In this document: positions 1-64,000 of the stretch, piece after piece | Layout of the letters: every line of letters begins with the position of its first letter | How positions within the stretch are numbered: position 1 is the first letter of the stretch | DNA from: a virus | Lineage: Duplodnaviria; Caudoviricetes | Reading direction: 5' to 3' (one strand) | Virus record (IMG/VR): IMGVR_UViG_3300047557_002530 | Length of the DNA: 64,000 nt | The notes under the pieces: generated by a model | Databases searched by the model: none | Seen by the model: the letters and a program-made list of their open reading frames with translations, nothing else | What the model was told of the DNA's origin: nothing | Position numbers and translations under genes: made by a program

Positions 1-7
1 AGCAGAT

Positions 8-316
8 ATGGATGGTTTGTCTTGGGAAATCCGTGAGGAAACTAACTATGAGGACAACAACATAGAATATTTGACTGAATGTTATGACTTCAATAAAGAA
101 CTTTATGATAATCTCAAACAAATCAAACTGATGATTGAAGAGAAAGACCCTGTAAAACAAATCCTCAACGACCCTAATGATGAACTGATTGAAAAGTTTG
201 TGGAAAAGAAAAAAGAAGTTAATGATAAACTGATTGAGAATGTGCTAAAATGGTCTGATAAAGTTTTAGATGGTATTGATTTGAATGAAAAACTACCCGA
301 TGAAGAAAATGACTGA
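8..316 (+). CDS. hypothetical protein, possibly 5'-truncated
   Basis: Acidic ORF; stop overlaps the next gene. Confidence 0.7.
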   Translation: MDGLSWEIREETNYEDNNIEYLTECYDFNKELYDNLKQIKLMIEEKDPVKQILNDPNDELIEKFVEKKKEVNDKLIENVLKWSDKVLDGIDLNEKLPDEEND

Positions 317-485
317 ACCAACAGACACAGAAATCCTTGAATTTCTACTCAATCAATTTCATCCACACAATCTCCAAATGAATGGTGAAAGTGATTGGGT
401 GTTTATGAATGGTGGGTCTCGTATGAACCATCTAAAAGGAAAAACCGTAAGAAATGCTGTGATTACTGCTATGAGGGCAAAATGA
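285..485 (+). CDS. small hypothetical protein
   Basis: ORF in a coupled plus-strand run; the real start may be the internal ATG of MTEPTD. Confidence 0.65.
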   Translation: MKNYPMKKMTEPTDTEILEFLLNQFHPHNLQMNGESDWVFMNGGSRMNHLKGKTVRNAVITAMRAK

Positions 486-649
486 AACTCTACCGATACA
501 ATAAAGACGGACACCTTTATACTCTCTATGAGCAGTTGAGACCATTCTATAATCTTGTAGCAGTTCCTTATTTTCCCAATCAAGGCATTCTTGCTAAAAG
601 TAAGAGGAATATTTCTATGAATGACTTTATTGTGGTTGCTGAACGATGA
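482..649 (+). CDS. small hypothetical protein
   Basis: ATGA overlap with both neighbours; start moved to MKLYRY. Confidence 0.65.
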   Translation: MKLYRYNKDGHLYTLYEQLRPFYNLVAVPYFPNQGILAKSKRNISMNDFIVVAER

Positions 650-780
650 CTGACGAAGAATGGGAAACCTCACTCAAAAGTATGAATGGGGGGGTGAAGA
701 AGTGGGTAGATGAAGAAATTGATAAAATCAAGTATAATGTAGTCAAAGAGATTATTAACAGAGAATTGAAAAATGACTGA
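646..780 (+). CDS. small hypothetical protein (44 aa, not in the ORF track)
   Basis: MTDEEWETSLKS...; ATGA-coupled. Confidence 0.55.
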   Translation: MTDEEWETSLKSMNGGVKKWVDEEIDKIKYNVVKEIINRELKND

Positions 781-1201
781 CTTTCAACCAACACCACAAA
801 CACCAGAGCAAGTAGATGAAGGTCTTCGTGAGGCTTTTAGACAAGCAATCAAAGATGGTGTGATGGATGCTACTCCTTACCTGAACCAAATGACTTTTAA
901 CACAGATATTGAAAAAACAGAAGCAGAAATCAAAGTGCTTCAAAAGAAACTTGAACTTCTTAAAGAGATTGAGACACACAAATCTCAACCAAAAATGTAT
1001 TTTGAACTTGGTGGTAAATTTGAGATTGTCTCATATAATGGCGAGAATTATTATCGTCTGGAATATCCAAGTGCTATTATTTGGTATAAGAAAAAGAAAC
1101 CTAATGATGGTATGATGCTGGTTCGTATTACTGATGGTGAAACTTATCGTCTGCTTGAAGGTGTATGGTTCAACGATGTAAAGAAGGGGAAGTATGACTA
1201 A
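773..1201 (+). CDS. mosaic hypothetical protein
   Basis: Shares peptide blocks with ORFs 5964-6533 and 6803-7492. Confidence 0.8.
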   Translation: MTDFQPTPQTPEQVDEGLREAFRQAIKDGVMDATPYLNQMTFNTDIEKTEAEIKVLQKKLELLKEIETHKSQPKMYFELGGKFEIVSYNGENYYRLEYPSAIIWYKKKKPNDGMMLVRITDGETYRLLEGVWFNDVKKGKYD

Positions 1202-1341
1202 CACTCAAAAAATTCAATCTGAAATTGATGAATTACATAAAAAGTTTGATGTTCTTCAATCACAATCTGCGTCTTTAAGTGAATTGAATAGTGTGCGAAG
1301 ACAGTTAAATATTGCTTACGAAAAGTTGAGGAAGAACTGAA

Positions 1342-1650
1342 ATGACTGAACCAGAAATCATCGTAGAACGAAAAAAATATGGAAGTTCTGCTATGGATTA
1401 TACTATGAGAGTTTATCAAAAACTTGATGAAGAAACCATAATGATTGATGGTGTGAAGTATCAAAAAGTAGAGGAACCAAAACCAAAGATACTTTATGAG
1501 ATGTTCTGTAAGGAACACGGACAATTTATAAACAGAGATGTTATTTGTGAGATTGTTGAAAGATGGTTGCCTGATGAAGATGATGGTGATGATAGATATG
1601 CTTGTGGTTGGAATGAGTGTCTTCAACATCTAAAAGAGAACCTCAAATGA
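1342..1650 (+). CDS. hypothetical protein
   Basis: ORF with phage-like composition, coupled to the next gene. Confidence 0.75.
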   Translation: MTEPEIIVERKKYGSSAMDYTMRVYQKLDEETIMIDGVKYQKVEEPKPKILYEMFCKEHGQFINRDVICEIVERWLPDEDDGDDRYACGWNECLQHLKENLK

Positions 1651-1916
1651 AACAATTCAACATTAACTCAACAGTTAAAGTTCGTCTCACAGAGTATGGT
1701 AAGGAACTACATAAGAATCAATGGAAAGAATTTTGGAGTTCTGTTGGTAAGTTAGATAAGCACCCATATAAACCACTAGAAACCGATGCTGATGGATATT
1801 GTGAGTTTATGATGTGGAACTTGATGAATAAGTTTGGTTCTTATATGATATTAGGATGTGAAGTTCCTTTTGAAACTACTATTCTTATTGATGAAAAAGA
1901 TTTAAAGGATGAATGA
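1647..1916 (+). CDS. hypothetical protein
   Basis: ATGA overlap; MKQFNINSTVKVRLTEYG. Confidence 0.75.
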   Translation: MKQFNINSTVKVRLTEYGKELHKNQWKEFWSSVGKLDKHPYKPLETDADGYCEFMMWNLMNKFGSYMILGCEVPFETTILIDEKDLKDE

Positions 1917-1922
1917 ATTCCT

Positions 1923-2031
1923 TATAAATAAAAATGTCTGTCGAAACTGCAATCTCTACGGACAAAGGATTAGGTGCTCTTTGGAGCACCTTTTCTGTTA
2001 TAAATAGTAATGCAGTTTCGACAAGATTACT
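1923..2031 (+). ncRNA. candidate sRNA and dual late-promoter cassette upstream of the GIY-YIG gene (copy 1)
   Basis: TATAAATA 1923-1930; stem 1935-1941/1958-1964; terminator hairpin 1973-1990 plus TTTT; TATAAATA 1999-2006; 1939-1951 is the exact reverse complement of 2011-2023. Confidence 0.65.
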
Positions 2032-2688
2032 ATGACTACTCATAGTCCAAGAATTTATACTTACAAAATTACCTTTGAAGAAGTTCCATATTACTATTAT
2101 GGAGTTCATAAGGAAAAGAAATATAATGAATATTATATGGGTTCTCCTTATACTCACAAATGGTGTTGGGAACTTTACACACCAAAGAAGCAGATACTTC
2201 AACTTTTTCACTTCACAGATGAAGGTTGGTTAGAAGCACAAGAAGTTGAGAAAAGATTAATCAAACCTTTTTATAATACAGATAAATGGTGCTTGAATGA
2301 AAATTGTGGAGGTAGATTTTCAATAGAACATCAAAGAAAATCGGGACAAAAAGGTGGTAAAATATCAAGAGAATTATTACTTGGAGCACATTCAATTCCA
2401 GGCAATCAAAAATATTGGTTACAAAAAAATAAAGAAGATAAAATTGGAATATTTTCATTATCACCAGAGGAATTGAGTAAATATGGAAAAATAGGTAGTG
2501 AAAAAGCAAGAGAGCAAAATGTTGGTATTTTTGCTATGACTAAAGAACAGAGAAGTGAAGCAGGTAAAAAATCAAATTCACAAAAATGGATGTGTCTTGA
2601 AACTGGGTATATAACAACATCTGGACCACTATCTTTATATCAAAATAAAAGAGGAATAGACATTACTAAACGAGTGAGAGTATCATAA
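2032..2688 (+). CDS. GIY-YIG (Seg-like) homing endonuclease
   Basis: RIYTYKITF...YYYYGVH...YMGS, downstream catalytic E and LNEN; basic repetitive C-terminus. Confidence 0.85.
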   Translation: MTTHSPRIYTYKITFEEVPYYYYGVHKEKKYNEYYMGSPYTHKWCWELYTPKKQILQLFHFTDEGWLEAQEVEKRLIKPFYNTDKWCLNENCGGRFSIEHQRKSGQKGGKISRELLLGAHSIPGNQKYWLQKNKEDKIGIFSLSPEELSKYGKIGSEKAREQNVGIFAMTKEQRSEAGKKSNSQKWMCLETGYITTSGPLSLYQNKRGIDITKRVRVS

Positions 2689-2746
2689 GGACACTTCACA
2701 AACAGGCACAAGGGCACTTGAAACAGAGTGCCTTTCGTTGTATAAT
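2689..2746 (+). promoter_or_regulatory. palindrome/-10 promoter element E1
   Basis: GGACAC-TTCACAAA-CAGGCA; TATAAT 52 bp downstream. Confidence 0.8.
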
Positions 2747-2769
2747 GACTTCATAACCACAAAGAACTG

Positions 2770-3303
2770 ATGATTGAACCAATAGGATACAAACTTAATC
2801 CAAAGAAACTCAAAAAAGCACCACAATATATTACTCCTTATTTGTTTCTTGGTGCTTTTTATTACACCGAAGATTATGAGTATTTTGATGTAATTAAACC
2901 TTATCTTGATATTCCAGAGAAACCTAAAACTCTGGAAGAAATCTCACAAGAGTTTGATGAGAAGATTGATAAACAGATTGAAGATGTAGAGTATAAGTTC
3001 GCACAACTCAAATACTATCAAGAGTATCAGTTTAGTAAAAAGATTACCAAGATTATTGAGGATATTGAGTATGCGAAAGAACACGGACAATTCCCAGTCA
3101 AACTCACAGTAGGTGATTTATGTTGTTCTAACGTTGGTATCAGCAGTACTGTAGATTGGAGTACAGAGTTTAGAATTGGTAAAGATGAGGTAGGATACTG
3201 GGACATCAAACCAAACATCAAAGTGTATCTGAAAAAGAAACCAAATCGTGTTGTGAGATACTTTACTAAATTGCTTCTGGACTTTACTTGGAAAGATGTA
3301 TGA
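2770..3303 (+). CDS. hypothetical protein
   Basis: First ORF after E1. Confidence 0.8.
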   Translation: MIEPIGYKLNPKKLKKAPQYITPYLFLGAFYYTEDYEYFDVIKPYLDIPEKPKTLEEISQEFDEKIDKQIEDVEYKFAQLKYYQEYQFSKKITKIIEDIEYAKEHGQFPVKLTVGDLCCSNVGISSTVDWSTEFRIGKDEVGYWDIKPNIKVYLKKKPNRVVRYFTKLLLDFTWKDV

Positions 3304-3593
3304 CTAATCCTCTCATAGAAAAATATAATGAACTCTACGGAAAGAAAGAAGAACCAAAACCAGATTATTATAAGGGTGAAAAGTCATACGCAGAAGAACT
3401 GGAAGAACTTCGGGATACTTCTACTATTCCTGTTAGTAAAATCAAATCTTATGACATTAATAGTGTGAATGTTTCTTTTCATCAAGTCGTAGAACAAGTC
3501 AAAAAAGGTGAGGCACAAGTATCCAGTATGAGTATGGAAATGGATATAATGTATGGAACAAAAATAACCTTTGAGGTTTATGTGGACACTTGA
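3300..3593 (+). CDS. hypothetical protein
   Basis: ATGA overlap; its last codons lie inside E2. Confidence 0.75.
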   Translation: MTNPLIEKYNELYGKKEEPKPDYYKGEKSYAEELEELRDTSTIPVSKIKSYDINSVNVSFHQVVEQVKKGEAQVSSMSMEMDIMYGTKITFEVYVDT

Positions 3594-3640
3594 AGAACTG
3601 GCACAGGAGCATCCCACAGGTGCTCCTTTTGCCTTATAAT
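3584..3640 (+). promoter_or_regulatory. promoter element E2
   Basis: GGACAC-TTGAAGAA-CTGGCA; TATAAT at +51. Confidence 0.85.
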
Positions 3641-3663
3641 ACTCTCATACACACAAAGGACTG

Positions 3664-3852
3664 ATGACTTCAAAAACCATATCAATTGGTGATTGGAAAA
3701 TTAAAACTTTGACTGAAACAGAAGTCAAAGATATTATTGCTATGCTTCGTCAGGCACAACAAGACAATCTTGATGATGAGTATTCTTATGATTACTTCAA
3801 AAAATTAGCATCAAAAATTCACCGAATGGGACTTGCTTTTCAATCTCTTTGA
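3664..3852 (+). CDS. hypothetical protein
   Basis: First ORF after E2. Confidence 0.7.
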   Translation: MTSKTISIGDWKIKTLTETEVKDIIAMLRQAQQDNLDDEYSYDYFKKLASKIHRMGLAFQSL

Positions 3853-3883
3853 TATAATACTCTCATACACACAGAAACCTGTT

Positions 3884-4273
3884 ATGAAACCCTTTGACTA
3901 CTACTCCAAATCTCAAACTGCTTATCCCAACAAAAAGGATTACATCACTTATTATGTTTATGATAAGGGTAAAGTTCTTTGGTCTGGTCCTACTTGGGAA
4001 AAGGATAAAACAGAACTAAAAGAAGAATATCCTAATGCTGTTATTCAGGAAGTTTTGGATAATGAAAGATACAAATCACACCAACTTCAATATACAGATG
4101 AAAAGCATAAACTTCACGAAGAGTTTGTGAATGACCTCTTTGAGAACTTTAATGTAACTAATAATCCTAAAAGGCAAAAGGCATTTGACCTTGCTTGGGA
4201 AAAAGGACACGCAAATGGTCTTGAAGAAGTGTATAATGAGTTTTATGACCTTGTAGAACTTATTCAGGATTGA
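3884..4273 (+). CDS. hypothetical protein
   Basis: Preceded by TATAAT (3853) and the same actctcatacac leader as E2 and E3. Confidence 0.8.
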   Translation: MKPFDYYSKSQTAYPNKKDYITYYVYDKGKVLWSGPTWEKDKTELKEEYPNAVIQEVLDNERYKSHQLQYTDEKHKLHEEFVNDLFENFNVTNNPKRQKAFDLAWEKGHANGLEEVYNEFYDLVELIQD

Positions 4274-4330
4274 GGACACTTTCTAAACTGGCACAGGGAT
4301 GCTCCAAGTGTCCCTGTGATGTCTTATAAT
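4274..4330 (+). promoter_or_regulatory. promoter element E3
   Basis: GGACAC-TTTCTAAA-CTGGCA; TATAAT at +51. Confidence 0.85.
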
Positions 4331-4355
4331 ACTCTCATACACAAAGGAACTCCAA

Positions 4356-5740
4356 ATGGCAATTGACACCAGCACCTGCATCAACATCCTCCCTGATGAG
4401 GAGTGGTATTATTCTGTTGAAGACCAGAATATTGCGACCAGTTTGGGTGGTTGTACGATTTCTTATTGGCAAGACCAAAAACGACATACTCACATTACGA
4501 TGGAACCTGAAGAAGCACTTGCCGTTGCTGATGCCATCTACAAACTCTTTAAGAAGAACTGAAATGACTCGCAATCTGATTCTTCACAGGACAAAAATCG
4601 TTGTCTATGTGAGTATTACTCTTGTTCTACTAGCAATGGATTCAATTTGGAAGGGTATTCGTTGGTTCTTTGAGTATCAAGTTTATGCCTTCACAGGTCT
4701 GTTTTATGAACCTTATCAGAACGCAAGGTATTATTGTCGCAAGTATCTGAACCCTAAAACTTTGAATTGGAATAACCGATGACTTACACAATCACCAAAG
4801 AAATCAAAATCCACCACGATGAATATGGTTGGTGTTTTGAGTTCTCACCTGATGAGTATGGAACTGTAAGTGTGCGTGATGGTAATGGACCAGAATACCA
4901 AACCATTCACATTCCTCAAGATTGTATTCAATCATTTATTGATGTTTTAGAACAATACAAATGAACCTCACCAAAGAAGATTATCTCAATTCTCTAAAGA
5001 GTTGGGTTAAATACACTCCTTGGGAATGGATAAGTAATTATTGCGACGAACAAGGTCGTTGCTGGTTTGAAATTATGGGAGAATGGAAACTCATTAAACC
5101 AACAACTGCTTACAACACTATCACTTGTCTTCCTTTTTACATCAATCCAAACTGAAATGAAACTCTACCAGCACGACAAACAAACTTATCAGGATGGTGA
5201 AGTATCTCACACCTGGCAGTTTGGTATTATCAACGACATATCATTACTTTGGGTGAATTTTGAAAGCCCTGGTGGTGTCATTCATTCTTCTGGTGGTATC
5301 AACCTCTTGTTTTCTTTCTTTGGTAATTCTCTTATGAGTGTAGATTTTCAACAACGAAGGTTTTGTTTAGCATTTGCTTTTATTACTGAATACGATGACT
5401 GACGAGCAACAAGAACTTTTAACCTCCTATCAAAAAGAAGTTGAGAAGTGTTTCAAAATCGCACAGAAACTTGATACTCTCAATCCCGAACTTGTTGGTG
5501 CTTTTACTGGAACTCCAAGTGAAAGAATTGAACGACAACTTTATGCTCTTAGTATTCTAAATGACTACTGAAGAAATCCTTGAACTTGTAAAAGAACACT
5601 TTGAAGAAGGTGGTATTCAGGATGATGGTAGTTGCTCCGAGTATTATGGAGACCCTGATGCTTTTGTGAAGTTTGCCCAATTAATGTATGATAAAGGAAG
5701 AGATGATGAGGCAGAACTGTATGTTGATGAGAACTATTGA
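4356..5740 (+). other. run of coupled small hypothetical ORFs (4356-4562, 4564-4782, 4779-4964, 4961-5155, 5157-5402, 5395-5571, 5561-5740)
   Basis: Abutting or overlapping start and stop codons downstream of E3. Confidence 0.7.
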
Positions 5741-5742
5741 TT

Positions 5743-5967
5743 ATGACTAACCAACAAATCGCAAAAGAAGTTCTTTATGCTTATATGGATGTGGAGAGGG
5801 ATTTATCACAACCTAAAATCCTCATTCATACACTCAAACAACTACGCAAACTTATGACTGGTAATCCTCTCAACTGGGAAGATGAACAGGGTATGATGTA
5901 TGAATTTGGTTGGACTGATTGCCTCAAACAGATTGATGCTGTATGTGATGAATTGGAGAACCTATGA
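5743..5967 (+). CDS. hypothetical protein
   Basis: Coupled ORF. Confidence 0.7.
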   Translation: MTNQQIAKEVLYAYMDVERDLSQPKILIHTLKQLRKLMTGNPLNWEDEQGMMYEFGWTDCLKQIDAVCDELENL

Positions 5968-6533
5968 CTGGTTGTAAATATTGGGATGCGGGTTGGTGTT
6001 ATGCTCCTGATGATGTAGAAACATCTGCCAGTTCTCAAAGTGCTTGTTTTGATTATGATTTTTGTCCTTATTTGAAATCACAAATGTCCCAACCAGTACA
6101 ATACGAAACTCCTATGACTAAAAGTGAAGAAGAAATTGAAAAAGTAAAAGCACAAATCAAAGTGCTTGAAAAGAAACTCTCATTCCTTGAAGAACTGGAA
6201 AAAACAAAATCACCTTACGAAGAAGGATACAAGAAAGTTTTTGGTTATTATCCTGTGACTGATGTTGGTGATGCTTATTGGGAATATTTCCAAAAAGGAT
6301 ATGAACAAGCAGAGAAAGATTATAAGGTAGGAGAGTATCAAGAACCAGAAAAAGAACCAGTGTCTCTTTACAAACGATTTGTGGATGAGGGTGCTTATGG
6401 TATGACATCTTTTGAGAATGCTCTTAAAATTGTAAAAGACTTTCTTATGGATGAGGGAGTTATAGAAGACGAATCTGGAGAATACATTACATTTACTCTA
6501 CAAAAATCTCTATTGGAGGTTCCTAATGACTGA
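5964..6533 (+). CDS. mosaic hypothetical protein with a Cys-rich N-terminus and a coiled coil
   Basis: CKYWDAGWC...C...C N-terminus; KAQIKVLEKKL block shared with 773-1201. Confidence 0.8.
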   Translation: MTGCKYWDAGWCYAPDDVETSASSQSACFDYDFCPYLKSQMSQPVQYETPMTKSEEEIEKVKAQIKVLEKKLSFLEELEKTKSPYEEGYKKVFGYYPVTDVGDAYWEYFQKGYEQAEKDYKVGEYQEPEKEPVSLYKRFVDEGAYGMTSFENALKIVKDFLMDEGVIEDESGEYITFTLQKSLLEVPND

Positions 6534-6801
6534 TAAAATCACACTGACACTCACACTGGACCCTTGTAATGAAGTGATTGAAGACCTAAAAAATAGACTT
6601 AAAGAACCTAAAATGACTACCAAACTTGTTGATGATTATGTCAATTTCATTATGGATAGTATGTCTCAACAAATCAAAGAAGAAACTCTTTATGAGTATT
6701 TGGTAAATGAGTATAAGGATTTGAGTGAGAAAGAACTTACTCAACAAATCCTTGAGAATTATGGTGATGAATGGTTTGAATGGGTAAAGGAGAACAACTG
6801 A
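6526..6801 (+). CDS. hypothetical protein
   Basis: N-terminus MTDKITLTLTLD is near-identical to the next gene. Confidence 0.75.
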   Translation: MTDKITLTLTLDPCNEVIEDLKNRLKEPKMTTKLVDDYVNFIMDSMSQQIKEETLYEYLVNEYKDLSEKELTQQILENYGDEWFEWVKENN

Positions 6802-6802
6802 A

Positions 6803-7492
6803 ATGACTGATAAAATTACACTGGAACTTACACTTGACGAGTTGAAAGAACTTGATAAAAACCTCTACTATTGTGAGGAAACTTGGAGTATCTTTGATAA
6901 AATCAAAGTTGCTTTTCCACAACCACAAATGAACCTTCAACAAGAAGGTGATTATGTTTCAGTTTCTTATAATAATACGACATACTATCGTCTTATGGGT
7001 GAAACTACTTACACTTGGTATATCAAAGTTACTCAACCTGTTCCTAATCTTGTGATGGTTGATGATGCCGAAACTGAACGATTGTTGGATGGTCTTTACT
7101 ACAATCATATTGTGGTGAAGAAAGAAACCGCACAAGAACGAGGAGAACGACTTCATAATGAAATGGAAGAAACTATCAAAATTCACGATGGTTATGGTAT
7201 AGTAGATTACCAACCAACTCCACAAACACCAGAACAAGTTGCTGATGGATTGAAAGAAGCATTTAGAGAAGCAGTCAAGCAAGGTGTGGTTTCATCTACC
7301 AAATCAAAAACACTCACAGACCTCATTTATGACTGGTGGGCAGATGTATTCACAACTCATAGTGATTGGGATATGGAAACTTCTATTGAGAATTTGGTAG
7401 ATGAAATTAGTTTGTGGTTGCCGACAGAACACGATACTAACAGTTACAAGTGGAATCAGTGTATCCGAATGATTAGGGAGAAACTACGATGA
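6803..7492 (+). CDS. mosaic hypothetical protein
   Basis: Contains QPTPQTPEQV and YYRL...WY blocks also seen in 773-1201. Confidence 0.8.
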   Translation: MTDKITLELTLDELKELDKNLYYCEETWSIFDKIKVAFPQPQMNLQQEGDYVSVSYNNTTYYRLMGETTYTWYIKVTQPVPNLVMVDDAETERLLDGLYYNHIVVKKETAQERGERLHNEMEETIKIHDGYGIVDYQPTPQTPEQVADGLKEAFREAVKQGVVSSTKSKTLTDLIYDWWADVFTTHSDWDMETSIENLVDEISLWLPTEHDTNSYKWNQCIRMIREKLR

Positions 7493-7671
7493 CTGACCGC
7501 AACTTCAAACAAGAACTTGTACACTCCTGTTACTACGACATGGAGAATGGATACGACAGCGAAACAATTGATTATGATTGTCTGATTGGTGTTATCACTG
7601 AATTGTGTGATAGAATAGAGCAACTGGAAAAGGACAACGAACTCCTGAAATCTTATGCTTGGGAACCATGA
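7489..7671 (+). CDS. hypothetical protein
   Basis: Coupled ORF. Confidence 0.7.
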   Translation: MTDRNFKQELVHSCYYDMENGYDSETIDYDCLIGVITELCDRIEQLEKDNELLKSYAWEP

Positions 7672-8435
7672 CTGAACACAATCTACCAGAAAAGGATGAT
7701 GCTCCCTGGTTGAACACACGATATGATGGATTTATGACACACGAAGAAATGCTTGAAGAAGCAGCACGACGAGAAGCAATCGTAGCAAAAGTATCTGAAG
7801 AAGACTATCAGAAAGTCCAAAAAGAAGTAGCAAACAAAAAAGCACTAGAAGCAGTAAAAAAACTTTATGCTGAAAATGGCGATGCTCTAAAAGAACTTGC
7901 TGATATTGAAAAGGAGGAACGAATGGATGCTGTAAGAACTGCCATTGTTGGTATTGATAAGTATTCCGATGCTCTTAAAGAACTTTCTGAAACAGAAAAA
8001 GTGGAACTGCGAGCAGAACTTGAAAAGAAAAAGAAGGAAAACTTCCAACTGGTTTCTGATGCTTGTATGAAAGAATATGAGCAGAAGTATAATCGTGATG
8101 TATTCCCAGTAGATGAATACTGGGTGTATATGCTTTCTGAATATGGGGCAACGGGGGAAGGAAATACTGTTTGTATTATGATGACACAGGCAATTCCATA
8201 TGGCGCTGACTTTAGTGAAGAGAATAGGTATGTTCCTATCAACTCACAGCAATATCGTGCTGTGAGAGCATTCCACGAGCAGTTTGGCACTTGGCATCTT
8301 CATGGTCTCAGATTTCTCAGTAAAGAAGATTTCTTCACTGAATGTGCTTATTACATTCCTCCTGTGATGATGAAACTTTCTAACAAAAATTGCTTTAAAG
8401 AGTTTCATACCAAAGTTCACTACAACTTCTCATAG
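7668..8435 (+). CDS. hypothetical protein
   Basis: Long ORF with a coiled-coil N-half; stop touches E4. Confidence 0.8.
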   Translation: MTEHNLPEKDDAPWLNTRYDGFMTHEEMLEEAARREAIVAKVSEEDYQKVQKEVANKKALEAVKKLYAENGDALKELADIEKEERMDAVRTAIVGIDKYSDALKELSETEKVELRAELEKKKKENFQLVSDACMKEYEQKYNRDVFPVDEYWVYMLSEYGATGEGNTVCIMMTQAIPYGADFSEENRYVPINSQQYRAVRAFHEQFGTWHLHGLRFLSKEDFFTECAYYIPPVMMKLSNKNCFKEFHTKVHYNFS

Positions 8436-8491
8436 GACACTTGGTGAAGTGGTACGGAGGAACTGCCTTAGGTTCTTGAGCGTGCTATAAT
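8435..8491 (+). promoter_or_regulatory. promoter element E4
   Basis: GGACAC-TTGGTGAA-GTGGTA; TATAAT at +51. Confidence 0.8.
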
Positions 8492-8513
8492 ACTCTTATG
8501 AAAAAGAAACCCG

Positions 8514-9270
8514 ATGAGCACTCTTGATGTAATCAAGTTCTTCACTCCATATGCAGAAAAAAATGAAAAAGGGGAAGTAGTTAGTATGACTTTCCCTTGG
8601 GGTTTTGTTATTGTTCTAATCCTTGTTACTTTATCCTGATGACTTATTCACTCAATCAAGAAGCAAAAGCATTCTCTTACACCCGTGAGGAACTCTTTGA
8701 GTGTATCACCAAGATTGTGGCACATCCACACAAAACCATCACAGAACACGACCAATCCCGTGCTCTTGCTATTATGATAGTTTTTGACGACTACTTCAGC
8801 AATTATACTCAAAGTGATAATAATGGTGGACATTGTGTTTATGAATGTGATGCTATGGATTTGACTGATTTTGTACGGTTCAAACTTTGTATTGATGATT
8901 ATGATGCTGTTGATGTTGATGAGGTTTTGAAATAAAACCTATATAAAAACGAAAACAAAGGAGAAAAAATGAAATTAGGAGATGTAATGCTCGCTGCAAT
9001 TTGTGGTCTTGTAATTGTAGTTTCAGTTGCTCATATTGAACCACATTTTTCAACTTCTAATGTAGAACAGAAAGCAAAATGAGTAAGTGGGTAAAGAATC
9101 CAGATGAAATTGTACTGGAGAATCTCAAAATGTTTCACTTAGAGAGTATGGATTCTAATGCTCTCTGGGTTGGTTGTTATACACAAGACAATAAAATCTA
9201 TCATCTAAATATCGTAACAAAAGATAATCAGTTGAATTATTTTTGGAGTGACGAAACTTGTGATAAATAA
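8514..9270 (+). other. small ORFs 8514-8639 (membrane), 8639-8935, 8969-9082 (membrane), 9079-9270
   Basis: Coupled ORFs downstream of E4; two have hydrophobic stretches. Confidence 0.65.
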
Positions 9271-9375
9271 TTGAACCTATTGAGAGTGCAATTTCATAGG
9301 TAAGATTGGGTGCTTTCGGGCACCTTTTCTATTATAAAGTATTATAAATACCTATGCACTCTCAATAGAATAAAA
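9263..9375 (+). ncRNA. candidate sRNA and dual late-promoter cassette upstream of the HNH-NUMOD3 gene (copy 2)
   Basis: ATAAATA 9263-9269; stem 9275-9280/9296-9301; TTCG-loop terminator 9309-9324 plus TTTT; TATAAATA 9343-9350; 9277-9290 is the exact reverse complement of 9355-9368. Confidence 0.65.
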
Positions 9376-10341
9376 ATGAACTATCTGAAGGTTTATTGTA
9401 ACCTCATTAGAAAAGCAGAGAATAGAACTTTATCTGAAGATTACATAGAAAAGCATCATACATTCCCAAAAAGTATCTTTGGAAAGAATAATAGAGTTGT
9501 TATGCTCACTGCAAGAGAGCATTACATCGCACATTTGCTATTAGAAAAAATTTGTATCGTAAGATATGGAATTGATGATAAAAGAACAAAGAAAATGAAT
9601 CTTGCTTGTTTTTTAATGAGAAGTCGTAGTGAAAAATACAATTCTCATTTATATGAACAAGTAAGAAAGAGATATAGTGAAAATATGAAGGAAAGAATGA
9701 AAGGTGAAAATAATCCAAGTTATGGTGTTCCTTGTAGTGAAGAGAGGAAACAAAAAATAAGAGAAAAACACTTGGGAAGAAAAGCATCTCAAGAAACAAA
9801 AAATAAAATGAGTATAACCAGAAAAGGAAGAAAGTTTAGAAGTTATATTAAAAATGGGAAAAGGTTTGGAAATTACTTAAAAATATATGATTTGCAGTTT
9901 AGAGAAATGTTTATTGAAATAGTTAAAACTTCTCATACTAAAACTGAAATTGTAAAAAGGTTAGAAAATAAAATAAGTTATAAATGTGTTGTTGGTTGGA
10001 TAAAGGAATTGAATTTAGATACTATTCATTTTACTGGAAATCTTGGACTAAAACATACAGATGAAGCAAAGGAAAATATAAAATTAGCAAAACTTGGCGA
10101 GAAAAATCCATTTTATGGAAAAACTCATACTGATGAAGTTAAATCCAAGATGAGTGAAGATAGAACAGGAGAAAAAAATGCTTTTTATGGTAAAACACAT
10201 AACCAAGAAACCAGGCAAAAAATTGGAGAAAAAAATAGTGAAAGTATGAAAGGTATGTTGTGGTGGAATGATGGACAAACTCAAAAAAGAAGTAGAGAAT
10301 GTCCTGGTGATGATTGGATAAGAGGTAGGTTAAAAAAATAA
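9376..10341 (+). CDS. HNH homing endonuclease with NUMOD3 repeats
   Basis: EKHHTFPKS...LTAREHYIAH; several NPFYGKTHTDE-type repeats; ATG start at 9376 rather than the track's 9310. Confidence 0.88.
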   Translation: MNYLKVYCNLIRKAENRTLSEDYIEKHHTFPKSIFGKNNRVVMLTAREHYIAHLLLEKICIVRYGIDDKRTKKMNLACFLMRSRSEKYNSHLYEQVRKRYSENMKERMKGENNPSYGVPCSEERKQKIREKHLGRKASQETKNKMSITRKGRKFRSYIKNGKRFGNYLKIYDLQFREMFIEIVKTSHTKTEIVKRLENKISYKCVVGWIKELNLDTIHFTGNLGLKHTDEAKENIKLAKLGEKNPFYGKTHTDEVKSKMSEDRTGEKNAFYGKTHNQETRQKIGEKNSESMKGMLWWNDGQTQKRSRECPGDDWIRGRLKK

Positions 10342-10345
10342 CAAA

Positions 10346-10403
10346 AGACACTTGAATAACTGGCACAGGACATCTCACACTCTCACCACTTCTGTGCTAT
10401 AAT
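10346..10403 (+). promoter_or_regulatory. promoter element E5
   Basis: AGACAC-TTGAATAA-CTGGCA; TATAAT at +52. Confidence 0.8.
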
Positions 10404-10426
10404 ACTGTCATAGTCACAAGACTCCT

Positions 10427-11919
10427 ATGAAACAATGGATTGAAAACGCACTCTGGTCTTGGAAATGTTGTATTCATTCTCGATTTGTAGAGTATAATGA
10501 CAACATAGATCGTTGTGCTTTCTTTGAGGAGTTAAACTATGGTTGGGTTCAAATGCAAGATGAATACATAATGTCTCAACCAAACTTTGACCCTTATAAT
10601 CTATCTGGTAGAGACCCTAGATACTCTTATGTGATGAGGAAAAAATGAACTTTCCTGTGTGGTTAAACAAATGGATAATATCCAACAAATACATAAAATA
10701 TACAATTTTATGGTATTGGTATCGTCTTATCAATCATTCTAATTGGAGAATGGATGATCATCAACGATATGCTGATTTCTGGTTGAATCTCAATCATGGT
10801 TGGGACCACATGAATTATGTTCACAAGTTCGAAGAATTCTGGGGTAAAGGTTCTTATCCACCTGAAAAAACTATAATATCCAAAGAAGCATATGATAAAC
10901 TGGTGGAAAAACTCAACGAACCACCACAATATAATGAAAGGATTGCAAGAGTATTAACCAAAAAAGCCCCTTGGGATGATTGAAATGAAACCTGATGATA
11001 AAGAAGCACTTTTAGACTTTATAAGTGGTTCTAGATTTGTTTTTGGATTTGTAGTATTTGTATCGGTTTTAGCATTTATTGCGAATGCTTCTGCGAACTG
11101 GTTAGACGCACAACCAACACCACAGAACCAAAGATTTGAGGTGGTGGATGAGTACAAGGGGTGTGATGTGATACAATATAATCCTGATGGTTCTGCACGA
11201 TATTCTTATTTCCTTCACTGTAAATGAACGAGAAATCTAAAATCTACTACAATATCTGGTGTTGCGCTTATCAACGTAGAGGACTATATAAAGGAACCGA
11301 CAGGGAACACAGAGAGCACGAAACTGTGCGTATGTGCCTTGATATGAAAGACGTGAAGTTCTATCATTTTGATACAGAAAAACCGCATTATCTCTAATGA
11401 TATTCTCCAGACCAATTTTAGGAACTAATACCAAGAAAACTAAACTGTCTTGGATTGAATACTACTGGAACTCTTGTATTGTTCAGGGATGGTATAATTG
11501 TTGGTATGCCTTTAAGAATTGGTCCGACTTGATGGGTAATCACTATCAAGACTATGCACTTCTCAAGACTGATGATCCATTAGAACAATGTATTCTTTAT
11601 TTCTGGGATAGTCTTGAAGATGAGATTTATCCCAAACACTTCTTGGATAGTCTTCTTCAAATGGCACACGACATTGATACTGGTAAAGAAAAAGTTATTC
11701 CTCTTGATGAAAATTTCTTTGATAGAATGAAAGACCTTGTAAAAGATGTGGAGTTGAATGATGAAGACCTTACCTGATAAGTTTCAGTTGAGGATTATGT
11801 GGACTGTTGCTACATCTTCTGCGATTGAAACTAGACAACCTGCATATGAAATCTTTGCTAAATTGCTGTATAATGACTTGAGTGATGAGGAGTTTCCTGT
11901 TAAACTTGGAGAAAAATAA
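10427..11919 (+). other. coupled small ORFs (10427-10648, 10645-10983, 10976-11227 membrane, 11224-11397, 11397-11777, 11761-11919)
   Basis: Overlapping starts and stops downstream of E5. Confidence 0.7.
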
Positions 11920-12308
11920 TGGGACTATATGACGACATTCGTTCTTCTTATGATTTGGGAGAACAATTCACTAATGTACCAATGCAAACCAAAGGACTTG
12001 CTTGTGCAATGGGTAGTTATTGGATTGCACCTGATGGATGCTTGTATGAAATCACTCATAGAGAAACTCATACCTTTGAAGATATCAAAGAGGATGATGA
12101 GCGTTATGAATCAGACCCAAGAAGAAAAATTTTTAACTTTGAGTGGATACCGACAGGAAAGCATGGTAAAGTAGAACCATGTTACATCACCGATTATGTT
12201 GAAGTTTATCCGGCACAGTGGAATGGGCACTATGATGACTGGCCCCGTTGCAGAATCCACTTCAAGTATGGTAGAGTGATTGAGTACGAACACTTCACCA
12301 GACAATGA
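11919..12308 (+). CDS. conserved phage hypothetical protein
   Basis: MGLYDDI...QTKGL...Y.I..DG.L pattern common in phages. Confidence 0.75.
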   Translation: MGLYDDIRSSYDLGEQFTNVPMQTKGLACAMGSYWIAPDGCLYEITHRETHTFEDIKEDDERYESDPRRKIFNFEWIPTGKHGKVEPCYITDYVEVYPAQWNGHYDDWPRCRIHFKYGRVIEYEHFTRQ

Positions 12309-12766
12309 AAGAGTTTGATTACTCTTTAGATTATAAAAACTTAGACTTTACAGACATAAATATCAGAAAACTTTATCGTATTGGTCGCGGAGAACAGGGA
12401 GTGCTCCTTGTGAGACCATATACTGATGATATTTGTGCACATTGGAGGTTTAAGGATGTGGTTACTGCTCGTAAATCTTCTACTAAGATATACGAAATGT
12501 ATCAAGATTATAAACGACAGAAGGATTTCATTGGAATGGATATGGCACGGAAATTCCTTGAGATGGGATTCACTAGGTCCAGACGGTATGCGAATCATAA
12601 GAGTGGACGCAAATACGATTCGTCTGGTGCCATACTTCCCCAGGAAGAAGACGCTTTGGTGTCGGTTAAAGCAGAGTCTGCGCGTATATTTAAAGAAGTA
12701 CGTGACAGGGTTGCCCTGGATCCAGAATATGTTATGATGAGAAAGCAATGGAGGAAAGATGAGTGA
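12305..12766 (+). CDS. DUF4385 family protein
   Basis: YRIGRGEQGVLLVRPY...HWRFK...DMARKFLEMGFTRSRRYANHKSG signature. Confidence 0.8.
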   Translation: MKEFDYSLDYKNLDFTDINIRKLYRIGRGEQGVLLVRPYTDDICAHWRFKDVVTARKSSTKIYEMYQDYKRQKDFIGMDMARKFLEMGFTRSRRYANHKSGRKYDSSGAILPQEEDALVSVKAESARIFKEVRDRVALDPEYVMMRKQWRKDE

Positions 12767-13080
12767 TTAGCACAGAAATGTTTCCTTATGATAAGTTTGG
12801 ATTTAGGTTGGAATTTGGTGAGAAGAAAAACCCTACAATTTGTTGGTTTGAGTGCCAAGAACATCTTGACAAATACCTAGAAAGGTATAAACTAGATAAG
12901 AGAACTATTAAGATTGATTATCGTGATGGAGAACCCATTGACACCAGTAAAGAACGTAAGAGAAGTGTGGAACAAAAGCCTAAACCAAAAAGTAAAGGAA
13001 GTTCTGGTACAAGTAAAGGACGAAAACCCCGCGTGGATTCCACTAGAAACACTACTCGCACTACAAAACGCAAAAAATGA
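12763..13080 (+). CDS. hypothetical protein with a basic C-terminal tail
   Basis: GTG start overlapping the upstream stop. Confidence 0.7.
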   Translation: MISTEMFPYDKFGFRLEFGEKKNPTICWFECQEHLDKYLERYKLDKRTIKIDYRDGEPIDTSKERKRSVEQKPKPKSKGSSGTSKGRKPRVDSTRNTTRTTKRKK

Positions 13081-14441
13081 TACAGGTAACTGAAAATGAA
13101 GACAAATCATTTACCATCAGTTGGGACGAGACTTCTCCTACTGAAAGTATTCTCAACACCTGGACTGAAGATGATTTCATCAAAGTCATTATGGAACGTG
13201 TTGAAGAACTGAAAGACAATGAACGACAAGACTAAACTTATTCTTGCTTTAATGCAGATTGATAACCTTACCGAACTACTAAAAGGAAATCAGTATCAAG
13301 ACTTTCTATACAGTAAACTAATCTCCACACGAATTGAACTACAAAGGCAACTGAATCATTATGAGTAAACAGTTTTATGACGACGATGCTTTCTATGTGG
13401 AGCAGAAAAAGTATGGACTCTGGCAGTCACATTATCCTGATGGTTCTGGTATCATTACTTCGTTAAATGAACTCCAATGTGTAACTGCTACACGTTGGTA
13501 TTTGAAAGCAAAACAAGAGGGTGAGTTTAACAAATCACCCGATAAAAGTTATTCTGGAGAAGTTGGAGGAAAACTATGACAACTCGTACATTTATCGATA
13601 AGAATGGCAATTCTTGGGAATGGGAAGAGACCGCAGAGACTGTAAAAGCAGTTCAAGAACTTACGAACTTTGCTGGTAATTATCCCGGTCCATTGTATGC
13701 CCCACACCCAGATTTGAAAAATGAAAATGCGCCTAAATCCTAATCAACAGTTCTGGGCTAACATCTTTCGCTGTGCCGTAGAAAGGTCTAACATTTACTT
13801 TCAAGATAAAGACCTTGAGCGACACGCAAGAGAACATACAACTGTCGTATTAGCATTACAAAAAGGAGAGGAATTTTGGAAAGAACTACTGTAGAATATC
13901 CCTATCACGTTCTTGATAAAACCACTCCTTGGTATGAGTGGTTATGTTATTGTGAAATCTGCCACCAACTAGATGTTCCAGGACAACCATCTTTAGGGCG
14001 TTTTATGTCATACAGGCGTTATTTGAAATCTGTTGGACTTCTTGATAATGATTAAAAAGTTTATTAGATGGTTTGTTTCTCCCAACGAAAAACCAAATAC
14101 CGAAGATGTCTATTCAAAATTAATTGAATTGCAAGAACGTATTGAAGTACTTGAATCAGAAAGTGTGGAAAATAGTAACTGTTTTTATGAACTTTCAAAT
14201 TCGATTGATGCAGTTGATGCACGCATAGATATTCTAACTCTTGAGAATTGGTGTAAGAAAGATGTATGAATTAGACGATTTCGAAAAAGCATTAGCACAC
14301 TTTGGTACAAGAGTTGATATTATCATAGCATTGGAGATGGGAGGCAAACTAGATGCTGACACTGCTTACAAAAATATTAAAATGGAACTCAAGGAACTCA
14401 AACGTATCCGAAAGTCCATCAAAAAAGACAAGGATCTGTGA
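13077..14441 (+). other. run of small hypothetical ORFs (including 13077-13235, 13219-13368, 13361-13579, 14048-14269, 14262-14441)
   Basis: Coupled short ORFs. Confidence 0.65.
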
Positions 14442-14556
14442 TAAGTGTGGAGTGGCAAAACCACTTGACGAAAACCATTACCAAGTCGTAAAATACTTTC
14501 GTGATGGTTTTTCTTATTACTGCCACGAATGTTCTAAACCTAAACCAAAAGATTGA
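14353..14556 (+). CDS. putative zinc-ribbon protein overlapping the upstream ORF
   Basis: CDKC...CHEC; start uncertain, 89-nt overlap. Confidence 0.5.
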   Translation: MLTLLTKILKWNSRNSNVSESPSKKTRICDKCGVAKPLDENHYQVVKYFRDGFSYYCHECSKPKPKD

Positions 14557-14558
14557 TT

Positions 14559-15101
14559 ATGGACTATAAAAAGTATTCTCTTGAGAATCTTGAAAATTGG
14601 TTGCACGATGCAATGTCTGCAGGTGAAGCAACACCTCAGGAAATCTATGATGTTATTGTTGGCGTAGTTAAGGAAAACTACTACACATACAAACATCAAA
14701 CATCTCAAGCATATGAACTTCTTGCACTGTTGAATAGCGGTGTCGATAATAACAAATATCAAGATTATCTAAATAAAACCTTGAGATGTGATGGAGATAA
14801 TTCTTCACCTGAACGTAAAGGTGTTTGGAGTGATTTTTGGCAAGAATACTATTACCCAGAAGAATCTAAACTTCACGTAACTGAAGATGGAGATATATAT
14901 CCAGTTAAAGATAAAGTTGTAAAGTGGCGACTTCCGATTGAAATGGATGGATTGACCGGTGAATGTTATGTTCAGTTTCCTGATGATTTGTTAGAAGCAG
15001 CAAATCTAAAGGAAGGTGATACAGTAAACTGGATTGACCGTGGAGACGGTAGTTTTGAATTGAGAAAAGTAACTAAACCCCTAGGAATGGATGAGTGTTG
15101 A
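14559..15101 (+). CDS. protein with a C-terminal AbrB/SpoVT-like DNA-binding domain
   Basis: VQFPDDLLEAANLKEGDTVNWIDRGDGSFELRK. Confidence 0.65.
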   Translation: MDYKKYSLENLENWLHDAMSAGEATPQEIYDVIVGVVKENYYTYKHQTSQAYELLALLNSGVDNNKYQDYLNKTLRCDGDNSSPERKGVWSDFWQEYYYPEESKLHVTEDGDIYPVKDKVVKWRLPIEMDGLTGECYVQFPDDLLEAANLKEGDTVNWIDRGDGSFELRKVTKPLGMDEC

Positions 15102-15103
15102 TT

Positions 15104-15328
15104 ATGGCATTATCAAAGCAAACTTTAGATCATATTTTGGAGGCGGAGAGTCATCTTCGTGCTGCCATTCGTGTTGCATCAACATCAGAAAAACCATTAG
15201 TTGTGAAACAATTATCACAACTTCTTCTTGATATGGAAAATTGTAAAAAAATTGAAGAACTGATGGATATGCTTGAAGATAGAAAACCTGGAAGTCGTGG
15301 TAATTTTGGAACTTTCTTCAACGATTAA
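15104..15328 (+). CDS. hypothetical protein
   Basis: Helical ORF. Confidence 0.7.
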   Translation: MALSKQTLDHILEAESHLRAAIRVASTSEKPLVVKQLSQLLLDMENCKKIEELMDMLEDRKPGSRGNFGTFFND

Positions 15329-15420
15329 GAACTGTTAATCAATCCCGAAGAGAATATTAAGAAATCCCACAACCCCCTTAAATAGTGTTATGATATGCAT
15401 ATAATCGCGGGAGCAAACCT

Positions 15421-15585
15421 ATGACTCTTCCTTCAAAGGGAAATGAAAAACTTACAGACGAAGAGTTTAATGAAATGACTGCACTCAAAAATGTAATCAA
15501 CCAAAGACCTGCTGCAGTAGTTCCTGAGAAGATGGAGCAATTTACAGAGTATCTTGTACGCAGTTTGAGAGAACGTGGGGGTTGA
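15421..15585 (+). CDS. small hypothetical protein (not in the ORF track)
   Basis: MTLPSKGNEKLTDEEFNEMTAL... Confidence 0.65.
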   Translation: MTLPSKGNEKLTDEEFNEMTALKNVINQRPAAVVPEKMEQFTEYLVRSLRERGG

Positions 15586-15615
15586 TAAATAATCAGAGGT
15601 ATTTTTTTTATACAA

Positions 15616-17058
15616 ATGCTTTCTGAAGGTAGAAAAAGAGACGCAGCAGCAAATGCAGTTTTAGCACTGTCATTTGCTGCTAATGCCGCACAATCACCAC
15701 AATCATTTGTAACTTCTGGAAAAACTGCAGCACCAAGTCTTCCTTTAATGGGAGAACTGATGAGGAAAAGAAAAGAAGCAAATAGAAACTTAGACAGTTC
15801 AAGAGTATCAGAACCAGCACGTAATCGTAAGAAAAAAACTTTTAAAGAGTTTGTAGAAGAGACATACGAATATATTGAAGAAGGTTCTTCTGGAGAAAGA
15901 GGAAGAAGAAGATTGTCTCCTCGTGGACCAAGTTCAGATAAATGGGAAAGGAATAAACAAAGAAGTGTTTCTTCGAGTAATGCAGCATTAAAGAAGGCTG
16001 GATTTAGCAGATCTACTAAGTATATGTCAGGAACAAAAGGAAGACCTACTAAATGGACTGAAACCTCAACTTCTTCTCATCACGGGACAGAAACTGGAAC
16101 CTATGCAAATCAATCTGATTATGCTTCTAGGAAGGTACCAAAAAGAGGAGCAACCAGCACAAGAGTATCTAAATTGAAAAAGATTAGAACTCAACTTGGT
16201 GGAGATAGAACATCAAGACCAGTGCATGATGTTGAGGTTACTAAAAAACGCACATATAATGATACTCCTTCTAGCACTATGACTAGAGGGAGAAGTTTTA
16301 GAAAAGAAGTGACGAAAGGTGTTTCGGATAATCTCAAAAAAGCAGGAGCGAAACCAGGAGACATCATGACAGCAACTCCTACAAGTTCTTCTAGGTCAAG
16401 AATGTATGGAAGAACTCATAATGTTAGAACTGATAGAAAAACAGGAATTCTTGTTGATAGAATTAGAGAAGAATTAAAATTAATAAGAGAAGGAGCACAC
16501 TTCTCAACTAAAGATGAGTTGATGAAGCACCATGGAGGAAAACTCCCAGATGGAACTTTCATTAAAAATAGGGGAACCAAAGAAAATCCAAAGTATGGTC
16601 TTGCTTCAATTCAATCTAGAGAAAATGAGAAAGAAAGAAGAGAAAAAAGAATTAAACAAGCAACAGGACAACTAACACCAAGAGAAAAAGCAAAAGTTGA
16701 ACGTAAACGTAGATTAGCAAGAAGACGTGGAGCAGAACTTCATCATGGAACTGAAATAGAAACTTCTGGTAAAGAAATGGAGGGTATGTCTCCTGGTGAC
16801 GTGTTGAGATATAAGAAAAAGCAAGCACAACAGAATAGGTATCACGGCAATGACCCAAGAAATCTAGTTGTTGCGAATAAAAGTCCAGTATCAAAATTCA
16901 AACCACAACAACCAGGATTTCATCACGGTAAGTTCCATGCATTTGAAAGAGGTAATCGTGAAAAACTAAGTGATATTAGTAATGCTATCACTCCCATGAG
17001 AGCTTATACTACTCTTGTGAATAAAGCAAGAAGAAAAACTAGAAGAGGTGAAGATTAG
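15616..17058 (+). CDS. late, basic, putative internal head protein with a C-terminal HNH-like motif
   Basis: ATAAATA 15585-15591; internal KTFKEFVEE and LIRE motifs; LHH...GNDPRNL...HGKFH. Confidence 0.6.
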   Translation: MLSEGRKRDAAANAVLALSFAANAAQSPQSFVTSGKTAAPSLPLMGELMRKRKEANRNLDSSRVSEPARNRKKKTFKEFVEETYEYIEEGSSGERGRRRLSPRGPSSDKWERNKQRSVSSSNAALKKAGFSRSTKYMSGTKGRPTKWTETSTSSHHGTETGTYANQSDYASRKVPKRGATSTRVSKLKKIRTQLGGDRTSRPVHDVEVTKKRTYNDTPSSTMTRGRSFRKEVTKGVSDNLKKAGAKPGDIMTATPTSSSRSRMYGRTHNVRTDRKTGILVDRIREELKLIREGAHFSTKDELMKHHGGKLPDGTFIKNRGTKENPKYGLASIQSRENEKERREKRIKQATGQLTPREKAKVERKRRLARRRGAELHHGTEIETSGKEMEGMSPGDVLRYKKKQAQQNRYHGNDPRNLVVANKSPVSKFKPQQPGFHHGKFHAFERGNREKLSDISNAITPMRAYTTLVNKARRKTRRGED

Positions 17059-17105
17059 ACTTAATAATTGCCAAAGAATAAATAAAAATAAAAGTTAGAC
17101 AAAAA

Positions 17106-17552
17106 ATGAAAACTTTCAAAGAGTTCTTAGAAGAAGCATATCTCGTTGAGATGCGTAAGGAGGATAAAGTTAAAGGAGAAACAAAAACTCCCCTTTATGT
17201 GACTAAAACTTCTGGTAGAGTTGAGAGACAACCTGAAGGTAGTGATGAAAAATGGAAACTTAGAACATCGACAAGAACGTCACTATCACCTAGAGCATCA
17301 ACTGGTAGAACGAAGCAGGGAATGATTGATCCTAAAACTCAACCTTATGCTACTCGTATGCCTGGTGCTGCTAGACACGCACAAGGTGGTGGTGGATATG
17401 GAGCAGCAGCATCAGGAAGACTCAGAGGAGTGAGGAGAACTGAAACTATCCAGCAAAGAAGAGAAAGACCATTTAGCGCAGGACCAACACCAGCACAAAA
17501 AGTTGCACTAAAGAGAGCGCAGCAAGCACGTTCAACTGGCGGCGGAAGATGA
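17106..17552 (+). CDS. putative internal head protein with a capsid-targeting N-terminus
   Basis: ATAAATA 17078-17084; MKTFKEFLEE matches the T4 IPI start MKTFKEF. Confidence 0.65.
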   Translation: MKTFKEFLEEAYLVEMRKEDKVKGETKTPLYVTKTSGRVERQPEGSDEKWKLRTSTRTSLSPRASTGRTKQGMIDPKTQPYATRMPGAARHAQGGGGYGAAASGRLRGVRRTETIQQRRERPFSAGPTPAQKVALKRAQQARSTGGGR

Positions 17553-17710
17553 TGAAACCAACTCCAAGAGAACTACAAGAAACCTATAAAACCTACGAAA
17601 GTATTGTAGAACATTTGATTTCGGAAGGTTATGCTGATGATAAAGAATCTGCAGATAAAATCATCGCGGGTATGAGTGAAACTTGGTATAGTTTTATTAT
17701 TAACAACTGA
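17549..17710 (+). CDS. small protein with a LISEGYA motif (not in the ORF track)
   Basis: ATGA overlap; stop abuts E6. Confidence 0.6.
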   Translation: MMKPTPRELQETYKTYESIVEHLISEGYADDKESADKIIAGMSETWYSFIINN

Positions 17711-17767
17711 GGACACTTCCCAAACTGTCCCATAGACCCCCCAGAGGGGTCTTTTTTGTGCTATGAT
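17711..17767 (+). promoter_or_regulatory. promoter element E6 with an embedded terminator-like hairpin
   Basis: GGACAC-TTCCCAAA-CTGTCC; AGACCCC/GGGGTCT plus T-run; TATGAT at +51. Confidence 0.75.
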
Positions 17768-17790
17768 TACGGAGTAATCGAAAGAGACCA

Positions 17791-18009
17791 ATGGAAGTCC
17801 TTGAGTTCACTGATTCTTCTGCTATTGCAAAGATTCAGTTCGATGATGAACAAGGTCAAGTCGGAGTAGCATACACTTCTTCGCCCGACAATTTTTATGT
17901 CTTTGGTTGCGAAGACTTGGACTATGTTCGACTTCACATCAAAACTGTCGAAAGTGTAGGTAAGTTTATTGCTGAACTAAAGAAAGAAGGAACATTGCAA
18001 AAGATTTAA
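17791..18009 (+). CDS. KTSC-like domain protein
   Basis: SSAIAKIQFD...FYVF...SVGKFI. Confidence 0.55.
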   Translation: MEVLEFTDSSAIAKIQFDDEQGQVGVAYTSSPDNFYVFGCEDLDYVRLHIKTVESVGKFIAELKKEGTLQKI

Positions 18010-18179
18010 TGGAAGGATTTATAGTTGGGGATGGTACTTATTGTGCTGTCCCTTTTGGAAAACAACTGATGATTATACATAATGGTCAACAGTTAAAAGT
18101 CTGTAGAACAGAGGCATCTGCAAGAAAATATATTGATGCACTAAAAAAAGGAAAATCAGTGGCAAAACTTCCTTTGTGA
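18009..18179 (+). CDS. small hypothetical protein
   Basis: Coupled; stop inside E7. Confidence 0.6.
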   Translation: MEGFIVGDGTYCAVPFGKQLMIIHNGQQLKVCRTEASARKYIDALKKGKSVAKLPL

Positions 18180-18233
18180 CACTTGTTTTTCTGGCACAAC
18201 TCACTCCAATTTTGGTGGGTTGTGTCCTATACT
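18177..18233 (+). promoter_or_regulatory. promoter element E7
   Basis: TGACAC-TTGTTTTT-CTGGCA; TATACT at +51. Confidence 0.75.
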
Positions 18234-18255
18234 GAGTACATTCAACAAACTTCAA

Positions 18256-18672
18256 ATGTCAACCCGAGCACGAATTGGTCTTGAACTTAAAAATGGTTCT
18301 ATTCTCTCTGTGTACCACCACTGGGATGGTTATCCTGAGTGGTTGGGTCGTATTCTGAAGACTCACTACAACACACGTCAGAAATCTGCAGAACTGATTG
18401 ATGGTGGTGATATGAGTTCTTGTTGGACTGAAGATCGCTGGAATAGTGAGACCAAAGTACAAGAATATGGTCCTCAATACTATTCCCAGCGTGGAGATGA
18501 TTGCCCTCCTCGTCTTGATGCTGACCTTGTAGAATATCTGCTCCCTGAGAATGGTGAAGAATATCATTATCTCTTTCGTAATGGTGAGTGGGTGTGCTAC
18601 AATATGCACTGTTATGTAGAAAGCAAACTCCCTGAAATTGTTGAAATCCCCTCTGCTGCTCTTGCTGTTTGA
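18256..18672 (+). CDS. conserved phage hypothetical protein
   Basis: MSTRARIG...SVYHHWDGYPEWLG motif. Confidence 0.8.
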   Translation: MSTRARIGLELKNGSILSVYHHWDGYPEWLGRILKTHYNTRQKSAELIDGGDMSSCWTEDRWNSETKVQEYGPQYYSQRGDDCPPRLDADLVEYLLPENGEEYHYLFRNGEWVCYNMHCYVESKLPEIVEIPSAALAV

Positions 18673-18675
18673 TCT

Positions 18676-18861
18676 ATGAAAACTTCTACTGCTCTTGGTA
18701 TTGGATTTGGCATCCTTGTGATTGCCGTTGCCAGTGTATTCCTACAAGCGTGGGTACTCGGCATTATTCTGTCTTGGTTTAATGTGACCTTGACATTTTG
18801 GCAGAACTTCCTTATTATTCTGCTTGCTAACTCTTTCCGCACTAACGTATCTTCTAAGTAA
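18676..18861 (+). CDS. small membrane protein
   Basis: Two hydrophobic segments. Confidence 0.7.
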   Translation: MKTSTALGIGFGILVIAVASVFLQAWVLGIILSWFNVTLTFWQNFLIILLANSFRTNVSSK

Positions 18862-18863
18862 TT

Positions 18864-19271
18864 ATGACTAAACAAAACGGATATATTGACCCTGCCGCTG
18901 TTCTGCTTGTTGGTGGTGTGGTTTTGATTGGTGGTCTCATTTTTATTGGTGGTCCACAATATAATGTGTGGCAACAATCTCTTGCTGGTAAAGCAGAACT
19001 GCAGAAGGCAGAGTATACTCGTCAGGTAGCAGTGCTGGAAGCACAAGCAAAGAAAGATTCTGCATCACAACTTGCTGATGCTGAAATCATCCGTGCGCAA
19101 GGTGTTGCAAAAGCAAACCAAATCATTGGCGATAGTCTGAAGGATAATCGTGAATACCTTCAGTATCTGTATATCACTGGTATTGAAGATGGTTCTAAGA
19201 ATGGCAATGTGACCATCTATGTTCCCACCGAAGGTGGTATGCCAGTTCCTACTCTTCAAATGAACAAATGA
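18864..19271 (+). CDS. membrane-anchored SPFH/HflC-like coiled-coil protein
   Basis: N-terminal TM; AEIIRAQGVAKANQIIGDSL...YLQYLY. Confidence 0.55.
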   Translation: MTKQNGYIDPAAVLLVGGVVLIGGLIFIGGPQYNVWQQSLAGKAELQKAEYTRQVAVLEAQAKKDSASQLADAEIIRAQGVAKANQIIGDSLKDNREYLQYLYITGIEDGSKNGNVTIYVPTEGGMPVPTLQMNK

Positions 19272-20563
19272 CCAAAAAACACATTGTCGCTGGATTGATT
19301 GGTCTTGCAGTCATTCTTGGTTGGAATGTCTTTCTAATCCAGCGTGATGAAAACCTTTATAGGGCATACTATCATTCTAAAGAACTAGATAGCAACAAAA
19401 AACATTCTACAGCAGAAATTCGATGAGTATTGCGGTTGCCTTAGCAATCTACACATCTTTGATTGCATTTGTATCTTCTATTATGGTATATTACTATAAG
19501 ATGATGTATCCAAGGGAAGAGGCAAAACTTATGGAAAAATCCAAATGACTTTTATTCTTGGTATGGGGATTGGTATCCTTTTAACTATAGGCACTGCACT
19601 TATAGTTGCATCTGATGTTGACAACGACGACAACTAATCTTAAACTTGAGAGGTAATTTACACACAACGATGAAGTATCTTTATTTGGTTGACTACTGGG
19701 TTCCTTTTCCTTCTTCTGAGTATGGTGGGATAATCAATGTTATCGCTGAAAATGATGTTGAATGTCACGATATTCTGCGAGATTCGAATGACTACGACAC
19801 TAGGTATCACCCAAAAATTATGGAGCGAGTAGTTGCTGCTCCTCGCTTTGCACTTGTGGGTGAAGAAGAATCCCGTATTGTTGAATCTTTTACGACCTGA
19901 TGACTCACCACGTTACCCATACCAATAAAATGGTATTTGATCTGAAGATGCAGTATCAAGAACGCATAGAACAACTGCAGAATAAAATTGCAGATCAAGA
20001 ACATGAAATCTCACAACTGCAAAAGCAAATAGAGTATATGTCAAGAGATAAATTTTACGATTGCTGATTTATGACATACAAACCACAAGTCAATGATTAT
20101 GTTGAATGGACAAAAGATGTTGAGGGTTGGATTTATTTCAGGGATGACGAATACGTAACAATTGAATATATTGTACGTCCCAAAGATACAGAAAACTATC
20201 ATGCTTGTCCTATTCATGCAAATGAAAGATTGCTTGTGGTTTGCTATAAAGAAGATTGGAAACAGTTGAAGTATGTTAAATCAAGAAAATCAAGATATGA
20301 AGAAGAACAAGACTGCTTGGAGGTGGTGGGCGAAGGCGCTTGGAGAGAAAGCAAGTAAATGTGATAAGGAATCGGATAAGGTAGCACTTATCCGAACTTT
20401 TATTTTTGCAACTTACTTGATTACTAATGCTTTTATTGTTGCTGGGGTAATTCGTCATTGGAATGATGAAACTAGGATTGAAGTATATGTTGAAACTTCT
20501 ACTGTTCCAGAGTATCAAACACCTTCTATGAAAGTATCAAATAGATCCTTTGAGTTTGAGTAA
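19268..20563 (+). other. run of small ORFs (including 19268-19426, 19670-19900, 19900-20067, 20071-20358, 20297-20563)
   Basis: Coupled short ORFs. Confidence 0.65.
19618..19646 (+). promoter_or_regulatory. sigma70-type promoter
   Basis: TTGACA-N17-TAAACT upstream of ORF 19670. Confidence 0.7.
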
Positions 20564-20569
20564 TAATAA

Positions 20570-20595
20570 AAAGGAGGGATAAAACCCTCCTTTAA
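20570..20595. terminator. bidirectional intrinsic terminator
   Basis: AAAAGGAGGG-ATAAAA-CCCTCCTTT between convergent genes. Confidence 0.75.
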
Positions 20596-20597
20596 CT

Positions 20598-20798
20598 TTA
20601 TTTGGAACTTACAAAATTATTAATTATTTCTGCCTGTTCTAGAACCTTTTCTAGAGATGGAAAGTCTGGATATTCCAATTCAAGGTTATCAACCTTATTA
20701 TTCCATTCTCGTGCAGTGTCATATTTTACGCAAAACTCATCATTAAGCATATTATATGCTTGTTTGAAGATTTCAAAGCGAAGTTCATAAGGTGTCAT
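20598..20798 (-). CDS. hypothetical protein; the only convincing minus-strand gene
   Basis: AGGAG Shine-Dalgarno, own TTGACT-N16-TATAAT promoter (20873-20846) and a terminator. Confidence 0.8.
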   Translation of the reverse strand: MTPYELRFEIFKQAYNMLNDEFCVKYDTAREWNNKVDNLELEYPDFPSLEKVLEQAEIINNFVSSK

Positions 20799-20879
20799 AG
20801 GTATTCTCCTAAGGTGTGTGATGTGTGAGTGTAATACTCAAGATGATTATAGAATAAATATTCAAAAAGTCAAGGGATA

Positions 20880-21248
20880 ATGAAAACTTTTACGCAATTT
20901 TCTGAAGATGTAAATAGACTGGAGCAGAGAAGACAACAACTGCGTCAAAGACAACAAGAACAAATTGCAAAGCAAAAGAAAAGAGTTGCTGCATATCAAG
21001 CAGCACAAAGACAAAAAATAGTAGCACAGAGAGAAAGAGAACAATTAAAGAGAGAACTTAAAAGGGAATTGCAAACAGAGCAAAGTCCTGCGATGAAACC
21101 AAATCTTTATAGTCAGTTGGTTGCAAGACGCCAAGCATCTCAAAAATCAGCACTTATTAAACACGCTCATCAAGAAATGGGTGCTGAGGCAAGAACACAA
21201 GAAGCAGCACATCAAGCAAGACTTAAAAAACTCACTGGGACACCTTAG
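20880..21248 (+). CDS. Gln/Arg-rich coiled-coil protein with a capsid-targeting-like N-terminus
   Basis: ATAAATA 20854-20860; MKTFTQFSED; stop inside E8. Confidence 0.6.
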   Translation: MKTFTQFSEDVNRLEQRRQQLRQRQQEQIAKQKKRVAAYQAAQRQKIVAQREREQLKRELKRELQTEQSPAMKPNLYSQLVARRQASQKSALIKHAHQEMGAEARTQEAAHQARLKKLTGTP

Positions 21249-21294
21249 GAACTGGCACACACAACCCCACAAGCGCCCGGATCTGGTGTATAGT
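21238..21294 (+). promoter_or_regulatory. promoter element E8
   Basis: GGACAC-CTTAGGAA-CTGGCA; TATAGT at +51. Confidence 0.7.
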
Positions 21295-21319
21295 ACTTAA
21301 GTTCGATTGGGAAAGGTCA

Positions 21320-21457
21320 ATGGGCGATTTTGATGATTTTCAGATTGAAGAGATTTCTGGTTTTGATTTTGCAGAAGCATCTTTTGATGGTTTATTTGAT
21401 GAGGATGATGAAGACCAATCATACAACTCTTTTTTGAAGTCCAATTACGATTATTGA
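21320..21457 (+). CDS. very acidic 45-aa peptide
   Basis: First ORF after E8; about one third Asp/Glu. Confidence 0.6.
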   Translation: MGDFDDFQIEEISGFDFAEASFDGLFDEDDEDQSYNSFLKSNYDY

Positions 21458-21462
21458 AACTA

Positions 21463-21654
21463 ATGACTGATACTGTAAATGTTCTCCCGCACCTCCAAGA
21501 ACTTCAGCGAACTTGGAGGCGACAAGATTTTAGTTTGACTAAACAACAACAAGAAGAGTATGATATGCTTCTTCAAGCAAGGAGAGAAAGAGTAAAATAC
21601 TTTTATACTAATGGTCTAGTCTCAAAGGGTCGCGTTAAGACGGACACTCCCTGA
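21463..21654 (+). CDS. hypothetical protein
   Basis: Stop inside E9. Confidence 0.7.
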   Translation: MTDTVNVLPHLQELQRTWRRQDFSLTKQQQEEYDMLLQARRERVKYFYTNGLVSKGRVKTDTP

Positions 21655-21699
21655 ACTGGCACAAGAGGGGTTGCGGGGTGCCCTAAACCCTGCTATATT
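21642..21699 (+). promoter_or_regulatory. promoter element E9
   Basis: GGACAC-TCCCTGAA-CTGGCA; TATATT at +52. Confidence 0.75.
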
Positions 21700-21728
21700 A
21701 CATATGTTCCTGAGAAACGAACCACTCA

Positions 21729-21914
21729 ATGCTTGTTGACAACAACAACAGTCTTCAAAAGAACTACAACTTTGATGCTCTCCAAGACATTTGTAGCACT
21801 CGCGTCGAAAATGCAAACTTCTTTCTTGGGATCTACGAAACTCTTGGTGATTGCACGGTAGAGAGTGCATACTACCGCGAAGAGATTGCAAAGTATAAAC
21901 TTTATGACGTGTGA
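21729..21914 (+). CDS. hypothetical protein
   Basis: Single-gene unit between E9 and E10. Confidence 0.7.
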   Translation: MLVDNNNSLQKNYNFDALQDICSTRVENANFFLGIYETLGDCTVESAYYREEIAKYKLYDV

Positions 21915-21969
21915 CAGTCTTTGAACTGGTACATGATCGCTTGACCTGCTACCAGTTTCCTGGTACAAT
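21912..21969 (+). promoter_or_regulatory. promoter element E10, also with a -35 (TTGACC)
   Basis: TGACAG-TCTTTGAA-CTGGTA; TTGACC-N17-TACAAT. Confidence 0.75.
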
Positions 21970-21995
21970 ACATTCATACAAAACAAACCCACTCT

Positions 21996-22763
21996 ATGAA
22001 GTACGTCGTTGATCTTTACGTTGGTGGTAAAGTCTTCAAGGAAGAAGTACAAGCAACTAATCCACAAGATGCACGTCAAACTGCTTTAGCAAGAAATCCT
22101 AAAGCAAAAGTAGTTGGTGTTAATGTATCTTTCAAATGAACTACCTTTGTTTTGTTGATGGTCTGCTTGAATATATGAGCACCAGTGCCTCAAACTTCGC
22201 ACACTATCAGTTGATGTATGCTGAAGAGCACCGTGATGCTAATGTTCAGTATCTTACTCTGACTGATGAAGAGTATGATAAAATGTTCCCTTATGAAGAG
22301 GATGAATGATCACTGATTTCGCAACTTCAAATCTTTCTAAGATCCGTCCCAAACTTCGTACTCAAGGTGTTGTATCTGGAAATTTCGGAAAAGCAAAGGT
22401 AAAATCAGGATCACCTCTTAAAGAACTTGGTGTTACTAATGCTAAAGTAGTTAAATGCACCAAACAAGATGAGTATCTCACTCGTCTTTATAAAGCATTT
22501 GATGTCACTGAAGATCCTAAACTGAAGAAGTTTATTTACACCGAAATCCGCAAAATCCACGTTCAACGAGGTGAATGGTGACTAAAGTTGTTTATGCTTA
22601 TGCTGAGATTGAAAAAGCATACAAGATTCTCAAAGAGATGGTGACTCGTGAAAATAAACTTCACGAGATGGATATGACTATTATGTCTCAGCATCTTGAT
22701 GATATTCAGTATGAGATTCTTCCTGCATTAGAAGAGATCGTTTATTATGATCCTTCCCCCTGA
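21996..22763 (+). other. small ORFs 21996-22139, 22136-22309, 22306-22581, 22575-22763
   Basis: Coupled ORFs after E10. Confidence 0.7.
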
Positions 22764-22783
22764 TTATATAACTAATACTATTG

Positions 22784-22840
22784 TGCCACTTCTTCTGGTG
22801 GCACAATAACCTTTACGGAGCGCGGTCAGCGTGCTATGAT
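22784..22840 (+). promoter_or_regulatory. promoter element E11
   Basis: TGCCAC-TTCTTCTG-GTGGCA perfect arms; TATGAT at +51. Confidence 0.85.
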
Positions 22841-23053
22841 ACATTCATCAAGTCAAGGAGGTTTCAATGGTTATTAAAAATCAGATTCTCATAGACACTT
22901 ATGGAGAGTTTGCTTTGAATTATCTTGGAATTGATCTTGAGGATTATATTGAACTCATTAGCGATTATGATGTCGAAGATGAGGAATTTGATTACTCCTT
23001 GAGTATTTGATAGATAGACCGCCGCAGTTCGGTCTCTAAATATAAACTGTTCT

Positions 23054-23124
23054 GGGGAATTAGTTAAACGGTATAACGGGTGCTTTGCAAGCACTTATTA
23101 GGAGTTCGATTCTCCTATTCTCCA
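23054..23124 (+). tRNA. tRNA-Ala (TGC)
   Basis: Full cloverleaf, anticodon TGC, G3:U70 alanine identity pair; CCA not encoded. Confidence 0.92.
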
Positions 23125-23165
23125 TTGGGAATTATATTCCCAAATTGCCCTCTTTCATCTTTACT

Positions 23166-23639
23166 ATGTCTGCTAAACTGATTGAGTTTGCTACTGAAAT
23201 CCTTGACAGCAACTTTGCTGGTTCTCAACTGATTGTTAATCTGATTAAAGCAGAAACTGGTGAAGAAATCCTTGAAGCACTGGATAACTATGATTCCACT
23301 GTGCTTGAGAACTATACTCACCCCGTAGAAGATGCTGTTTCTGTTTGAGTTTCAGTTCTAATTTAAATCAACTAATTTATTTTTATTATGGCACGTCGTT
23401 GCAACTCTGCTTCCCGACAAATGGTTGAAAATCTTCAAGATCAACTTGTTGAGTATTTTCAAGAAAATGTCCTTGATGATTGTGATTACGAAGATTTGAC
23501 TGGTTCTGACCTTCTTGAGGCACTAGTTGGTACTTTCCGAGAACTGGAAAGTGAAATTCAAAAGAAACTGAATCCTCTTCAGTTTGTACTCAAAAAACTG
23601 GATTCGAAAGATACTGACTCCCAATATCTTGATGTTTGA
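23166..23639 (+). other. small acidic ORFs 23166-23348 and 23388-23639
   Basis: ORFs between the two tRNAs, followed by a hairpin and T-run at 23646-23666. Confidence 0.65.
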
Positions 23640-23669
23640 GTAATTGGGGGGCATTGCTCCCTTTTTCAT

Positions 23670-23741
23670 GGGCACATAGTTAAGCGGATATAACCTTCGC
23701 CTTCTAAGCGAATGTCCCTGGTTCGATTCCAGGTGTGCCTG
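23670..23741 (+). tRNA. tRNA-Arg (TCT)
   Basis: GGGCACA/TGTGCCT acceptor stem, TTCGC/GCGAA anticodon stem, TTCGATT T-loop. Confidence 0.92.
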
Positions 23742-23762
23742 CTACACATTATTCTTCCAAAA

Positions 23763-24014
23763 ATGACTATTCATCACATCGAAAGCATTTTCCAAGACGA
23801 ATTTGGTATTGTAAATGTAAATGCAATAGTTGAAGATATGGTTGTGGTTATTCCACAGTCCTATAATTATCCAGCAGAATATGGATCTGCATTGTGCGAG
23901 GCATCATTTGAATTAGATGAAGATGAAACTCTTACAGATAATGAAGAGGATCTAATTCAATATCTTGAATCTCTTAATTTGGATTGGACCATCATAGATA
24001 CTAGCGATTACTGA
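23763..24014 (+). CDS. acidic hypothetical protein
   Basis: Start moved to MTIHH; the track start lies inside the tRNA. Confidence 0.7.
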   Translation: MTIHHIESIFQDEFGIVNVNAIVEDMVVVIPQSYNYPAEYGSALCEASFELDEDETLTDNEEDLIQYLESLNLDWTIIDTSDY

Positions 24015-24120
24015 GTAAACTAATGAAAGATCTAACGCTAGATGAAATGCTTGAAATTGCTGCTGAAAGAGAAGCAGCAAATGAAGCACTACTAAAACAA
24101 CAGCAAGAGGATGACTCTGG

Positions 24121-24177
24121 GGACACTTCTTCTAGTGTCCATATAGACCCCCACAGCGACCTCTGATGCACTATCAT
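24121..24177 (+). promoter_or_regulatory. promoter element E12
   Basis: GGACAC-TTCTTCTA-GTGTCC perfect arms; TATCAT at +51; lies inside ORF 24023-24166. Confidence 0.8.
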
Positions 24178-24324
24178 AGTCCTATGAAACATCAAAGAAA
24201 TGACTACTCCAAATTGGCAACACAACTCAGGAAAAGATAAAACTACAAAAGGAACTTGCAAGGGGAAACTCAAAGCAAGAAAGCAAGCATTGCAAGCACT
24301 CAAACTCAAACTGAACATTAAGTA

Positions 24325-24714
24325 ATGAAAGAACAAGTTCTTGATTTGATTCAACAATACTGCGATGTTCTTCGCACCAATTTCCAAACTTATTCAATTA
24401 AACAGCACCAAGACAAAATTGAAATCGGTGAAAATGTAGAGTATCACCGAGAGCAGATTGATAAATTGTCTGAAGGTGAAGGTCTATACAGATACTACTT
24501 TGAAAAAGGAAGAAAGTACGCACGAATTATAATGCAAGTGCCTGGCGGTCAGAGAAGTGCTCATGCATTTGTAGATATGAATACTGCTGATGTGTATAAA
24601 GCAGCATCTTGGAAAGGTCCCGCAAAAGGTATTCGCTACAATCTCCTTGATGATAAGTCAAAGGAAGAAATGTATAAACGTGCAGATTGGGCAGGCGGAC
24701 ATCTATACGCCTGA
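24325..24714 (+). CDS. conserved phage hypothetical protein
   Basis: GRKYARI...AHAFVD...VYKAASWKGPAKGIRYNL motif. Confidence 0.8.
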   Translation: MKEQVLDLIQQYCDVLRTNFQTYSIKQHQDKIEIGENVEYHREQIDKLSEGEGLYRYYFEKGRKYARIIMQVPGGQRSAHAFVDMNTADVYKAASWKGPAKGIRYNLLDDKSKEEMYKRADWAGGHLYA

Positions 24715-24771
24715 GGACACTTGTTCTACTGGCACTGTAAAGTCCCGTAGACCCCCCTGATGCCCTACAAT
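24715..24771 (+). promoter_or_regulatory. promoter element E13
   Basis: GGACAC-TTGTTCTA-CTGGCA; TACAAT at +51. Confidence 0.8.
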
Positions 24772-24797
24772 ACAGGGACACAAGCAAAGGAGACCTG

Positions 24798-25361
24798 ATG
24801 ATTGTTTCTGAAGTGTTCCATTACACTACTTCCCGTTGGGATTGGCATGATGGTAATGTGAATCAGATGTGGATTCAAGAGATTGAAGAATCTCCTGATT
24901 GCTACCGTTATGTTGCTATTGCTTACAATCCTCGCAAGAATGCAGGTATAGTAATGTCTGAACCTCGTTGCTATGCTGATACTCTTGAGTGGGTTCGCAA
25001 GTGGTGCAACTCTTTCTGTATTCTTCCTGAGTTCTCTGTTGCTGTTTGATTGATTATGACTATTAACTTCACCCGTCTGTCTGCTGGAATCTACGAAGTT
25101 CAGAAGAACTCTAACACAGTTGGTTTCATCCGTAAAGCAAATGCTGCTAAATGGATTGTTGCTGATGTTGTAGACACTCCTCAACATGTCTCTAAGACTC
25201 TCAAGGAAGCAAAGGATGCTTGTATCAATCTAATCATCTTTGATGATGTAGTTGACAAGATCTCTGAGAGTAAGTATAATACCTTTGTTGAGGTTGATAA
25301 GGATGATCTAGGTACTTCTAAGGTATTCAAAGAACCTACTCTAGATCCTATCTTGTTCTGA
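24798..25361 (+). other. ORFs 24798-25049 and 25056-25361
   Basis: Two ORFs between E13 and E14. Confidence 0.7.
25252..25280 (+). promoter_or_regulatory. perfect sigma70 consensus promoter inside ORF 25056-25361
   Basis: TTGACA-N17-TATAAT. Confidence 0.7.
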
Positions 25362-25362
25362 G

Positions 25363-25419
25363 TGCCACTTGTGGAACCGTCCAGCATCTCACCCAAACCC
25401 ACGGGAGGGGTGTTATACT
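25363..25419 (+). promoter_or_regulatory. promoter element E14
   Basis: TGCCAC-TTGTGGAA-CCGTCC; TATACT at +51. Confidence 0.7.
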
Positions 25420-25439
25420 GTATGAATACAAATTGATTG

Positions 25440-26675
25440 ATGATGCAACTCTATCCTTACCAACAACGCACTCTTGATGCTATCAAAAAAGCAATCAAGG
25501 GAACTTGTTATCTTCCTACTGGTGCAGGGAAGACTGTCGTAATGATGGAAGATGTACGTCGGAGGATTCTTGAAGCAACAGAACCTCTGACCTTTGTTGT
25601 TGTTTGTCCTCGTATTCTGCTTGCAAACCAACTCTGTTCTGAGTTTGAAGAATACCTCAAAGAGCAGAATGTTTCTTATATGCATTGTCATAGTGGAGAA
25701 ACTCATCATCAATCCTCTACACGTCCAGCAGTCATTGCAGAATACAATGATGTTGCAATCGGAAGTGGAAAGCATCACATTATCTTCACCACATACAATT
25801 CAATTCATCGGGTGAATGATGCAGATATTAACATTGATGTTGTGTTCTTTGATGAAGCACACCACTGTGTAAAACCTTCTAACTTTGTGGGTGTCGCTCA
25901 TACTTCATCAGTTGCAGATAATGCTTATTTCTTCACTGCAACTCCTAAGTTCAATAACAGTAAGGAGTCGATGAATAATACTGATGTGTATGGTAGTAAT
26001 ATCATCAGTATTCCCGCACAAGAACTCATTGATGCAGGTAGTATCATTCCTCCTCGGGTTGTTCCTTATGAAGCACAAACCATTCGCACTAAAGAAAATG
26101 CACCTTTTGTAGATGCAGAGAACATTGTAGGTATTCTGTCAGAGATTTCTGATTGTGATGCACCTAAAGTTCTTGTTGCTGCACCTAGCACCAAAGTAAT
26201 TTGGGCGATGTTTACTGAAAGTGATTTGCTACAACAACTCAATGATATGGGTTATACAATTATGCATATCACATCTAAACATGGTGCATATATTGATAAG
26301 AAGAAAGTATCCCGTGAGGTATTCTTTGACACTCTAAATGAGTTTGGTGCTGATCCAGACAAGAAGTTCATTGTGTTTCATTATTCTATTATGAGCGAGG
26401 GTATTAGTATTCATGGTCTGACCCATTGCATTATGCTTCGCAATCTCCCTCTGATTGAAATGGCACAGACTGTTGGACGTATTATTCGTGTTCATAAGGA
26501 TGATCGACAAGCAATCGCATCAGGTAAAGTAAAACCAGGTGAGTTTGCTTTCTATAAGAAACCCTTTGGTACTATTACTATTCCTGTAAACAACAACTAT
26601 GGAGATAGGATTGCAAAACAACTGCAAAATGTGATTGATACAATCTTTGTAAAGGGAGAGGTACTTGCTGCATAA
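25440..26675 (+). CDS. superfamily II (DEAD/DEAH, ResIII-like) helicase
   Basis: Motif I PTGAGKT, II DEAH, III TAT, VI QTVGRIIR. Confidence 0.9.
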   Translation: MMQLYPYQQRTLDAIKKAIKGTCYLPTGAGKTVVMMEDVRRRILEATEPLTFVVVCPRILLANQLCSEFEEYLKEQNVSYMHCHSGETHHQSSTRPAVIAEYNDVAIGSGKHHIIFTTYNSIHRVNDADINIDVVFFDEAHHCVKPSNFVGVAHTSSVADNAYFFTATPKFNNSKESMNNTDVYGSNIISIPAQELIDAGSIIPPRVVPYEAQTIRTKENAPFVDAENIVGILSEISDCDAPKVLVAAPSTKVIWAMFTESDLLQQLNDMGYTIMHITSKHGAYIDKKKVSREVFFDTLNEFGADPDKKFIVFHYSIMSEGISIHGLTHCIMLRNLPLIEMAQTVGRIIRVHKDDRQAIASGKVKPGEFAFYKKPFGTITIPVNNNYGDRIAKQLQNVIDTIFVKGEVLAA

Positions 26676-26701
26676 ATCAATATACTCTCTAATAGAATGT
26701 A

Positions 26702-26866
26702 ATGCCCTTCACAAAGAAGTTTCCAAAGTCAGGTGAAACAAAACACATCAGAGTTCCAGTTGTTTATGCTGATCTAGTATTAGAACTTATGGATCTATTT
26801 GAAACTAAATTTGAACCAGAGAAGGGCAAACATCTACTCAAAAAATACATAAGTAATCTCAGTTGA
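26702..26866 (+). CDS. small protein, possibly ribbon-helix-helix-like
   Basis: TKHIRVP strand followed by helices; fold is a guess. Confidence 0.45.
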   Translation: MPFTKKFPKSGETKHIRVPVVYADLVLELMDLFETKFEPEKGKHLLKKYISNLS

Positions 26867-26880
26867 GATTCAGTTGAGAC

Positions 26881-26939
26881 TGTGCCACTTGTACTGGTGG
26901 CACACTAAAAGAGCACAGACCCCAATCTGTGGTATTGTA
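26881..26939 (+). repeat. promoter element E15; 59 bp identical to E16
   Basis: TGTGCCACTTGTACTGGTGGCACACTAAAAGAGCACAGACCCCAATCTGTGGTATTGTA. Confidence 0.9.
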
Positions 26940-26964
26940 GTTCTATGGTTGAGGAAGACCTCCA

Positions 26965-28041
26965 ATGACTTACGTCCCGCACATTCCGCACAACATTCCT
27001 TACCTGCGAGTACCTGAGAATCGAGTGAAACTTGTTTCTGATTGGTATACCAGGAAACAAGATCATCCAATGAACTTTCCTGCTTATGCCTATTGGATTC
27101 AACAATGTGAAACTGATGGGAGTGATTACTGAACGATGAACGACACCAACACTAACACAATGCTCGATAAAGTTCTTATGGTTGAAGAATTGCTGAACGA
27201 AAAGCAACTCACCGCACTGCGGGACATGCTTTATCTGTATAAGGATCTTCAGAATGAGGTTCATAACTATCCTGCTGAGGATACTCTCTTCACTAAAACT
27301 CAATTCGAAATCTTCGACATCTTCGACATCAAATGACTTTCATTCAAGAACTCATTGCATCTGGTTATGTATTCGATGATGAGGATTATGATGGTTGTTA
27401 TGTAAAACAAGATTCGGAGGGTTTCATTCACTGTTATCAGGAAAATGTGGATGATGAGACTGACACTCTCTGGAATTATGTTAAGATGACAGAGGATTTT
27501 GATGTTATCATTGAAACCACTGTTGCTCCTAATGTTGATGGTGGTTGTTTTCCTAATTCTGCACAATGACACAGATCTCTTTTACTTCTGGTGAGTTGTT
27601 GGATATTATTTCCACACTCGAAGATAAAGTAGAAAACCTAGAAGAATCCGCAAACTTTGCACTTGCAAGTTACTATTACAACATCATAGATCAATTTGAT
27701 AGGATTACGGAGAAACTAGAAGAGTTTCAACCCGAAAATAAAGTTGCCAATCTTGTTCTTGCTGCGAATTGATGACTATGGAAAAGCACAATCTTATTAT
27801 TCTTTCCACTGCACACCTGCATCCTTTGGAGGCAGCAAAGATTGATGAGTTTGCTTACGTTGGAAACAAAGAGTGTGCTCTTGTTTCTACTGCACCAGAA
27901 ATGAGAGATTTCTATTATCAGGGTGGATTGGTTTGCTTGTGCGACCTTCTAAAAGAAGTGCAAGAAAAGCATAATGCAGATTATGTACTTTTTGACCCTG
28001 ATGCAAATACTACTGATGGGTTCAAGTATTATAATTGGTGA
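26965..28041 (+). other. small ORFs 26965-27132, 27136-27336, 27333-27569, 27566-27772, 27772-28041 (the last possibly DUF5983-like)
   Basis: Coupled ORFs between E15 and E16; STAH...FDPDA in the last. Confidence 0.65.
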
Positions 28042-28100
28042 TGTGCCACTTGTACTGGTGGCACACTAAAAGAGCACAGACCCCAATCTGTGGTATTGTA
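28042..28100 (+). repeat. promoter element E16
   Basis: Identical to 26881-26939. Confidence 0.9.
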
Positions 28101-28153
28101 TATGGGTGGTGAGGGATGGACCCAATCCACTCTGTTCTCTATTCTTTACAACA

Positions 28154-28483
28154 ATGGAACTGACTAATTCTTTCCCTCCTGTTGATGCAATGGCAAAGAA
28201 AATCAAAGAGTTTGATTATGTGAAGTTTGGAGATAATGTAGTTAAGTATTCAATCACTGCTTATGCTATTGCAGTTGCTGTAAGTTCTTATCTTTGGACT
28301 GCATTTCAACTGTGGTGGGATGAGAATGGTGAAGCAACGCAAGTTAATCTCATTCGCATTGCTGTGAATGTAATTGATTTCATCGCTGCGATTGTGATTG
28401 CTACTCCCAAAGTTTATCGTTGGGTGAAACTGAATAGCAATCGCCTGGTTGATTCTCTGTTCTTCCAATACACCTTTGCTTGA
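28154..28483 (+). CDS. membrane protein
   Basis: Two hydrophobic segments; single-gene unit between E16 and E17. Confidence 0.7.
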   Translation: MELTNSFPPVDAMAKKIKEFDYVKFGDNVVKYSITAYAIAVAVSSYLWTAFQLWWDENGEATQVNLIRIAVNVIDFIAAIVIATPKVYRWVKLNSNRLVDSLFFQYTFA

Positions 28484-28493
28484 TTATAGGATG

Positions 28494-28551
28494 TGCCACT
28501 TCTTCTAGTGGCACGATACACTCCCCAAACCCCCGCTGGGGGCGCTACAAT
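28494..28551 (+). promoter_or_regulatory. promoter element E17
   Basis: TGCCAC-TTCTTCTA-GTGGCA; TACAAT at +52. Confidence 0.85.
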
Positions 28552-28578
28552 TACAAAGTAATCAAGGTTAAACACCAA

Positions 28579-28974
28579 ATGACTGCAACTCAAGTGGAAC
28601 TCAAGACTGAAACTCAAGATTTCATTGCTGAACTTGTTGAGAACTCCTACGCTGAAGAAGACATTTATGACTTCATCGAAGAGCAAGGTGAAGATAATTT
28701 TGTAAGTTACTACGAAGATTATTGTGAGTTTGGCGAATCGCATTCTTATGATGCTGTAGATGCTTTTGTTGCTGAATTTGGTATTCAGAGCATTGCTGGT
28801 TTTGAAGATGCTTATCGCGGTGAGTATTCTTCTAAAGGTGATTATGCAGAGCAGTTTGTCAACGATTGCTACAGCATTGATATGCCTGGTTTCCTTGAGA
28901 TTGATTGGGAAGCAACTTTCGACAATATGGATTGTGTATATGTTGATGGATTTGTGTTCGACACACAATTCTGA
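28579..28974 (+). CDS. ArdA-like antirestriction (DNA-mimic) protein
   Basis: Very acidic; FEDAYRGEYSS..DYAEQ...IDWEA...DGFVF resembles the ArdA C-terminal domains. Confidence 0.65.
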   Translation: MTATQVELKTETQDFIAELVENSYAEEDIYDFIEEQGEDNFVSYYEDYCEFGESHSYDAVDAFVAEFGIQSIAGFEDAYRGEYSSKGDYAEQFVNDCYSIDMPGFLEIDWEATFDNMDCVYVDGFVFDTQF

Positions 28975-29018
28975 TACATTAGTTTCTCAACTCCAATTCA
29001 CTTCAATCTAATCACTCA

Positions 29019-29794
29019 ATGAAACTTCAATCTAACGACGGTGCAATGGTTGTTGATTATTATCCCATCAAAACTCTGATGGGTGATGTATCTGCTGAGT
29101 GGTTCCTGAAAGTATTGTCTTTCCAAGGCGAAACTCAATCCAAGAAGTTTCTTAACCGAGTTGAAATGAATCTTGAGGTTGATAATTATCTCAATCATCA
29201 AGTTGCCTATAAAGTTGTGGATTTCAATTTGATTCCACAACTTGCTAATCCTTTTTCTGAAGTTTGATGGTTACTCTGGTGATTGGTGGAGTTATTTTCT
29301 TCACCTTTTTGGTTCTTTTCTATCTTGAAGATAGAGATGGTGGTGGTCTTTATGATCCCGATCCATCTGCATCTTATCGCCACCGCAAAAACTAATGCTT
29401 TTCCAAGTAAATCAAATTGAATTCGATTTCTCTGACGATATTGATGATGAATCCCTTGATGCAGAAAAACAAGATGAAATCTATGATGAGGTGATGTCAT
29501 CTATTTGGGAAGCGAGTGATGAAGATGATCTAGTCGAAGAGATCACTTCTACCTATGGTTGGTGCATTAAATCTATCGACTGCTCTGTAATTACTGAAGA
29601 AAACTGAAATGACTAATTTCAACCGCCAAGAACTGATTCAAGAGTATGTTGACCGTGTTCTTGATAACATGAGCACCAAGGATTTGATTCGAATTGTTGG
29701 AGACCAACTGGAAGAGAATCTTTCTACTTACAGTGATGATGAACTTCTCACTGAAGTGCAAGAATACTATCCTGAACTGCTGGAATCTGCCTGA
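29019..29794 (+). other. small ORFs 29019-29267, 29267-29395, 29395-29607, 29609-29794
   Basis: Coupled ORFs. Confidence 0.65.
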
Positions 29795-29978
29795 TTCTCA
29801 ACAGTTTCAGATGGACCGTCGATGAGACTGCGGCGAACGACCTAGGGCACCTGCAAGGCGAAATTGCAGGTTTTTCGGTTTTTGTCACCGCCCAAACCCC
29901 TGTCACACCAAGGGTTCTCATCTGGGACACATATGAGTCTAGGTGCCCCTGGTGCCCTGACCCCAAACCCTAGCACTG

Positions 29979-30034
29979 TGCCAGTTGAGGCACCGTCCAC
30001 TAAACCCCCTGCTGGGTCGGTTCTGTGGTATTCT
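29979..30034 (+). promoter_or_regulatory. promoter element E18
   Basis: TGCCAG-TTGAGGCA-CCGTCC; TATTCT at +50. Confidence 0.65.
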
Positions 30035-30074
30035 TAAGAAGTGGTGAGGGAAGGGCAACCAACTCACTCCACAA

Positions 30075-30545
30075 ATGTCAAACTTAATTCAAATTAAAAT
30101 GACTGTTGATTTCTCCAAGGATGTTATGCTCGGTATGCTCCGCAAAGGTGCTACTGGTAATCAACTCCTGGATATTCTGAATGTCCTGGTTCCCGATCAA
30201 ACTGAACTCACCCGTGAGTATGTTTGTGATCAACTGGGTATTGCTGATTGTCCTGAGAATGATGATGAGATTGCTCGCTATATGGCAGCGGTCTGAGTTT
30301 AATTTGGGGGGAGATTTTTCTCCCCTCTGTGGTTAAGTTCTTTATTCTCAACTCCAATGTTTGTTATTTGCCCCAAGTCTTTCGATTTGATTGATGCAGA
30401 GTGGTTTGATAATGTTTATGAAGCAAAGGATGAAGCACTTGATTGGAGTGTAGAACTCTCTGGTGAGAATGTGATTGTTTATGAGGCACTTGAGGATGAT
30501 GATGGTGCATATGATTTTCAACAACGATATTCTATTTGCGCTTAA
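30075..30545 (+). other. ORFs 30075-30296 and 30357-30545 with a hairpin between them
   Basis: GGGAGA/TCTCCC hairpin at about 30305-30326. Confidence 0.65.
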
Positions 30546-30571
30546 CATTCTTTAATCAATGGAGATTCAAA

Positions 30572-31123
30572 TTGAACATTTACTCTCACCTCAAAGAACG
30601 AAATGTCAATATGAGTCTTCATCGACCAATCATTGATGAAGAGAATTGTATTGCAACTTATCTGCTCTATAATCTCTCTGGTCAAATTGTAGGATATCAG
30701 CAATACAATCCACTTGGTGATAGGAAAATGAATAATAAGTCAAAATCAAAGTATTATACTTATGTGAGTAAGAATAAAAGTTCAGTAGTTCTTTATGGTC
30801 TCGAAAGTCTGCATCTAACTGATGGAGTAATTTATGTGACCGAAGGTATCTATGATGCAATGCGACTAACAAATAAAGGACAAACTGCACTTGCAACTCT
30901 TACAAATAATCCATCCAAAGATGTAATCAATCAACTGAAACTTCTGAATCGACCTATTGTTGTTGTTTGCGACAATGATGATGCAGGACGCAAACTTGCA
31001 AAGTGTGGTGATTATGTAGAAGTTGTTGAGGGTGCAAAAGACCTCGCAGAAGCACCTGAATCTTATGTGGATCACCTGATTAAAAAGTATGGTGGTGTGC
31101 CACTTGTACCACTGACACACTAA
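30572..31123 (+). CDS. TOPRIM-domain (DnaG primase-like) protein without a zinc finger
   Basis: VTEGIYDA, CDNDDAG, KDLAE; TTG start with GGAG Shine-Dalgarno; C-terminus encoded by E19. Confidence 0.8.
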   Translation: MNIYSHLKERNVNMSLHRPIIDEENCIATYLLYNLSGQIVGYQQYNPLGDRKMNNKSKSKYYTYVSKNKSSVVLYGLESLHLTDGVIYVTEGIYDAMRLTNKGQTALATLTNNPSKDVINQLKLLNRPIVVVCDNDDAGRKLAKCGDYVEVVEGAKDLAEAPESYVDHLIKKYGGVPLVPLTH

Positions 31124-31153
31124 AAGAGCACAGACCTCAATCTGTGGTAGATT
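31096..31153 (+). repeat. promoter element E19, a variant of E15/E16
   Basis: TGCCAC-TTGTACCA-CTGACA-CACTAAAAGAGCACAGAC; TAGATT at +50. Confidence 0.8.
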
Positions 31154-31204
31154 AAAAAGGTGGAGGGAGTGAGTCCCGCCCGAGTCCAATTCTTCATTTT
31201 TATT

Positions 31205-31879
31205 ATGGATCGCACTCAAGTTATTGCAAAGATTCAGTCCATTCTGAAACTGCAAGAAAATACCACTTTTGATGGTGAGGCATCCGCTGCCGCTGCAATG
31301 ATTGATAAACTTTGCAAGCAATATGGTATTACCCTCAGTGAAGCAACTGAAACTCAAGTTATTGATGAAGAGTTTCTCACTTTCAAGCGTGTTAATGCTG
31401 CACTGAGTCTTCTGCTTAATGCTGTTGCAAACTTCTATGATGCAAAAGCATATCTGAAGAATGGTGATACTAAATCCATTCAGGTAATTGGTTCTGAGGC
31501 ACAACAAATCCAAGTGCGTCTCTATTATGATTACCTGGTGCAGGTGATGGAGAAAGAGGCAGAAGTCGCACATAAAGCAGAAAAGATTCTTGCTTCACTT
31601 CGCGGCGATTCTGTTTCCCGCAGTTTCAAGATTAACTTCCGCAAAGCATTTGCTGAGAAAGTATCTCTGCGACTGCAGGAAATGAAAAAGGAAGAGGGTC
31701 GAGTTCATGATGATGCTGATGCAGTGAAAAACAAACTCTCTGCAATGCGATTCGGACGTGCAAAGAAAATGAATGGTGCTAACGGTGCTGGTGCTTATGC
31801 TGGTTCTAACGTTGGTGCTGGTGTTTCTTTGAACCGTCAAGCATCTGGTTCTGTAACTAAACAACTGTGTGGTGTGTGA
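31205..31879 (+). CDS. DUF2786 domain-containing protein
   Basis: KIQSILKL...GEASAAAAMIDKLCKQYGI N-terminus; FRKAFA motif. Confidence 0.7.
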   Translation: MDRTQVIAKIQSILKLQENTTFDGEASAAAAMIDKLCKQYGITLSEATETQVIDEEFLTFKRVNAALSLLLNAVANFYDAKAYLKNGDTKSIQVIGSEAQQIQVRLYYDYLVQVMEKEAEVAHKAEKILASLRGDSVSRSFKINFRKAFAEKVSLRLQEMKKEEGRVHDDADAVKNKLSAMRFGRAKKMNGANGAGAYAGSNVGAGVSLNRQASGSVTKQLCGV

Positions 31880-31916
31880 ACTATACACCTCCATTTTCAT
31901 TCCTTCTTGATTCAAA

Positions 31917-32483
31917 ATGCCACAAGTACAGATTACTGAAATTGAGTTCGACCTGGACCCACTTGATAGTATTCAACAACCGAATATGAAAGAATCACTG
32001 CAAGAAGAATATGTGGGAAAAATATATGATCTAGATATGTGTTGTTATAATGAAGTGAATGATGATACTGTATGTGATTGTTTAGTCCAAGAGATTATCA
32101 ATCAATCAGGTTTATGTATTAACCTGATTGACTTCCGTTACATCCTTTTCTGAGATTACAAAATGAACGCACAACTTTCGATTGGCGAATGCAAAGTAAT
32201 GTGGGTTGTTGGTGCATTGGAACGACTTGCAACTCTTGGTTTGATTGGTCCTGATATTCCTCTGCGACTTTCTGCTAGTGCAGTGGAAGATTATATTCAA
32301 ATTGATGAGCACAGGGAGCATCTGTTTGAATCTGATTTTGAAATCATCAATATCTTTACTGAACTTGCTGATACTGAAGATCAAGATCCCGATCAAATTA
32401 AACCTATCATTGAACTGCTGATGCAATACAAAAACAATCGTACTGATATTGTAAGGTATGCACTCTCGCACCAACTCACCTGA
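31917..32483 (+). other. ORFs 31917-32153 and 32163-32483
   Basis: Consecutive ORFs. Confidence 0.65.
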
Positions 32484-32491
32484 TTAAAATA

Positions 32492-33085
32492 ATGCGTCCG
32501 AATCTCCAAAAAGTTGTTACTCTCTTTCAACCAGATGTTGATGGTTATTCTGATTGGGTAAGTATTGCTGATGTCCGAAATGTAGGATTGCGTTGGAGTG
32601 ATAATGGCAATGCCCGAAGGGGTATTGCCTTTGGGGTGAGTGAATATAATTGGGAGTTCAAGCGAGTGAATAATCGTCGCATTGTTGAAATGCGACTGAA
32701 TGGATATAATCAATCTGCTGCATTTAATCAACGTATTCGCAAAGATATTGTTGATGAACTTCGCCAACAAACTAGATCTAACTTTGCTCCTAATTGTATA
32801 ATTCCTCTAGTTGATAATGACAAAGAAATAGATCATCGCTGGGGTAGAAAAGATCATCCAAAATATGAATACATCAATGATGTAAATAATCAGAGTATTG
32901 ATGATTTTCAACTACTTTCACATAGTCATAATCAATTCAAACGAGAGCAATGTGTGAAATGTAAGAATACTAACCTACGATTTTTACCACCAAACAATCA
33001 AGTATTTAAGATTGGTTGCGAAAAATGGGAAAATGAGGTAGGATGTATGGGGTGTCCTCTTGCTCAACCTGAACTGTATCGGTAA
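32492..33085 (+). CDS. IceA1/NlaIII-like HNH restriction endonuclease
   Basis: QPD..G.S.WV, RLNGYN...FNQ.IR.DI, EIDHRWGRK, DDFQLL...N..KR..C..C, GC.GC match the IceA pattern as recalled. Confidence 0.7.
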   Translation: MRPNLQKVVTLFQPDVDGYSDWVSIADVRNVGLRWSDNGNARRGIAFGVSEYNWEFKRVNNRRIVEMRLNGYNQSAAFNQRIRKDIVDELRQQTRSNFAPNCIIPLVDNDKEIDHRWGRKDHPKYEYINDVNNQSIDDFQLLSHSHNQFKREQCVKCKNTNLRFLPPNNQVFKIGCEKWENEVGCMGCPLAQPELYR

Positions 33086-33090
33086 ATCTT

Positions 33091-33615
33091 ATGACATTAG
33101 ACAGTGGAAAACTAATGTATTCCGCAGGGAATAATGATGAGTGCTACACGCCGAAATATGGCGTGACGCCAATTCTTAAATATATCTCTGAAAATGCGAT
33201 TGTCTGGTGTCCATTTGATACTGCAGAGAGTGAGTTTGTTAAACAAATTTCTGAGCAAAATCAAGTTATTTACACGCATATCTCATTTGGACAAGATTTT
33301 CTCACATTCACACCTAAGTTTGAGTGGGATGTAATTGTATCCAATCCACCATTCACAAATAAGCGTAAGTTTTTTGAGAGAGCATTATCATTTGAGAAAC
33401 CATTTGCATTGATTATGACTAATACTTGGTTGAATGATAGTGCTCCAAAACAGTTATTCAAGGACAAAGACTTGCAACTATTGATGTTCGATAAGAGAAT
33501 GAAATTCAATAGTCCTGATGGTAGGGCAAATGATAAAATTACTTTTAGTAGTAGTTATTATTGCTGGAACTTTTTGCCGAAGCAGATCATAATGGAAGAA
33601 CTGGAGATAAAGTGA
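33091..33615 (+). CDS. DNA N6-adenine methyltransferase (small phage type)
   Basis: DECYTP, VWCPFD (SAM binding), VSNPPF (motif IV). Confidence 0.8.
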   Translation: MTLDSGKLMYSAGNNDECYTPKYGVTPILKYISENAIVWCPFDTAESEFVKQISEQNQVIYTHISFGQDFLTFTPKFEWDVIVSNPPFTNKRKFFERALSFEKPFALIMTNTWLNDSAPKQLFKDKDLQLLMFDKRMKFNSPDGRANDKITFSSSYYCWNFLPKQIIMEELEIK

Positions 33616-33621
33616 AGTCCT

Positions 33622-33679
33622 TGTGCCACTTGTACTGGTGGCACACTAAAAGAGCACAGGGTCCAAATTGTGGTATTCT
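33622..33679 (+). repeat. promoter element E20
   Basis: First 38 bp identical to E15/E16; TATTCT at +50. Confidence 0.85.
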
Positions 33680-33736
33680 TAAAGGGTGGAGGGAGCAGGT
33701 CGCACTGTCCCACCTAAGTCCCATTGTTTATTCTTT

Positions 33737-34309
33737 ATGACTTCTTTCACTGTTGTTAAAAAGGGCGAAGAGATTCAGTTTGATTCTTCTTTTGCTGATC
33801 TGAATGAAGCAAAAGAATATCTGAGTCAGCATATGTCTTTTAATGACTTTGCAATGCAACTGGTGGAGAAAAAGAAACTCTCCGAAAAGCAAGTTGCTTG
33901 GGTTCACTATCTTGCAACTCAAAGTGTAATTGATTCTCAAACTCCTGTTGAGTTTGGTCCTTACAAGCAACTTGTGAATAAGATGTATGACACAATGACT
34001 GCTAAAAAGTTTCAGGTGCGACTGCCTGGAATGACTCTAAGCACTGTGAATAAAGGTGCTAACATTGGTTGTGTTTATGTCTTCGAGAACAACAACTATG
34101 TTGGTAAGATTACTTCTACTGGTGATCTGAAAGGTAATGCCAGTGAAGATGTACTGAATATGCTAGAAGATGCAAATGACAATCTTCTGCAACTGGCAAA
34201 GATTTATGGTCATCAGACTGGCACTTGTTCGATTTGTGCTCGCACTCTGAATGATCCTCTCTCCGTGCAAATGGGAATTGGTCCTGTTTGCGCCAAGCGC
34301 CTTGCCTAG
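33737..34309 (+). CDS. protein with a C-terminal DUF6011-like zinc motif
   Basis: CSICARTLNDPLSVQMGIGPVC. Confidence 0.7.
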   Translation: MTSFTVVKKGEEIQFDSSFADLNEAKEYLSQHMSFNDFAMQLVEKKKLSEKQVAWVHYLATQSVIDSQTPVEFGPYKQLVNKMYDTMTAKKFQVRLPGMTLSTVNKGANIGCVYVFENNNYVGKITSTGDLKGNASEDVLNMLEDANDNLLQLAKIYGHQTGTCSICARTLNDPLSVQMGIGPVCAKRLA

Positions 34310-34344
34310 TTCTTATTCATCTGTCCCACATAACAACAACTCCA

Positions 34345-34823
34345 ATGTTTGATCAACTTGAATTCAAAGCACATCCCATTCCTGGTGCAGTTCAAGGAAC
34401 ATATAAGTTTCACAATGGATGGAGTATTTCTGTTGTTTCTGGACTTCCTGGTAGTGGATTATATGGTAATGTGACGGATAATACTTATGAAGTTGCAATT
34501 TATCGCCCAAATGGAAATATGACTGAAGATGTAATTGGATGGAATACTAAGCAAGAAGTAAATGCAATGATGAAAGTTCTGGTACATCTCTGAGGAAAAC
34601 AAAAATGTCTAAAACTCATCGCAACTACGGCAATCATTATGTTTATCGCAAACCAAAAACATTCAATGAGCGCAAACAGTTAGAAACAATGTTGCACGAT
34701 GATGAAGTACAACTGACTAATCGAGAAAAGGCAAAAGTCAATAATCTTCCCACTGTTTATGATGATATTGTGAAGAGTGGATTTTATGAGGAATATAACT
34801 GGAAGCACTATTGGGATTGTTAA
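34345..34823 (+). other. ORFs 34345-34593 and 34605-34823
   Basis: Consecutive ORFs. Confidence 0.65.
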
Positions 34824-34906
34824 ATCCTCAAACGAGTTTGCCACTCGCTTATGGGACACCAAGGGATACATCAGGGATTCTGATGGGTAGAACAACCGTA
34901 AACCCC

Positions 34907-34936
34907 TTGACAAACCCCCTTGGTCCATGGTAGACT
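34907..34936 (+). promoter_or_regulatory. sigma70-type promoter, preceded by a degenerate palindrome at 34839
   Basis: TTGACA-N18-TAGACT. Confidence 0.6.
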
Positions 34937-34960
34937 GAACGGAGTTCAGAGGATGAGACA

Positions 34961-36338
34961 GTGACTACCGCACAACGGATGGAAAAAAAGTTTTTCATTA
35001 ACTTCATTCAACTTGTTAATGAAGTACAAAATGCAAAAACTATTCTTCCTTCTCAAGTTCGCAATCGCAAATCTGCATGGGTTAAGCAAGTTCAAAATCC
35101 CAAGCAAAAAGCAGATGCACTCTCTCGCGTTTAAGTTTTAATTCTCTCAACAAACAAAACAAACAATTCATGATGACTTTTTCCGAAGCAATTCAATCTC
35201 TTCCTTCTTTCATTTCTGAGATGCAAGCAGATTGGGAAATGGTTTATGATTGGATGATTGATATGTGTGAAATTGCTGAGTTCAGTGATGAAGAAAATGC
35301 TGAACTTGCAATTACTTACGCACAATATGCTGACTGAGTTTTAATTCTCTCATTCACCAACACTCAACAAACAAAATGATTATCAAGTACACTTTCGACA
35401 TTGAAACTCAACAACCTGCATATGCAATTTGTAATGAGAATCACCAATGTGGTTTTGTGACTTATGATATGACAAAAGCAATCAAAGCAGCACAATGTAA
35501 AAACTTCGATCAAGTTCAACAACTCATCAATGCCTGAAATGACTGAAATGTACGAAGTTACTTATCAGATTCCTTACAACGATTGTGAGTGGAGAAGTCA
35601 ATACTTTAATACTAAAGATGAAGCAGAGAGAATGCTAGAGTTCTACAAATCTTGTGGTTCGCCTGCTAAACTGTATGAACGTAAAGTAAGTAACTGAAAT
35701 GATTTCTCTTCCTAATCCAATGATTGATTCTGTTACATTACATTCTGCTCTTGTTGAACTTTGTAAAGAGGATCAGAAAGTTCTTCAACAACTATTAGAT
35801 GAGTATATAAGTTCATTGAATACTGATGAACTTAATCGACTTGAAGATTTCATTGTTAATTACTACCGATTCAGCACTTGATCTTTTCGGTCTTGAAGAT
35901 TTCATTGTTAATTACTACGATTGATGAAACTGAAAACTAAAATCAATCTATTGTCAAAAGCAATCAACGGCAAAGAACTTCTTATTATTCTTAATTCACT
36001 GAAATGATTCTTCTTCAAAAACAAGATTACGGTTGCATCTTTACTCTTGACCCTGATTCAAAAGAATTGTATTATGCTCCCATCTATCAAAACAACACTG
36101 TAAATCTAAATGAATTTGCACCTGTTGATCTTGCTGATGTAGATGATGAGTATGATGTACTCTCTATTCAACAAGAACTGATTCAACTTACTCTTAACAA
36201 CTGATGAACGATTCTACACTTGATCTTTTCTGTCAGCACGAAGATGAAGCATTTGCTGATGAATATGCAATGGAATTAGAAAGGAAAGCAGCAGAGTTAG
36301 AAATTACTGTTGATTATTATATGATGGAGTTTATTTGA
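34961..36338 (+). other. final run of very small ORFs (34961-35134, 35170-35337, 35376-35537, 35539-35697, 35699-35881, 36004-36204, 36204-36338)
   Basis: Closely packed short ORFs, mostly below the track cut-off. Confidence 0.6.
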
Positions 36339-36476
36339 TATAATGATAGTGTTATATTAAATAAATGTATTAAAAAACATATATGAGTTTTCAACAAGTC
36401 TGTGGAAAACGTTGTTGAATATGTGGAAAACTATGTTTAATGTCTATAAATGTCTATAAATGTCTATAAATGTCTC
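36339..36476. other. origin-like locus: AT-rich tract, four DnaA-box-like 9-mers, 10-bp tandem repeat
   Basis: TTTTCAACA 36388; TGTGGAAAA 36401 and 36422 (TTTTCCACA on the minus strand); TGTTGAATA 36413; (TGTCTATAAA)x3 36441-36470. Confidence 0.5.
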
Positions 36477-36501
36477 AGAGTCTTGTGATCTTGGATTCTG
36501 T

Positions 36502-36530
36502 ATTATAACACAACAGCACTGTTTTGTCAA
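36502..36530 (-). promoter_or_regulatory. perfect sigma70 consensus promoter pointing left, with no ORF downstream
   Basis: Minus strand TTGACA-N17-TATAAT. Confidence 0.75.
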
Positions 36531-36605
36531 TACCCCGCCGCCACTCAAAAAACTGGCACAAGGCGATAATTATAAAACAGTATAACACTATTGTTATATG
36601 TTATG

Positions 36606-36646
36606 AAACCCGTGAGACTCAGTATTTTTATGAGTCTCACGGGTTT
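36606..36646. repeat. perfect 16-bp inverted repeat
   Basis: AAACCCGTGAGACTCA-N9-TGAGTCTCACGGGTTT. Confidence 0.9.
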
Positions 36647-37084
36647 TTCTTTATGTACCTGTAAGACTCACGCGACGCAAACCACACAGAAAAGTGGCAC
36701 TTGGTCTCATGAGTCTTGCAAAATCGGATGTAGACTGTTAGGGCGGTAAGAGGGAGGGAAGATCATAAGAATCCCCCACACACTGGGTAATACTTATAAA
36801 CACTCCCAGACATACCTATATGCCCCTAGAAGGCGCTTATAATTACTTTTAGGTGTCTTCATACCTTATAGCACCTATTTTAAGTTTTGAAAAAACTTGT
36901 ATAAATAAATCACCTATTCAAATTCAATAGAGCAGCTCTTGAACTTTCCTACGGGACCAAAAGGTAACAATCTGACAGAAAGAGAATAGAATTATAACAC
37001 ATTGATGGTTTATATGAAAGGCGAACAGGGTTTAACTATAGGTTTCCCAATGTGCCAAATGCCCGATGAAGAATATCAAACTCC

Positions 37085-37395
37085 TTCGTGATTAGGTGCT
37101 TTCCGTGCCATTGAATTACTTACAATCAATTGCTAAACATAAGAATCAAAAGTTCTTTCGTGTTTAGATAGATTTCGTATGGCTTTTTATAATATCAAAC
37201 AATCACTGAGATAACAACTCAAAGTTTGTTCGTGATTAGATAAGATTCGTACAGAGAATTTATATTTCACCACACTCATCAGAATGTCTTTAAGAATTCA
37301 TTCGTGATTAGATAAGATTCGTATTGATATTGATTCTGATAAACATTTACATGCATTTGTACTTGAAGATGATTCGTTTATAATCAGAGTTCGTT
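37085..37395. repeat. five-unit array with an exact 72-bp period (23-bp conserved block plus 49-bp variable segment)
   Basis: Blocks start at 37085, 37157, 37229, 37301, 37373; units 3 and 4 are identical TTCGTGATTAGATAAGATTCGTA. Confidence 0.8.
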
Positions 37396-37407
37396 GTAGG
37401 GAATAAC

Positions 37408-37436
37408 TTGACAGTCAATATAAGGTCTGGTAGAAT
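37408..37436 (+). promoter_or_regulatory. sigma70-type promoter
   Basis: TTGACA-N17-TAGAAT. Confidence 0.75.
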
Positions 37437-37469
37437 TAAGTCCGTAGAGTTTATTCGTTCTTCCGTCTT

Positions 37470-37643
37470 ATGGCAACTTCTTCTCTCACAGCACAGTCAC
37501 AAAAGAACAAGTATCGTATTACGTTAGAATTAAACGTGAATGAAGATTTTAATCCTCATCAGATTGATTGGAGTAAACTCTTTGATCTTGATCGTAACGA
37601 ACACGTTAAGAGTTACGTAGAAGATCTATCTACTCGCTGGTAA
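37470..37643 (+). CDS. small hypothetical protein (57 aa, not in the ORF track)
   Basis: MATSSLTAQSQKNKYRITLEL...; has its own promoter. Confidence 0.7.
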   Translation: MATSSLTAQSQKNKYRITLELNVNEDFNPHQIDWSKLFDLDRNEHVKSYVEDLSTRW

Positions 37644-38134
37644 TTATTAATACTTAATACCAGTAAGAAACATCGTCTTATAGATGTTTCGTTCATTCTT
37701 TATATACAGTGTTACCTAATAAGAATTAAGTTGTCTGATTATTCTTCTGATTTCGGGCAACTTAATTCTTTATTCTTATTATTATTCGTTGTTAATTGAC
37801 AGCAGTTAGTATAAAGAATAGGTAATTCTTATTATATAAGTAGACAATTTTCGTGCTACTAGTATAAACAATTCGTTGTTTTATTCTAATAGCACAGTGA
37901 TTGGGGGGGCAGTTAGTATAAAATAGACGAATAATAATAGTTATTCGTTGTCAGTTGTTTATTCGTGTTAGCAGTTATTTTAATTAATTGTTTATTGTTT
38001 ATATTTTGCGTTGCCCCCCGTTTATAAAAATCGATAAGTCCCTAACCTACAGTGTATGTCTTTTTCGATCTCTATATCACTCTCATAAAAAAAAAATTTC
38101 CCAGAAAAAAATAACCTCAAAAAGAGCAAATAAA

Positions 38135-38498
38135 ATGAAACAACGCCCATATTGGAGTTTCTGGAAAGTAGTCTTTGCTGGGTATCTGATACGTTATCCG
38201 GGGAAAATTCTGAAAATTTTTGGCGTTCCTCTTGGAATTCTACTAGTCATAATATATAATGCAGCGAACAAATAAAAATTTTCCGAAAAATTTTTTTATG
38301 AAAAATCAAGAAAAGATATATCACATATATGCAAAGGATAAGTGCATATATCACAGTCTTTCAGAGGAAAAATTTTCTGAGACCTGGGAGATGTTGCACA
38401 GGATGGTTGATTTGCTTGGGAAGGGCATTGAAAAAGATGATTTACAGTACGAATCTTTGTTTGTGAATAAAGAGGTCGTATTAAATTCTTCTCATTGA
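38135..38498 (+). other. small ORFs 38135-38275 (membrane) and 38298-38498
   Basis: Starts moved to the ATGs after A-rich leaders. Confidence 0.65.
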
Positions 38499-38547
38499 CA
38501 ATCGACTATATACAGTGTTAAAATTGAAATGAAGGTTTATTAACTTT

Positions 38548-39024
38548 ATGCTTTTGTTGGATAGATTTTATGACAAATTGCCAGATATTCTCGATGAAGA
38601 ATCTTGTTGGGAATGGAAAGGAGCAATAGATAGGTATGGATATGGTGCTTTTTCTATTGGAAAAAAGACAGTAAAAGCGCACAGGATATCATACGAAGTT
38701 TTCTATGCAGAACCACTGAATGATCTTTTATGCTTACATAAATGCGACAATCGTAGATGTGTAAATCCTCAACATCTATTTGCAGGAACAAATCTCGATA
38801 ATATGAGAGATAAAGTTCAGAAAAATAGATGTTATAGTGGAGACCAAAAGGGAGAAAATAATGGGGCATCAAAACTTACTGACAATCAGGTAAGAGAAAT
38901 TAGACAATTGTATAATTCTGGAAAATATACAAAATCAAAACTTGGAAAAATGTATAAAGTCCATCGAACTACAATTTATTATATTGTAAATAAAAAAACT
39001 TATAAGCCTATCTTGGAGGGTTAA
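38548..39024 (+). CDS. HNH homing endonuclease (His-Cys type) with a C-terminal helix-turn-helix
   Basis: CWEWKG..GYG..AHR.SY..CLHKCDNRRCVNPQHL..GT..DN; TTGACA-N18-TAAAAT upstream. Confidence 0.88.
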   Translation: MLLLDRFYDKLPDILDEESCWEWKGAIDRYGYGAFSIGKKTVKAHRISYEVFYAEPLNDLLCLHKCDNRRCVNPQHLFAGTNLDNMRDKVQKNRCYSGDQKGENNGASKLTDNQVREIRQLYNSGKYTKSKLGKMYKVHRTTIYYIVNKKTYKPILEG

Positions 39025-39028
39025 ATCA

Positions 39029-39793
39029 ATGGCCAAAGGATTTACAGTTAAAGCATCAGCACCCAAACCCCAAGAAGAATGGGATATTGATGGAATTAAA
39101 GAAAGAATGCGAGGTAAGAGTATTGTATTCTGTCTACCAGGACGAGGATGTTCTTTTATCTTTTTGAAGAATTTCGTACAACTGTGCTTTGATATGGTAC
39201 AGAATGGTATGAGTATTCAGATCTCACAAGACTATAGTTCAATGGTAAACTTTGCTCGTTGTAAAGTTCTTGGAGCAAATGTTTTGAGAGGACCAAAGCA
39301 GATTCCTTGGGATGGAAAACTGCAGTATGATTATCAACTTTGGATTGATAGTGACATTGTTTTTGACACGAACAAGTTCTGGCAACTCTGTGATCTTGCT
39401 CTCAATGCGGAAGGTGAGGAGAAGGAAATCGTCGCAGGTTGGTACGCTACTGAGGACGGTCACACAACTTCTGTCGCACATTGGTTGGAAGAAGATGATT
39501 TCCGTAAGAATGGCGGAGTCATGAACCACGAAACTGTGGAATCAATCAGCAAGCGTCGTAAGCCATTCACTGTAGATTACACAGGTTTTGGTTGGGTACT
39601 TATTAAGAAAGGTGTATTTGAAAATCTTGAATACCCTTGGTTTGCTCCTAAGATGCAAGTCTTTGATTCTGGCAAAGTACAAGATATGTGCGGTGAGGAC
39701 GTTTCATTCTGTCTTGATGCTAAAGAGGCAGGCTTTGAAGTTTGGTGCGACCCTCGTATTAGAGTCGGTCATGAGAAAACTCGTATTATCTAA
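39029..39793 (+). CDS. glycosyltransferase-like protein (GT-A fold)
   Basis: WIDSDIVF DxD motif, TGFGWVLIK, GEDVSFC, VGHEK. Confidence 0.75.
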   Translation: MAKGFTVKASAPKPQEEWDIDGIKERMRGKSIVFCLPGRGCSFIFLKNFVQLCFDMVQNGMSIQISQDYSSMVNFARCKVLGANVLRGPKQIPWDGKLQYDYQLWIDSDIVFDTNKFWQLCDLALNAEGEEKEIVAGWYATEDGHTTSVAHWLEEDDFRKNGGVMNHETVESISKRRKPFTVDYTGFGWVLIKKGVFENLEYPWFAPKMQVFDSGKVQDMCGEDVSFCLDAKEAGFEVWCDPRIRVGHEKTRII

Positions 39794-40517
39794 TGAATAA
39801 ACTCTACAATCTTTCTTATAAAGGTCGTACAATTTATAAAGATCTCAGTGCAGAAGACTGTGCTGAGATTCTTCAAGATCTCTCAGAGCGTTTTTACTCG
39901 GGAGAAGACATTGATCCTAATTTAATTGAAATGGAGGAAATTACAAATGGCTAAAGGCGGTGGATCTAATAAGACTATTTTTGAACCTGGCGCACCCAAG
40001 AAAACACGTCAAGGACGTTCGCCACGTACATTGCTAAGTGCAACTTCTCGTAATGGACGTAAGAAAAAGTATCGCGGTCAAGGAAAATAAAATAAAATGA
40101 TTCAACTTAATCCTCAAATCCCAGTCTTTACCCCAAAAGGTAAAGGTTGGGCTTTTTTTGTAATCGATCGTTCGCAGGAACATGATCTTGAGTGGGTTGT
40201 CTTTCTAGATAGTAATGGAGAATGTTGGACTTTTAGGAATTCTGACATTCGCATTCAGAAAAATTATACTTTAAATCGCCATAATACAAATATTTTTGAT
40301 AAATCGGGATAGAAACCCCGTAAAAAGTTCTGATTTTCAGTAATCAGGAGCAAAAATGGACCAAAAAATGCTTAGAGAGATCGCAAATGACGATTTAAAC
40401 CCAAAAAAACACGATTTTTATCACCAAAATGAAATTCATGAAAAAATTCGCAATGATGAAGACTATGATGATTGGGAATATGGGACAGAACCCCTCTATG
40501 AATCAAAAAATCGTTAA
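39793..40517 (+). other. small ORFs 39793-39954, 39947-40090 (very basic), 40097-40312, 40356-40517
   Basis: Coupled ORFs before the baseplate operon. Confidence 0.65.
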
Positions 40518-40523
40518 TAAATA
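40517..40523 (+). promoter_or_regulatory. T4-type late promoter
   Basis: ATAAATA upstream of gp25; further copies at 55363 (gp8) and 62631. Confidence 0.75.
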
Positions 40524-40554
40524 AGTTAGATTATTAAAATTATCATCATTTCTT

Positions 40555-40956
40555 ATGCCTTCTGAAAGGATAAGCAAAGCATTTAAAGATATTAGTTTAT
40601 CCTTTCAGGTTAATCCCCTGAATTATGACTTGATTGCGATCAAAAATGAGACTGCTATCGCACGTTCTATACGTAATTTAGTTTTGACTCAACCAGGAGA
40701 GAGATTTTTTAATCAAAATCTTGGTTCTAAGGTAAATCAGTCTCTTTTTGAAAATATTGATGATATTAGTGCTTCTATACTTCGCGATGAAATCAGAAAC
40801 ACTATTGAAAATTATGAACCAAGAGTTGATTTAATAGATGTTGTAGTCACCCCAAATTATGATGATTACGAATTTAGCGTAAATGTTAGTTATTACATAG
40901 TTGGTGTTGATGTATTACCACAACAGTTAACATTTGCATTACAACCAACACGATAA
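40555..40956 (+). CDS. gp25: baseplate wedge subunit gp25
   Basis: SIRNLVLT.PGER.F...GS, IENYEPRV; directly upstream of gp6. Confidence 0.92.
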   Translation: MPSERISKAFKDISLSFQVNPLNYDLIAIKNETAIARSIRNLVLTQPGERFFNQNLGSKVNQSLFENIDDISASILRDEIRNTIENYEPRVDLIDVVVTPNYDDYEFSVNVSYYIVGVDVLPQQLTFALQPTR

Positions 40957-42867
40957 ATGGCACTAGTTAATTTCACAAACCTAGATTTCGATCAAATCAA
41001 AACTTCGATTAGAGATTATCTCAGATCGAACTCAAATTTTACTGATTATGATTTTGAAGGATCTAATCTTTCTATAATCTTAGATATTCTAGCGTATAAT
41101 ACATATATTTCCTCATACAATGCTAACATGGTTAGCAATGAGGTTTTTATTGATAGTGCCACACTCAGGGAAAATGTTGTTTCCATTGCAAGAAGCATTG
41201 GGTACACTCCAAGATCAAGAACAGCATCAAAAGCAAACGTTTCTTTCTTTGTAGATACTTCTACAGCACCTTCTCCACAAAAACCTCTTACATTAACCTT
41301 AAAGAAAGGAATTGTATCCACTACTTCTGGATCATTTAGTGGAGTAAGTTATGTTTACTCTATTCCAGATGATATAACTGTTCCTGTTATTAATGGAATT
41401 GCTGATTTTAGTAATATCACAATCTATGAAGGAACTTATATTACAGAAACCTATACGGTAAATTCATTAGATCCAAATCAAAGATTTATTTTAAACAACG
41501 CAAACATAGATTCTTCTCTTATTCGCGTTGAAGTTAGGGATGGTTCTCTTGGACCAAGAAAGAAATATATCCAATCAAACAATATTTTAGACATTAACTC
41601 CGAATCAAGAATTTTCTTCATTCAGGAAATTGAAGATCAAAGATATGAGATTATATTTGGAGATGGTATTTTTGGTAAAAAATTAATTAATGAAAATATT
41701 GTCGAAGTTTCATATGTGATTACAAATGGAGAATCCGCAAACGGAGTTTCTTCTTTTGTTTTTAATGGAACTATTGTAGATAATAACAACTTTGATGTTA
41801 CGAGTGGTATTTCACTCATATCAACCAATATTGCAGCAAGTGGTGGTAAGGAGATAGAATCTGTAGACTCTATTAAGAAATATGCAACTAGAATTTATGC
41901 AGCACAAAATAGAGCAGTAACTTCAAGTGACTATGAGGCAATCATTCCTCAAATATATCCAGAAGCAGAATCGGTTTCTGTATTTGGCGGAGAAGATTTG
42001 GATCCACCGCAATACGGAAAAGTTTTTATTACAATTAAACCAGAAGGTGGTTTCTTTGTTTCCAATGGCGTTAAAGATAATATAAAGAGTGCTCTTAAGA
42101 AGTACTCTGTGGCAGGTATTGTTCCTGAAATATTAGATTTAAAATATCTCTCTATTGAAATTGATAGTACAATATATTACAACAATAATAATGCACCATC
42201 TTCAGATTATGTTTCAAGTGTTGTAAGTAATAACGTACAAAAATATGCCAACTCTTCAGAATTAAACAAGTATGGTGCAAGGTTCAAATATAGTAAGTTT
42301 TTAAGAATTATTGATGATAGTCACGAATCAATAACTTCTAATATAACAACAGTTCAGATGAGACGTGATTTAAAACCAGTGTTAAATAGTTTAGCAACAT
42401 ATGAAATTTGTTTTGGAAATCAGTTCCACATCAAAAATAATGATGGATTTAATATAAAATCATCTGGGTTTTATATTAATGGTATTGAAGATCCTGTTTA
42501 TTTGACTGATGTGCCCGATGTAAATGGAATAACTGGCATCATTAACATTTTTAGATTGAATTCTGCAGATCAATACAAAATTATAGTTGCCAATGCAGGA
42601 ACTATCAATTATGTAAAAGGTGAAATTAATTTAGATGCCATCAATATTTTACAAACTGTTAAAAATGATGGCGAACCAATCATAGAAATTTCTGCAATTC
42701 CAGAATCTAATGATATTATTGGACTACAAGATCTTTATTTAAATCTCAACATTAGTGATGTTAGTTTGGAGATTTTACCTGACAAAATTTCATCTGGAGA
42801 TGATCCTTCAGGATCTACATATACAAAAACAACAAGTTACAGTAATGGTTCTATTATAAGAGAATAA
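40957..42867 (+). CDS. gp6: baseplate wedge subunit gp6
   Basis: LDFDQIK...FTDYDFEGS..ILDILAYNT...NE.F.DSA.LRENVVS; AQNRAVT..DYE. Confidence 0.93.
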   Translation: MALVNFTNLDFDQIKTSIRDYLRSNSNFTDYDFEGSNLSIILDILAYNTYISSYNANMVSNEVFIDSATLRENVVSIARSIGYTPRSRTASKANVSFFVDTSTAPSPQKPLTLTLKKGIVSTTSGSFSGVSYVYSIPDDITVPVINGIADFSNITIYEGTYITETYTVNSLDPNQRFILNNANIDSSLIRVEVRDGSLGPRKKYIQSNNILDINSESRIFFIQEIEDQRYEIIFGDGIFGKKLINENIVEVSYVITNGESANGVSSFVFNGTIVDNNNFDVTSGISLISTNIAASGGKEIESVDSIKKYATRIYAAQNRAVTSSDYEAIIPQIYPEAESVSVFGGEDLDPPQYGKVFITIKPEGGFFVSNGVKDNIKSALKKYSVAGIVPEILDLKYLSIEIDSTIYYNNNNAPSSDYVSSVVSNNVQKYANSSELNKYGARFKYSKFLRIIDDSHESITSNITTVQMRRDLKPVLNSLATYEICFGNQFHIKNNDGFNIKSSGFYINGIEDPVYLTDVPDVNGITGIINIFRLNSADQYKIIVANAGTINYVKGEINLDAINILQTVKNDGEPIIEISAIPESNDIIGLQDLYLNLNISDVSLEILPDKISSGDDPSGSTYTKTTSYSNGSIIRE

Positions 42868-42868
42868 T

Positions 42869-45800
42869 ATGTCAAATACAAGAGTCAAAATTGGTTCAAT
42901 TGTACAAAACCAACTTCCAGATTTTGTACAGGAAGAATATCCCCTTGTAGGTGAATTTTTAAAGGAATATTATAATTCTCTAGAAGGAAAAGGAGGGACA
43001 CTTGATGTTCTTCAAAATATTGATCAGTATTTAAAACTCGAAAATCTGACAGAAACCCTCTTTAGTAGAACAGTAACGGCAAAACCAACCTCACCACAAT
43101 CATACTTTGCGGTAAGTGGAGGATTTTCTATTGAGGATCTTATAGTATATAAAAATGGGACAAAGTTAACCAAAAATATTGACTACATTACAGTACAGTC
43201 AACTGCAGTTAGTTTAGCGCAGCCAGCAGTCAATGGAGATATAATTGAATTTGTAGTTCAAAGTCCATCCTCAACATTTTTAACTAGTAATGCTGATTTT
43301 ATAGACTCTACAATTAATGTTGCATCAACTTATGGATTCCCAGAAACAAATGGAATAATAAGAATTGATTCGGAAATTATTCTTTATGGCGGAAAAACTA
43401 ATACCTCATTTACTAATTGCACTAGAGGATTTAGTGGAATAACATCTTATAGATCAGAAAATCAACCAGAACAATTAGTATTTTCTACTTCTGAAATATC
43501 AACACATTCTAGCAATTCTCGCGTAGAAAACTTAAGTTCTCTATTGCTAAGAGAATTTTTAACTAAACTAAAAAAACAGTTAATTCCTGGTTTTGAAAAT
43601 AGGCAATTTACTGATGGATTAAATGAAAAGATTTTTATAAAGCAAGCAAAAGATTTTTATAGTTCAAAAGGAACAGACGACTCATATAAAGTTATTTTTA
43701 AAGCTCTTTTTGGCGAGTCCGTAAATGTTTTAAAACCAAGAGATTTTCTTTTAAAACCTTCAGACGCAAAATATAGAATTACTAGAGATTTAGTAGTAGA
43801 ATCTATTTCTGGTGATCCCACATCTATGGTAAATCGTACCATATATCAAGATGCGGATAGTTCTTTCGACAAAGCATATGGAACTGTAACCAATGTAGAA
43901 AAAATTCAAAGAGCAAATAAGACGTACTATGTGTTGAGTTTAGATAGTGATTATAACAAAGACCTTACTGTTGAGGGGACAGTCTTTGGTGATTTTACAA
44001 TCCATGCTTCAACAAAATTAACTACAAAAGTACCTATCAACAGTCAAGTTTTGGATGTAGACTCAACGATAGGATTCCCTTTGTCAGGAACTATAGTCTA
44101 TAACGTAAATGGAGCAGAATATACAAGCAATTATTTTAATTCAAATCTAACCCAATTTATACTAACTGGAGAAACCTCCGTAGAAATACCAAAAGGAACT
44201 GATATAAAAATAAATGCCTTTGCATATTCTAAAGTTGGAGATGAGACGGTAAAAGTAAGGGTTACTGGAGTATTGTCTGACGTATCCTATGACAAAGACA
44301 CCTATCTTATGTCAAAAGGAGATCCCCTAAAAACAGTTACACTGGGATATAAGGGGTCTAATGAATTATCAAATAACTGGATATTTAATTTAGCAAATAA
44401 ATTTAATATCCAGGAGATTAAAGGACCAAATTCGTCAAATCCAACCTTAAATGTATTTTCATATGAGTTCATAACTTATGATCCTCATACATTTTATCTT
44501 GGAGATACTTTAAATTTAATCTCCTCAGATGGAAATAGTTTTACATACAAAGTTGTTAGAGTCAATAATGATAGATCTATAAGTGTTGAAGGTCCAAGAA
44601 TAACTAACTTGAATTTGAAGTACATCGCTGAAAGAACTATCGTAAAACCAAAGTTCTCTAACTTTAGTTCTGTAAATCAATATACAGCAAATGTCCAGAA
44701 TGTTTATGTGCGAAATCAAGAGGATGTTTATGTAACAGCAAATTCTTTGCCAAATTATTTGGACGAAAGTATTGAATTAAAAACTACAGATATTGTTTTT
44801 TCTGGTATTTTTAACGGAGAAACTTTAGACCTAAGTTCAGGAAATCCTAATAATTATCATGGACTTTACACTGGTGATTCCATAACTTATGTCGATCCTT
44901 TTAATACTGCAAATTCTCTAGGAATACTGGCAAAAATATATTATGTAGAAAAAATTGATGATTTAAAAATAAAATTATCAAATAGTAGATCGAACTTATT
45001 CAATAAAAAGTATGTTTCAATTTCTGGTCCAGTAACTGTAACTAATAATATTTTTAGAAAAACAAGTTTACAATTTTTAGAATTTTCTCCTCAAAGTTAT
45101 ATTAAAAATATAACAACACCATTACCGGCAAATAATGAAGATAACACAGAAACTCCATCTGGTCCAATTGGAATATTCCTTAATGGTGTAGAAGCTTTCG
45201 GATATAAATCTGAGGATAAAGTTTATTATGGAGGAATTCAGCAAATTAATGTACTTGATGGAGGAGTTGACTATGATGTAATTACTCCTCCAGAAATTTC
45301 AATTTATGATAGTAAAGGATCTAATGCAAAAGCATACGTTCATGTTGAAGGATCTTTGGATAGGATCGATGTCCTTGATGGTGGATTCGATTATCTAGAA
45401 GATCCTATAATTACCATCTCTGGCGGAAATGGTGTTGGAGCAATAGCAAAACCAAACTTTACTAATGTAAGGCATAGAGTTTCTTTTAATGCAATAGAAT
45501 CTGCTGGGTTTGTGAATCTATCTACAAACACAATTGGGTTTTCTTCTTATCATAAATTTAGAGATTATGAAAAGGTTTCATATTTAACTGAAGGGCAAAC
45601 ATCCGTTGGCGGGATAACAACAAACGCCCAATATTATGTAAACGTCCAGAACACATATGATGTAAAATTACATAAAACTTTAAATGATGCAGTTTCTGGT
45701 ATTAATACTGTAGATTTAACATCGTATGGTGTTGGTATTCATATTTTAGAATCATTTACATCTAAAAGAATCATTTCAAGTTTTAGTGTTTTAGATAGTG

Positions 45801-48800
45801 GTTCTGGATACTCGAATAAAAAAATTTCATGTTCCTCCTCAGGAATTAACACTGCATCAAACACTGTTAATATTATAAATCATGGATATAAAACCGGAGA
45901 AATTGTAAAATATACTTCGACTGGTTCTGCAATTGGAGGATTATCAAATAATGAATCATATTACGTTGTTAAAGTAAACGATAATCAGTTTAAACTTTCT
46001 CAAGTAGGAATTGCAACAACCAATAAAGATTTTTATCTTAAGACAAACCAAACAGTAAATTTAACATCTATCGGATCATCATCCCATATTTTCAATTATC
46101 CTGAAATTATTGTATCAGTAAAAGGAAAAATTGGAGTTTCTACACTGACGGGACAAGATTTTAATGCAAAAGTCCAACCCGTTTTCAGGGGATCTATTAA
46201 TAAAGTATTTGTCTATGACACTGGAGTTGGATATGGATCTTCGGAAATTATCAATTATGAGAGACAACCAACAGTTGTTTTAGGGATAGGTTCTCAAGCT
46301 CAATTATCTCCAATTGTAAACAACGGACAAATAAAACAAGTTCTAGTTTTAAATGGAGGAAGTAATTACACTTCCTCACCAACTATTAATGTCATAGGTA
46401 TTGGAACTGCTGCGATTTTAACTCCAATCATTAGTAATGGAAAAATAGTTGAAGTTAAAGTTGTAAACGGTGGAGTCGGATTTAGTACCATAGGAACATC
46501 TTTGGAAGTAATTTCTGCAGGTAGAAATTTTAAATCAGAATGCAAAATAAAACCCTGGATTATTAACAAAATAGAGAAAAATTTAAATTCTAACAGAATA
46601 ACAGATGATGATGGTCTTATTGACAAATCATCTTATACAAATAATGGATTACAGTATTGTCACGTTTATGCTCCAAGAAAACTGAGAAGAACTGTCTTTG
46701 GTATAGATTATGTAAATGGTAGAAAAGTTTTTATCCCAGACTTAAATATCAGTGGAAACAGAGAGGTAAATTCTACAGTACACTCCCCTATAATTGGATG
46801 GGCCTATGATGGAAATCCAATTTATGGACCATATGGATACTCATCTCCATCTGGCGGAACTGTTAGGGAAATGGTATCTGGATACATCTCTCAAGTTTCT
46901 TCCGATAGACCAGATCCAATATCATCATCGGGTCAAAAAATTTATCCAGAAGGATTTTTTGTAGATGATTATCAGTTTAATAATTCTGGAGATTTAGACG
47001 AACATAATGGAAGATTTTGCGTAACTCCAGAATTTCCAAATGGAATTTATGCATATTTTGCAACCATTAACAATGGTTCTACAGAAACATCTGGCATATT
47101 CAAAAACTATAAAAAACCAACTTTTCCTTATTTAATTGGAAACACTTTTAAATCTACCCCTAACCAATTTAATTATAATAGAGAATTAACAGATCAAAAG
47201 ACTTTTCCCTTCGAAACAAGCAATTTACTCAGAAACACAAAGCCTTACAATTTAACAAGTGGAAATTCTCAATATGATTTTGTGTTTAATCCATTAAAAG
47301 TAAAAGAGCCTGCTGTAAAAGTAAAATCAATTCTTTTATCTGGACTGGATGATATTGGAATTACTACTGGTGGTAATGGTTATAAGATTGGGGATAAAGT
47401 TATATTCAATAACACAAATACTAGTGGTTCTGATGCATATGTTGAGGTTTCATATCTGAAAGGAAAAGAAATCAATTCCATAAGTTTTGCATCAACTTTT
47501 GCACAAAATGTTGAATTTTATCCATTAAATTCAACAGGGAAGTTTATTGGATTCTGCTCTAATCCACACAGTCTCGTAAATAAAGATATTATATCGATTT
47601 CTGGACTTAATACTTCAGTAAGTTCTTTCAATGAGTTTTTCCAAGTCGGTGTTAGGTCCGACACACTTGCTCTTTCTGGACCTGTCGGTAACTCAACTGC
47701 CACTGGAATCATTACTTATTTTAATGTAAGTGGATCTTTAGAGTTTCCAAATATAAGAGAAAATGACGTTTACCACATTGAAAATGAAAAAGTAAAGATT
47801 TTATCCATTGACAAATTATCTTCTAGAGTAAAGGTTTTGAGATCTTATGAATCTACTTCAGGATCCGCACACACTGCTTCTACAGTTTTATATGAAAAGA
47901 CCAGGAAGTTTACTTTTGATAACTCAAAAGGTGTAAATATAAACTATAACTTAAATAGAGAAATATATTTTAATCCATCAGAATCCGTTTCCCTAGGAAC
48001 ATCTACAGGTGTTGGAGCAGGTTCAACTTTATATTTTTCAAACCCAGGAGCAGGAATCACAATTGTCTTTGTCCCAACAAAGACAATTTACTTACCATCA
48101 CATAAATTAGAAACTGGAGAAGAGTTGACTTATACGAGTAATGGTGGATCTCCACTGTTTGTTTCTGATGATGGGGTAAGTAGTTTTCAGTTATCAGATA
48201 ATCAATCAGTTTATGTTGCTAAAGTTTCTGATGATTTGATTGGAATTTCTACAAATAAAGTTGGTTTAGGGTCTACTGGATCTTTTGTTGGAATTGACAG
48301 TAGTATTACGACTTCTACATTATTCTTTACAAATCTTGGATCTGGAGTCAACCATAGTTTCAAAACCAATTATTCAAATGTTTTAACAGGAGAGTTTGTA
48401 AGGAATACAGTCACAGTTTCTACTGCATCAACTCACGGATTAAAACCGGATGATTTGGTTTATCTGGATGTTCTTCCTGGAATCACAACTACTGTTGTTG
48501 TAAAATATAATGACAAGAACAGAAGATTAGTAATTAATCCAAAATCCTTTGCAGCATCTGATGTTAGTATTACAAATAATACTATTACTATTCCAAATCA
48601 TGAATATGCAACTGGCGAAAAAGTAATTTACAATGCAACTGTTGCAATTGGTGGACTAACAAATGACGACATCTACTATATCGTCAGATTTAATAAAGAC
48701 ACGATCAAACTAGCATCAAGTTATTATAATGCAACTAAAGATATTCCAGAAATAATTGATTTTACAAGTGCTTCTTCAGGAACACTATCTTTAATTAATC

Positions 48801-51800
48801 CAAGAATTTTTGCTATTTCAAATCAAACTATTAGATTTGATCTATCGGATAGTTCATTATCATATACTAAAGGATCTCTTTCTTATCCAGCATTTGATTT
48901 TAAACTATATACAAATTCAGATTTTACTGAAGAATTTAGCAAAACAACAAATTCAACGAAGTTTGATGTCATTAAGACTGGTAGAATAGGAGTAACTTCA
49001 ACTTCTTCCATTACTTTAACAACAGAAAACCTTGATTTTGATTTATATTATAACTTAGTCCCTGTAGACTTAACCGATAATTTTGTTTCTAAAAAAGAAA
49101 TAATTGTAGATGATGATAATGTCAACTCAAATAACAGGTTAATTTTATCACAAAGTTCATATTATGGATTCCACAACATAGTTGGAGTGGGACAGACAAC
49201 ATTTACTTTCAATATTCTGAATAATCCAGAAAGTTCATCATACACAAGTTCTGATGGAAATTTCCAATATTACACTGATTCCAAAAATACAACTGGAGAA
49301 ATTAAATCTGTTGAAATAAAATCTCCAGGAAGATTTTATAATACTTCTCCCGGTATAACATCTGTATTTTCTACTAATGGACGTGGTGCTATTTTAGACC
49401 CAATTACAGTTTCTATAGGAAAAGTTAATAGAGTAGAAATAGATGATATTGGTTTTGATTATCCTGCAGATGTAACTTTGCGTCCAACTTCCAAGTTGCC
49501 CCAAATATTAAAAGTAAATCCACTTTCAATATTTAAGAGTGTTGGAGTTTCTTCAGTTGGAATTGATTACAGCATTTCTCCAGATCTTGTTGTAATTGAT
49601 TCTTTTACAAATCAGGTTGTTAGTGATGCTGATTTGAAGTATGATATAAATTCCAAGACTGTGGAAATTGTAAAAAATACTGAAGGAATCTATAACACAA
49701 AACCAACAATAATTCCAATCAACAACTCCAATGGAATTCCTATTAAGAATATTACATTCAATAGTACAAATAAAAATGTAACCGTCGAACTAGATGTTAA
49801 TTATAGCTTTGGTCAAATTTTCCCCTTTAATGTAGGAGATAAAGTTTTAATTGAAAATGCTAATGTTGGCACAGCATCAACCGCAAAAGGTTATAGTTCT
49901 AAAAATTATAACTATGCTCTATTTACTTTAACCTCGGCGAATCCACAATATGGGGGATCTGGGGCAAATATTGTATATAACCTTTCAAATTATCTATCCT
50001 CTTCAGAATCTCCCGGAACCTTTGATTCGGAAAATTCTGCGGCTATTGTTGTACCAGAAAAGTATTTCCCAATATTCAATCCTGTTTTAGAAAAATACAA
50101 ATTCTTTAAGGGCGAAAAGGCAGTTAGTGGATCTTCAAGTGGAATTGTATTAAATTGGAATGAATATACAGAGGAATTGAAGTTATCTTCGGGCGACACG
50201 TTTGAAGTGAATTCTATCATTCAAGGCGAAACTTCAAAAGCAAAGGGTTCGATTCGTACAGTTGACGATTTTGATGCAGTATATAACGTTGGAGCATCGT
50301 CAATTGTGAAAAAGGGGTGGAATTCTGAAAGTGGATTTTTGAATAACCAATTTCAAGTTACCTCTGATAATAATTACTACCAAAATTTCTCATACTCAAT
50401 AAAGTCTAAAGTTGATTATGAAACTTGGAATGAATCGATAGGAAATCTTAACCATACTACTGGATTTAAAAAATTTAGTGATTTAGTTATAGAATCAATT
50501 GATTCTGCTTTTGTGGGAATATCAACATCTCAAAATGATGGAGATTTTTCTGGATTAGCAGATTTAATAACTGAAATTGATCTAAACTGCACTAATGATT
50601 TCGATCTTGCTAGGGAAAAAACATTAAGTATTGATTCTGATTATTATTCGAAAGAAATTATTTTAAATTCTATTTCTTTGCAGGATGAATTCCAATCAAT
50701 AGGAAACAGAGTTCTTACAATAGATGATATTAGCGAACAATTCTCCAATGTCCCATCAGAACAAAATTATTCTAATGTAGATTCATTTAGATTATCTGAT
50801 TTTAGATCTAAGAAATATATAACCTATGTGAGAGACAAGAGATTTACTGGTCTCAGACAAATTTATCTTGTTTCTTTAATGCATGATGGATTGGAAGGAT
50901 ACTTGAATCAATATGCTAGATCAGAAACTAGTGTTGATTTGGGGTCATTTGATTTCTCTATTTTTGGGTCTGAAGGTACATTAGAATTCTATCCACTAAG
51001 TTATCTTTATAGCAACTATGATATTAGTGTAATATCGTACGGAATTAGAGATACTTCTTCTGGTATTGGAAGCACTTCTTTTGGTAGTTTAATTGATGTA
51101 AGATCATCGACAGCAACAGTTCCCGCAGGAACTACCACACAGACAAATATTGTTGGTATCGGATCTACTTATTTGGCATCAAAAGTCTTGGTTCAGTTCT
51201 CTTCTACAAACGGTACATATTTCCAGTTTGATGAAATAACTTTATTGAATGATGGTACTGATGTAAGTATTTTAGAATATGGTCGCTTATCAAACTCAAG
51301 TAGAGTCAGATATGTCGGAGAAGGAATAGGAACTTATACCGCTTATATTTCTGGATCAAATGTCAATTTAGATTTTACGCCAAATGTTGGATTGGGAACT
51401 ACCTATGTTATTAATACACTTAGAGTTTCAGTTGCTAGTACAAATGTAGGAATTAGTACTTCCTCATTATCATTTGACAATTGCGAAGTAAGGTCCGGAT
51501 ACGTATCTATTTCTTCGTCGCCAACACCTACTCAAATTGGAATAACAACATATTCTAAAGAATATGGATCGGCTTATTATATTGCAGTTGTTAAAGACAG
51601 TACAAATAATCAATATCAAGTTTCTGAACTAGTAGTTGTTGATGATGAAACTGAAGCATATGTATCTGAATTTGGTGTTGTAGAAACGTCTTCCGGACTA
51701 GGAACTTTTGGAGTCGGTGTTAGTTCTATAACAGGAACAACATTAACATTTACCCCCAATCCAAATATTTCGGCAGAGGTTAAAATCTATCAAAATTCAA

Positions 51801-54800
51801 TGAAAGTTGTTAGTACAGCAAATACTTTACAATCATATGATTTCACAAATTCCAACATAGAAACATCTTATGGAGAATTTGAAGGGACTTATAATTCTAT
51901 TAAGAGATCATTTGATTTAAAACATAGACAAATACCAATCTTCCAAAGAGTATTTGATGCTTCAAATACAACAACGGTAAATGTTACAAACAATTCAGTA
52001 AGAATTCCAAAACATTTTTACGTAACTGGAGAAGAACTTATTTATAGCCAAGGTAATGGCAGTCCTATTGGCATTGCAACAACAACTATTACTGGAATTG
52101 GATCAACTGATTTATTGCCTTCATCAGTATTCGTAATTAAAGTAAATGATCTTGATATTAGATTGGCAGCAAGTGCGGAAAAGGCACTAAAAGCAATTCC
52201 AGAACCTCTTACAATTACCTCAGTTGGAATAGGAACAACACACTCATTCACTGCCAAAAAACAAAATACAAAATGTTTGGTAACCATTGACAACTTTATT
52301 CAATCTCCTATTGTCTCCACATCAACAACTACAACTCTAGCGAAAAATGTTGCCTTCAATGTAGTCGATTTAACTCTTTCGGGAATAACCTCTATTTTTG
52401 GTGGCGATTTACTGAAGATTAACGATGAGATAGTAAAGGTAAATACTGTTGGTTATGGATCAACCAATGCTTTATTGGTTGATCGAGGTTGGATGGGAAC
52501 AAATGCAGAGAATCACTCTATTGGGTCAACTGTTACTAAGATTACTGGTAACTATAATATCATTAATAACACAATTCACTTTGTAGAAGCACCATATGGA
52601 AATTCACCAATTGGAACTATAACAAATAGACCCGATGATAGGGATTACACCGGCATTACTACTCGTTCTACATTTGCAGGAAGAGTCTTTCTGAGATCAG
52701 GAATAGAAGATGATATAAATGAACCATATAGTAAGAATTATATTTTTGATGGATTATCAGAACAGTTTACTGGAATAAACACAGAATTTATTCTAAAATC
52801 TTCCAATACAAATATTACTGGAATTTCCACAGGCGGAATGGTTCTCTTGATAAACAATGTTTTCCAAGAACCACAGAGACTTGGAACCATTAATATTAAT
52901 GGAGATTATAAATTAAGAGAAAATGCGGGCATAACCACCTTAGCATTTACTGGAACTATATCGTCAACTGCGTATGATATTAATAATGCAAGTGTTCCCA
53001 GGGGAGGAGTTATTGTTTCAGTAGCATCTACTCAAGGATTTGGTTATCAACCATTAATTTCAGCAGGGGGAACTTCAATAGTTTCCGTTGCAGGTACTAT
53101 TTCTGCAATTAGTGTTGGATATTCTGGATCCGGTTATAGAGGACACGAAAATTATGAAATAATTGCGGAAACTTCTACAAATATTAGTTCAGGAAGCACA
53201 ATTATTCCAATAAACAACCAAAATGGAGTTCTCAACAAATTACAATATTCAACTTCAAATACAATAGGAATAGGATCAATATTCCAAAATGTTCCTATTG
53301 TGGGCGTTGGAAACACTTATATTTTGATTGGTTCAGCAAGTACTTCAAGTCAATCTATTGTCTCTGGAACTTCGGCATTAATAAGTCTGAATTCTCCGAC
53401 TGTTGGATTAGTCGATGTTGGTGTAAAAACTGCCAGCAATGGAATTTTAAATTATCAGTTTATTGGTTTCTCCACTATTTCGTCAGGGCGCATTTCGAAC
53501 AATATAACCATCACAAATCCAGGATCTGGTTATACGTCGTCAAATCCACCAATTGTCGTATTTGAATCTCCACGTAGTTATGATAATATTCCATTAATTT
53601 ACTCTCCAGGGTCTTCTGGAATTGGAACTCAGTCTACGGTCAATATTGTTGTTGGGCAGGGATCTAGTATAGTTGATTTTGAAATTAGAAACCTAGGTTA
53701 TGCATATAAAGTTTCTGAAGTTCTTACCGTTCCTACTGGAGGATTGACAGGAATTCCAACAGACTCTTCAAAACCATTTAGTAGATTTGAATTGACTATC
53801 GACCAAGTATTTGCAGATCTTTTCTCAGGATGGTCTGTTGGGGACTTCCAAGTTATTGATAAAATCGAAAACTTATTCAATGGCGTAAGAAGAAACTTCC
53901 CAATTAAAATAGATGGAGTACAAACATCAATTCGAGCAAGATTTGGTTCAAATATTGACGTACAATCCATATTATTAATATTCATCAATGATATTTTACA
54001 AGTTCCCGGATCTGGATATACTTTCACTGGAGGAAGTACATTTACTTTCTCAGAACCACCAAAAGAAGGGGATACTTGTAAGATATTATTCTATAAGGGA
54101 ACTGGATCGGTAGATGTTGTCTTTAATGATGTTTTAGAAACTATCAAATCTGGAGATACTGTGAGATTAAACAGTGATATTTTATCACAAAAAGAAGATG
54201 AAAGACTTGTTACCGATATCGTTTCTTCTGATATTGTTCAAACCAATCCATATAATGGATATGGATTGTCAATTGACGAAACTCTTTCTAGGCCTTTGAT
54301 CTGGTGTAGGCAAACTGAAGATAAAATTATTAGTGGTCAAGAAATAGGAAAAAATAGAGAAATATATGAACCTCTTATTCAACCAACAACTAACATAATT
54401 AACAATGTAGGAACTGCATCTACTGAAATTTTTGTTGAAAGCGTAAAGATTTTCTTTGATGACAATAGAGAAAATTCAACAACTCCATTCAAAACAAAAA
54501 TTTTAATAACATCTCAAGATGTTATAGTTGGTGCCTCGGCAACTGCAGTAGTTTCTACAGCAGGAACTATTTCCTTATTGAGTCTTATTAATGGTGGATC
54601 AGGATTTACAACTAATCCAATAGTTGTTATTGGAACTCCCGTAGGTGTTGGATCAACTTCTACTGCAACAGCATCCATAACCTCAGGAATTGTAACTTCT
54701 CTGACGATTACATCTCCAGGATTTGGATATACAACCAAAACTCCCCCACAAGTTCTGATTCAATATCCATCTCTTAAATCAGAAAGAATTGAAGATGTTT

Positions 54801-55354
54801 CATATGAAGGAGACTTTGGAATAATTGTCGGAGTTTCTACGACTTCAGTTGGAGTTGCAACAACTGGAATTATATTTGATTTGTTTATTCCAACAGATTC
54901 TTATTTAAGAAATACTAATATTACTGTTGGGGTTGCAACAACTGGAATTAGCGGAATAAAAACTGATTATTACTTTAGCGTATTTAATTCCAATATTGGT
55001 TTTGGAATAACTTCACTAGATTCTACCAATTCAATTGTTGGTGTTGGAACAACTTGTCTTGATAACGTATATAAAGTTGCTTCAGTTTCTATAGCACAAA
55101 CAAGTGTTCCAGGAGTTGGATTAACTAATGTTTCAAGAGTTATTGTTAAGGTCTCAAATTATAATGGATTAGCTGGAATGGGTTACAGTAGTTTCTACGG
55201 ACAATTTAGTTGGGGTAAGATAAACACTCCAACCAGAAAGAAACCTTTGAGTTTCAATTCTTATAATACTAATGGTATTTCTGGATTGTCTACTGGCGCA
55301 GTAATTCAAAGAATTAATCCTCTGAGATATGTTGGTTATTCCACAACCGTTTAA
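42869..55354 (+). CDS. gp7: giant baseplate wedge initiator gp7-like protein (4161 aa)
   Basis: QLPDFVQEEYPL.EFLK.YY; KDFYSSKGT; position between gp6 and gp8; repeated beta modules and a GWAYDGNPIYGPYG domain. Confidence 0.8.
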   Translation: MSNTRVKIGSIVQNQLPDFVQEEYPLVGEFLKEYYNSLEGKGGTLDVLQNIDQYLKLENLTETLFSRTVTAKPTSPQSYFAVSGGFSIEDLIVYKNGTKLTKNIDYITVQSTAVSLAQPAVNGDIIEFVVQSPSSTFLTSNADFIDSTINVASTYGFPETNGIIRIDSEIILYGGKTNTSFTNCTRGFSGITSYRSENQPEQLVFSTSEISTHSSNSRVENLSSLLLREFLTKLKKQLIPGFENRQFTDGLNEKIFIKQAKDFYSSKGTDDSYKVIFKALFGESVNVLKPRDFLLKPSDAKYRITRDLVVESISGDPTSMVNRTIYQDADSSFDKAYGTVTNVEKIQRANKTYYVLSLDSDYNKDLTVEGTVFGDFTIHASTKLTTKVPINSQVLDVDSTIGFPLSGTIVYNVNGAEYTSNYFNSNLTQFILTGETSVEIPKGTDIKINAFAYSKVGDETVKVRVTGVLSDVSYDKDTYLMSKGDPLKTVTLGYKGSNELSNNWIFNLANKFNIQEIKGPNSSNPTLNVFSYEFITYDPHTFYLGDTLNLISSDGNSFTYKVVRVNNDRSISVEGPRITNLNLKYIAERTIVKPKFSNFSSVNQYTANVQNVYVRNQEDVYVTANSLPNYLDESIELKTTDIVFSGIFNGETLDLSSGNPNNYHGLYTGDSITYVDPFNTANSLGILAKIYYVEKIDDLKIKLSNSRSNLFNKKYVSISGPVTVTNNIFRKTSLQFLEFSPQSYIKNITTPLPANNEDNTETPSGPIGIFLNGVEAFGYKSEDKVYYGGIQQINVLDGGVDYDVITPPEISIYDSKGSNAKAYVHVEGSLDRIDVLDGGFDYLEDPIITISGGNGVGAIAKPNFTNVRHRVSFNAIESAGFVNLSTNTIGFSSYHKFRDYEKVSYLTEGQTSVGGITTNAQYYVNVQNTYDVKLHKTLNDAVSGINTVDLTSYGVGIHILESFTSKRIISSFSVLDSGSGYSNKKISCSSSGINTASNTVNIINHGYKTGEIVKYTSTGSAIGGLSNNESYYVVKVNDNQFKLSQVGIATTNKDFYLKTNQTVNLTSIGSSSHIFNYPEIIVSVKGKIGVSTLTGQDFNAKVQPVFRGSINKVFVYDTGVGYGSSEIINYERQPTVVLGIGSQAQLSPIVNNGQIKQVLVLNGGSNYTSSPTINVIGIGTAAILTPIISNGKIVEVKVVNGGVGFSTIGTSLEVISAGRNFKSECKIKPWIINKIEKNLNSNRITDDDGLIDKSSYTNNGLQYCHVYAPRKLRRTVFGIDYVNGRKVFIPDLNISGNREVNSTVHSPIIGWAYDGNPIYGPYGYSSPSGGTVREMVSGYISQVSSDRPDPISSSGQKIYPEGFFVDDYQFNNSGDLDEHNGRFCVTPEFPNGIYAYFATINNGSTETSGIFKNYKKPTFPYLIGNTFKSTPNQFNYNRELTDQKTFPFETSNLLRNTKPYNLTSGNSQYDFVFNPLKVKEPAVKVKSILLSGLDDIGITTGGNGYKIGDKVIFNNTNTSGSDAYVEVSYLKGKEINSISFASTFAQNVEFYPLNSTGKFIGFCSNPHSLVNKDIISISGLNTSVSSFNEFFQVGVRSDTLALSGPVGNSTATGIITYFNVSGSLEFPNIRENDVYHIENEKVKILSIDKLSSRVKVLRSYESTSGSAHTASTVLYEKTRKFTFDNSKGVNINYNLNREIYFNPSESVSLGTSTGVGAGSTLYFSNPGAGITIVFVPTKTIYLPSHKLETGEELTYTSNGGSPLFVSDDGVSSFQLSDNQSVYVAKVSDDLIGISTNKVGLGSTGSFVGIDSSITTSTLFFTNLGSGVNHSFKTNYSNVLTGEFVRNTVTVSTASTHGLKPDDLVYLDVLPGITTTVVVKYNDKNRRLVINPKSFAASDVSITNNTITIPNHEYATGEKVIYNATVAIGGLTNDDIYYIVRFNKDTIKLASSYYNATKDIPEIIDFTSASSGTLSLINPRIFAISNQTIRFDLSDSSLSYTKGSLSYPAFDFKLYTNSDFTEEFSKTTNSTKFDVIKTGRIGVTSTSSITLTTENLDFDLYYNLVPVDLTDNFVSKKEIIVDDDNVNSNNRLILSQSSYYGFHNIVGVGQTTFTFNILNNPESSSYTSSDGNFQYYTDSKNTTGEIKSVEIKSPGRFYNTSPGITSVFSTNGRGAILDPITVSIGKVNRVEIDDIGFDYPADVTLRPTSKLPQILKVNPLSIFKSVGVSSVGIDYSISPDLVVIDSFTNQVVSDADLKYDINSKTVEIVKNTEGIYNTKPTIIPINNSNGIPIKNITFNSTNKNVTVELDVNYSFGQIFPFNVGDKVLIENANVGTASTAKGYSSKNYNYALFTLTSANPQYGGSGANIVYNLSNYLSSSESPGTFDSENSAAIVVPEKYFPIFNPVLEKYKFFKGEKAVSGSSSGIVLNWNEYTEELKLSSGDTFEVNSIIQGETSKAKGSIRTVDDFDAVYNVGASSIVKKGWNSESGFLNNQFQVTSDNNYYQNFSYSIKSKVDYETWNESIGNLNHTTGFKKFSDLVIESIDSAFVGISTSQNDGDFSGLADLITEIDLNCTNDFDLAREKTLSIDSDYYSKEIILNSISLQDEFQSIGNRVLTIDDISEQFSNVPSEQNYSNVDSFRLSDFRSKKYITYVRDKRFTGLRQIYLVSLMHDGLEGYLNQYARSETSVDLGSFDFSIFGSEGTLEFYPLSYLYSNYDISVISYGIRDTSSGIGSTSFGSLIDVRSSTATVPAGTTTQTNIVGIGSTYLASKVLVQFSSTNGTYFQFDEITLLNDGTDVSILEYGRLSNSSRVRYVGEGIGTYTAYISGSNVNLDFTPNVGLGTTYVINTLRVSVASTNVGISTSSLSFDNCEVRSGYVSISSSPTPTQIGITTYSKEYGSAYYIAVVKDSTNNQYQVSELVVVDDETEAYVSEFGVVETSSGLGTFGVGVSSITGTTLTFTPNPNISAEVKIYQNSMKVVSTANTLQSYDFTNSNIETSYGEFEGTYNSIKRSFDLKHRQIPIFQRVFDASNTTTVNVTNNSVRIPKHFYVTGEELIYSQGNGSPIGIATTTITGIGSTDLLPSSVFVIKVNDLDIRLAASAEKALKAIPEPLTITSVGIGTTHSFTAKKQNTKCLVTIDNFIQSPIVSTSTTTTLAKNVAFNVVDLTLSGITSIFGGDLLKINDEIVKVNTVGYGSTNALLVDRGWMGTNAENHSIGSTVTKITGNYNIINNTIHFVEAPYGNSPIGTITNRPDDRDYTGITTRSTFAGRVFLRSGIEDDINEPYSKNYIFDGLSEQFTGINTEFILKSSNTNITGISTGGMVLLINNVFQEPQRLGTININGDYKLRENAGITTLAFTGTISSTAYDINNASVPRGGVIVSVASTQGFGYQPLISAGGTSIVSVAGTISAISVGYSGSGYRGHENYEIIAETSTNISSGSTIIPINNQNGVLNKLQYSTSNTIGIGSIFQNVPIVGVGNTYILIGSASTSSQSIVSGTSALISLNSPTVGLVDVGVKTASNGILNYQFIGFSTISSGRISNNITITNPGSGYTSSNPPIVVFESPRSYDNIPLIYSPGSSGIGTQSTVNIVVGQGSSIVDFEIRNLGYAYKVSEVLTVPTGGLTGIPTDSSKPFSRFELTIDQVFADLFSGWSVGDFQVIDKIENLFNGVRRNFPIKIDGVQTSIRARFGSNIDVQSILLIFINDILQVPGSGYTFTGGSTFTFSEPPKEGDTCKILFYKGTGSVDVVFNDVLETIKSGDTVRLNSDILSQKEDERLVTDIVSSDIVQTNPYNGYGLSIDETLSRPLIWCRQTEDKIISGQEIGKNREIYEPLIQPTTNIINNVGTASTEIFVESVKIFFDDNRENSTTPFKTKILITSQDVIVGASATAVVSTAGTISLLSLINGGSGFTTNPIVVIGTPVGVGSTSTATASITSGIVTSLTITSPGFGYTTKTPPQVLIQYPSLKSERIEDVSYEGDFGIIVGVSTTSVGVATTGIIFDLFIPTDSYLRNTNITVGVATTGISGIKTDYYFSVFNSNIGFGITSLDSTNSIVGVGTTCLDNVYKVASVSIAQTSVPGVGLTNVSRVIVKVSNYNGLAGMGYSSFYGQFSWGKINTPTRKKPLSFNSYNTNGISGLSTGAVIQRINPLRYVGYSTTV

Positions 55355-55387
55355 ATAATAACTATAAATAGATAAAAAACGACAAAA

Positions 55388-56944
55388 ATGTCTGCGATTA
55401 TAACTGATCAACTTAGAATATTAAACGCTAAAAACTTTGTTGCGGCGGCGACTTCAAGTTCCAATAGTTATTATACTTTTGTTGGATTACCCAATGCATC
55501 AAATTATGATGCAAACTGGGATTCACTACCGCCTGCACCAAAAGATAATTTTGATCAGGAAAATGATTATTGGGATACCATGATCGCTTTGAAAAAAATT
55601 ACAAGCGGTGATGTAAGACAAGTGGTTAGAAAAATTACTTGGACTTCGGGAACTGTTTATGACATGTATAGACATGACATCAGTAGAACTAGTTTATCTG
55701 TTCCATCCAATTCGACTAGTTTGTATTCTGCAAACTTTTATGTCGTAAACAGTGATTATAGAGTTTACATTTGTTTGTACAATGGAGTTAATCCTGAGAA
55801 TCCAACGGGAAACCCCTCTCTAGATGAGCCAACATTTACTGATTTAGAACCAAGAGCAGCAGGTGATAGCGAAGATGGTTACATATGGAAATATCTTTAC
55901 ACTATAAAACCAAATGAACTAGTCAAATTCGAATCGACCAATTTTATTCCAGTTCCTTCAGATTGGGAAACCAATTCTGATTATGCCTCAGTTAGAAATA
56001 ATGCTTTAAATAGCGGACAAATTAAAATCGCTCAAGTTTTAAGTAGAGGTGTTGGCATAGGAACTGCAAACAGAGTTTATACCAACGTTCCAATTTATGG
56101 GGATGGTGTTGGAGCTAGATGTACGATTGTTATTAATAGTGATTCTAAAGTAGAGTCTGCCATCATCACAAATGGAGGTTCTGGATATAGTTATGGTACG
56201 GTGGATTTAGTTGCAGGTGGAGTTCCAACTGGTACAACTACCCCCTCATTTAAAGTCATCATTCCTCCACAAAACGGGCACGGATATGATATTTACAGAG
56301 AACTTGGTGCATATAGAGTATTAGTTTACTCAAGAATTGAAAATGATACTGAAGATCCAGATTTTATTGTAGGTAATCAAATAGCAAGAGTTGGTATTGT
56401 AGAAAATCCTTTAGCGTATGATTCCGATTCTACATTAGTAAAAAATAAAGCAAGTGCATTATCCGCACTAAAACTAGTTGGAACAGGATATAGTACTGCC
56501 AATTTTGTAGCAGATTCTTACATTACTCAAACAGTTGGACTTGGATCAACTGCAATAGGTAGAGTCGTATCTTACGATAAAAATACTGGAGTTTTGAAAT
56601 ACTGGCAAGATAGAACAGTAGTTGGATTTAATAGTGATGGAACAACAAATTCAACTCCTCTGTATGGGTTTAATTTAAATCGATTTACTGCCACTCCAGA
56701 TACTGGAGGATCCATAACTATTTCTGCCTCAGGTATAAGTGGATTGGGTATTGATACATCTTTTACTGGTGTATCTACCACAATAAATAATAGAAGATAT
56801 TATTTGGGGCAAACCTTTGTCAATGGAGTGTCAAATCCAGAAGTAGAAAAATATTCTGGAAACATAATATATGTTGATAATAGACCTTCAATAACTAGAT
56901 CATCAAATCAAAAAGAAGATATCAAAGTCATTTTGCAGTTCTAA
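55388..56944 (+). CDS. gp8: baseplate wedge subunit gp8
   Basis: MSAIITDQLRILNAKNF; KKIT..DVRQVVRK..WTSGT.YDMY; DGYIWKYLYTI; SG.IIY.DNR. Confidence 0.9.
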   Translation: MSAIITDQLRILNAKNFVAAATSSSNSYYTFVGLPNASNYDANWDSLPPAPKDNFDQENDYWDTMIALKKITSGDVRQVVRKITWTSGTVYDMYRHDISRTSLSVPSNSTSLYSANFYVVNSDYRVYICLYNGVNPENPTGNPSLDEPTFTDLEPRAAGDSEDGYIWKYLYTIKPNELVKFESTNFIPVPSDWETNSDYASVRNNALNSGQIKIAQVLSRGVGIGTANRVYTNVPIYGDGVGARCTIVINSDSKVESAIITNGGSGYSYGTVDLVAGGVPTGTTTPSFKVIIPPQNGHGYDIYRELGAYRVLVYSRIENDTEDPDFIVGNQIARVGIVENPLAYDSDSTLVKNKASALSALKLVGTGYSTANFVADSYITQTVGLGSTAIGRVVSYDKNTGVLKYWQDRTVVGFNSDGTTNSTPLYGFNLNRFTATPDTGGSITISASGISGLGIDTSFTGVSTTINNRRYYLGQTFVNGVSNPEVEKYSGNIIYVDNRPSITRSSNQKEDIKVILQF

Positions 56945-56950
56945 AGAATT

Positions 56951-59900
56951 ATGCCACAGCAAACTAACCTAAATGTATCCCCATACTTTGACGACTTTGA
57001 TAGGGAAGACCAATACTATCGCGTCTTATTTAAACCAGGTTATCCGATTCAAGCAAGAGAGCTCACAACTCTCCAATCAATGCTTCAAAGTCAAATTGAA
57101 CAAGTTGGCGATCACTTTTTCAAGGAAGGTTCTGTTGTAATACCCGGAAATATTAATTATATTGATAATTATTATGCGGTAGAATTACAAGAAAGCTATC
57201 TCGGAGTTAATATTTTATCATATTTGCCATATCTAATTGGAAAGACAATTAGAGGTGCTAGCAGTGGGGTTAGGGCTTCAGTTGTAGGTGTTTTGAGCTC
57301 TGAAGATTCTGAAAGGGGCAATAATACAATCTATGTAAACTTCTTAAACTCTGATGTAGCTTCAAATAGTTATCAAGGATTTTCTTCAAATGAAGTTTTG
57401 CTCGTTGAAAGTGGCGTATCGGAGCAAAATACATTAGATATAGAAAGAAATACTATTATTCAAGCAAATGAGGGGTTTGCTGCGACAATTTCATCAAACC
57501 CAAATTCAATTGGTTCTGCGGTTAGTTTGTCGGAAGGAGTATATTATCTAAGAGGTCATTTTGTAACTGTAGACGAGCAGACAATAATTCTAGACCAGTA
57601 TTCAAATAATCCAAGTTATAGGGTTGGATTAGATGTTTTTGAGGTAATAGAAACTCCAGATGATAATATAGATTTAAATGATAATGCTCAGGGATTTTCT
57701 AACTATGCAGCTCCTGGGGCAGATAGACTTTCTATAGTTGCAATTTTAACTAAAATTCCAGTTAATGATCCAAATCCAGTAGCAACTCCTAACTTCGTAC
57801 AATTATTAGAAGTTAGAAATGGTATTCTTCAAAGGCAAATTAATAATCCAGACTATAATGTAATTGAAAAAGAACTAGCAAGAAGAACATATGATGAGTC
57901 TGGAAACTATTATGTAAAATCTCCATCCGTTTCTGTAAAAGAAACTCTAGATGATTTAAAAGGAAATGGTGGCGTCTTTAAAGAAAATCAGTTAACATAC
58001 AACAACAATAAAGCATCGGATGATTTAGCTACATACACAATTTCTCCACTTAAAGCTTTTGTAAGTGGTTATGAAATAGATGTTGTAGGGACTACTTATC
58101 TTGATTTTGAAAAACCAAGAACAACAAAGTTATTGGAAGATCAGAGCATAAACTATGTTACTGGACCAACATATACACTTAATAGAGTTTATGGATCTCC
58201 AGCGTTAGGCATTTCAACTTCATATTCTCTAAGTTTGAGAAATTCTAGAGTTGGATCTAACTCTATTTCTTCTCCAGGAAAAGAAATTGGTCTTGCTAGA
58301 GTATATGATTTTGCTTTAGAATCAGGATCATATAATACATCAACCCCAAATGCAAATGAGTGGGATATTGCCTTATATGATATTCAAACATATACAGAAA
58401 TATCGTTAAATGAACCTATTACATTAACAACTCCAACTTATATCAAAGGAAAATCAAGTGGAGCTGTAGGTTTCTTAAGATATAATGCATCAAATTCGGG
58501 AATTATTACCGCATATAATACTAAAGGAACCTTTGTAATTGGTGAGAAATTTATTTTTGATGGCATAGAAAATACACGAGTTTCTACAGCAGTAACTGCA
58601 TATTCAACTAGTGATGTAAAATCTCTTTATGGCATAGTTGGTAGTGCTTCCACTTTTACAGCAGATGTTAAGCAGTCAACATTGGCAAATGTTGGTCAAG
58701 TTCAAATTACTGCAACTGGTGGCGGAATAAGTACAGTAACTTCAGCAGACTTTATTTTTACAGGAATTGCCACTGTAGGAAATATTGTTGCTTTTTCAAA
58801 TCCAGGATTATCTGCAAATACTTTTGCAAAGATAGAAACAGTATCTCAAAGTGCAATCACCATCTCTGGAATTACAACAGTAATTGGAGTTTGTGATGGT
58901 GGTTTACCAACAACAACTATCAATCCAAGTGATTTTAGAATCCTATTCTCAAACTTCCAATCATCTGTAGATAATACATTATACACTACCCTACCAAAAA
59001 GAAATATTGCATCGGTAGATCTAACTAATTCTGCATTAACTGTAAGAAAGCAATATAATGTAACTATATCTACAAATTCCACAAATACTATAATTGCAGA
59101 ATCTGATGAGACATTCCTACCATATGATGAAGAAAGATATGTTCTCATTACAGATAACGGAACTACCGAAAGTTTAAGTTCTGATAAGTTAGTATTCTCT
59201 AGTGGCGGAAGAGAAATAACAATAAATGGATTGTCAACTTCCTCGGGTACTGGAAAACTAATTGCAACTCTAAGAAAAGTTGATATTGATTCTAAAGTAA
59301 AAAATAAAAATAGAATTCAATCAGTAATAGTTGACAAATCAAAATATCAATATTCTGGAACAGGAACAACAACTAATAATGATGGTTTGACATATGGAAC
59401 TTATCCATATGGAACCAGAGTTCAAGATGAGGAAATCTGTTTACTGCAACCAGACGTAACGGTACTGTATGGAATCTACGAATCTAATGATACTTCTGAT
59501 GCAGAATTACCAAGTTTAACTCTAACAACTATTAATGGACCAACAGCAAAAACTGATGATTTATTGATTGGAGAAGAGTTTGTAGGATCACTTAGTGGTG
59601 CAGTCGGCGTATATGCAGAGAGACTAAATGCATTGCAAGTTTCTTACGTTGCAAGGAATTCTAATAAATTCCAAGTCAATGAAGTTGTAACTTTCAAAGA
59701 ATCCGGAATTACCGCAACCATTACCGCAGTTAATGGTGGGGATAATAATATTATTTCTAACTATATCTTTGATAACGGACAAAGAGAAACAATTTATGAT
59801 TATGCAAGAATTATTAGAAAGGCATCCGCAAAGGAACCAACAAGAAAACTAAAAATAATTTTCGAATCAGCAAGTTTCTCCTCATCAGATAGTGGAGATT

Positions 59901-62620
59901 TAACAACCGCAAGTTCTTATAATCAATTTGATTATTGCGATATTCAATCGGTCAATGGTATAAGAAATACGGATATTATTGACATTAGACCAAGAGTTTC
60001 TAACTTTACTGTAACCACATCTTCATTATCTCCATTTGAGTTTAATGCAAGATCATTTACTTCAAGTGGCAATTCTGCTTCCAGTATTTTGGCATCTGAC
60101 GAATCCATCTTATTTGATTACTCATATTATCTACCAAGAATAGATAAGATTTATCTAACTAAAGATGGTGTTTTCCAACTAAACAAAGGAGAACCCGCAG
60201 ATAATCCTCAACCACCAATTGATATTGATGATGCACTTGATATTGCAACTATTACTCTACCTGCATACTTATGTGATGTCAATGATGCAAGTTTAAATCT
60301 TGCAGAACACAAGAGATATAGAATGAAAGACATTCATTCTCTTGAAAATAGAATTAAAAATCTAGAATACTATACTTCACTATCACTTTTAGAGTCTGAC
60401 ACATCAAATCTATTTGTTAGAGATGTAAACGGTCTTAATAGATTTAAGTCCGGATTCTTTGTAGATGATTTTTCTACAACTTCGACTCAGAAAAAAGTAA
60501 CTATCGTAAAAAATAGTATTGATGTCATTAATTCCGAATTAAGACCTGCACCATATACAACAGAAGTTGACCTAATTTTGGGTTCAAACTCTCTTATTGG
60601 ATTGGGAGTTACTTCAACAAATGTAGATCCAAACTTTGTAAGCGATTTGATAGGCACAAATGTCAAAAAGACTGGTGGACTTATTACTCTAGATTATTAT
60701 GAAGTTGAAGAAATAAATCAACCATACGCAACAAGAGTTGAATCTGTTGCCCCATACCGTGTTGGTTATTATGGCGGAACTATTAACCTCACTCCATCTT
60801 CTGATATTTGGGTTGATGTAGTGAGACTGGCGGCAAACAGTACAGAAGTTGCCACAAACTACATTCAATCAGAATCCCAAATTGTTGCTTCAGAACTAGA
60901 CAGTCAAAGTGGATTTGGTCCAGTAACTTGGGGTTCTTGGGAAACTGTTTGGACTGGATCTACAACAGCGGTAGATTCACGAACAGTTAATGTTGGATAT
61001 TATATTATTAAGGAAGATTTGGAAACGGTAACTAAAACAGGAACAACCACAAGATCTGGTGTTAGAAAAATCACTAAAGAAGAGTTGAAGAATGTTTCGT
61101 TAGGTGATACTGTACTAAGTACAGATATTAGTTCCTTTATGAGATCTAGAAACATTGAGTTTGTTTCTAGAAGATTAAAACCATTTACTAGGGTTTATAC
61201 CTTCTTCAATGGGATTGATGTTAATAAGTTTGTTACTCCCAAACTACTTGAAATCACAATGACTTCAGGCACTTTCCAAGTCGGAGAGACTATTGAAGGC
61301 AATATTGAACTTTCTACTGCACCTGGATTTGCTAACTTGAATGTTGCGCCAGTTAAACCAGATCCCAAAATAACGTTTAGAGTTGCAACATCAAATCACA
61401 AATATGGTCCATTTAATGCACCAACTGAAGTATTTACTGCAAACCCATACAACTCATCGCAACCCATACCAGAAACTTATTCTTCAACTTCGACCATTCT
61501 AAACGTAGATACATTTAGTCTTTCTCAACAAGCACAAGGTGATTTCTTTGGTTACGTCCAAACAGGAATGAAACTAAGAGGTTTAACAAGTGGCGCTGAA
61601 GCAGTGGTTTCTAATATCAGATTGATTACAGATACTATTGGTGTCTTAATTGGATCTTTTTATATTCCAAATCCAAATGTTTTTGGAAATCCAAGATTTG
61701 AAACAGGTTCTAAATTGTTTAGGATCACCAATAGCCCTTCAAACTCACTTATCGATTCGACTACAACGAGTGCAGAAGAGAAATTCTATTCGGAAGGTAA
61801 GATTAATAGAGTTCAAGAAAATATTCTTTCTGTCAGAACAGTAAGAACAGAAACTCAAACAGTTACAGAAAGTAGAACTGAGAGTCTCACTGGGCCAACA
61901 GCAGTGGTTGCTACTACTATTGTTGGCAATACACTACCTCCTTATGTACCACCAGCTCCACCGGTTGTGCCCGCAGATCCACCAACGCAAGTTGATTACG
62001 AGCAAGAACCAGCTCCATCTTCATATCCTCCAGTTCAGGACACTCCAGTTGGTCCAACTGGACCAACTGGACCAACTGGACCAACCGAGACTAGTGGACC
62101 AATTACACCAACTGGAAGTGTTGAACCATTGCCTACTAAAAATGAAACCGCTGCAGGAGGAGGGTCTTGTAAACCGGGAATGGAATATCTTAATACATCA
62201 ACAACTATTGGGTCATACAGATATCAAAGTAACATTTACGCAGGAGAAACAACAGCATTCTCTATTCCTCTACAAACTGTTAAGGGCAAAACTTGGGCTC
62301 AAATTGCAGACAAGAGTGGCAAAAAAGCAGCAAATAAAGCATTTAAAAATTGTGGTATAAAACCAACCACTACCGACAAATCAACTTCTTTACAGCAACA
62401 AGCGATTAATTTTAAAACAACTAAAAAGCAGAAAAATGAATTGCCATTAAAAGGTGCTCCTGGTGCTGCTGGTGCTGTTAGAAAACAATTAGAACAAGAT
62501 AAAATTATTAAACCACAAAAAACAAGAGGACCAGGAGGATTGCTATCAATTACTCCAACGACAATAAATAATGTTCCTGCAGGTAAAGGCAAGAAAAATA
62601 CAAATAAAAATAGAAGATAA
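56951..62620 (+). CDS. VrlC/DUF4815-like virion structural protein, N-terminal part
   Basis: TNLNVSPYFDDF...YYRVLFKPGYPIQARELTTLQS; APGADRL; ARRTYDESGNY; GFFVDDF. Confidence 0.85.
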   Translation: MPQQTNLNVSPYFDDFDREDQYYRVLFKPGYPIQARELTTLQSMLQSQIEQVGDHFFKEGSVVIPGNINYIDNYYAVELQESYLGVNILSYLPYLIGKTIRGASSGVRASVVGVLSSEDSERGNNTIYVNFLNSDVASNSYQGFSSNEVLLVESGVSEQNTLDIERNTIIQANEGFAATISSNPNSIGSAVSLSEGVYYLRGHFVTVDEQTIILDQYSNNPSYRVGLDVFEVIETPDDNIDLNDNAQGFSNYAAPGADRLSIVAILTKIPVNDPNPVATPNFVQLLEVRNGILQRQINNPDYNVIEKELARRTYDESGNYYVKSPSVSVKETLDDLKGNGGVFKENQLTYNNNKASDDLATYTISPLKAFVSGYEIDVVGTTYLDFEKPRTTKLLEDQSINYVTGPTYTLNRVYGSPALGISTSYSLSLRNSRVGSNSISSPGKEIGLARVYDFALESGSYNTSTPNANEWDIALYDIQTYTEISLNEPITLTTPTYIKGKSSGAVGFLRYNASNSGIITAYNTKGTFVIGEKFIFDGIENTRVSTAVTAYSTSDVKSLYGIVGSASTFTADVKQSTLANVGQVQITATGGGISTVTSADFIFTGIATVGNIVAFSNPGLSANTFAKIETVSQSAITISGITTVIGVCDGGLPTTTINPSDFRILFSNFQSSVDNTLYTTLPKRNIASVDLTNSALTVRKQYNVTISTNSTNTIIAESDETFLPYDEERYVLITDNGTTESLSSDKLVFSSGGREITINGLSTSSGTGKLIATLRKVDIDSKVKNKNRIQSVIVDKSKYQYSGTGTTTNNDGLTYGTYPYGTRVQDEEICLLQPDVTVLYGIYESNDTSDAELPSLTLTTINGPTAKTDDLLIGEEFVGSLSGAVGVYAERLNALQVSYVARNSNKFQVNEVVTFKESGITATITAVNGGDNNIISNYIFDNGQRETIYDYARIIRKASAKEPTRKLKIIFESASFSSSDSGDLTTASSYNQFDYCDIQSVNGIRNTDIIDIRPRVSNFTVTTSSLSPFEFNARSFTSSGNSASSILASDESILFDYSYYLPRIDKIYLTKDGVFQLNKGEPADNPQPPIDIDDALDIATITLPAYLCDVNDASLNLAEHKRYRMKDIHSLENRIKNLEYYTSLSLLESDTSNLFVRDVNGLNRFKSGFFVDDFSTTSTQKKVTIVKNSIDVINSELRPAPYTTEVDLILGSNSLIGLGVTSTNVDPNFVSDLIGTNVKKTGGLITLDYYEVEEINQPYATRVESVAPYRVGYYGGTINLTPSSDIWVDVVRLAANSTEVATNYIQSESQIVASELDSQSGFGPVTWGSWETVWTGSTTAVDSRTVNVGYYIIKEDLETVTKTGTTTRSGVRKITKEELKNVSLGDTVLSTDISSFMRSRNIEFVSRRLKPFTRVYTFFNGIDVNKFVTPKLLEITMTSGTFQVGETIEGNIELSTAPGFANLNVAPVKPDPKITFRVATSNHKYGPFNAPTEVFTANPYNSSQPIPETYSSTSTILNVDTFSLSQQAQGDFFGYVQTGMKLRGLTSGAEAVVSNIRLITDTIGVLIGSFYIPNPNVFGNPRFETGSKLFRITNSPSNSLIDSTTTSAEEKFYSEGKINRVQENILSVRTVRTETQTVTESRTESLTGPTAVVATTIVGNTLPPYVPPAPPVVPADPPTQVDYEQEPAPSSYPPVQDTPVGPTGPTGPTGPTETSGPITPTGSVEPLPTKNETAAGGGSCKPGMEYLNTSTTIGSYRYQSNIYAGETTAFSIPLQTVKGKTWAQIADKSGKKAANKAFKNCGIKPTTTDKSTSLQQQAINFKTTKKQKNELPLKGAPGAAGAVRKQLEQDKIIKPQKTRGPGGLLSITPTTINNVPAGKGKKNTNKNRR

Positions 62621-62675
62621 AACGTTATTAATAAATATATTATATTGGATCCAATCAGAAAGGTAAAAAAATAAA

Positions 62676-64000
62676 ATGAAAATAATAGATCCTTTGGCTC
62701 AATCTTTTTATGTTGAACCGGAAAGTGGCATTTTTGCCACTTCCGTTGATTTATATTTTTATTCAAGAGATCCAGAACTTCCAGTAACTATTCAGTTAAG
62801 ACCCATGCAATTGGGTCTTCCAACTAGTGAGGTTTATCCATTTAGTGAAGTGGTAATTGACCCAAAGGATATTCAAATTTCCGAAGATGCATCTTTACCA
62901 ACTAGAGTTACTTTTGAATCTCCAGTCTATCTTGCAGGAAAACAGTTTCATGCATTAGCAATTTTATCAAACTCTAGCGTTTATAACGTATGGATTTCAA
63001 GATTAACTGAGATTGATGTCAGTACTACTGCTCTCGCAGAGCAAGAGCAAGTTTTAGTTTCTAAACAACCATTAAGTGGTTCATTATTTAAGTCGCAAAA
63101 TGGATCTACCTGGACTCCGAGCCAATTTGAAGATTTAAAATTTAAGTTAAACAGAGCAAACTTTGTAGGAAGTGGAAATATAAACTTTTATAATCCAAAT
63201 TTAAGTCTGGGTAACAATCAAGTAGCTACATTAGTAAGAGACTCCTTAGAGGTAACTTCTAAAAAAGTTAAAGTTGGAATTGGAACTACAATTGCAACAT
63301 CAAATCTTCCCACTTTGGGAAATACAATCATCCAACAAAATAGCAATGCTACAGGCAATTTTGTTGGATATGCGGGATCTGCATTCGGAACTCTAGGAAT
63401 TATTAATGCGGGAATTGGATATACGCCTTCTTCAGGATCTTTTGTATTTAATAATGTTGTACTGAATACAATAACTGGAGATGGTAGAGATGCAAGAGCA
63501 AATATTACTATAACAAATGGAGTTGCAGTAGCTGCAACAATCTCAAATGGTGGAACTGGATACTCCACAGGAGACGTATTGGGAATATCAACGATCGGTG
63601 CACAAAATCTTGGTAGAAACTTAAGACTGTCTGTTTCAGAAGTTTCTGGAGTAAATCAACTAATTATAGATCAAGTTCAAGGAGAATATATTACTGGTGT
63701 CGGAAACACTGTAAGATATGTGAATAATGCAGGAGTTTCTACAGATTTAAATGGCACTGGCGGAAATGTTATCATTCCTATTGGAGGAATAGAAACAATA
63801 TCTGATGGATTGCATATCAAGGTTTACCACAAAAATCATGGAATGAATTCTTCCCAGAATTTGGTAACAATAAGTAATGCAATATCCGATTTGAAACCAA
63901 CTAAACTTTTTAGTAATTATTCATCAACTTCAACTGACAGTATTCCCGTAGAAAGTATTTCTATCGCTAACTTTGATACTTTTGAGAATGTTTCTGTTGC
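62676..64000 (+). CDS. VrlC/DUF4815-like protein, C-terminal part as a separate gene; runs off the window and is absent from the ORF track
   Basis: MKIIDPLAQSFYV...TSVDLYF; GSLFKSQNGSTWTPSQFEDLKF; own ATAAATA at 62631. Confidence 0.85.
   Translation, partial: MKIIDPLAQSFYVEPESGIFATSVDLYFYSRDPELPVTIQLRPMQLGLPTSEVYPFSEVVIDPKDIQISEDASLPTRVTFESPVYLAGKQFHALAILSNSSVYNVWISRLTEIDVSTTALAEQEQVLVSKQPLSGSLFKSQNGSTWTPSQFEDLKFKLNRANFVGSGNINFYNPNLSLGNNQVATLVRDSLEVTSKKVKVGIGTTIATSNLPTLGNTIIQQNSNATGNFVGYAGSAFGTLGIINAGIGYTPSSGSFVFNNVVLNTITGDGRDARANITITNGVAVAATISNGGTGYSTGDVLGISTIGAQNLGRNLRLSVSEVSGVNQLIIDQVQGEYITGVGNTVRYVNNAGVSTDLNGTGGNVIIPIGGIETISDGLHIKVYHKNHGMNSSQNLVTISNAISDLKPTKLFSNYSSTSTDSIPVESISIANFDTFENVSV

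Follow-up and report, generated by a model that had tools for sequence, protein, structure and literature searches.

Two homing-endonuclease genes with a shared leader

The window, by which we mean the whole stretch of 64,000 nucleotides analysed here from a caudoviricete genome (IMG/VR record IMGVR_UViG_3300047557_002530), carries two nuclease genes on the plus strand, each preceded by a leader cassette of about 110 nt in which the same parts stand in the same order (Table 1). An outer late-promoter-like box (P1) is followed by a 5′ hairpin (hp1), an intrinsic terminator, an inner late promoter (P2) and a stretch of the 5′-UTR that is complementary to sequence in and around the hp1 loop. The two complementary stretches, here called the upstream arm (anti-UTR seed) and the downstream arm, differ in sequence between copy 1 and copy 2.

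Table 1. Positions of the leader parts and nuclease genes in the window. P1, P2 and the terminators are predicted from sequence.
Feature	Position	Strand	Remarks
Copy 1 outer late-promoter-like box P1, TATAAATA	1923..1930	+	predicted short-RNA start near 1936
Copy 1 5′ hairpin hp1	1935..1964	+	stem 1935-1941/1958-1964
Copy 1 upstream arm (anti-UTR seed)	1936..1951	+	exact 13-nt core 1939-1951
Copy 1 intrinsic terminator	1973..1998	+	GGTGCTC-TTTG-GAGCACC then TTTTCTGTT, abuts P2; hairpin 1973-1979/1984-1990, TTTT at 1991-1994
Copy 1 inner late promoter P2, TATAAATA	1999..2006	+	predicted mRNA start near 2012
Copy 1 downstream arm, predicted first bases of the late mRNA 5′-UTR	2011..2027	+	-21 to -5 from ATG
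218-aa nuclease gene	2032..2688	+	ATG at 2032; phrog_314 homing endonuclease; GIY-YIG-like, putative
Copy 2 outer box P1, GATAAATA	9262..9269	+	
Copy 2 hp1 (CCTAT/ATAGG)	9276..9300	+	stem 9276-9280/9296-9300
Copy 2 terminator	9309..9328	+	GGTGCT-UUCG-GGCACC then TTTT; hairpin 9309-9324, UUCG loop
Copy 2 inner late promoter P2, TATAAATA	9343..9350	+	
Copy 2 downstream arm in the 5′-UTR	9355..9368	+	reverse complement of 9277-9290
321-aa HNH-type homing endonuclease gene, NUMOD3 repeats	9376..10341	+	ATG at 9376

Copy 1 had been described in an earlier note on this DNA, and all of the coordinates given there were borne out on reading the window sequence. The hp1 stem of copy 1 has 7 bp, including one G.U pair, and its loop holds the variable portion of the upstream arm. 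Positions 1939-1951 (TGTCGAAACTGCA) are the exact reverse complement of 2011-2023, and when the leader is folded as one RNA the pairing reaches 16 bp with one bulge (1936-1951 with 2011-2027). An ATG just past P1 of copy 1 begins a frame of 33 codons, whose end overlaps the nuclease start as ATGA. We rejected a role for this upstream ORF, as such a frame is rare and occurs in only 4 of the 98 leaders described below.

The same layout had been claimed for copy 2. The layout stands, but the outer box is GATAAATA, an imperfect counterpart of TATAAATA. The last three bases of this P1 and the A that follows them supply the TAA stop (9268-9270) of the upstream ORF 9079-9270. The upstream arm of copy 2 (9277-9290) lies in and beside the hp1 loop, and an extra degenerate box, TATAAAGT, is found at 9333-9340; a duplicated degenerate box of this kind is present in 15/98 leaders.

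The product of the first gene had been labelled a GIY-YIG nuclease. It matches the homing-endonuclease family phrog_314 (5e-9); the GIY-YIG label is weakly supported. The protein has the motif RIYTYKI...YYYYG, and its predicted model has a beta-beta-alpha-beta-alpha N-terminus with weak rows for the UvrC GIY-YIG fold (E about 2). No Pfam or NCBIfam match was found for the 218-aa product, and its model, of moderate quality (pLDDT 68), had no significant match in the PDB. The 321-aa product, with its NUMOD3 repeats, belongs to the HNH-type homing endonucleases (phrog_655, 1.5e-37). Contigs from three unrelated metatranscriptome libraries matched positions 2393-2692 only, the 3′ third of the 218-aa gene, with 100% identity. 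This segment is probably a DNA-binding module common to many nuclease genes, and the matches are no sign that this locus is expressed.

Distribution and exchange of the leader

A pattern for the shared scaffold matched two places only, both in the window and in the whole 156-kb record, and gave no match in 100 shuffles. Homologues of both window genes in the Synechococcus phages S-SRM01 and B3 have the same layout with other arm sequences, and B23, a close relative, has the nuclease gene in common. When the copy-2 leader was searched by blastn against 50,697 isolate records, S-SRM01 alone was recovered; the covariance model described below adds B3. Among IMG/VR sequences, the complete layout was present in 49 of 53 distinct regions upstream of relatives of the 218-aa gene.

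A scan for the junction between terminator and P2, made blind to genes, gave more than 120 sites among the matches listed. The earlier note had proposed checking whether leaders precede nuclease genes, and they do so at 64 of the 65 gene-blind sites with a downstream ORF among the matches listed. N-terminal clustering of these downstream nucleases resolved four large families and a small HNH family, and S-SRM01 contributes a family of EndoVII/HNH-like nucleases behind the leader. Altogether, 98 distinct leaders were gathered from IMG/VR contigs and the phages S-SRM01 and B3, with at least six nuclease families downstream. The covariance model suggested in the earlier note was built from these 98 leaders and detects 2-6 copies per genome: two in this genome, six in a 49-kb IMG/VR fragment, five in a complete 236-kb IMG/VR contig, six in S-SRM01 and three in B3. 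The six cassettes on the one 49-kb contig correspond to loci L076, L289, L291, L293, L295 and L297. A solo cassette with intact arms and no nuclease ORF behind it lies on the minus strand of locus L140 (around 8351-8369), and locus L117 carries a damaged cassette whose downstream arm is truncated.

The idea of a conserved scaffold held for the architecture of the leader but not for its sequence, since the scaffold sequence seen in the window is the commonest of several terminator versions. There were 57 seed alleles among the leaders, and one allele may occur with up to four different nuclease families. Leaders have evidently been shuffled, with an identical 11-nt seed allele (e.g., TGCCGTCTTAA or TGCGACTTACA) standing before four nuclease families. 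Judged from these sequences, the regulatory leader, besides the nuclease gene, behaves as an exchangeable module.

Late-promoter boxes flanking the terminator

The box TATAAATA is depleted in this genome, with 15 copies compared to about 38 expected, and 11 of the 15 copies directly precede plus-strand ORFs, including a baseplate wedge gene. It therefore behaves as a late promoter, and because it is rare in the genome and found mostly before plus-strand ORFs, the presence of two boxes per cassette is not due to chance. In other T4-like cyanophages, NATAAATA is a late promoter (PMC2984593). Several late promoters of this genome are abutted by the T-run of a terminator (CCCCTTTTTTTATAAATA and similar; e.g., G000 93223, 113331, and 148594), so the composite of terminator and late promoter is a general punctuation in this genome.

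P2 is TATAAATA in about 95% of the leaders, with the profile T(94%)A(96%)TAAATA followed by N-T-A-A/T-T-G-C, and the downstream arm follows it at a distance of 2-5 nt. T4 late promoters have the box at -13 to -6 (PMC2988020), and this geometry places the predicted start of the late mRNA from P2 in the first bases of that arm.

P1 was scored in 91 leaders that had been selected without reference to it, and a P1 box was found in all of them (91/91). It takes the form TATAAATA in 24 leaders, AATAAATA in 24, GATAAATA in 16, CATAAATA in 9 and N-CTAAATA in 18. These variants (T/A/G/C-ATAAATA and N-CTAAATA) fit those of T4-family late promoters: A(-13) is the most frequent among natural T4 variants, and the late consensus of Aeh1 has a/gC at -13/-12 (PMC2988020). 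The spacer behind P1 is AT-rich. In 77/91 leaders hp1 starts 4-5 nt past the P1 box, which is the predicted +1. In 49/84 cases the upstream ORF has its stop codon in the box, and in the other 35/84 it ends before reaching the box. We rejected the possibility that P1 is kept as a stop codon alone: the box is always present although 35/84 ORFs end earlier, and a stop-codon role alone therefore fails to explain its invariance. Since P1 occurs in 91/91 leaders, fits the late-promoter variants and has hp1 at its predicted +1, it is plausible that P1 and the terminator make a separately terminated RNA of about 60 nt.

Covarying RNA structures

The earlier note had made covariation of seed and UTR among homologues a check of its proposal. 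The covariation proved to be strong, with pairing kept through the 57 seed alleles. In the 98-leader alignment, 90% of the cells of the long-range helix and the terminator are paired, compared to 37-55% in slid controls, and none of 500 shuffles attained the observed pairing values. Both sides have changed in 20 of the 22 pairs of the long-range helix and terminator, and variable seed positions show 3-5 pair types. Every leader has a predicted terminator, whose helix is 95% paired across leaders and has more G.U than A.C combinations (107 vs 13), so it is read on the sense strand.

The 5′ hairpin also covaries: across the 98 leaders 82% of its cells are paired, and both sides vary in 6/7 of its pairs. 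Covariation links the hp1 5′ strand both to the hp1 3′ strand and to the distal UTR, so that hp1 and the long-range helix (the lock) are alternative folds. The lock is the minimum-energy fold in 98/98 read-through RNAs, while the short RNA alone folds as hp1 plus terminator in 98/98, with the variable seed in the loop. Cognate arm/UTR duplexes have a mean energy of -22.0 ± 2.0 kcal/mol, compared to -10.9 ± 3.6 kcal/mol for non-cognate ones, and for 87/98 UTRs no RNA pairs better than the cognate one, which ranks best or tied best.

The counts of G.U and A.C combinations on a MAFFT alignment gave no strand bias for the long helix (79 vs 73). By alignment-free energies, 87/98 leaders have a sense-strand duplex of greater stability than the corresponding antisense one, a result that argues for an RNA-level function on the plus strand. 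The long helix has a mean length of 15.7 bp. No clear Shine-Dalgarno sequence is present. In copy 1 the helix spans -21 to about -5, and over the whole family the distance from its end to the AUG is 5-16 nt.

A minimal lock and the genomic context

A third homing endonuclease is encoded in the same genome at G000:C1:96724-97334 (L298:724-1334); the gene starts at G000 96768, and its 188-aa product is a canonical GIY-YIG protein (TIGR01453, 3e-21). It is preceded by a perfect 14-bp hairpin (G000 96724-96770) with TATAAATAATAATG in the loop, ending 2 nt before the ATG. This minimal lock has no terminator, hp1 or outer box. It is kept with compensatory changes in 11 orthologous contigs, with a helix of 13-18 bp. 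P1, hp1 and the terminator always co-occur, and all three are absent from the minimal lock. At G000:C1:76813-76863, before a portal-like 499-aa gene, a 10-bp hairpin has GATAAATA in its loop, with TATAAAT directly before the ATG; therefore, the promoter-in-hairpin device is not confined to nucleases here.

Sigma70-type promoters lie behind both window nucleases: TTGAAA-17 nt-TATAAT at 2718-2746 behind the 218-aa gene (region 2689-2769), and a TATAAT at 10398-10403 behind the 321-aa gene (region 10342-10426). The two regions directly 3′ of the nucleases have a GACACTT...GGCAC motif in common. By their sequence they look like early promoter cassettes of the PeSL type that restart downstream transcription. 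The upstream ORFs are on the same strand as the nucleases, and the region has sigma70-type promoters, with the leader terminator intervening. The genes flanking the nucleases look, from their sequences, to be of early type. Nuclease-free alleles consist of tightly coupled small-ORF operons without box or terminator, so the cassettes are insertions into early-type gene strings. In two such alleles (L228:1690-2005 and L196:1200-2005) the small ORFs have overlapping stop/start signals (AAATGACTGAA repeated). The gene order around the 177-aa downstream gene varies strongly between contigs.

Proposed mechanism of the leader

Taken on its anatomy, the cassette is probably a portable expression leader for free-standing homing-endonuclease genes of S-SRM01/B3-like freshwater T4-type cyanophages. 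Its core seems to follow the logic of T4 I-TevI, segB and mobE, namely a translation-start lock with a late promoter inside, to which a terminator is added; anatomy, covariation and the T4 precedent together make this the reading we favour, and we hold it to be reasonably probable. Polymerase coming from upstream early genes would mostly halt at the terminator. Any read-through RNA would carry both arms and form a helix of 15-20 bp enclosing the terminator hairpin. Some 17 nt at the start of the UTR would be buried in this helix, which stops 5-16 nt short of the AUG, and the nuclease would remain untranslated, presumably by occlusion of the ribosome site. Late in infection, a gp55-type polymerase would start at P2 inside the loop, and the resulting mRNA, beginning at the downstream arm and lacking the upstream arm, would be translatable.

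Three parts would be added to this core: the terminator nested in the lock, the covarying hp1 that competes for the same strand, and the outer box P1. From P1, a compact RNA of ~60 nt (hp1 plus terminator) carrying the anti-UTR sequence may be fired. The most economical role for such a putative RNA would be to damp late expression through trans pairing at the 5′ end of the P2 mRNA. An efficient terminator would leave a cis lock few read-through RNAs to control. Action purely in cis also leaves unexplained why P1 is found in 91/91 leaders flush with a covarying hp1, and why P1, hp1 and the terminator co-occur and are jointly absent from the minimal version. Together, these parts have the look expected of an independent transcription unit of ~60 nt.

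We consider it possible, with some reservation, that each cassette produces a late RNA of ~60 nt directed in trans, by base pairing, at the 5′ end of the mRNA for its own nuclease. As the regulator and its target would be fired by the same promoter class from the same DNA, the output might be pulsed or independent of genome copy number. A stronger proposal takes the silencing in trans put forward in the earlier note as the main function, with an independent late RNA of ~60 nt silencing the cognate P2 mRNA or capping nuclease synthesis and the cis helix being secondary; the RNA would then resemble an antisense regulator or an RNA antitoxin, encoded in tandem with its target on the same strand. 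This stronger proposal draws on the invariance of P1 in accepted T4-family variants with an AT-rich spacer (PMC2988020), on the placement of the covarying hp1 at the predicted +1, on the fold of the short RNA with its seed in the loop in all 98 leaders, on the preference of 87/98 UTRs for the cognate RNA and on the joint absence of P1, hp1 and terminator from the minimal, cis-only version. Moreover, a late promoter that makes an arm-bearing RNA when P2 fires has no obvious use if the lock acts in cis only.

However, trans silencing as the main function appears rather unlikely. P1 is less consensus-like than P2 and may be kept partly as the stop of the upstream ORF (49/84) or as a cassette boundary. 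The covariation fits pairing in cis and in trans alike, the same pairing forms in cis in every read-through RNA (98/98, minimum-energy fold), and the established T4 precedent acts in cis (PMC2988022). In the same genome a minimal version, which can act only in cis, guards the third nuclease. A P1-hairpin-terminator module without a nuclease gene was not found in this genome, and the window seeds had no target besides their own UTR in the 156-kb record at ≤1 mismatch. The earlier note had also envisaged guide-like orthogonal pairs, a notion that did not hold up: each window seed matches its own UTR only, and the same allele serves up to four nuclease families, so the partners are not nuclease-specific. 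We also set aside within-genome orthogonality as evidence. Seeds are distinct within each of five genomes, which is expected by chance with 57 alleles.

Two further explanations fare worse than the lock with an internal late promoter. In the first, the leader would be a processing or stability signal, with RNase III or RNase E cutting the read-through or P1 RNA at the 15-20 bp helix and thereby releasing or destroying the nuclease mRNA, or with the hairpins mainly protecting RNA ends. With a mean of 15.7 bp the helix comes near the length of an RNase III substrate, transcripts of segB, segG and Aeh1 mobE are known to be processed by RNase E (PMC2988022), and a 5′-flush hairpin with a 3′ terminator is a typical pair of stabilisers. 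We nevertheless regard this explanation as improbable, given that no sequence feature specifically indicates a cleavage site, that the late promoter inside the loop is left unexplained and that the helix of the minimal version is just 13-18 bp long. In the second, the arms would act as DNA inverted repeats, either operators bound by the nuclease, as I-TevI represses its own late promoter through a homing-site-like operator (PMC2988022), or recombination sites of a mobile cassette; the position of each arm just downstream of a late-promoter box and the exchange of leaders between nuclease genes would suit it, but it is the least probable of all, because one arm allele serves up to four unrelated nuclease families, complementarity rather than sequence is kept (3-5 pair types per position), the sense duplex is the more stable one in 87/98 leaders, and an hp1 5′ strand that covaries with two alternative partners is a property of RNA.

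Relation to known systems

Translational locks of the T4 family are known for I-TevI, I-TevII, I-TevIII, segB and Aeh1 mobE, and also for T4 e, soc, 39, 25 and 26 (PMC2988022). According to Edgell, Gibb and Belfort, the initiation region on early or middle read-through RNA is masked by a structure, and the late promoter is so placed that late RNA comes without the inhibitory strand (PMC2988022). The leaders described here resemble these locks in that their targets are homing-endonuclease genes of T4-type phages, that sequence further 5′ would pair with the translation-initiation region when the RNA comes from upstream, and that a TATAAATA late promoter between the arms would yield a late mRNA without the 5′ arm. 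Of such locks, the minimal form (G000 96724-96770) is a textbook case. The cassette differs from these locks in several respects. Its loop also contains a complete intrinsic terminator, its upstream arm is part of a separate covarying hairpin, which competes with the lock, a second late-promoter-like box stands flush upstream, and its helix has no clear Shine-Dalgarno sequence. In addition, it is one sequence family found with at least six nuclease families on over a hundred contigs. The core logic is thus already known from T4, and what is new is the nested terminator, the 5′ hairpin, P1 and the wide reuse.

PeSL cassettes are likewise short composite terminator/promoter motifs repeated through variable regions (PMC2839356, PMC4122927). 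They are also associated with the swapping of adjacent genes (PMC4122927), and here one leader allele is joined to different nuclease ORFs. In contrast, PeSL elements have a sigma70-type early promoter and no anti-UTR arm, whereas the cassette has late boxes of the TATAAATA type, a putative silencing helix and a tie to nucleases. The joining of a sigma70-type early promoter to a stem-loop terminator that marks PeSL was not found in the cassette.

A further comparison is with type I toxin-antitoxin systems. In hok/sok, the mRNA of a harmful gene is closed by long-range intramolecular pairing, as the read-through RNA would be here. If the short RNA acts in trans, a second likeness would be that a small structured RNA ended by a terminator and coming from the same locus binds the initiation region. 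Unlike those systems, whose product is a small membrane peptide, the cassette would control a DNA nuclease; its putative RNA would lie in tandem with the target, on one strand, rather than antisense or divergent, and no logic of differential stability or addiction is evident.

For cyanophage S-PM2, Millard and colleagues (2010, cited in PMC10690425) reportedly described an antisense RNA, CfrI, that links psbA and the homing endonuclease F-CphI. Both cases associate a non-coding RNA with a homing-endonuclease gene in a T4-like cyanophage. CfrI is said to be a true antisense transcript, made from the opposite strand and overlapping the genes, whereas the candidate cassette RNA would be a sense-strand, upstream RNA of about 60 nt with a seed of 11-17 nt.

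A match to a described Rfam family had also been raised as a possibility, and no family was found to match the cassette. At gathering scores, Rfam gave nothing in the window but two tRNAs, which are plus-strand genes at 23054-23124 and 23670-23741 (65 and 63 bits), and with E up to 1 it gave nothing in the two cassette regions but a chance snoRNA row. A search of the literature on RNA regulators of phage homing endonucleases gave no such leader, in agreement with the view that the arrangement is undescribed. The genome paper of S-SRM01 makes no mention of promoters, terminators or hairpins, and leaves the cassette undescribed.

Most of what is known about the control of selfish nuclease genes comes from a few T4 and Aeh1 cases. 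The cassette provides a large natural data set on how selfish nucleases are kept harmless, with 57 co-varying seed/UTR alleles, and its occurrence in the cultured phage S-SRM01 makes it testable there. Should P1 give rise to a trans-acting RNA, RNA control in phages would gain a new arrangement: a selfish nuclease gene carrying a tandem same-strand regulator, in dozens of seed/UTR alleles that are naturally orthogonal and would offer ready-made orthogonal RNA-UTR pairs.

Follow-up and report, generated by a model that had tools for sequence, protein, structure and literature searches.

A portable leader that probably acts as a translational lock precedes homing endonuclease genes of freshwater T4-like cyanophages

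A leader of about 115 nt that precedes a homing endonuclease gene in a T4-like cyanophage from fresh water (positions 9262-9375) is best explained as the 5' control region of a self-contained mobile homing-endonuclease unit, which extends from a late-promoter-like box (P1) to about position 10400. This cassette is probably a cis-acting translational lock of the type found in phage T4, with a late promoter nested inside it, packaged together with a terminator as a portable module. The case is built on the anatomy of the sequence, on covariation among numerous relatives that points to structure in the sense-strand RNA, on the co-movement of the leader with nuclease genes and on the thermodynamics of folding.

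The window analysed here comprises the initial 64,000 nucleotides of a 156-kb virus contig from IMG/VR, in which gp6- and gp8-type baseplate genes were found. The cassette follows a series of tightly packed small ORFs on the + strand and consists, in the 5' to 3' order, of P1, a stem-loop (SL1), a terminator-like hairpin (T1), a second late promoter (P2) and a leader that contains the match to the upstream arm. When the sequence was re-read, all the parts named in the original prediction were found at the bases assigned to them, and the start codon of the nuclease gene, which it had placed at 9377, was corrected to the ATG at 9376-9378. The features of the cassette and of the unit that it heads are as follows:

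9079-9270, + strand: upstream ORF of 63 aa, the last two codons and TAA stop of which (GAT AAA TAA, 9262-9270) come from the cassette
9262-9269, + strand: P1, late-promoter-like box GATAAATA (ATAAATA at 9263-9269), also the 5' edge of the mobile unit
9275-9301, + strand: SL1, a 6-bp stem (ACCTAT at 9275-9280 with ATAGGT at 9296-9301) with a 15-nt loop
9277-9290, + strand: 5' arm (the 'seed' of the original prediction), made up of the final 4 nt of the 5' strand of SL1 and 10 nt of the loop
9308-9328, + strand: T1, predicted intrinsic-terminator hairpin, stem 9309-9314 with 9319-9324, UUCG loop, U4 tract at 9325-9328
9343-9350, + strand: P2, consensus late promoter TATAAATA, located between the two arms, predicted +1 at 9356
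9355-9368, + strand: 3' arm, the extreme 5' end of the predicted P2 transcript, ending 7 nt before the AUG
9376-10341, + strand: HNH-NUMOD3 homing endonuclease gene, 321 aa (Pfam NUMOD3, 1.8e-30; phrog_655 'homing endonuclease', 1.5e-37)
10347-10403, + strand: 3' end module, GACACTTGA...AACTGG, hairpin 10363-10368 with 10392-10397, then TGcTATAAT at 10395-10403

The two arms are exact reverse complements over 14 nt, and a second helix of 8 bp (9295-9302 with 9349-9356) would stack on the 14-bp helix. The P1 box overlaps the TAA stop (9268-9270) of the upstream ORF. Late promoters of T4 occupy positions -13 to -6 relative to the start (PMC1524935); under this rule, the predicted +1 of P1 is the first base of the SL1 stem, and the predicted +1 of P2 is the second base of the 3' arm. 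The 3' arm covers positions -21 to -8 relative to the AUG, which itself lies outside the helix, and no canonical Shine-Dalgarno sequence is present. A contig assembled from the RNA library of a relative spans 9208-9524; as a sign of transcription into the cassette from upstream it is weak, with DNA carry-over possible as its source.

The cassette is present in exactly two copies in the 156-kb genome. The other copy, copy 1, is composed of the following parts:

1923 to about 2031-2034, + strand: copy 1, followed by a seg-like (GIY-YIG-like) nuclease gene of 218 aa at 2032-2688
1923-1930, + strand: P1 of copy 1
1936-1963, + strand: SL1 of copy 1
1939-1951 with 2011-2023, + strand: the two arms of copy 1
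1973 onward, + strand: T1 of copy 1
1999-2006, + strand: P2 of copy 1
2032, + strand: first base of the ATG of the nuclease gene

The order and the spacing of the parts are the same in both copies and the letters of the stems and arms differ, which bears out the proposal that the leader at 9262-9375 is a second copy of one cassette with its own matched arms. Among the 51 ATAAATA sites of the 156-kb genome (49 of them on the coding strand), only those of the two cassettes are flanked by a complementary arm of at least 13 nt. The fold of 9255-9400 in cis has a predicted energy of -44.5 kcal/mol (z = -5.8), and that of copy 1 with both arms included reaches z = -8.4; leaders that start at the predicted P2 start are unstructured in both copies (z about 0). 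A search of 1800-9500 on both strands with the Rfam covariance models gave no match at E <= 1, which places the structure outside the curated families.

Relatives were collected from IMG/VR with a degenerate pattern that combined the letters common to both copies around the T1 hairpin with the P2 box. At least 118 loci were obtained, with 117 complete cassettes and, among those listed, 92 unique sequences. A pattern-independent set consists of 80 loci picked by similarity of the HNH protein alone; as a query, the single protein retrieved few relatives and an alignment retrieved the 80. In 68 of these loci a cassette ends exactly at the start of the ORF, and the remaining ones have a different leader (10 loci), a late promoter only (one locus) or neither (one locus). 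With a covariance model built from the cassettes, further copies were detected in two cultured phages, the freshwater phage S-SRM01 (six) and Synechococcus phage B3 (three). The locus had no megablast match among GenBank phages, and the more sensitive blastn found only S-SRM01, B3 and B23.

Covariation in this family is extensive. Within the 92 unique cassettes, the arms change on both sides at 12 of the 14 pairs, with 97.2% of the cells paired and up to five pair types per position, and when one arm is slid by 1-3 columns as a control, pairing falls to 33-54%. The SL1 stem changes on both sides at four of its six pairs (94% of the cells paired), including pairs that belong to SL1 only and lie outside the long helix (GC:59/AU:18/GU:9 and UA:66/CG:23). 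The set made of protein-selected loci and cultured phages was aligned by a covariance model, which biases the alignment towards the structure. In this set, which the search pattern does not constrain, compensatory changes on both sides occur at every one of the 21 pairs, the seven of the T1 stem among them, and 98.3% of the cells are paired, compared to 31-53% in the slide control. In the rows shown the T1 stem is followed by a T-run, which is sometimes interrupted (for example, in locus L137). The natural covariation that had been proposed from the two copies of one genome is thus real and large, in the 92 unique relatives as well as in the protein-selected set.

The complementarity of the long arms might be accidental, or a remnant of a duplication, next to an ordinary terminator and promoter, given that the DNA is AT-rich with many short repeats and that the count of TATAAATA in the window is not above that in shuffled sequences. 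The probability of this explanation is negligible, considering that an arm of 13 nt was reached at 1 of 3000 random positions, and the compensatory changes at nearly all pairs in more than 90 independent sequences already refute it. A leader peptide encoded across the cassette was likewise rejected: copy 1 is open from the ATG at 1934 to the ATGA of the nuclease gene, but any frame is open in just three of the 92 cassettes.

The same data bear on the level at which the arms function. Promoter-flanking inverted repeats could in principle bind protein, and I-TevI uses an operator to repress the late promoter of its own gene (PMC2988022, section 10). The repeat might function in DNA, for instance by forming a cruciform, by serving in recombination or homing, or as an operator for the nuclease. 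This we consider very improbable. The arms contain many G-U pairs (GU:45 at one position, for instance), which on the other strand or in DNA would be A-C mismatches; this points to structure in the sense-strand RNA and fits only such RNA. Moreover, the arms are hypervariable (46 distinct 3'-arm 14-mers in 92 cassettes) and are shared by unrelated classes of nucleases, so that there is no conserved site for a protein, and the register of the arm is fixed to the predicted start of transcription: the 3' arm begins exactly 4 nt past TATAAATA in 68 of the 81 cassettes with an exact arm of at least 9 nt.

The preferred interpretation, a translational lock acting in cis, implies the following course of events. 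RNA initiated upstream, at the early-type small genes, would mostly stop at T1. The RNA that reads through would carry both arms and form the long-range helix of 14 + 8 bp, which would bury the short A/U-rich leader over its initial 13-14 nt (-21 to -8) and prevent ribosome loading; occlusion of the ribosome site by a helix that ends 7 nt upstream of the AUG is assumed here from the footprint of the 30S subunit. Late in infection, the gp55-type promoter P2 between the arms would initiate at the second base of the 3' arm. From the 4-nt register and the -13 to -6 rule, the P2 transcript is expected to start inside the 3' arm and to lack the 5' arm, and with its leader unstructured, this RNA would be translated. 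The promoter activity, the start sites, termination and the effect on translation are all predicted from the sequence.

A second type of leader, found in the 10 protein-selected HNH loci (of 80) with a different arrangement, has a nested hairpin that encloses an arm of 10 bp (for example, ATGTCTGGGG with CCCCAGACAT); a late promoter follows directly after the hairpin and is itself followed by the complementary leader. There is no conserved P1 in these leaders and most of them lack a U-tract. Without P1, the pairing can act only in cis, which supports the cis role of the cassette. In the loci L192, L194, L205, L208, L214, L215 and L171, this structure precedes the HNH start by about 110 nt (locus positions of about 1090-1200), with an outer stem, GTGGGC/GCCCAC, around an inner hairpin that holds the 10-nt arm in its loop.

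Some of the observations do not follow from a lock that works only in cis. With a terminator between its arms, the lock is partly redundant, which counts against it. Furthermore, the cis-only model does not explain the invariant TAAATA of P1 with its fixed 5-nt spacing to SL1, the covariation of SL1 despite the competition of this stem with the long helix, the conservation of the unpaired loop segment AAUCUCU, or the covariation of T1. The column entropy is 1.76 bits in the upstream flank, 0 bits in the TAAATA of P1, about 1.1-1.6 bits in the arm core, about 0.3 bits in the loop segment and 0.3-0.6 bits in the leader preceding the AUG.

These features could be accounted for if P1, SL1 and T1 together were a late gene for a small RNA that acts in trans, an addition that is compatible with the lock; we regard the existence of such an RNA as a substantial possibility, though somewhat less likely than its absence. 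The predicted RNA would be about 54 nt long in copy 2 (9275 to about 9328) and 59 nt in copy 1, or about 54-60 nt overall. From the SL1 loop it would pair with the 5' end of the P2 mRNA, unzip the stem and either block ribosome loading or trigger cleavage, a scheme to which we give the same guarded credence. The TAAATA core of P1, which was absent from the search pattern, is invariant in all 92 unique cassettes and in 55 of 55 members of the protein-selected and cultured-phage set. All P1 boxes are either NATAAATA, which is the late-promoter motif of cyanophages (PMC2984593), or NCTAAATA, the late-promoter form of phage Aeh1 (PMC1524935), so that both forms are known late promoters, and the 5-nt spacing puts the +1 of P1 on the first base of SL1, with the same geometry as in P2. 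The box could owe its invariance merely to its role as the stop codon of the upstream gene, which it provides in 45 of 81 loci, a point that weakens the case for a promoter. It is, however, equally invariant in the 36 of 81 loci where the upstream ORF ends before the box, which indicates that it is more than a stop codon. The covariation of the SL1-only pairs points to selection on a short terminated RNA, and the covariation of T1 and the T-run behind it fit such a transcript.

Energetically, the pairing in trans would be specific. Co-folding of the two copies gave a ddG of -14.7 and -16.4 kcal/mol for the cognate combinations compared to about -2.3 kcal/mol for the crossed ones, and over all the cassettes the duplex averages -22.8 for cognate and -11.5 for non-cognate pairs. 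In accord with the expectation that binding opens the stem, cognate pairing is predicted to open SL1 and to spare T1.

Several findings speak against the small RNA. The second type of leader works without P1, and no solo P1-SL1-T1 module was detected when 129 T1-like hairpins from 1.3 Mb of related DNA were inspected, so that an 'immunity' function of solo modules against the nucleases of co-infecting phages was discarded. Cassettes that reside in the same genome do not exceed random pairs in orthogonality, and two cassettes of one contig share their arm sequence. Selection for orthogonality of co-resident arms was accordingly rejected, the crossed energies being those of random pairs, and this comparison does not discriminate between the models. 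With its full anatomy of a late RNA gene, the 5' half of the cassette is probably an add-on and not the core of the mechanism. If the small RNA exists, its unit and its target lie in tandem on the + strand, with complementarity that stems from the inverted repeat rather than from transcription of the opposite strand. Small RNA and mRNA would then be made from like promoters, and the nuclease could be damped in a dosage-compensated manner as phage genomes multiply. This would amount to a copy-number-compensating brake on homing endonucleases, similar to RNA-OUT, with dozens of mutually specific arm variants, and would give homing endonucleases their first known small-RNA regulator.

With regard to the genes downstream, the claim that the two nucleases of the genome belong to different superfamilies agrees with our searches. 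The HNH-NUMOD3 protein behind copy 2 (phrog_655) has H27, H28, N38, H49 and H53 invariant in 27 homologues, and tblastn matches it to mob-type genes of T4-like phages. The nuclease behind copy 1 matches the seg-like phrog_314 and appears GIY-YIG-like by this match and its N-terminal motif, and sequence searches against Pfam and PDB showed no significant match for it. Across the family, an ORF of at least 60 codons lies behind 86 of the 92 unique cassettes, and the other six precede truncated ORFs or ORFs cut by the end of the locus. The ORFs of at least 60 codons fall into five N-terminal classes, one HNH and four GIY-YIG-like, the latter including one canonical GIY-YIG class. Matches to PHROG homing-endonuclease families were obtained for representatives of every class except the fourth (MELKEYH), whose representative matched none.

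Eight arm sequences are common to more than one class of nucleases, which indicates that leader and nuclease have been reshuffled, presumably via recombination in the conserved leader. The original prediction that the cassette moves, or is recruited, independently of the nuclease domain is supported to the extent that five classes share the cassette and eight arms occur in more than one class, and fails in that the cassette never travels without a nuclease gene; 'independently' here is recombination at the conserved leader and not separate mobility. In five cases (L025:4594-4701, L027:4884-4976, L006, L058 and L061), the cassette is intact, with perfect arms, in front of a nuclease ORF that has been cut to 6-43 codons, which suggests that the control module outlives the nuclease frame. 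The cassette at L027:4884-4976 stands for six identical loci, and in L025 the similarity to the HNH protein of the window runs on to residue 320.

The mobile unit has defined edges. In independent insertion sites, homology to the window starts at 9261-9264, that is, at the first bases of P1, and everything 5' of the P1 box is unrelated between sites. On the 3' side, homology with other insertions runs to about 10369-10376, and in L012 it continues past the HNH stop to about 10369. An empty site is available in L121 and L122, where the orthologue of the upstream ORF ends in ...ETC-TGA and is directly followed by the ATG of the next gene, an orthologue of the window ORF 10645; L025 has the same insertion site as the window, filled. 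Occurrence of the cassette at the empty site without a nuclease gene would have contradicted the original prediction; both loci lack the cassette as well as the nuclease, and the cassette, P1 included, thus travels with the nuclease.

Of 80 nuclease genes with a cassette in front, 34 have the 3' module directly after the stop codon. In its conserved form, represented in the window and in L009, L012, L017, L019, L024, L033 and L038, it consists of GACACTT...AACTGG, with a GC-rich hairpin and a T-run, followed by TATAAT. The hairpin often holds TTGAAA at a distance of 17 nt from TATAAT (TTGAAA-N17-TATAAT), which suggests a terminator that overlaps a sigma70-type promoter; the latter would restart transcription of the downstream genes. 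In the module of the window the hairpin is weak, yet there is an extended -10 element (TGcTATAAT).

Locks with a nested late promoter are known from the T4 family for genes e, soc, I-TevI, I-TevII, I-TevIII, segB and mobE of Aeh1; for the homing endonucleases, the lock has been shown in I-TevI and Aeh1 mobE and inferred in I-TevII, I-TevIII and segB (PMC2988022, section 12; PMC3014915, section 29). The cassette resembles these systems in that a nuclease gene or a late gene is placed behind transcription units of the same strand that are expressed earlier, in a hairpin that would form on long transcripts only (its hiding of the initiation region being a prediction for the cassette), in a TATAAATA-type promoter inside the hairpin from which late RNA would be made without the 5' arm, and in the control of both HNH and GIY-YIG homing endonucleases. 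It differs from them in several respects: the 'loop' of the lock is about 64 nt long and contains a covarying intrinsic terminator; the 5' arm resides in a covarying hairpin of its own, which follows a second late-promoter box that is invariant; the 3' arm, at the very start of the late mRNA, stops short of the AUG, and there is no clear Shine-Dalgarno sequence; and one conserved portable leader serves at least five nuclease classes with at least 46 arm variants.

For the putative small RNA, the closest analogy is the RNA-OUT/RNA-IN system of IS10 (Tn10), in which a small stem-loop antisense RNA limits the transposase through pairing of its loop with the 5' end of the mRNA. In both cases a mobile element would limit its own enzyme, the loop of an RNA would zip along one strand of the stem and cover the initiation region, and the effect would scale with copy number. 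In contrast to RNA-OUT, which comes from the opposite strand, the putative RNA of the cassette is encoded on the same strand, upstream and in tandem, through an inverted repeat. Type I toxin-antitoxin systems with an adjacent antitoxin RNA, such as TisB/IstR-1 and Zor/Orz, are bacterial, usually divergent and driven by host promoters. Like the cassette, they combine a short adjacent RNA gene with about 14-20 nt of complementarity to the 5' UTR of a potentially harmful gene, whereas the cassette is a tandem of phage late promoters that works also as a structure in cis. Among cyanophages, CfrI of S-PM2, an antisense RNA of about 225 nt, links psbA to the homing endonuclease F-CphI (PMC2984593; PMC12197685). 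It is a true antisense transcript that overlaps genes, and the cassette has no likeness to it in sequence or architecture. CfrI was the only case found in the literature on non-coding RNAs tied to cyanophage homing endonucleases, and a 2025 review of phage small RNAs names it alone in connection with a cyanophage homing endonuclease. Neither of two reviews on T4 mobile elements and post-transcriptional control contains a portable leader with a terminator and two promoters.

Homing endonucleases must fit into the timed gene programme of the phage without harming it, a problem to which the T4 solution has been worked out gene by gene. The cassette is a standard portable part of about 115 nt that travels with at least two nuclease superfamilies (HNH and GIY-YIG-like), in an element that would be insulated at both ends, and comes with at least 46 matched arm pairs in which promoters, terminator and spacing are kept. 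The family therefore offers a rich natural data set on covariation, and its arms could serve as a ready library of specific RNA-RNA pairs for the engineering of cyanobacteria or phages. In our best reading, the control itself is a variation on the known lock of the T4 type, and the question of the small RNA is accessible to experiment: the cassette offers a concrete candidate case in which control of selfish nucleases by a small RNA can be tested, and the six copies in the cultured phage S-SRM01 make such a test feasible.

The S-SRM01 genome (MW015081.1), with its six cassettes near 17.95, 48.43, 51.24, 55.95, 62.40 and 192.41 kb, provides additional observations on the annotation and placement of the units. 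Some of the GenBank CDS starts (51291-51992, 192466-193167 and 62515-63273) fall inside a cassette, which suggests that these ORFs have been extended upstream of the likely ATG, and one cassette-fronted gene annotated as 'translation initiation factor 2' is probably a mis-annotated NUMOD-type nuclease. Another cassette-nuclease unit (17946-18703) is located between a gene for a gp59-like helicase loader/DUF1825 protein and the gp32 gene for the single-strand-binding protein, a position that recalls segG beside gene 32 in T4.

Small ORFs around the cassette-nuclease units are variably placed. The empty site in L121 lacks the 73-aa ORF that follows the HNH unit in the window (10427-10648), and a homologue of this ORF is found directly upstream of another cassette (L034:9638-9890). 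Finally, outside the window, the same genome (G000:C1) contains the boxes AATAAATA-GTAAT-G at 100439 and GTTAAATA-GTAAT-G at 100537, which share an extended 'NTAAT-G' initiation context with P2 of the cassette and may be relics or further uses of the P2 promoter form.

Follow-up and report, generated by a model that had tools for sequence, protein, structure and literature searches.

A 72-bp-Period Box Array Adjoining an Early Promoter in a Freshwater T4-like Cyanophage Genome: A Putative Protein-Docking Element

Abstract

This study analyzed a non-coding repeat array that lies directly ahead of an early promoter in a viral genome from freshwater. A core sequence and its spacing of approximately 72 bp are conserved among related phages, the locus is unique in the genome, and the boxes hold defined positions relative to the promoter. 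From this pattern we infer protein binding, cooperativity, and a direction of regulation; the putative docking array most likely controls the promoter, replication, or both.

Results

The window analyzed here (64,000 nucleotides) makes up the first 64 kb of an IMG/VR virus record that is 156,235 bp long (36% G+C), with an estimated completeness of 74%. The baseplate genes gp25 and gp6 at 40555-42867, psbA at the far end of the record, and the one-strand gene layout indicate that the source phage is an uncultured freshwater T4-like cyanomyovirus. The same DNA recurs in the freshwater metagenomes of many studies, and the nearest psbA matches are those of freshwater Synechococcus/Cyanobium. All large ORFs of the window lie on the + strand and its GC skew is positive throughout; a search for a GC-skew switch across the whole genome identified none. 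Approximately 1.5 kb of DNA (36650-38134) is non-coding, with a 57-aa ORF (37470-37643) as its island. The ORF listed at 37988-38275 (95 aa, TTG start) probably encodes only a 46-aa hydrophobic peptide from the ATG at 38135, and its 5' part is conserved non-coding sequence. Farther downstream, an HNH + HTH_7 homing-type endonuclease gene (38548-39024) was found in only six related loci, and RNA-library contigs run from 38501/38547 straight into 39029, skipping it. This sporadic occurrence and the contigs joined across its site show that the gene was inserted recently and is polymorphic in natural populations.

The original prediction described five blocks with an exact 72-bp period, and our analysis recovered them: TTCGT-N12-TTCGT blocks begin at 37085, 37157, 37229, 37301, and 37373. 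A direct-repeat search returned one family with start-to-start distances of 72, 72, and 72 bp, to which unit 5 adds the fifth start. The proposed pair of TTCGT-like boxes 17 bp apart was present in the blocks, except that the second box of unit 1 is degenerate (TTCCGT) and the spacer of unit 5 is a variant. The cores all lie on the + strand. The unit 1 core (37076-37111), with its first box intact, lies 72 bp ahead of that of unit 2 (37148-37183), which comprises AAAGTTCT and TTCGTGTTTAGATAGATTTCGTAT and fits the core consensus derived from 49 distinct units. Unit 3 (37220-37255) holds the consensus 23-mer TTCGTGATTAGATAAGATTCGTA, unit 4 (37292-37327) carries an identical 23-mer, and unit 5 (37364-37399) is a variant block, TTCGTTTATAAT..TTCGTTGTAG. 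As had been proposed, only units 3 and 4 have the 23-mer in common, the outer units being degenerate, and the identical block has stop codons in all forward frames (TAA, TGA, and TAG, one each). The claim that no ORF occurs here needs a small correction: two short ORFs overlap the array, a trivial one of 30 aa on the minus strand (37187-37279) and a possible one of 28 aa on the plus strand (37005-37091). The latter terminates at the TGA in the first box of unit 1, and its stretch GGCGAACAGGGTTTAAC..TTCCCAATGTGCCAAATG is conserved in the related loci L001, L003, L004, L015, L029, and L038; some of the changes are at third positions, but L015 has no start codon.

In the 64-kb window, the two-box pattern was found five times where 0.46 occurrences were expected, and none of 100 shuffles reached five; the composite block has no second site in the 156-kb genome. 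The 1-kb region from 37000 to 38000 contains 16 of the genome's 124 + strand TTCGT boxes. The core is not palindromic, the 23-mer has no dyad, and no obvious 10-bp AA/TT periodicity was detected in the intervals. The array escaped Tandem Repeats Finder, its intervals having diverged too far.

Beyond the end of the array as originally given (37395), TTCGT boxes continue to 37966. Six of them lie on the same (+) strand in a downstream non-coding stretch (37688-37966), at 37688, 37785, 37850, 37872, 37944, and 37962, and their positions are kept in relatives; an inverted pair, ACGAATAA/TTATTCGT, occupies 37927-37948. Two hairpins follow the 57-aa gene at 37721-37770 and 37667-37690, one an 18-bp stem with 89% complementarity and one terminator-like (8 pairs), and RNA-library contigs of two studies both end nearby at 37709. 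The non-coding element at 37900-38100, after the 57-aa gene, is strongly conserved (also at 2740-2840 of L068) and comprises, in order, GCAGTTAGTATAAA, the ACGAATAA/TTATTCGT dyad, two TTATTCGT boxes, and ..CCCTAACCTACAG.. with a hairpin. Its last part is retained even in the marine phage Bellamy, and the element may represent a leader or small RNA ahead of the gene for the 46-aa membrane peptide.

The comparison of orthologous loci that the original prediction called for was anchored on the 57-aa ORF (phrog_12516), with which 62 IMG/VR loci were retrieved. Paired boxes were found upstream of the ORF in 41 of the 62 (L001-L039, L045, and L050). The exact 23-mer occurred in 27 IMG/VR contigs, in this clade alone and always at this locus. 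Alignment of the 49 distinct 72-bp units yielded a core of approximately 35 bp, composed of AAAGTTCA, TTCGTG(A/T)TTAGATAAGATTCGTAT, and (A)G, whereas the remaining 37 bp or so of each unit held little information; TTCGTGATTAGA and TCGTAT are the core parts that stay invariant over more distant lineages. The identity of the core between lineages was 83-99%. That of the intervals was 93-97% in close pairs, 67-79% in intermediate pairs, and 34-46% in distant pairs, to be compared with a random expectation of approximately 30% for this composition and with 42-70% at the fourfold-degenerate sites of flanking genes. Among 110 adjacent unit pairs, the period was 72 bp in 85 (77%), 71 bp in 14, 70 bp in six, 69 bp in five, and 73 bp in one. 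The value is typical of each lineage and holds although the intervals are saturated. The core is conserved and the intervals vary by substitution while the period stays within 69-73 bp; selection thus acts on the core sequence and the interval length but not on the interval sequence.

The number of units is stable at four to six, and so is their order. In L038, two adjacent 71-bp units are identical, and the array clearly grows by whole-unit duplication. This evident duplication and the weak positional similarity between intervals, noted originally and seen again in the 49-unit alignment, would both fit a neutral or selfish tandem duplication decaying without function. That explanation is extremely improbable, as the core and period are retained where the intervals have fallen to random-level identity. 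A neutral repeat was expected to lose its period in close relatives, but the array is kept in the same position, period included, in approximately 40 freshwater cyanophage contigs whose neighboring protein is 67-100% identical. Downstream of its 57-aa ORF, at 3230-3560, L038 also carries a second tandem duplication, of units of approximately 70 bp with GGCAGTTAGTATAAAGAACTCT four to five times, which suggests that the control hub is prone to whole-unit duplication. Many IMG/VR contigs end inside the array, probably because assembly breaks at the repeat and not because a genome terminus lies there. A blastn search of 36600-37900 against 50,697 phage records returned no match, and our literature search found no description of this array.

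The geometry alone, a constant core of approximately 23-35 nt alternating with differing intervals of approximately 37-49 nt, resembles a CRISPR-like guide array in which the intervals would be acquired targeting segments, and the original prediction had offered a transcribed repeat-spacer RNA as one of two readings. We rejected the guide-array reading. The intervals are orthologous, inherited in order, and diverge gradually by substitution, with no polarized gain or loss; the stable unit number and the non-palindromic core also argue against it. The interval search proposed originally yielded only chance-level matches in phage and cyanobacterial genomes: no match of interval length in the 50,697 phage records, 15-27-nt matches with E > 2 in five freshwater picocyanobacterial genomes, and at best 26 nt with a mismatch in 301 host-family genomes. 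The matches in these 301 look like chance because they fall mostly in small genomes (1.0-2.0 Mb; probably AT-rich). As predicted, no cas gene is visible; Pfam and PHROG scans of 20 ORFs at 33.7-41 kb, approximately 3.5 kb either side, detected no cas-like or RNA-guided effector gene, and the sporadic homing HNH gene is the only nuclease nearby. The absence of conserved RNA structure, described below, points the same way.

The sigma70 promoter predicted just after unit 5 was readily identified on the + strand at 37408-37436. It consists of TTGACA (37408), a 17-nt spacer, and TG-n-TAGAAT (hexamer at 37436), an 11/12 match, and represents a strong early-type promoter of the 57-aa gene whose conservation extends to every related locus. 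The end of unit 5 is 13 bp from the -35 hexamer, which places the unit at approximately -71 to -49 relative to the predicted start site, and relatives keep both its variant form and its distance from the promoter (34-36 bp, start to start). Another TTCGT box (37451-37462, +) lies in the 5' leader, 16 nt ahead of the start codon of the conserved 57-aa gene, and nearly all array-bearing loci have this leader box at -16 to -25. For L038 and L045, the box enclosed by the 17-nt spacer of the same promoter is TTCGT; for L049, L053, and L058, it is of the AGATTC type. A box so placed is in an operator position. Sites of the repeat family abut the core promoter in the window and overlap it in relatives.

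Other lineages carry other boxes at the array's place. L049 and L051-54 have 8-11 copies of CAACTAGATTC(G/A)CAT, L055-57 and L059 have six copies of a palindromic (A)TCTCGACGAGA, and L058 has a CGAGATTC box; for the CTAGATTC(G)CAT boxes, the 8-11 copies compare with a background of 0.2-0.3. The window's AAGATTCGTAT and the TAGATTCGCAT of L053 agree at 9 of 11 positions, so the 72-bp array looks like a regularized, lineage-specific form of a wider promoter-linked box family. Among the related box arrays are 13-bp palindromes centered on a single nucleotide, which point to dimer binding on DNA and not on RNA. Together with the boxes in promoter spacers, these palindromes appear to be the marks of a protein on duplex DNA. 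In the marine phages S-SM2, Bellamy, and P-TIM68, as in some contigs, the promoter and gene are present but the repeats are missing; therefore, the array seems to be an accessory control element.

Phased protein-binding iterons were the preferred reading of the original prediction, and our results favor it: the core and period are conserved while the intervals randomize, each genome has a single such locus, and the boxes overlap the adjacent promoter in relatives. A protein-binding array acting at the DNA level, whatever its function, is likely, and transcriptional control may be its main function, a tentative assignment. Each 72-bp unit would constitute one composite site of approximately 35 bp, that is, AAAGTTCA followed by TTCGTGATTAGA, 5-6 nt, and TCGTAT. 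Four to six such sites at a fixed distance of approximately 70 bp could be bound cooperatively by a sequence-specific protein, which would wrap or stiffen a DNA segment of approximately 360 bp that extends up to -49 of the strong early promoter. Occupancy would then switch the promoter of the 57-aa gene, most simply by shutting it off after the early phase, and may also switch the downstream promoter-like elements that bear the same box. Several features count against this proposal: the spacing of usual operator and iteron arrays is far narrower than 72 bp, and periods of 69-73 bp do not hold one helical face. Furthermore, all boxes are oriented with transcription, the stretch follows a late promoter (an early one in some relatives), the intervals are A-rich on the + strand, and the array is present in RNA-library contigs, so that an RNA-level role keeps some probability.

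Candidate binders were sought near the array and elsewhere in the record. The Pfam and PHROG scans of the same 20 ORFs (33.7-41 kb) detected no DNA-binding family, and no ParB_N domain was found across the 156-kb record. The 57-aa protein is a poor candidate for the binder because it is acidic, has no recognizable DNA-binding fold, and keeps an N-terminal strand that is invariant across box types. Its AF2 model (strand, short helix, strand; pLDDT 73.5) matched no fold in the PDB, and the ESM Atlas returned only unnamed viral clusters. A 54-aa ORF at 26702-26866, ribbon-helix-helix-like by eye, was also set aside; it matched nothing in Pfam or the phage records and was present in one of five related partial records. 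In the five freshwater picocyanobacterial genomes, the composite core with up to three mismatches was not enriched (3 sites versus 5 in the control). The palindromic variant exceeded its control in the same genomes, with 76 sites (152 rows, each site counted on both strands), but all except two of them are mismatched and the excess carries no weight as evidence.

The units might instead be weak, activator-dependent tandem promoters, in which TAGATA would take the place of the -35 element and be followed, after 17-18 nt, by a TAnAAT-like hexamer. A consensus scan identified a 10/12 match in unit 2 (TAGATA-17-TATAAT) and a 9/12 match in unit 3 (TAGATA-18-TATATT), many units of relatives have nATAAT at the same offset, and the unit length is close to the footprint of RNA polymerase. 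This arrangement is nevertheless highly improbable. The number of promoter-like sequences in the region does not exceed that of shuffles (15 versus 9.7 +/- 3.3), the key T of the -10 element occurs in less than half of the non-redundant units, and the core is found at no other site in the genome and hence does not mark a general promoter class.

The late promoter predicted at 36900 corresponds to a T4-type box, TATAAATA, at 36900-36907 (+), from which the array would be transcribed late; in L011, L035, and L037, an early TTGACA-17-TAGAAT promoter lies directly before unit 1. Contigs from RNA libraries of four studies cover the array, and two of them begin just after TATAAATA, at 36922 and 36929, one with an adapter remnant. 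Because of these contigs, the array is very probably transcribed, although they carry no information on strand, ends, or level and may reflect DNA carry-over. Three RNA-library contigs stop at 37255-37257, where one contig runs on into the sequence of another strain; the stops probably reflect co-occurring strains that diverge after the unit 3 core and are not read as a processing site.

These observations raise the possibility that the element acts as RNA, with the transcribed, repeated 35-nt core either offering an RNA-binding protein or nuclease several decoy sites or being cut into unit-length RNAs with variable segments. The strand bias (16 of the 17 boxes in the 1-kb region are on the transcribed strand) and the A-rich + strand of the intervals are consistent with it, as are the perfect hairpins of some intervals. 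We regard an RNA-level element as improbable. RNAalifold on seven orthologous arrays (-0.62 kcal/mol) showed no shared structure beyond a trivial invariant weak stem; one of its eight predicted pairs has a compensatory change (columns 81/105, GC/AU/GU), and no conserved structure or covariation was evident. A search of 37000-37470 in Rfam returned nothing at the gathering score or at E <= 1. Over 34 non-redundant intervals, the mean hairpin z was -0.68 forward and -0.48 reverse; these hairpins were not used as evidence because striking stems are few and inconsistent in place and presence. In addition, a strict length constraint is unexpected in a decoy RNA, the related arrays show the DNA-type features described above, and nearly everything is transcribed anyway in a one-strand genome. 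The specific version in which a late transcript (early in some relatives) with four to six cores functions as a decoy or scaffold, or as units of approximately 72 nt whose fast-evolving segments have targets of their own, is likewise improbable. If true, such a repeat RNA array would be a phage repeat-RNA class without described counterpart.

The remaining alternative is that the cores are replication-origin iterons, at which a phage or host initiator or an accessory protein would help to open or organize an origin-like module. In a variant of this idea, the cores form a one-way fork barrier beside the module, and the effect on the promoter is secondary autoregulation, as in iteron plasmids. 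The origin-like module lies at 36331-36530, 550-750 bp upstream of the array. Its very AT-rich 60-mer ranks seventh among the least stable of the genome, and the module also contains a pair of TGTGGAAAA boxes 21 bp apart, 3.7 copies of a 10-bp repeat (AATGTCTATA), and a perfect leftward promoter (TTGACA-17-TATAAT) firing into the TGTGGAAAA boxes. We take TGTGGAAAA to be the complement of TTTTCCACA, the cyanobacterial DnaA-box consensus. The pair recurs at approximately -1050 to -1180 in L027, L034, L037, and L039, whereas in L040, L043, and the marine phage S-SM2 it lies at -216 to -326; a similar AT-rich stretch with CTTATAA repeats was observed in L053, L055, and L059.

A replication role is thus about as natural for a bound array at this position as promoter control. 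The array locus is a single, non-coding, direct-repeat locus conserved in position, the alternative boxes of array-free lineages lie within approximately 200 bp of an AT-rich stretch, and a comparable combination of evenly spaced repeats with small ORFs and an early promoter is found at T4 oriE (PMC3016281). Replication-origin iterons as such are nonetheless unlikely. Iteron origins have direct repeats of 17-22 bp approximately two helical turns apart, whereas the core here is approximately 35 bp and the period of 72 bp corresponds to approximately seven turns. The AT-rich element and DnaA-type boxes are present, yet a terminator, a conserved non-coding piece, and the late promoter lie between them and the array. 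A Rep3-type initiator (Rep3_N) is absent from the 156-kb record, itself 74% complete, and the adjacent small acidic gene product is not Rep-like and occurs without arrays. Finally, the genome lacks a GC-skew switch, and marine relatives with DnaA-like boxes lack the array.

Discussion

Taken together, our analyses suggest that the array is most likely a cooperative operator for the early promoter, set in a conserved hub that may also serve replication. The locus is a defined cis-element under selection that adjoins a conserved early promoter and an origin-like module. Its 72-bp phasing over randomized spacers represents an unusual natural case of selection on DNA geometry, not sequence; the array does not reveal a new immune or guide-RNA system. 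To our knowledge, no sequence-specific regulators have been described for T4-like cyanophages, whose early-to-late switch and origin usage are inferred from T4. Only one origin of a T4-like cyanophage has been predicted, that of Syn9 (PMC2984593). The locus opens two questions, both directly testable, namely which protein marks the hub and whether the hub sets the timing of early transcription or initiates replication.

Several known systems share parts of this arrangement. CRISPR arrays also alternate a constant element with differing intervals of similar size, but the phage array shows no acquisition pattern, no external matches beyond chance, and no cas genes among the 20 ORFs scanned around it, and its repeat is not palindromic. 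The sopC locus of the F plasmid, with 12 tandem 43-bp units each holding one short SopB site, resembles the array in its exact long period with an embedded site. Its units are near-identical throughout, its site is an inverted repeat, and sopAB is adjacent, whereas the phage intervals are unconstrained and the record has no ParB_N-type protein; moreover, it is not obvious why a lytic T4-like phage would need partition.

In ParR/parC of plasmid R1 and in the omega-repressor heptads, short repeats in the same direction flank or overlap a promoter and are bound cooperatively, wrapping the DNA and acting as an operator. The phage array is similar in that same-direction boxes are arrayed at one promoter, with boxes in the promoter spacer. 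The repeats of those systems are 7-11 bp long, contiguous or approximately one turn apart, and have a ribbon-helix-helix binder next door, unlike the phage sites of approximately 35 bp with a 72-bp period in a record without ParB_N. Iteron origins (pSC101, P1, R6K gamma, and lambda ori) likewise have direct repeats at a single locus, with DnaA-type boxes, AT-rich DNA, and a small gene and its promoter close by, and in both cases the specificity differs by lineage. Their 17-22-bp iterons are spaced approximately 22 bp apart beside a Rep gene, in contrast to the phage array with its seven-turn spacing, no Rep3_N, and approximately 600 bp to the AT-rich module.

The nearest named precedent appears to be T4 oriE, where evenly spaced direct repeats termed iterons occur with an early promoter and the small ORFs repEA and repEB, their role being unproven (PMC3016281). 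The T4 repeats have a 24-bp period, lie inside gene 5 antisense to the small ORFs, and coincide with a repeated peptide of the gp5 needle, and the 57-aa protein shows no similarity to T4 RepEA or RepEB. The likeness by analogy lies in the setting: both loci belong to T4-type phages and place evenly spaced direct repeats near baseplate-wedge genes, together with an early promoter and ORFs of 45-57 aa.
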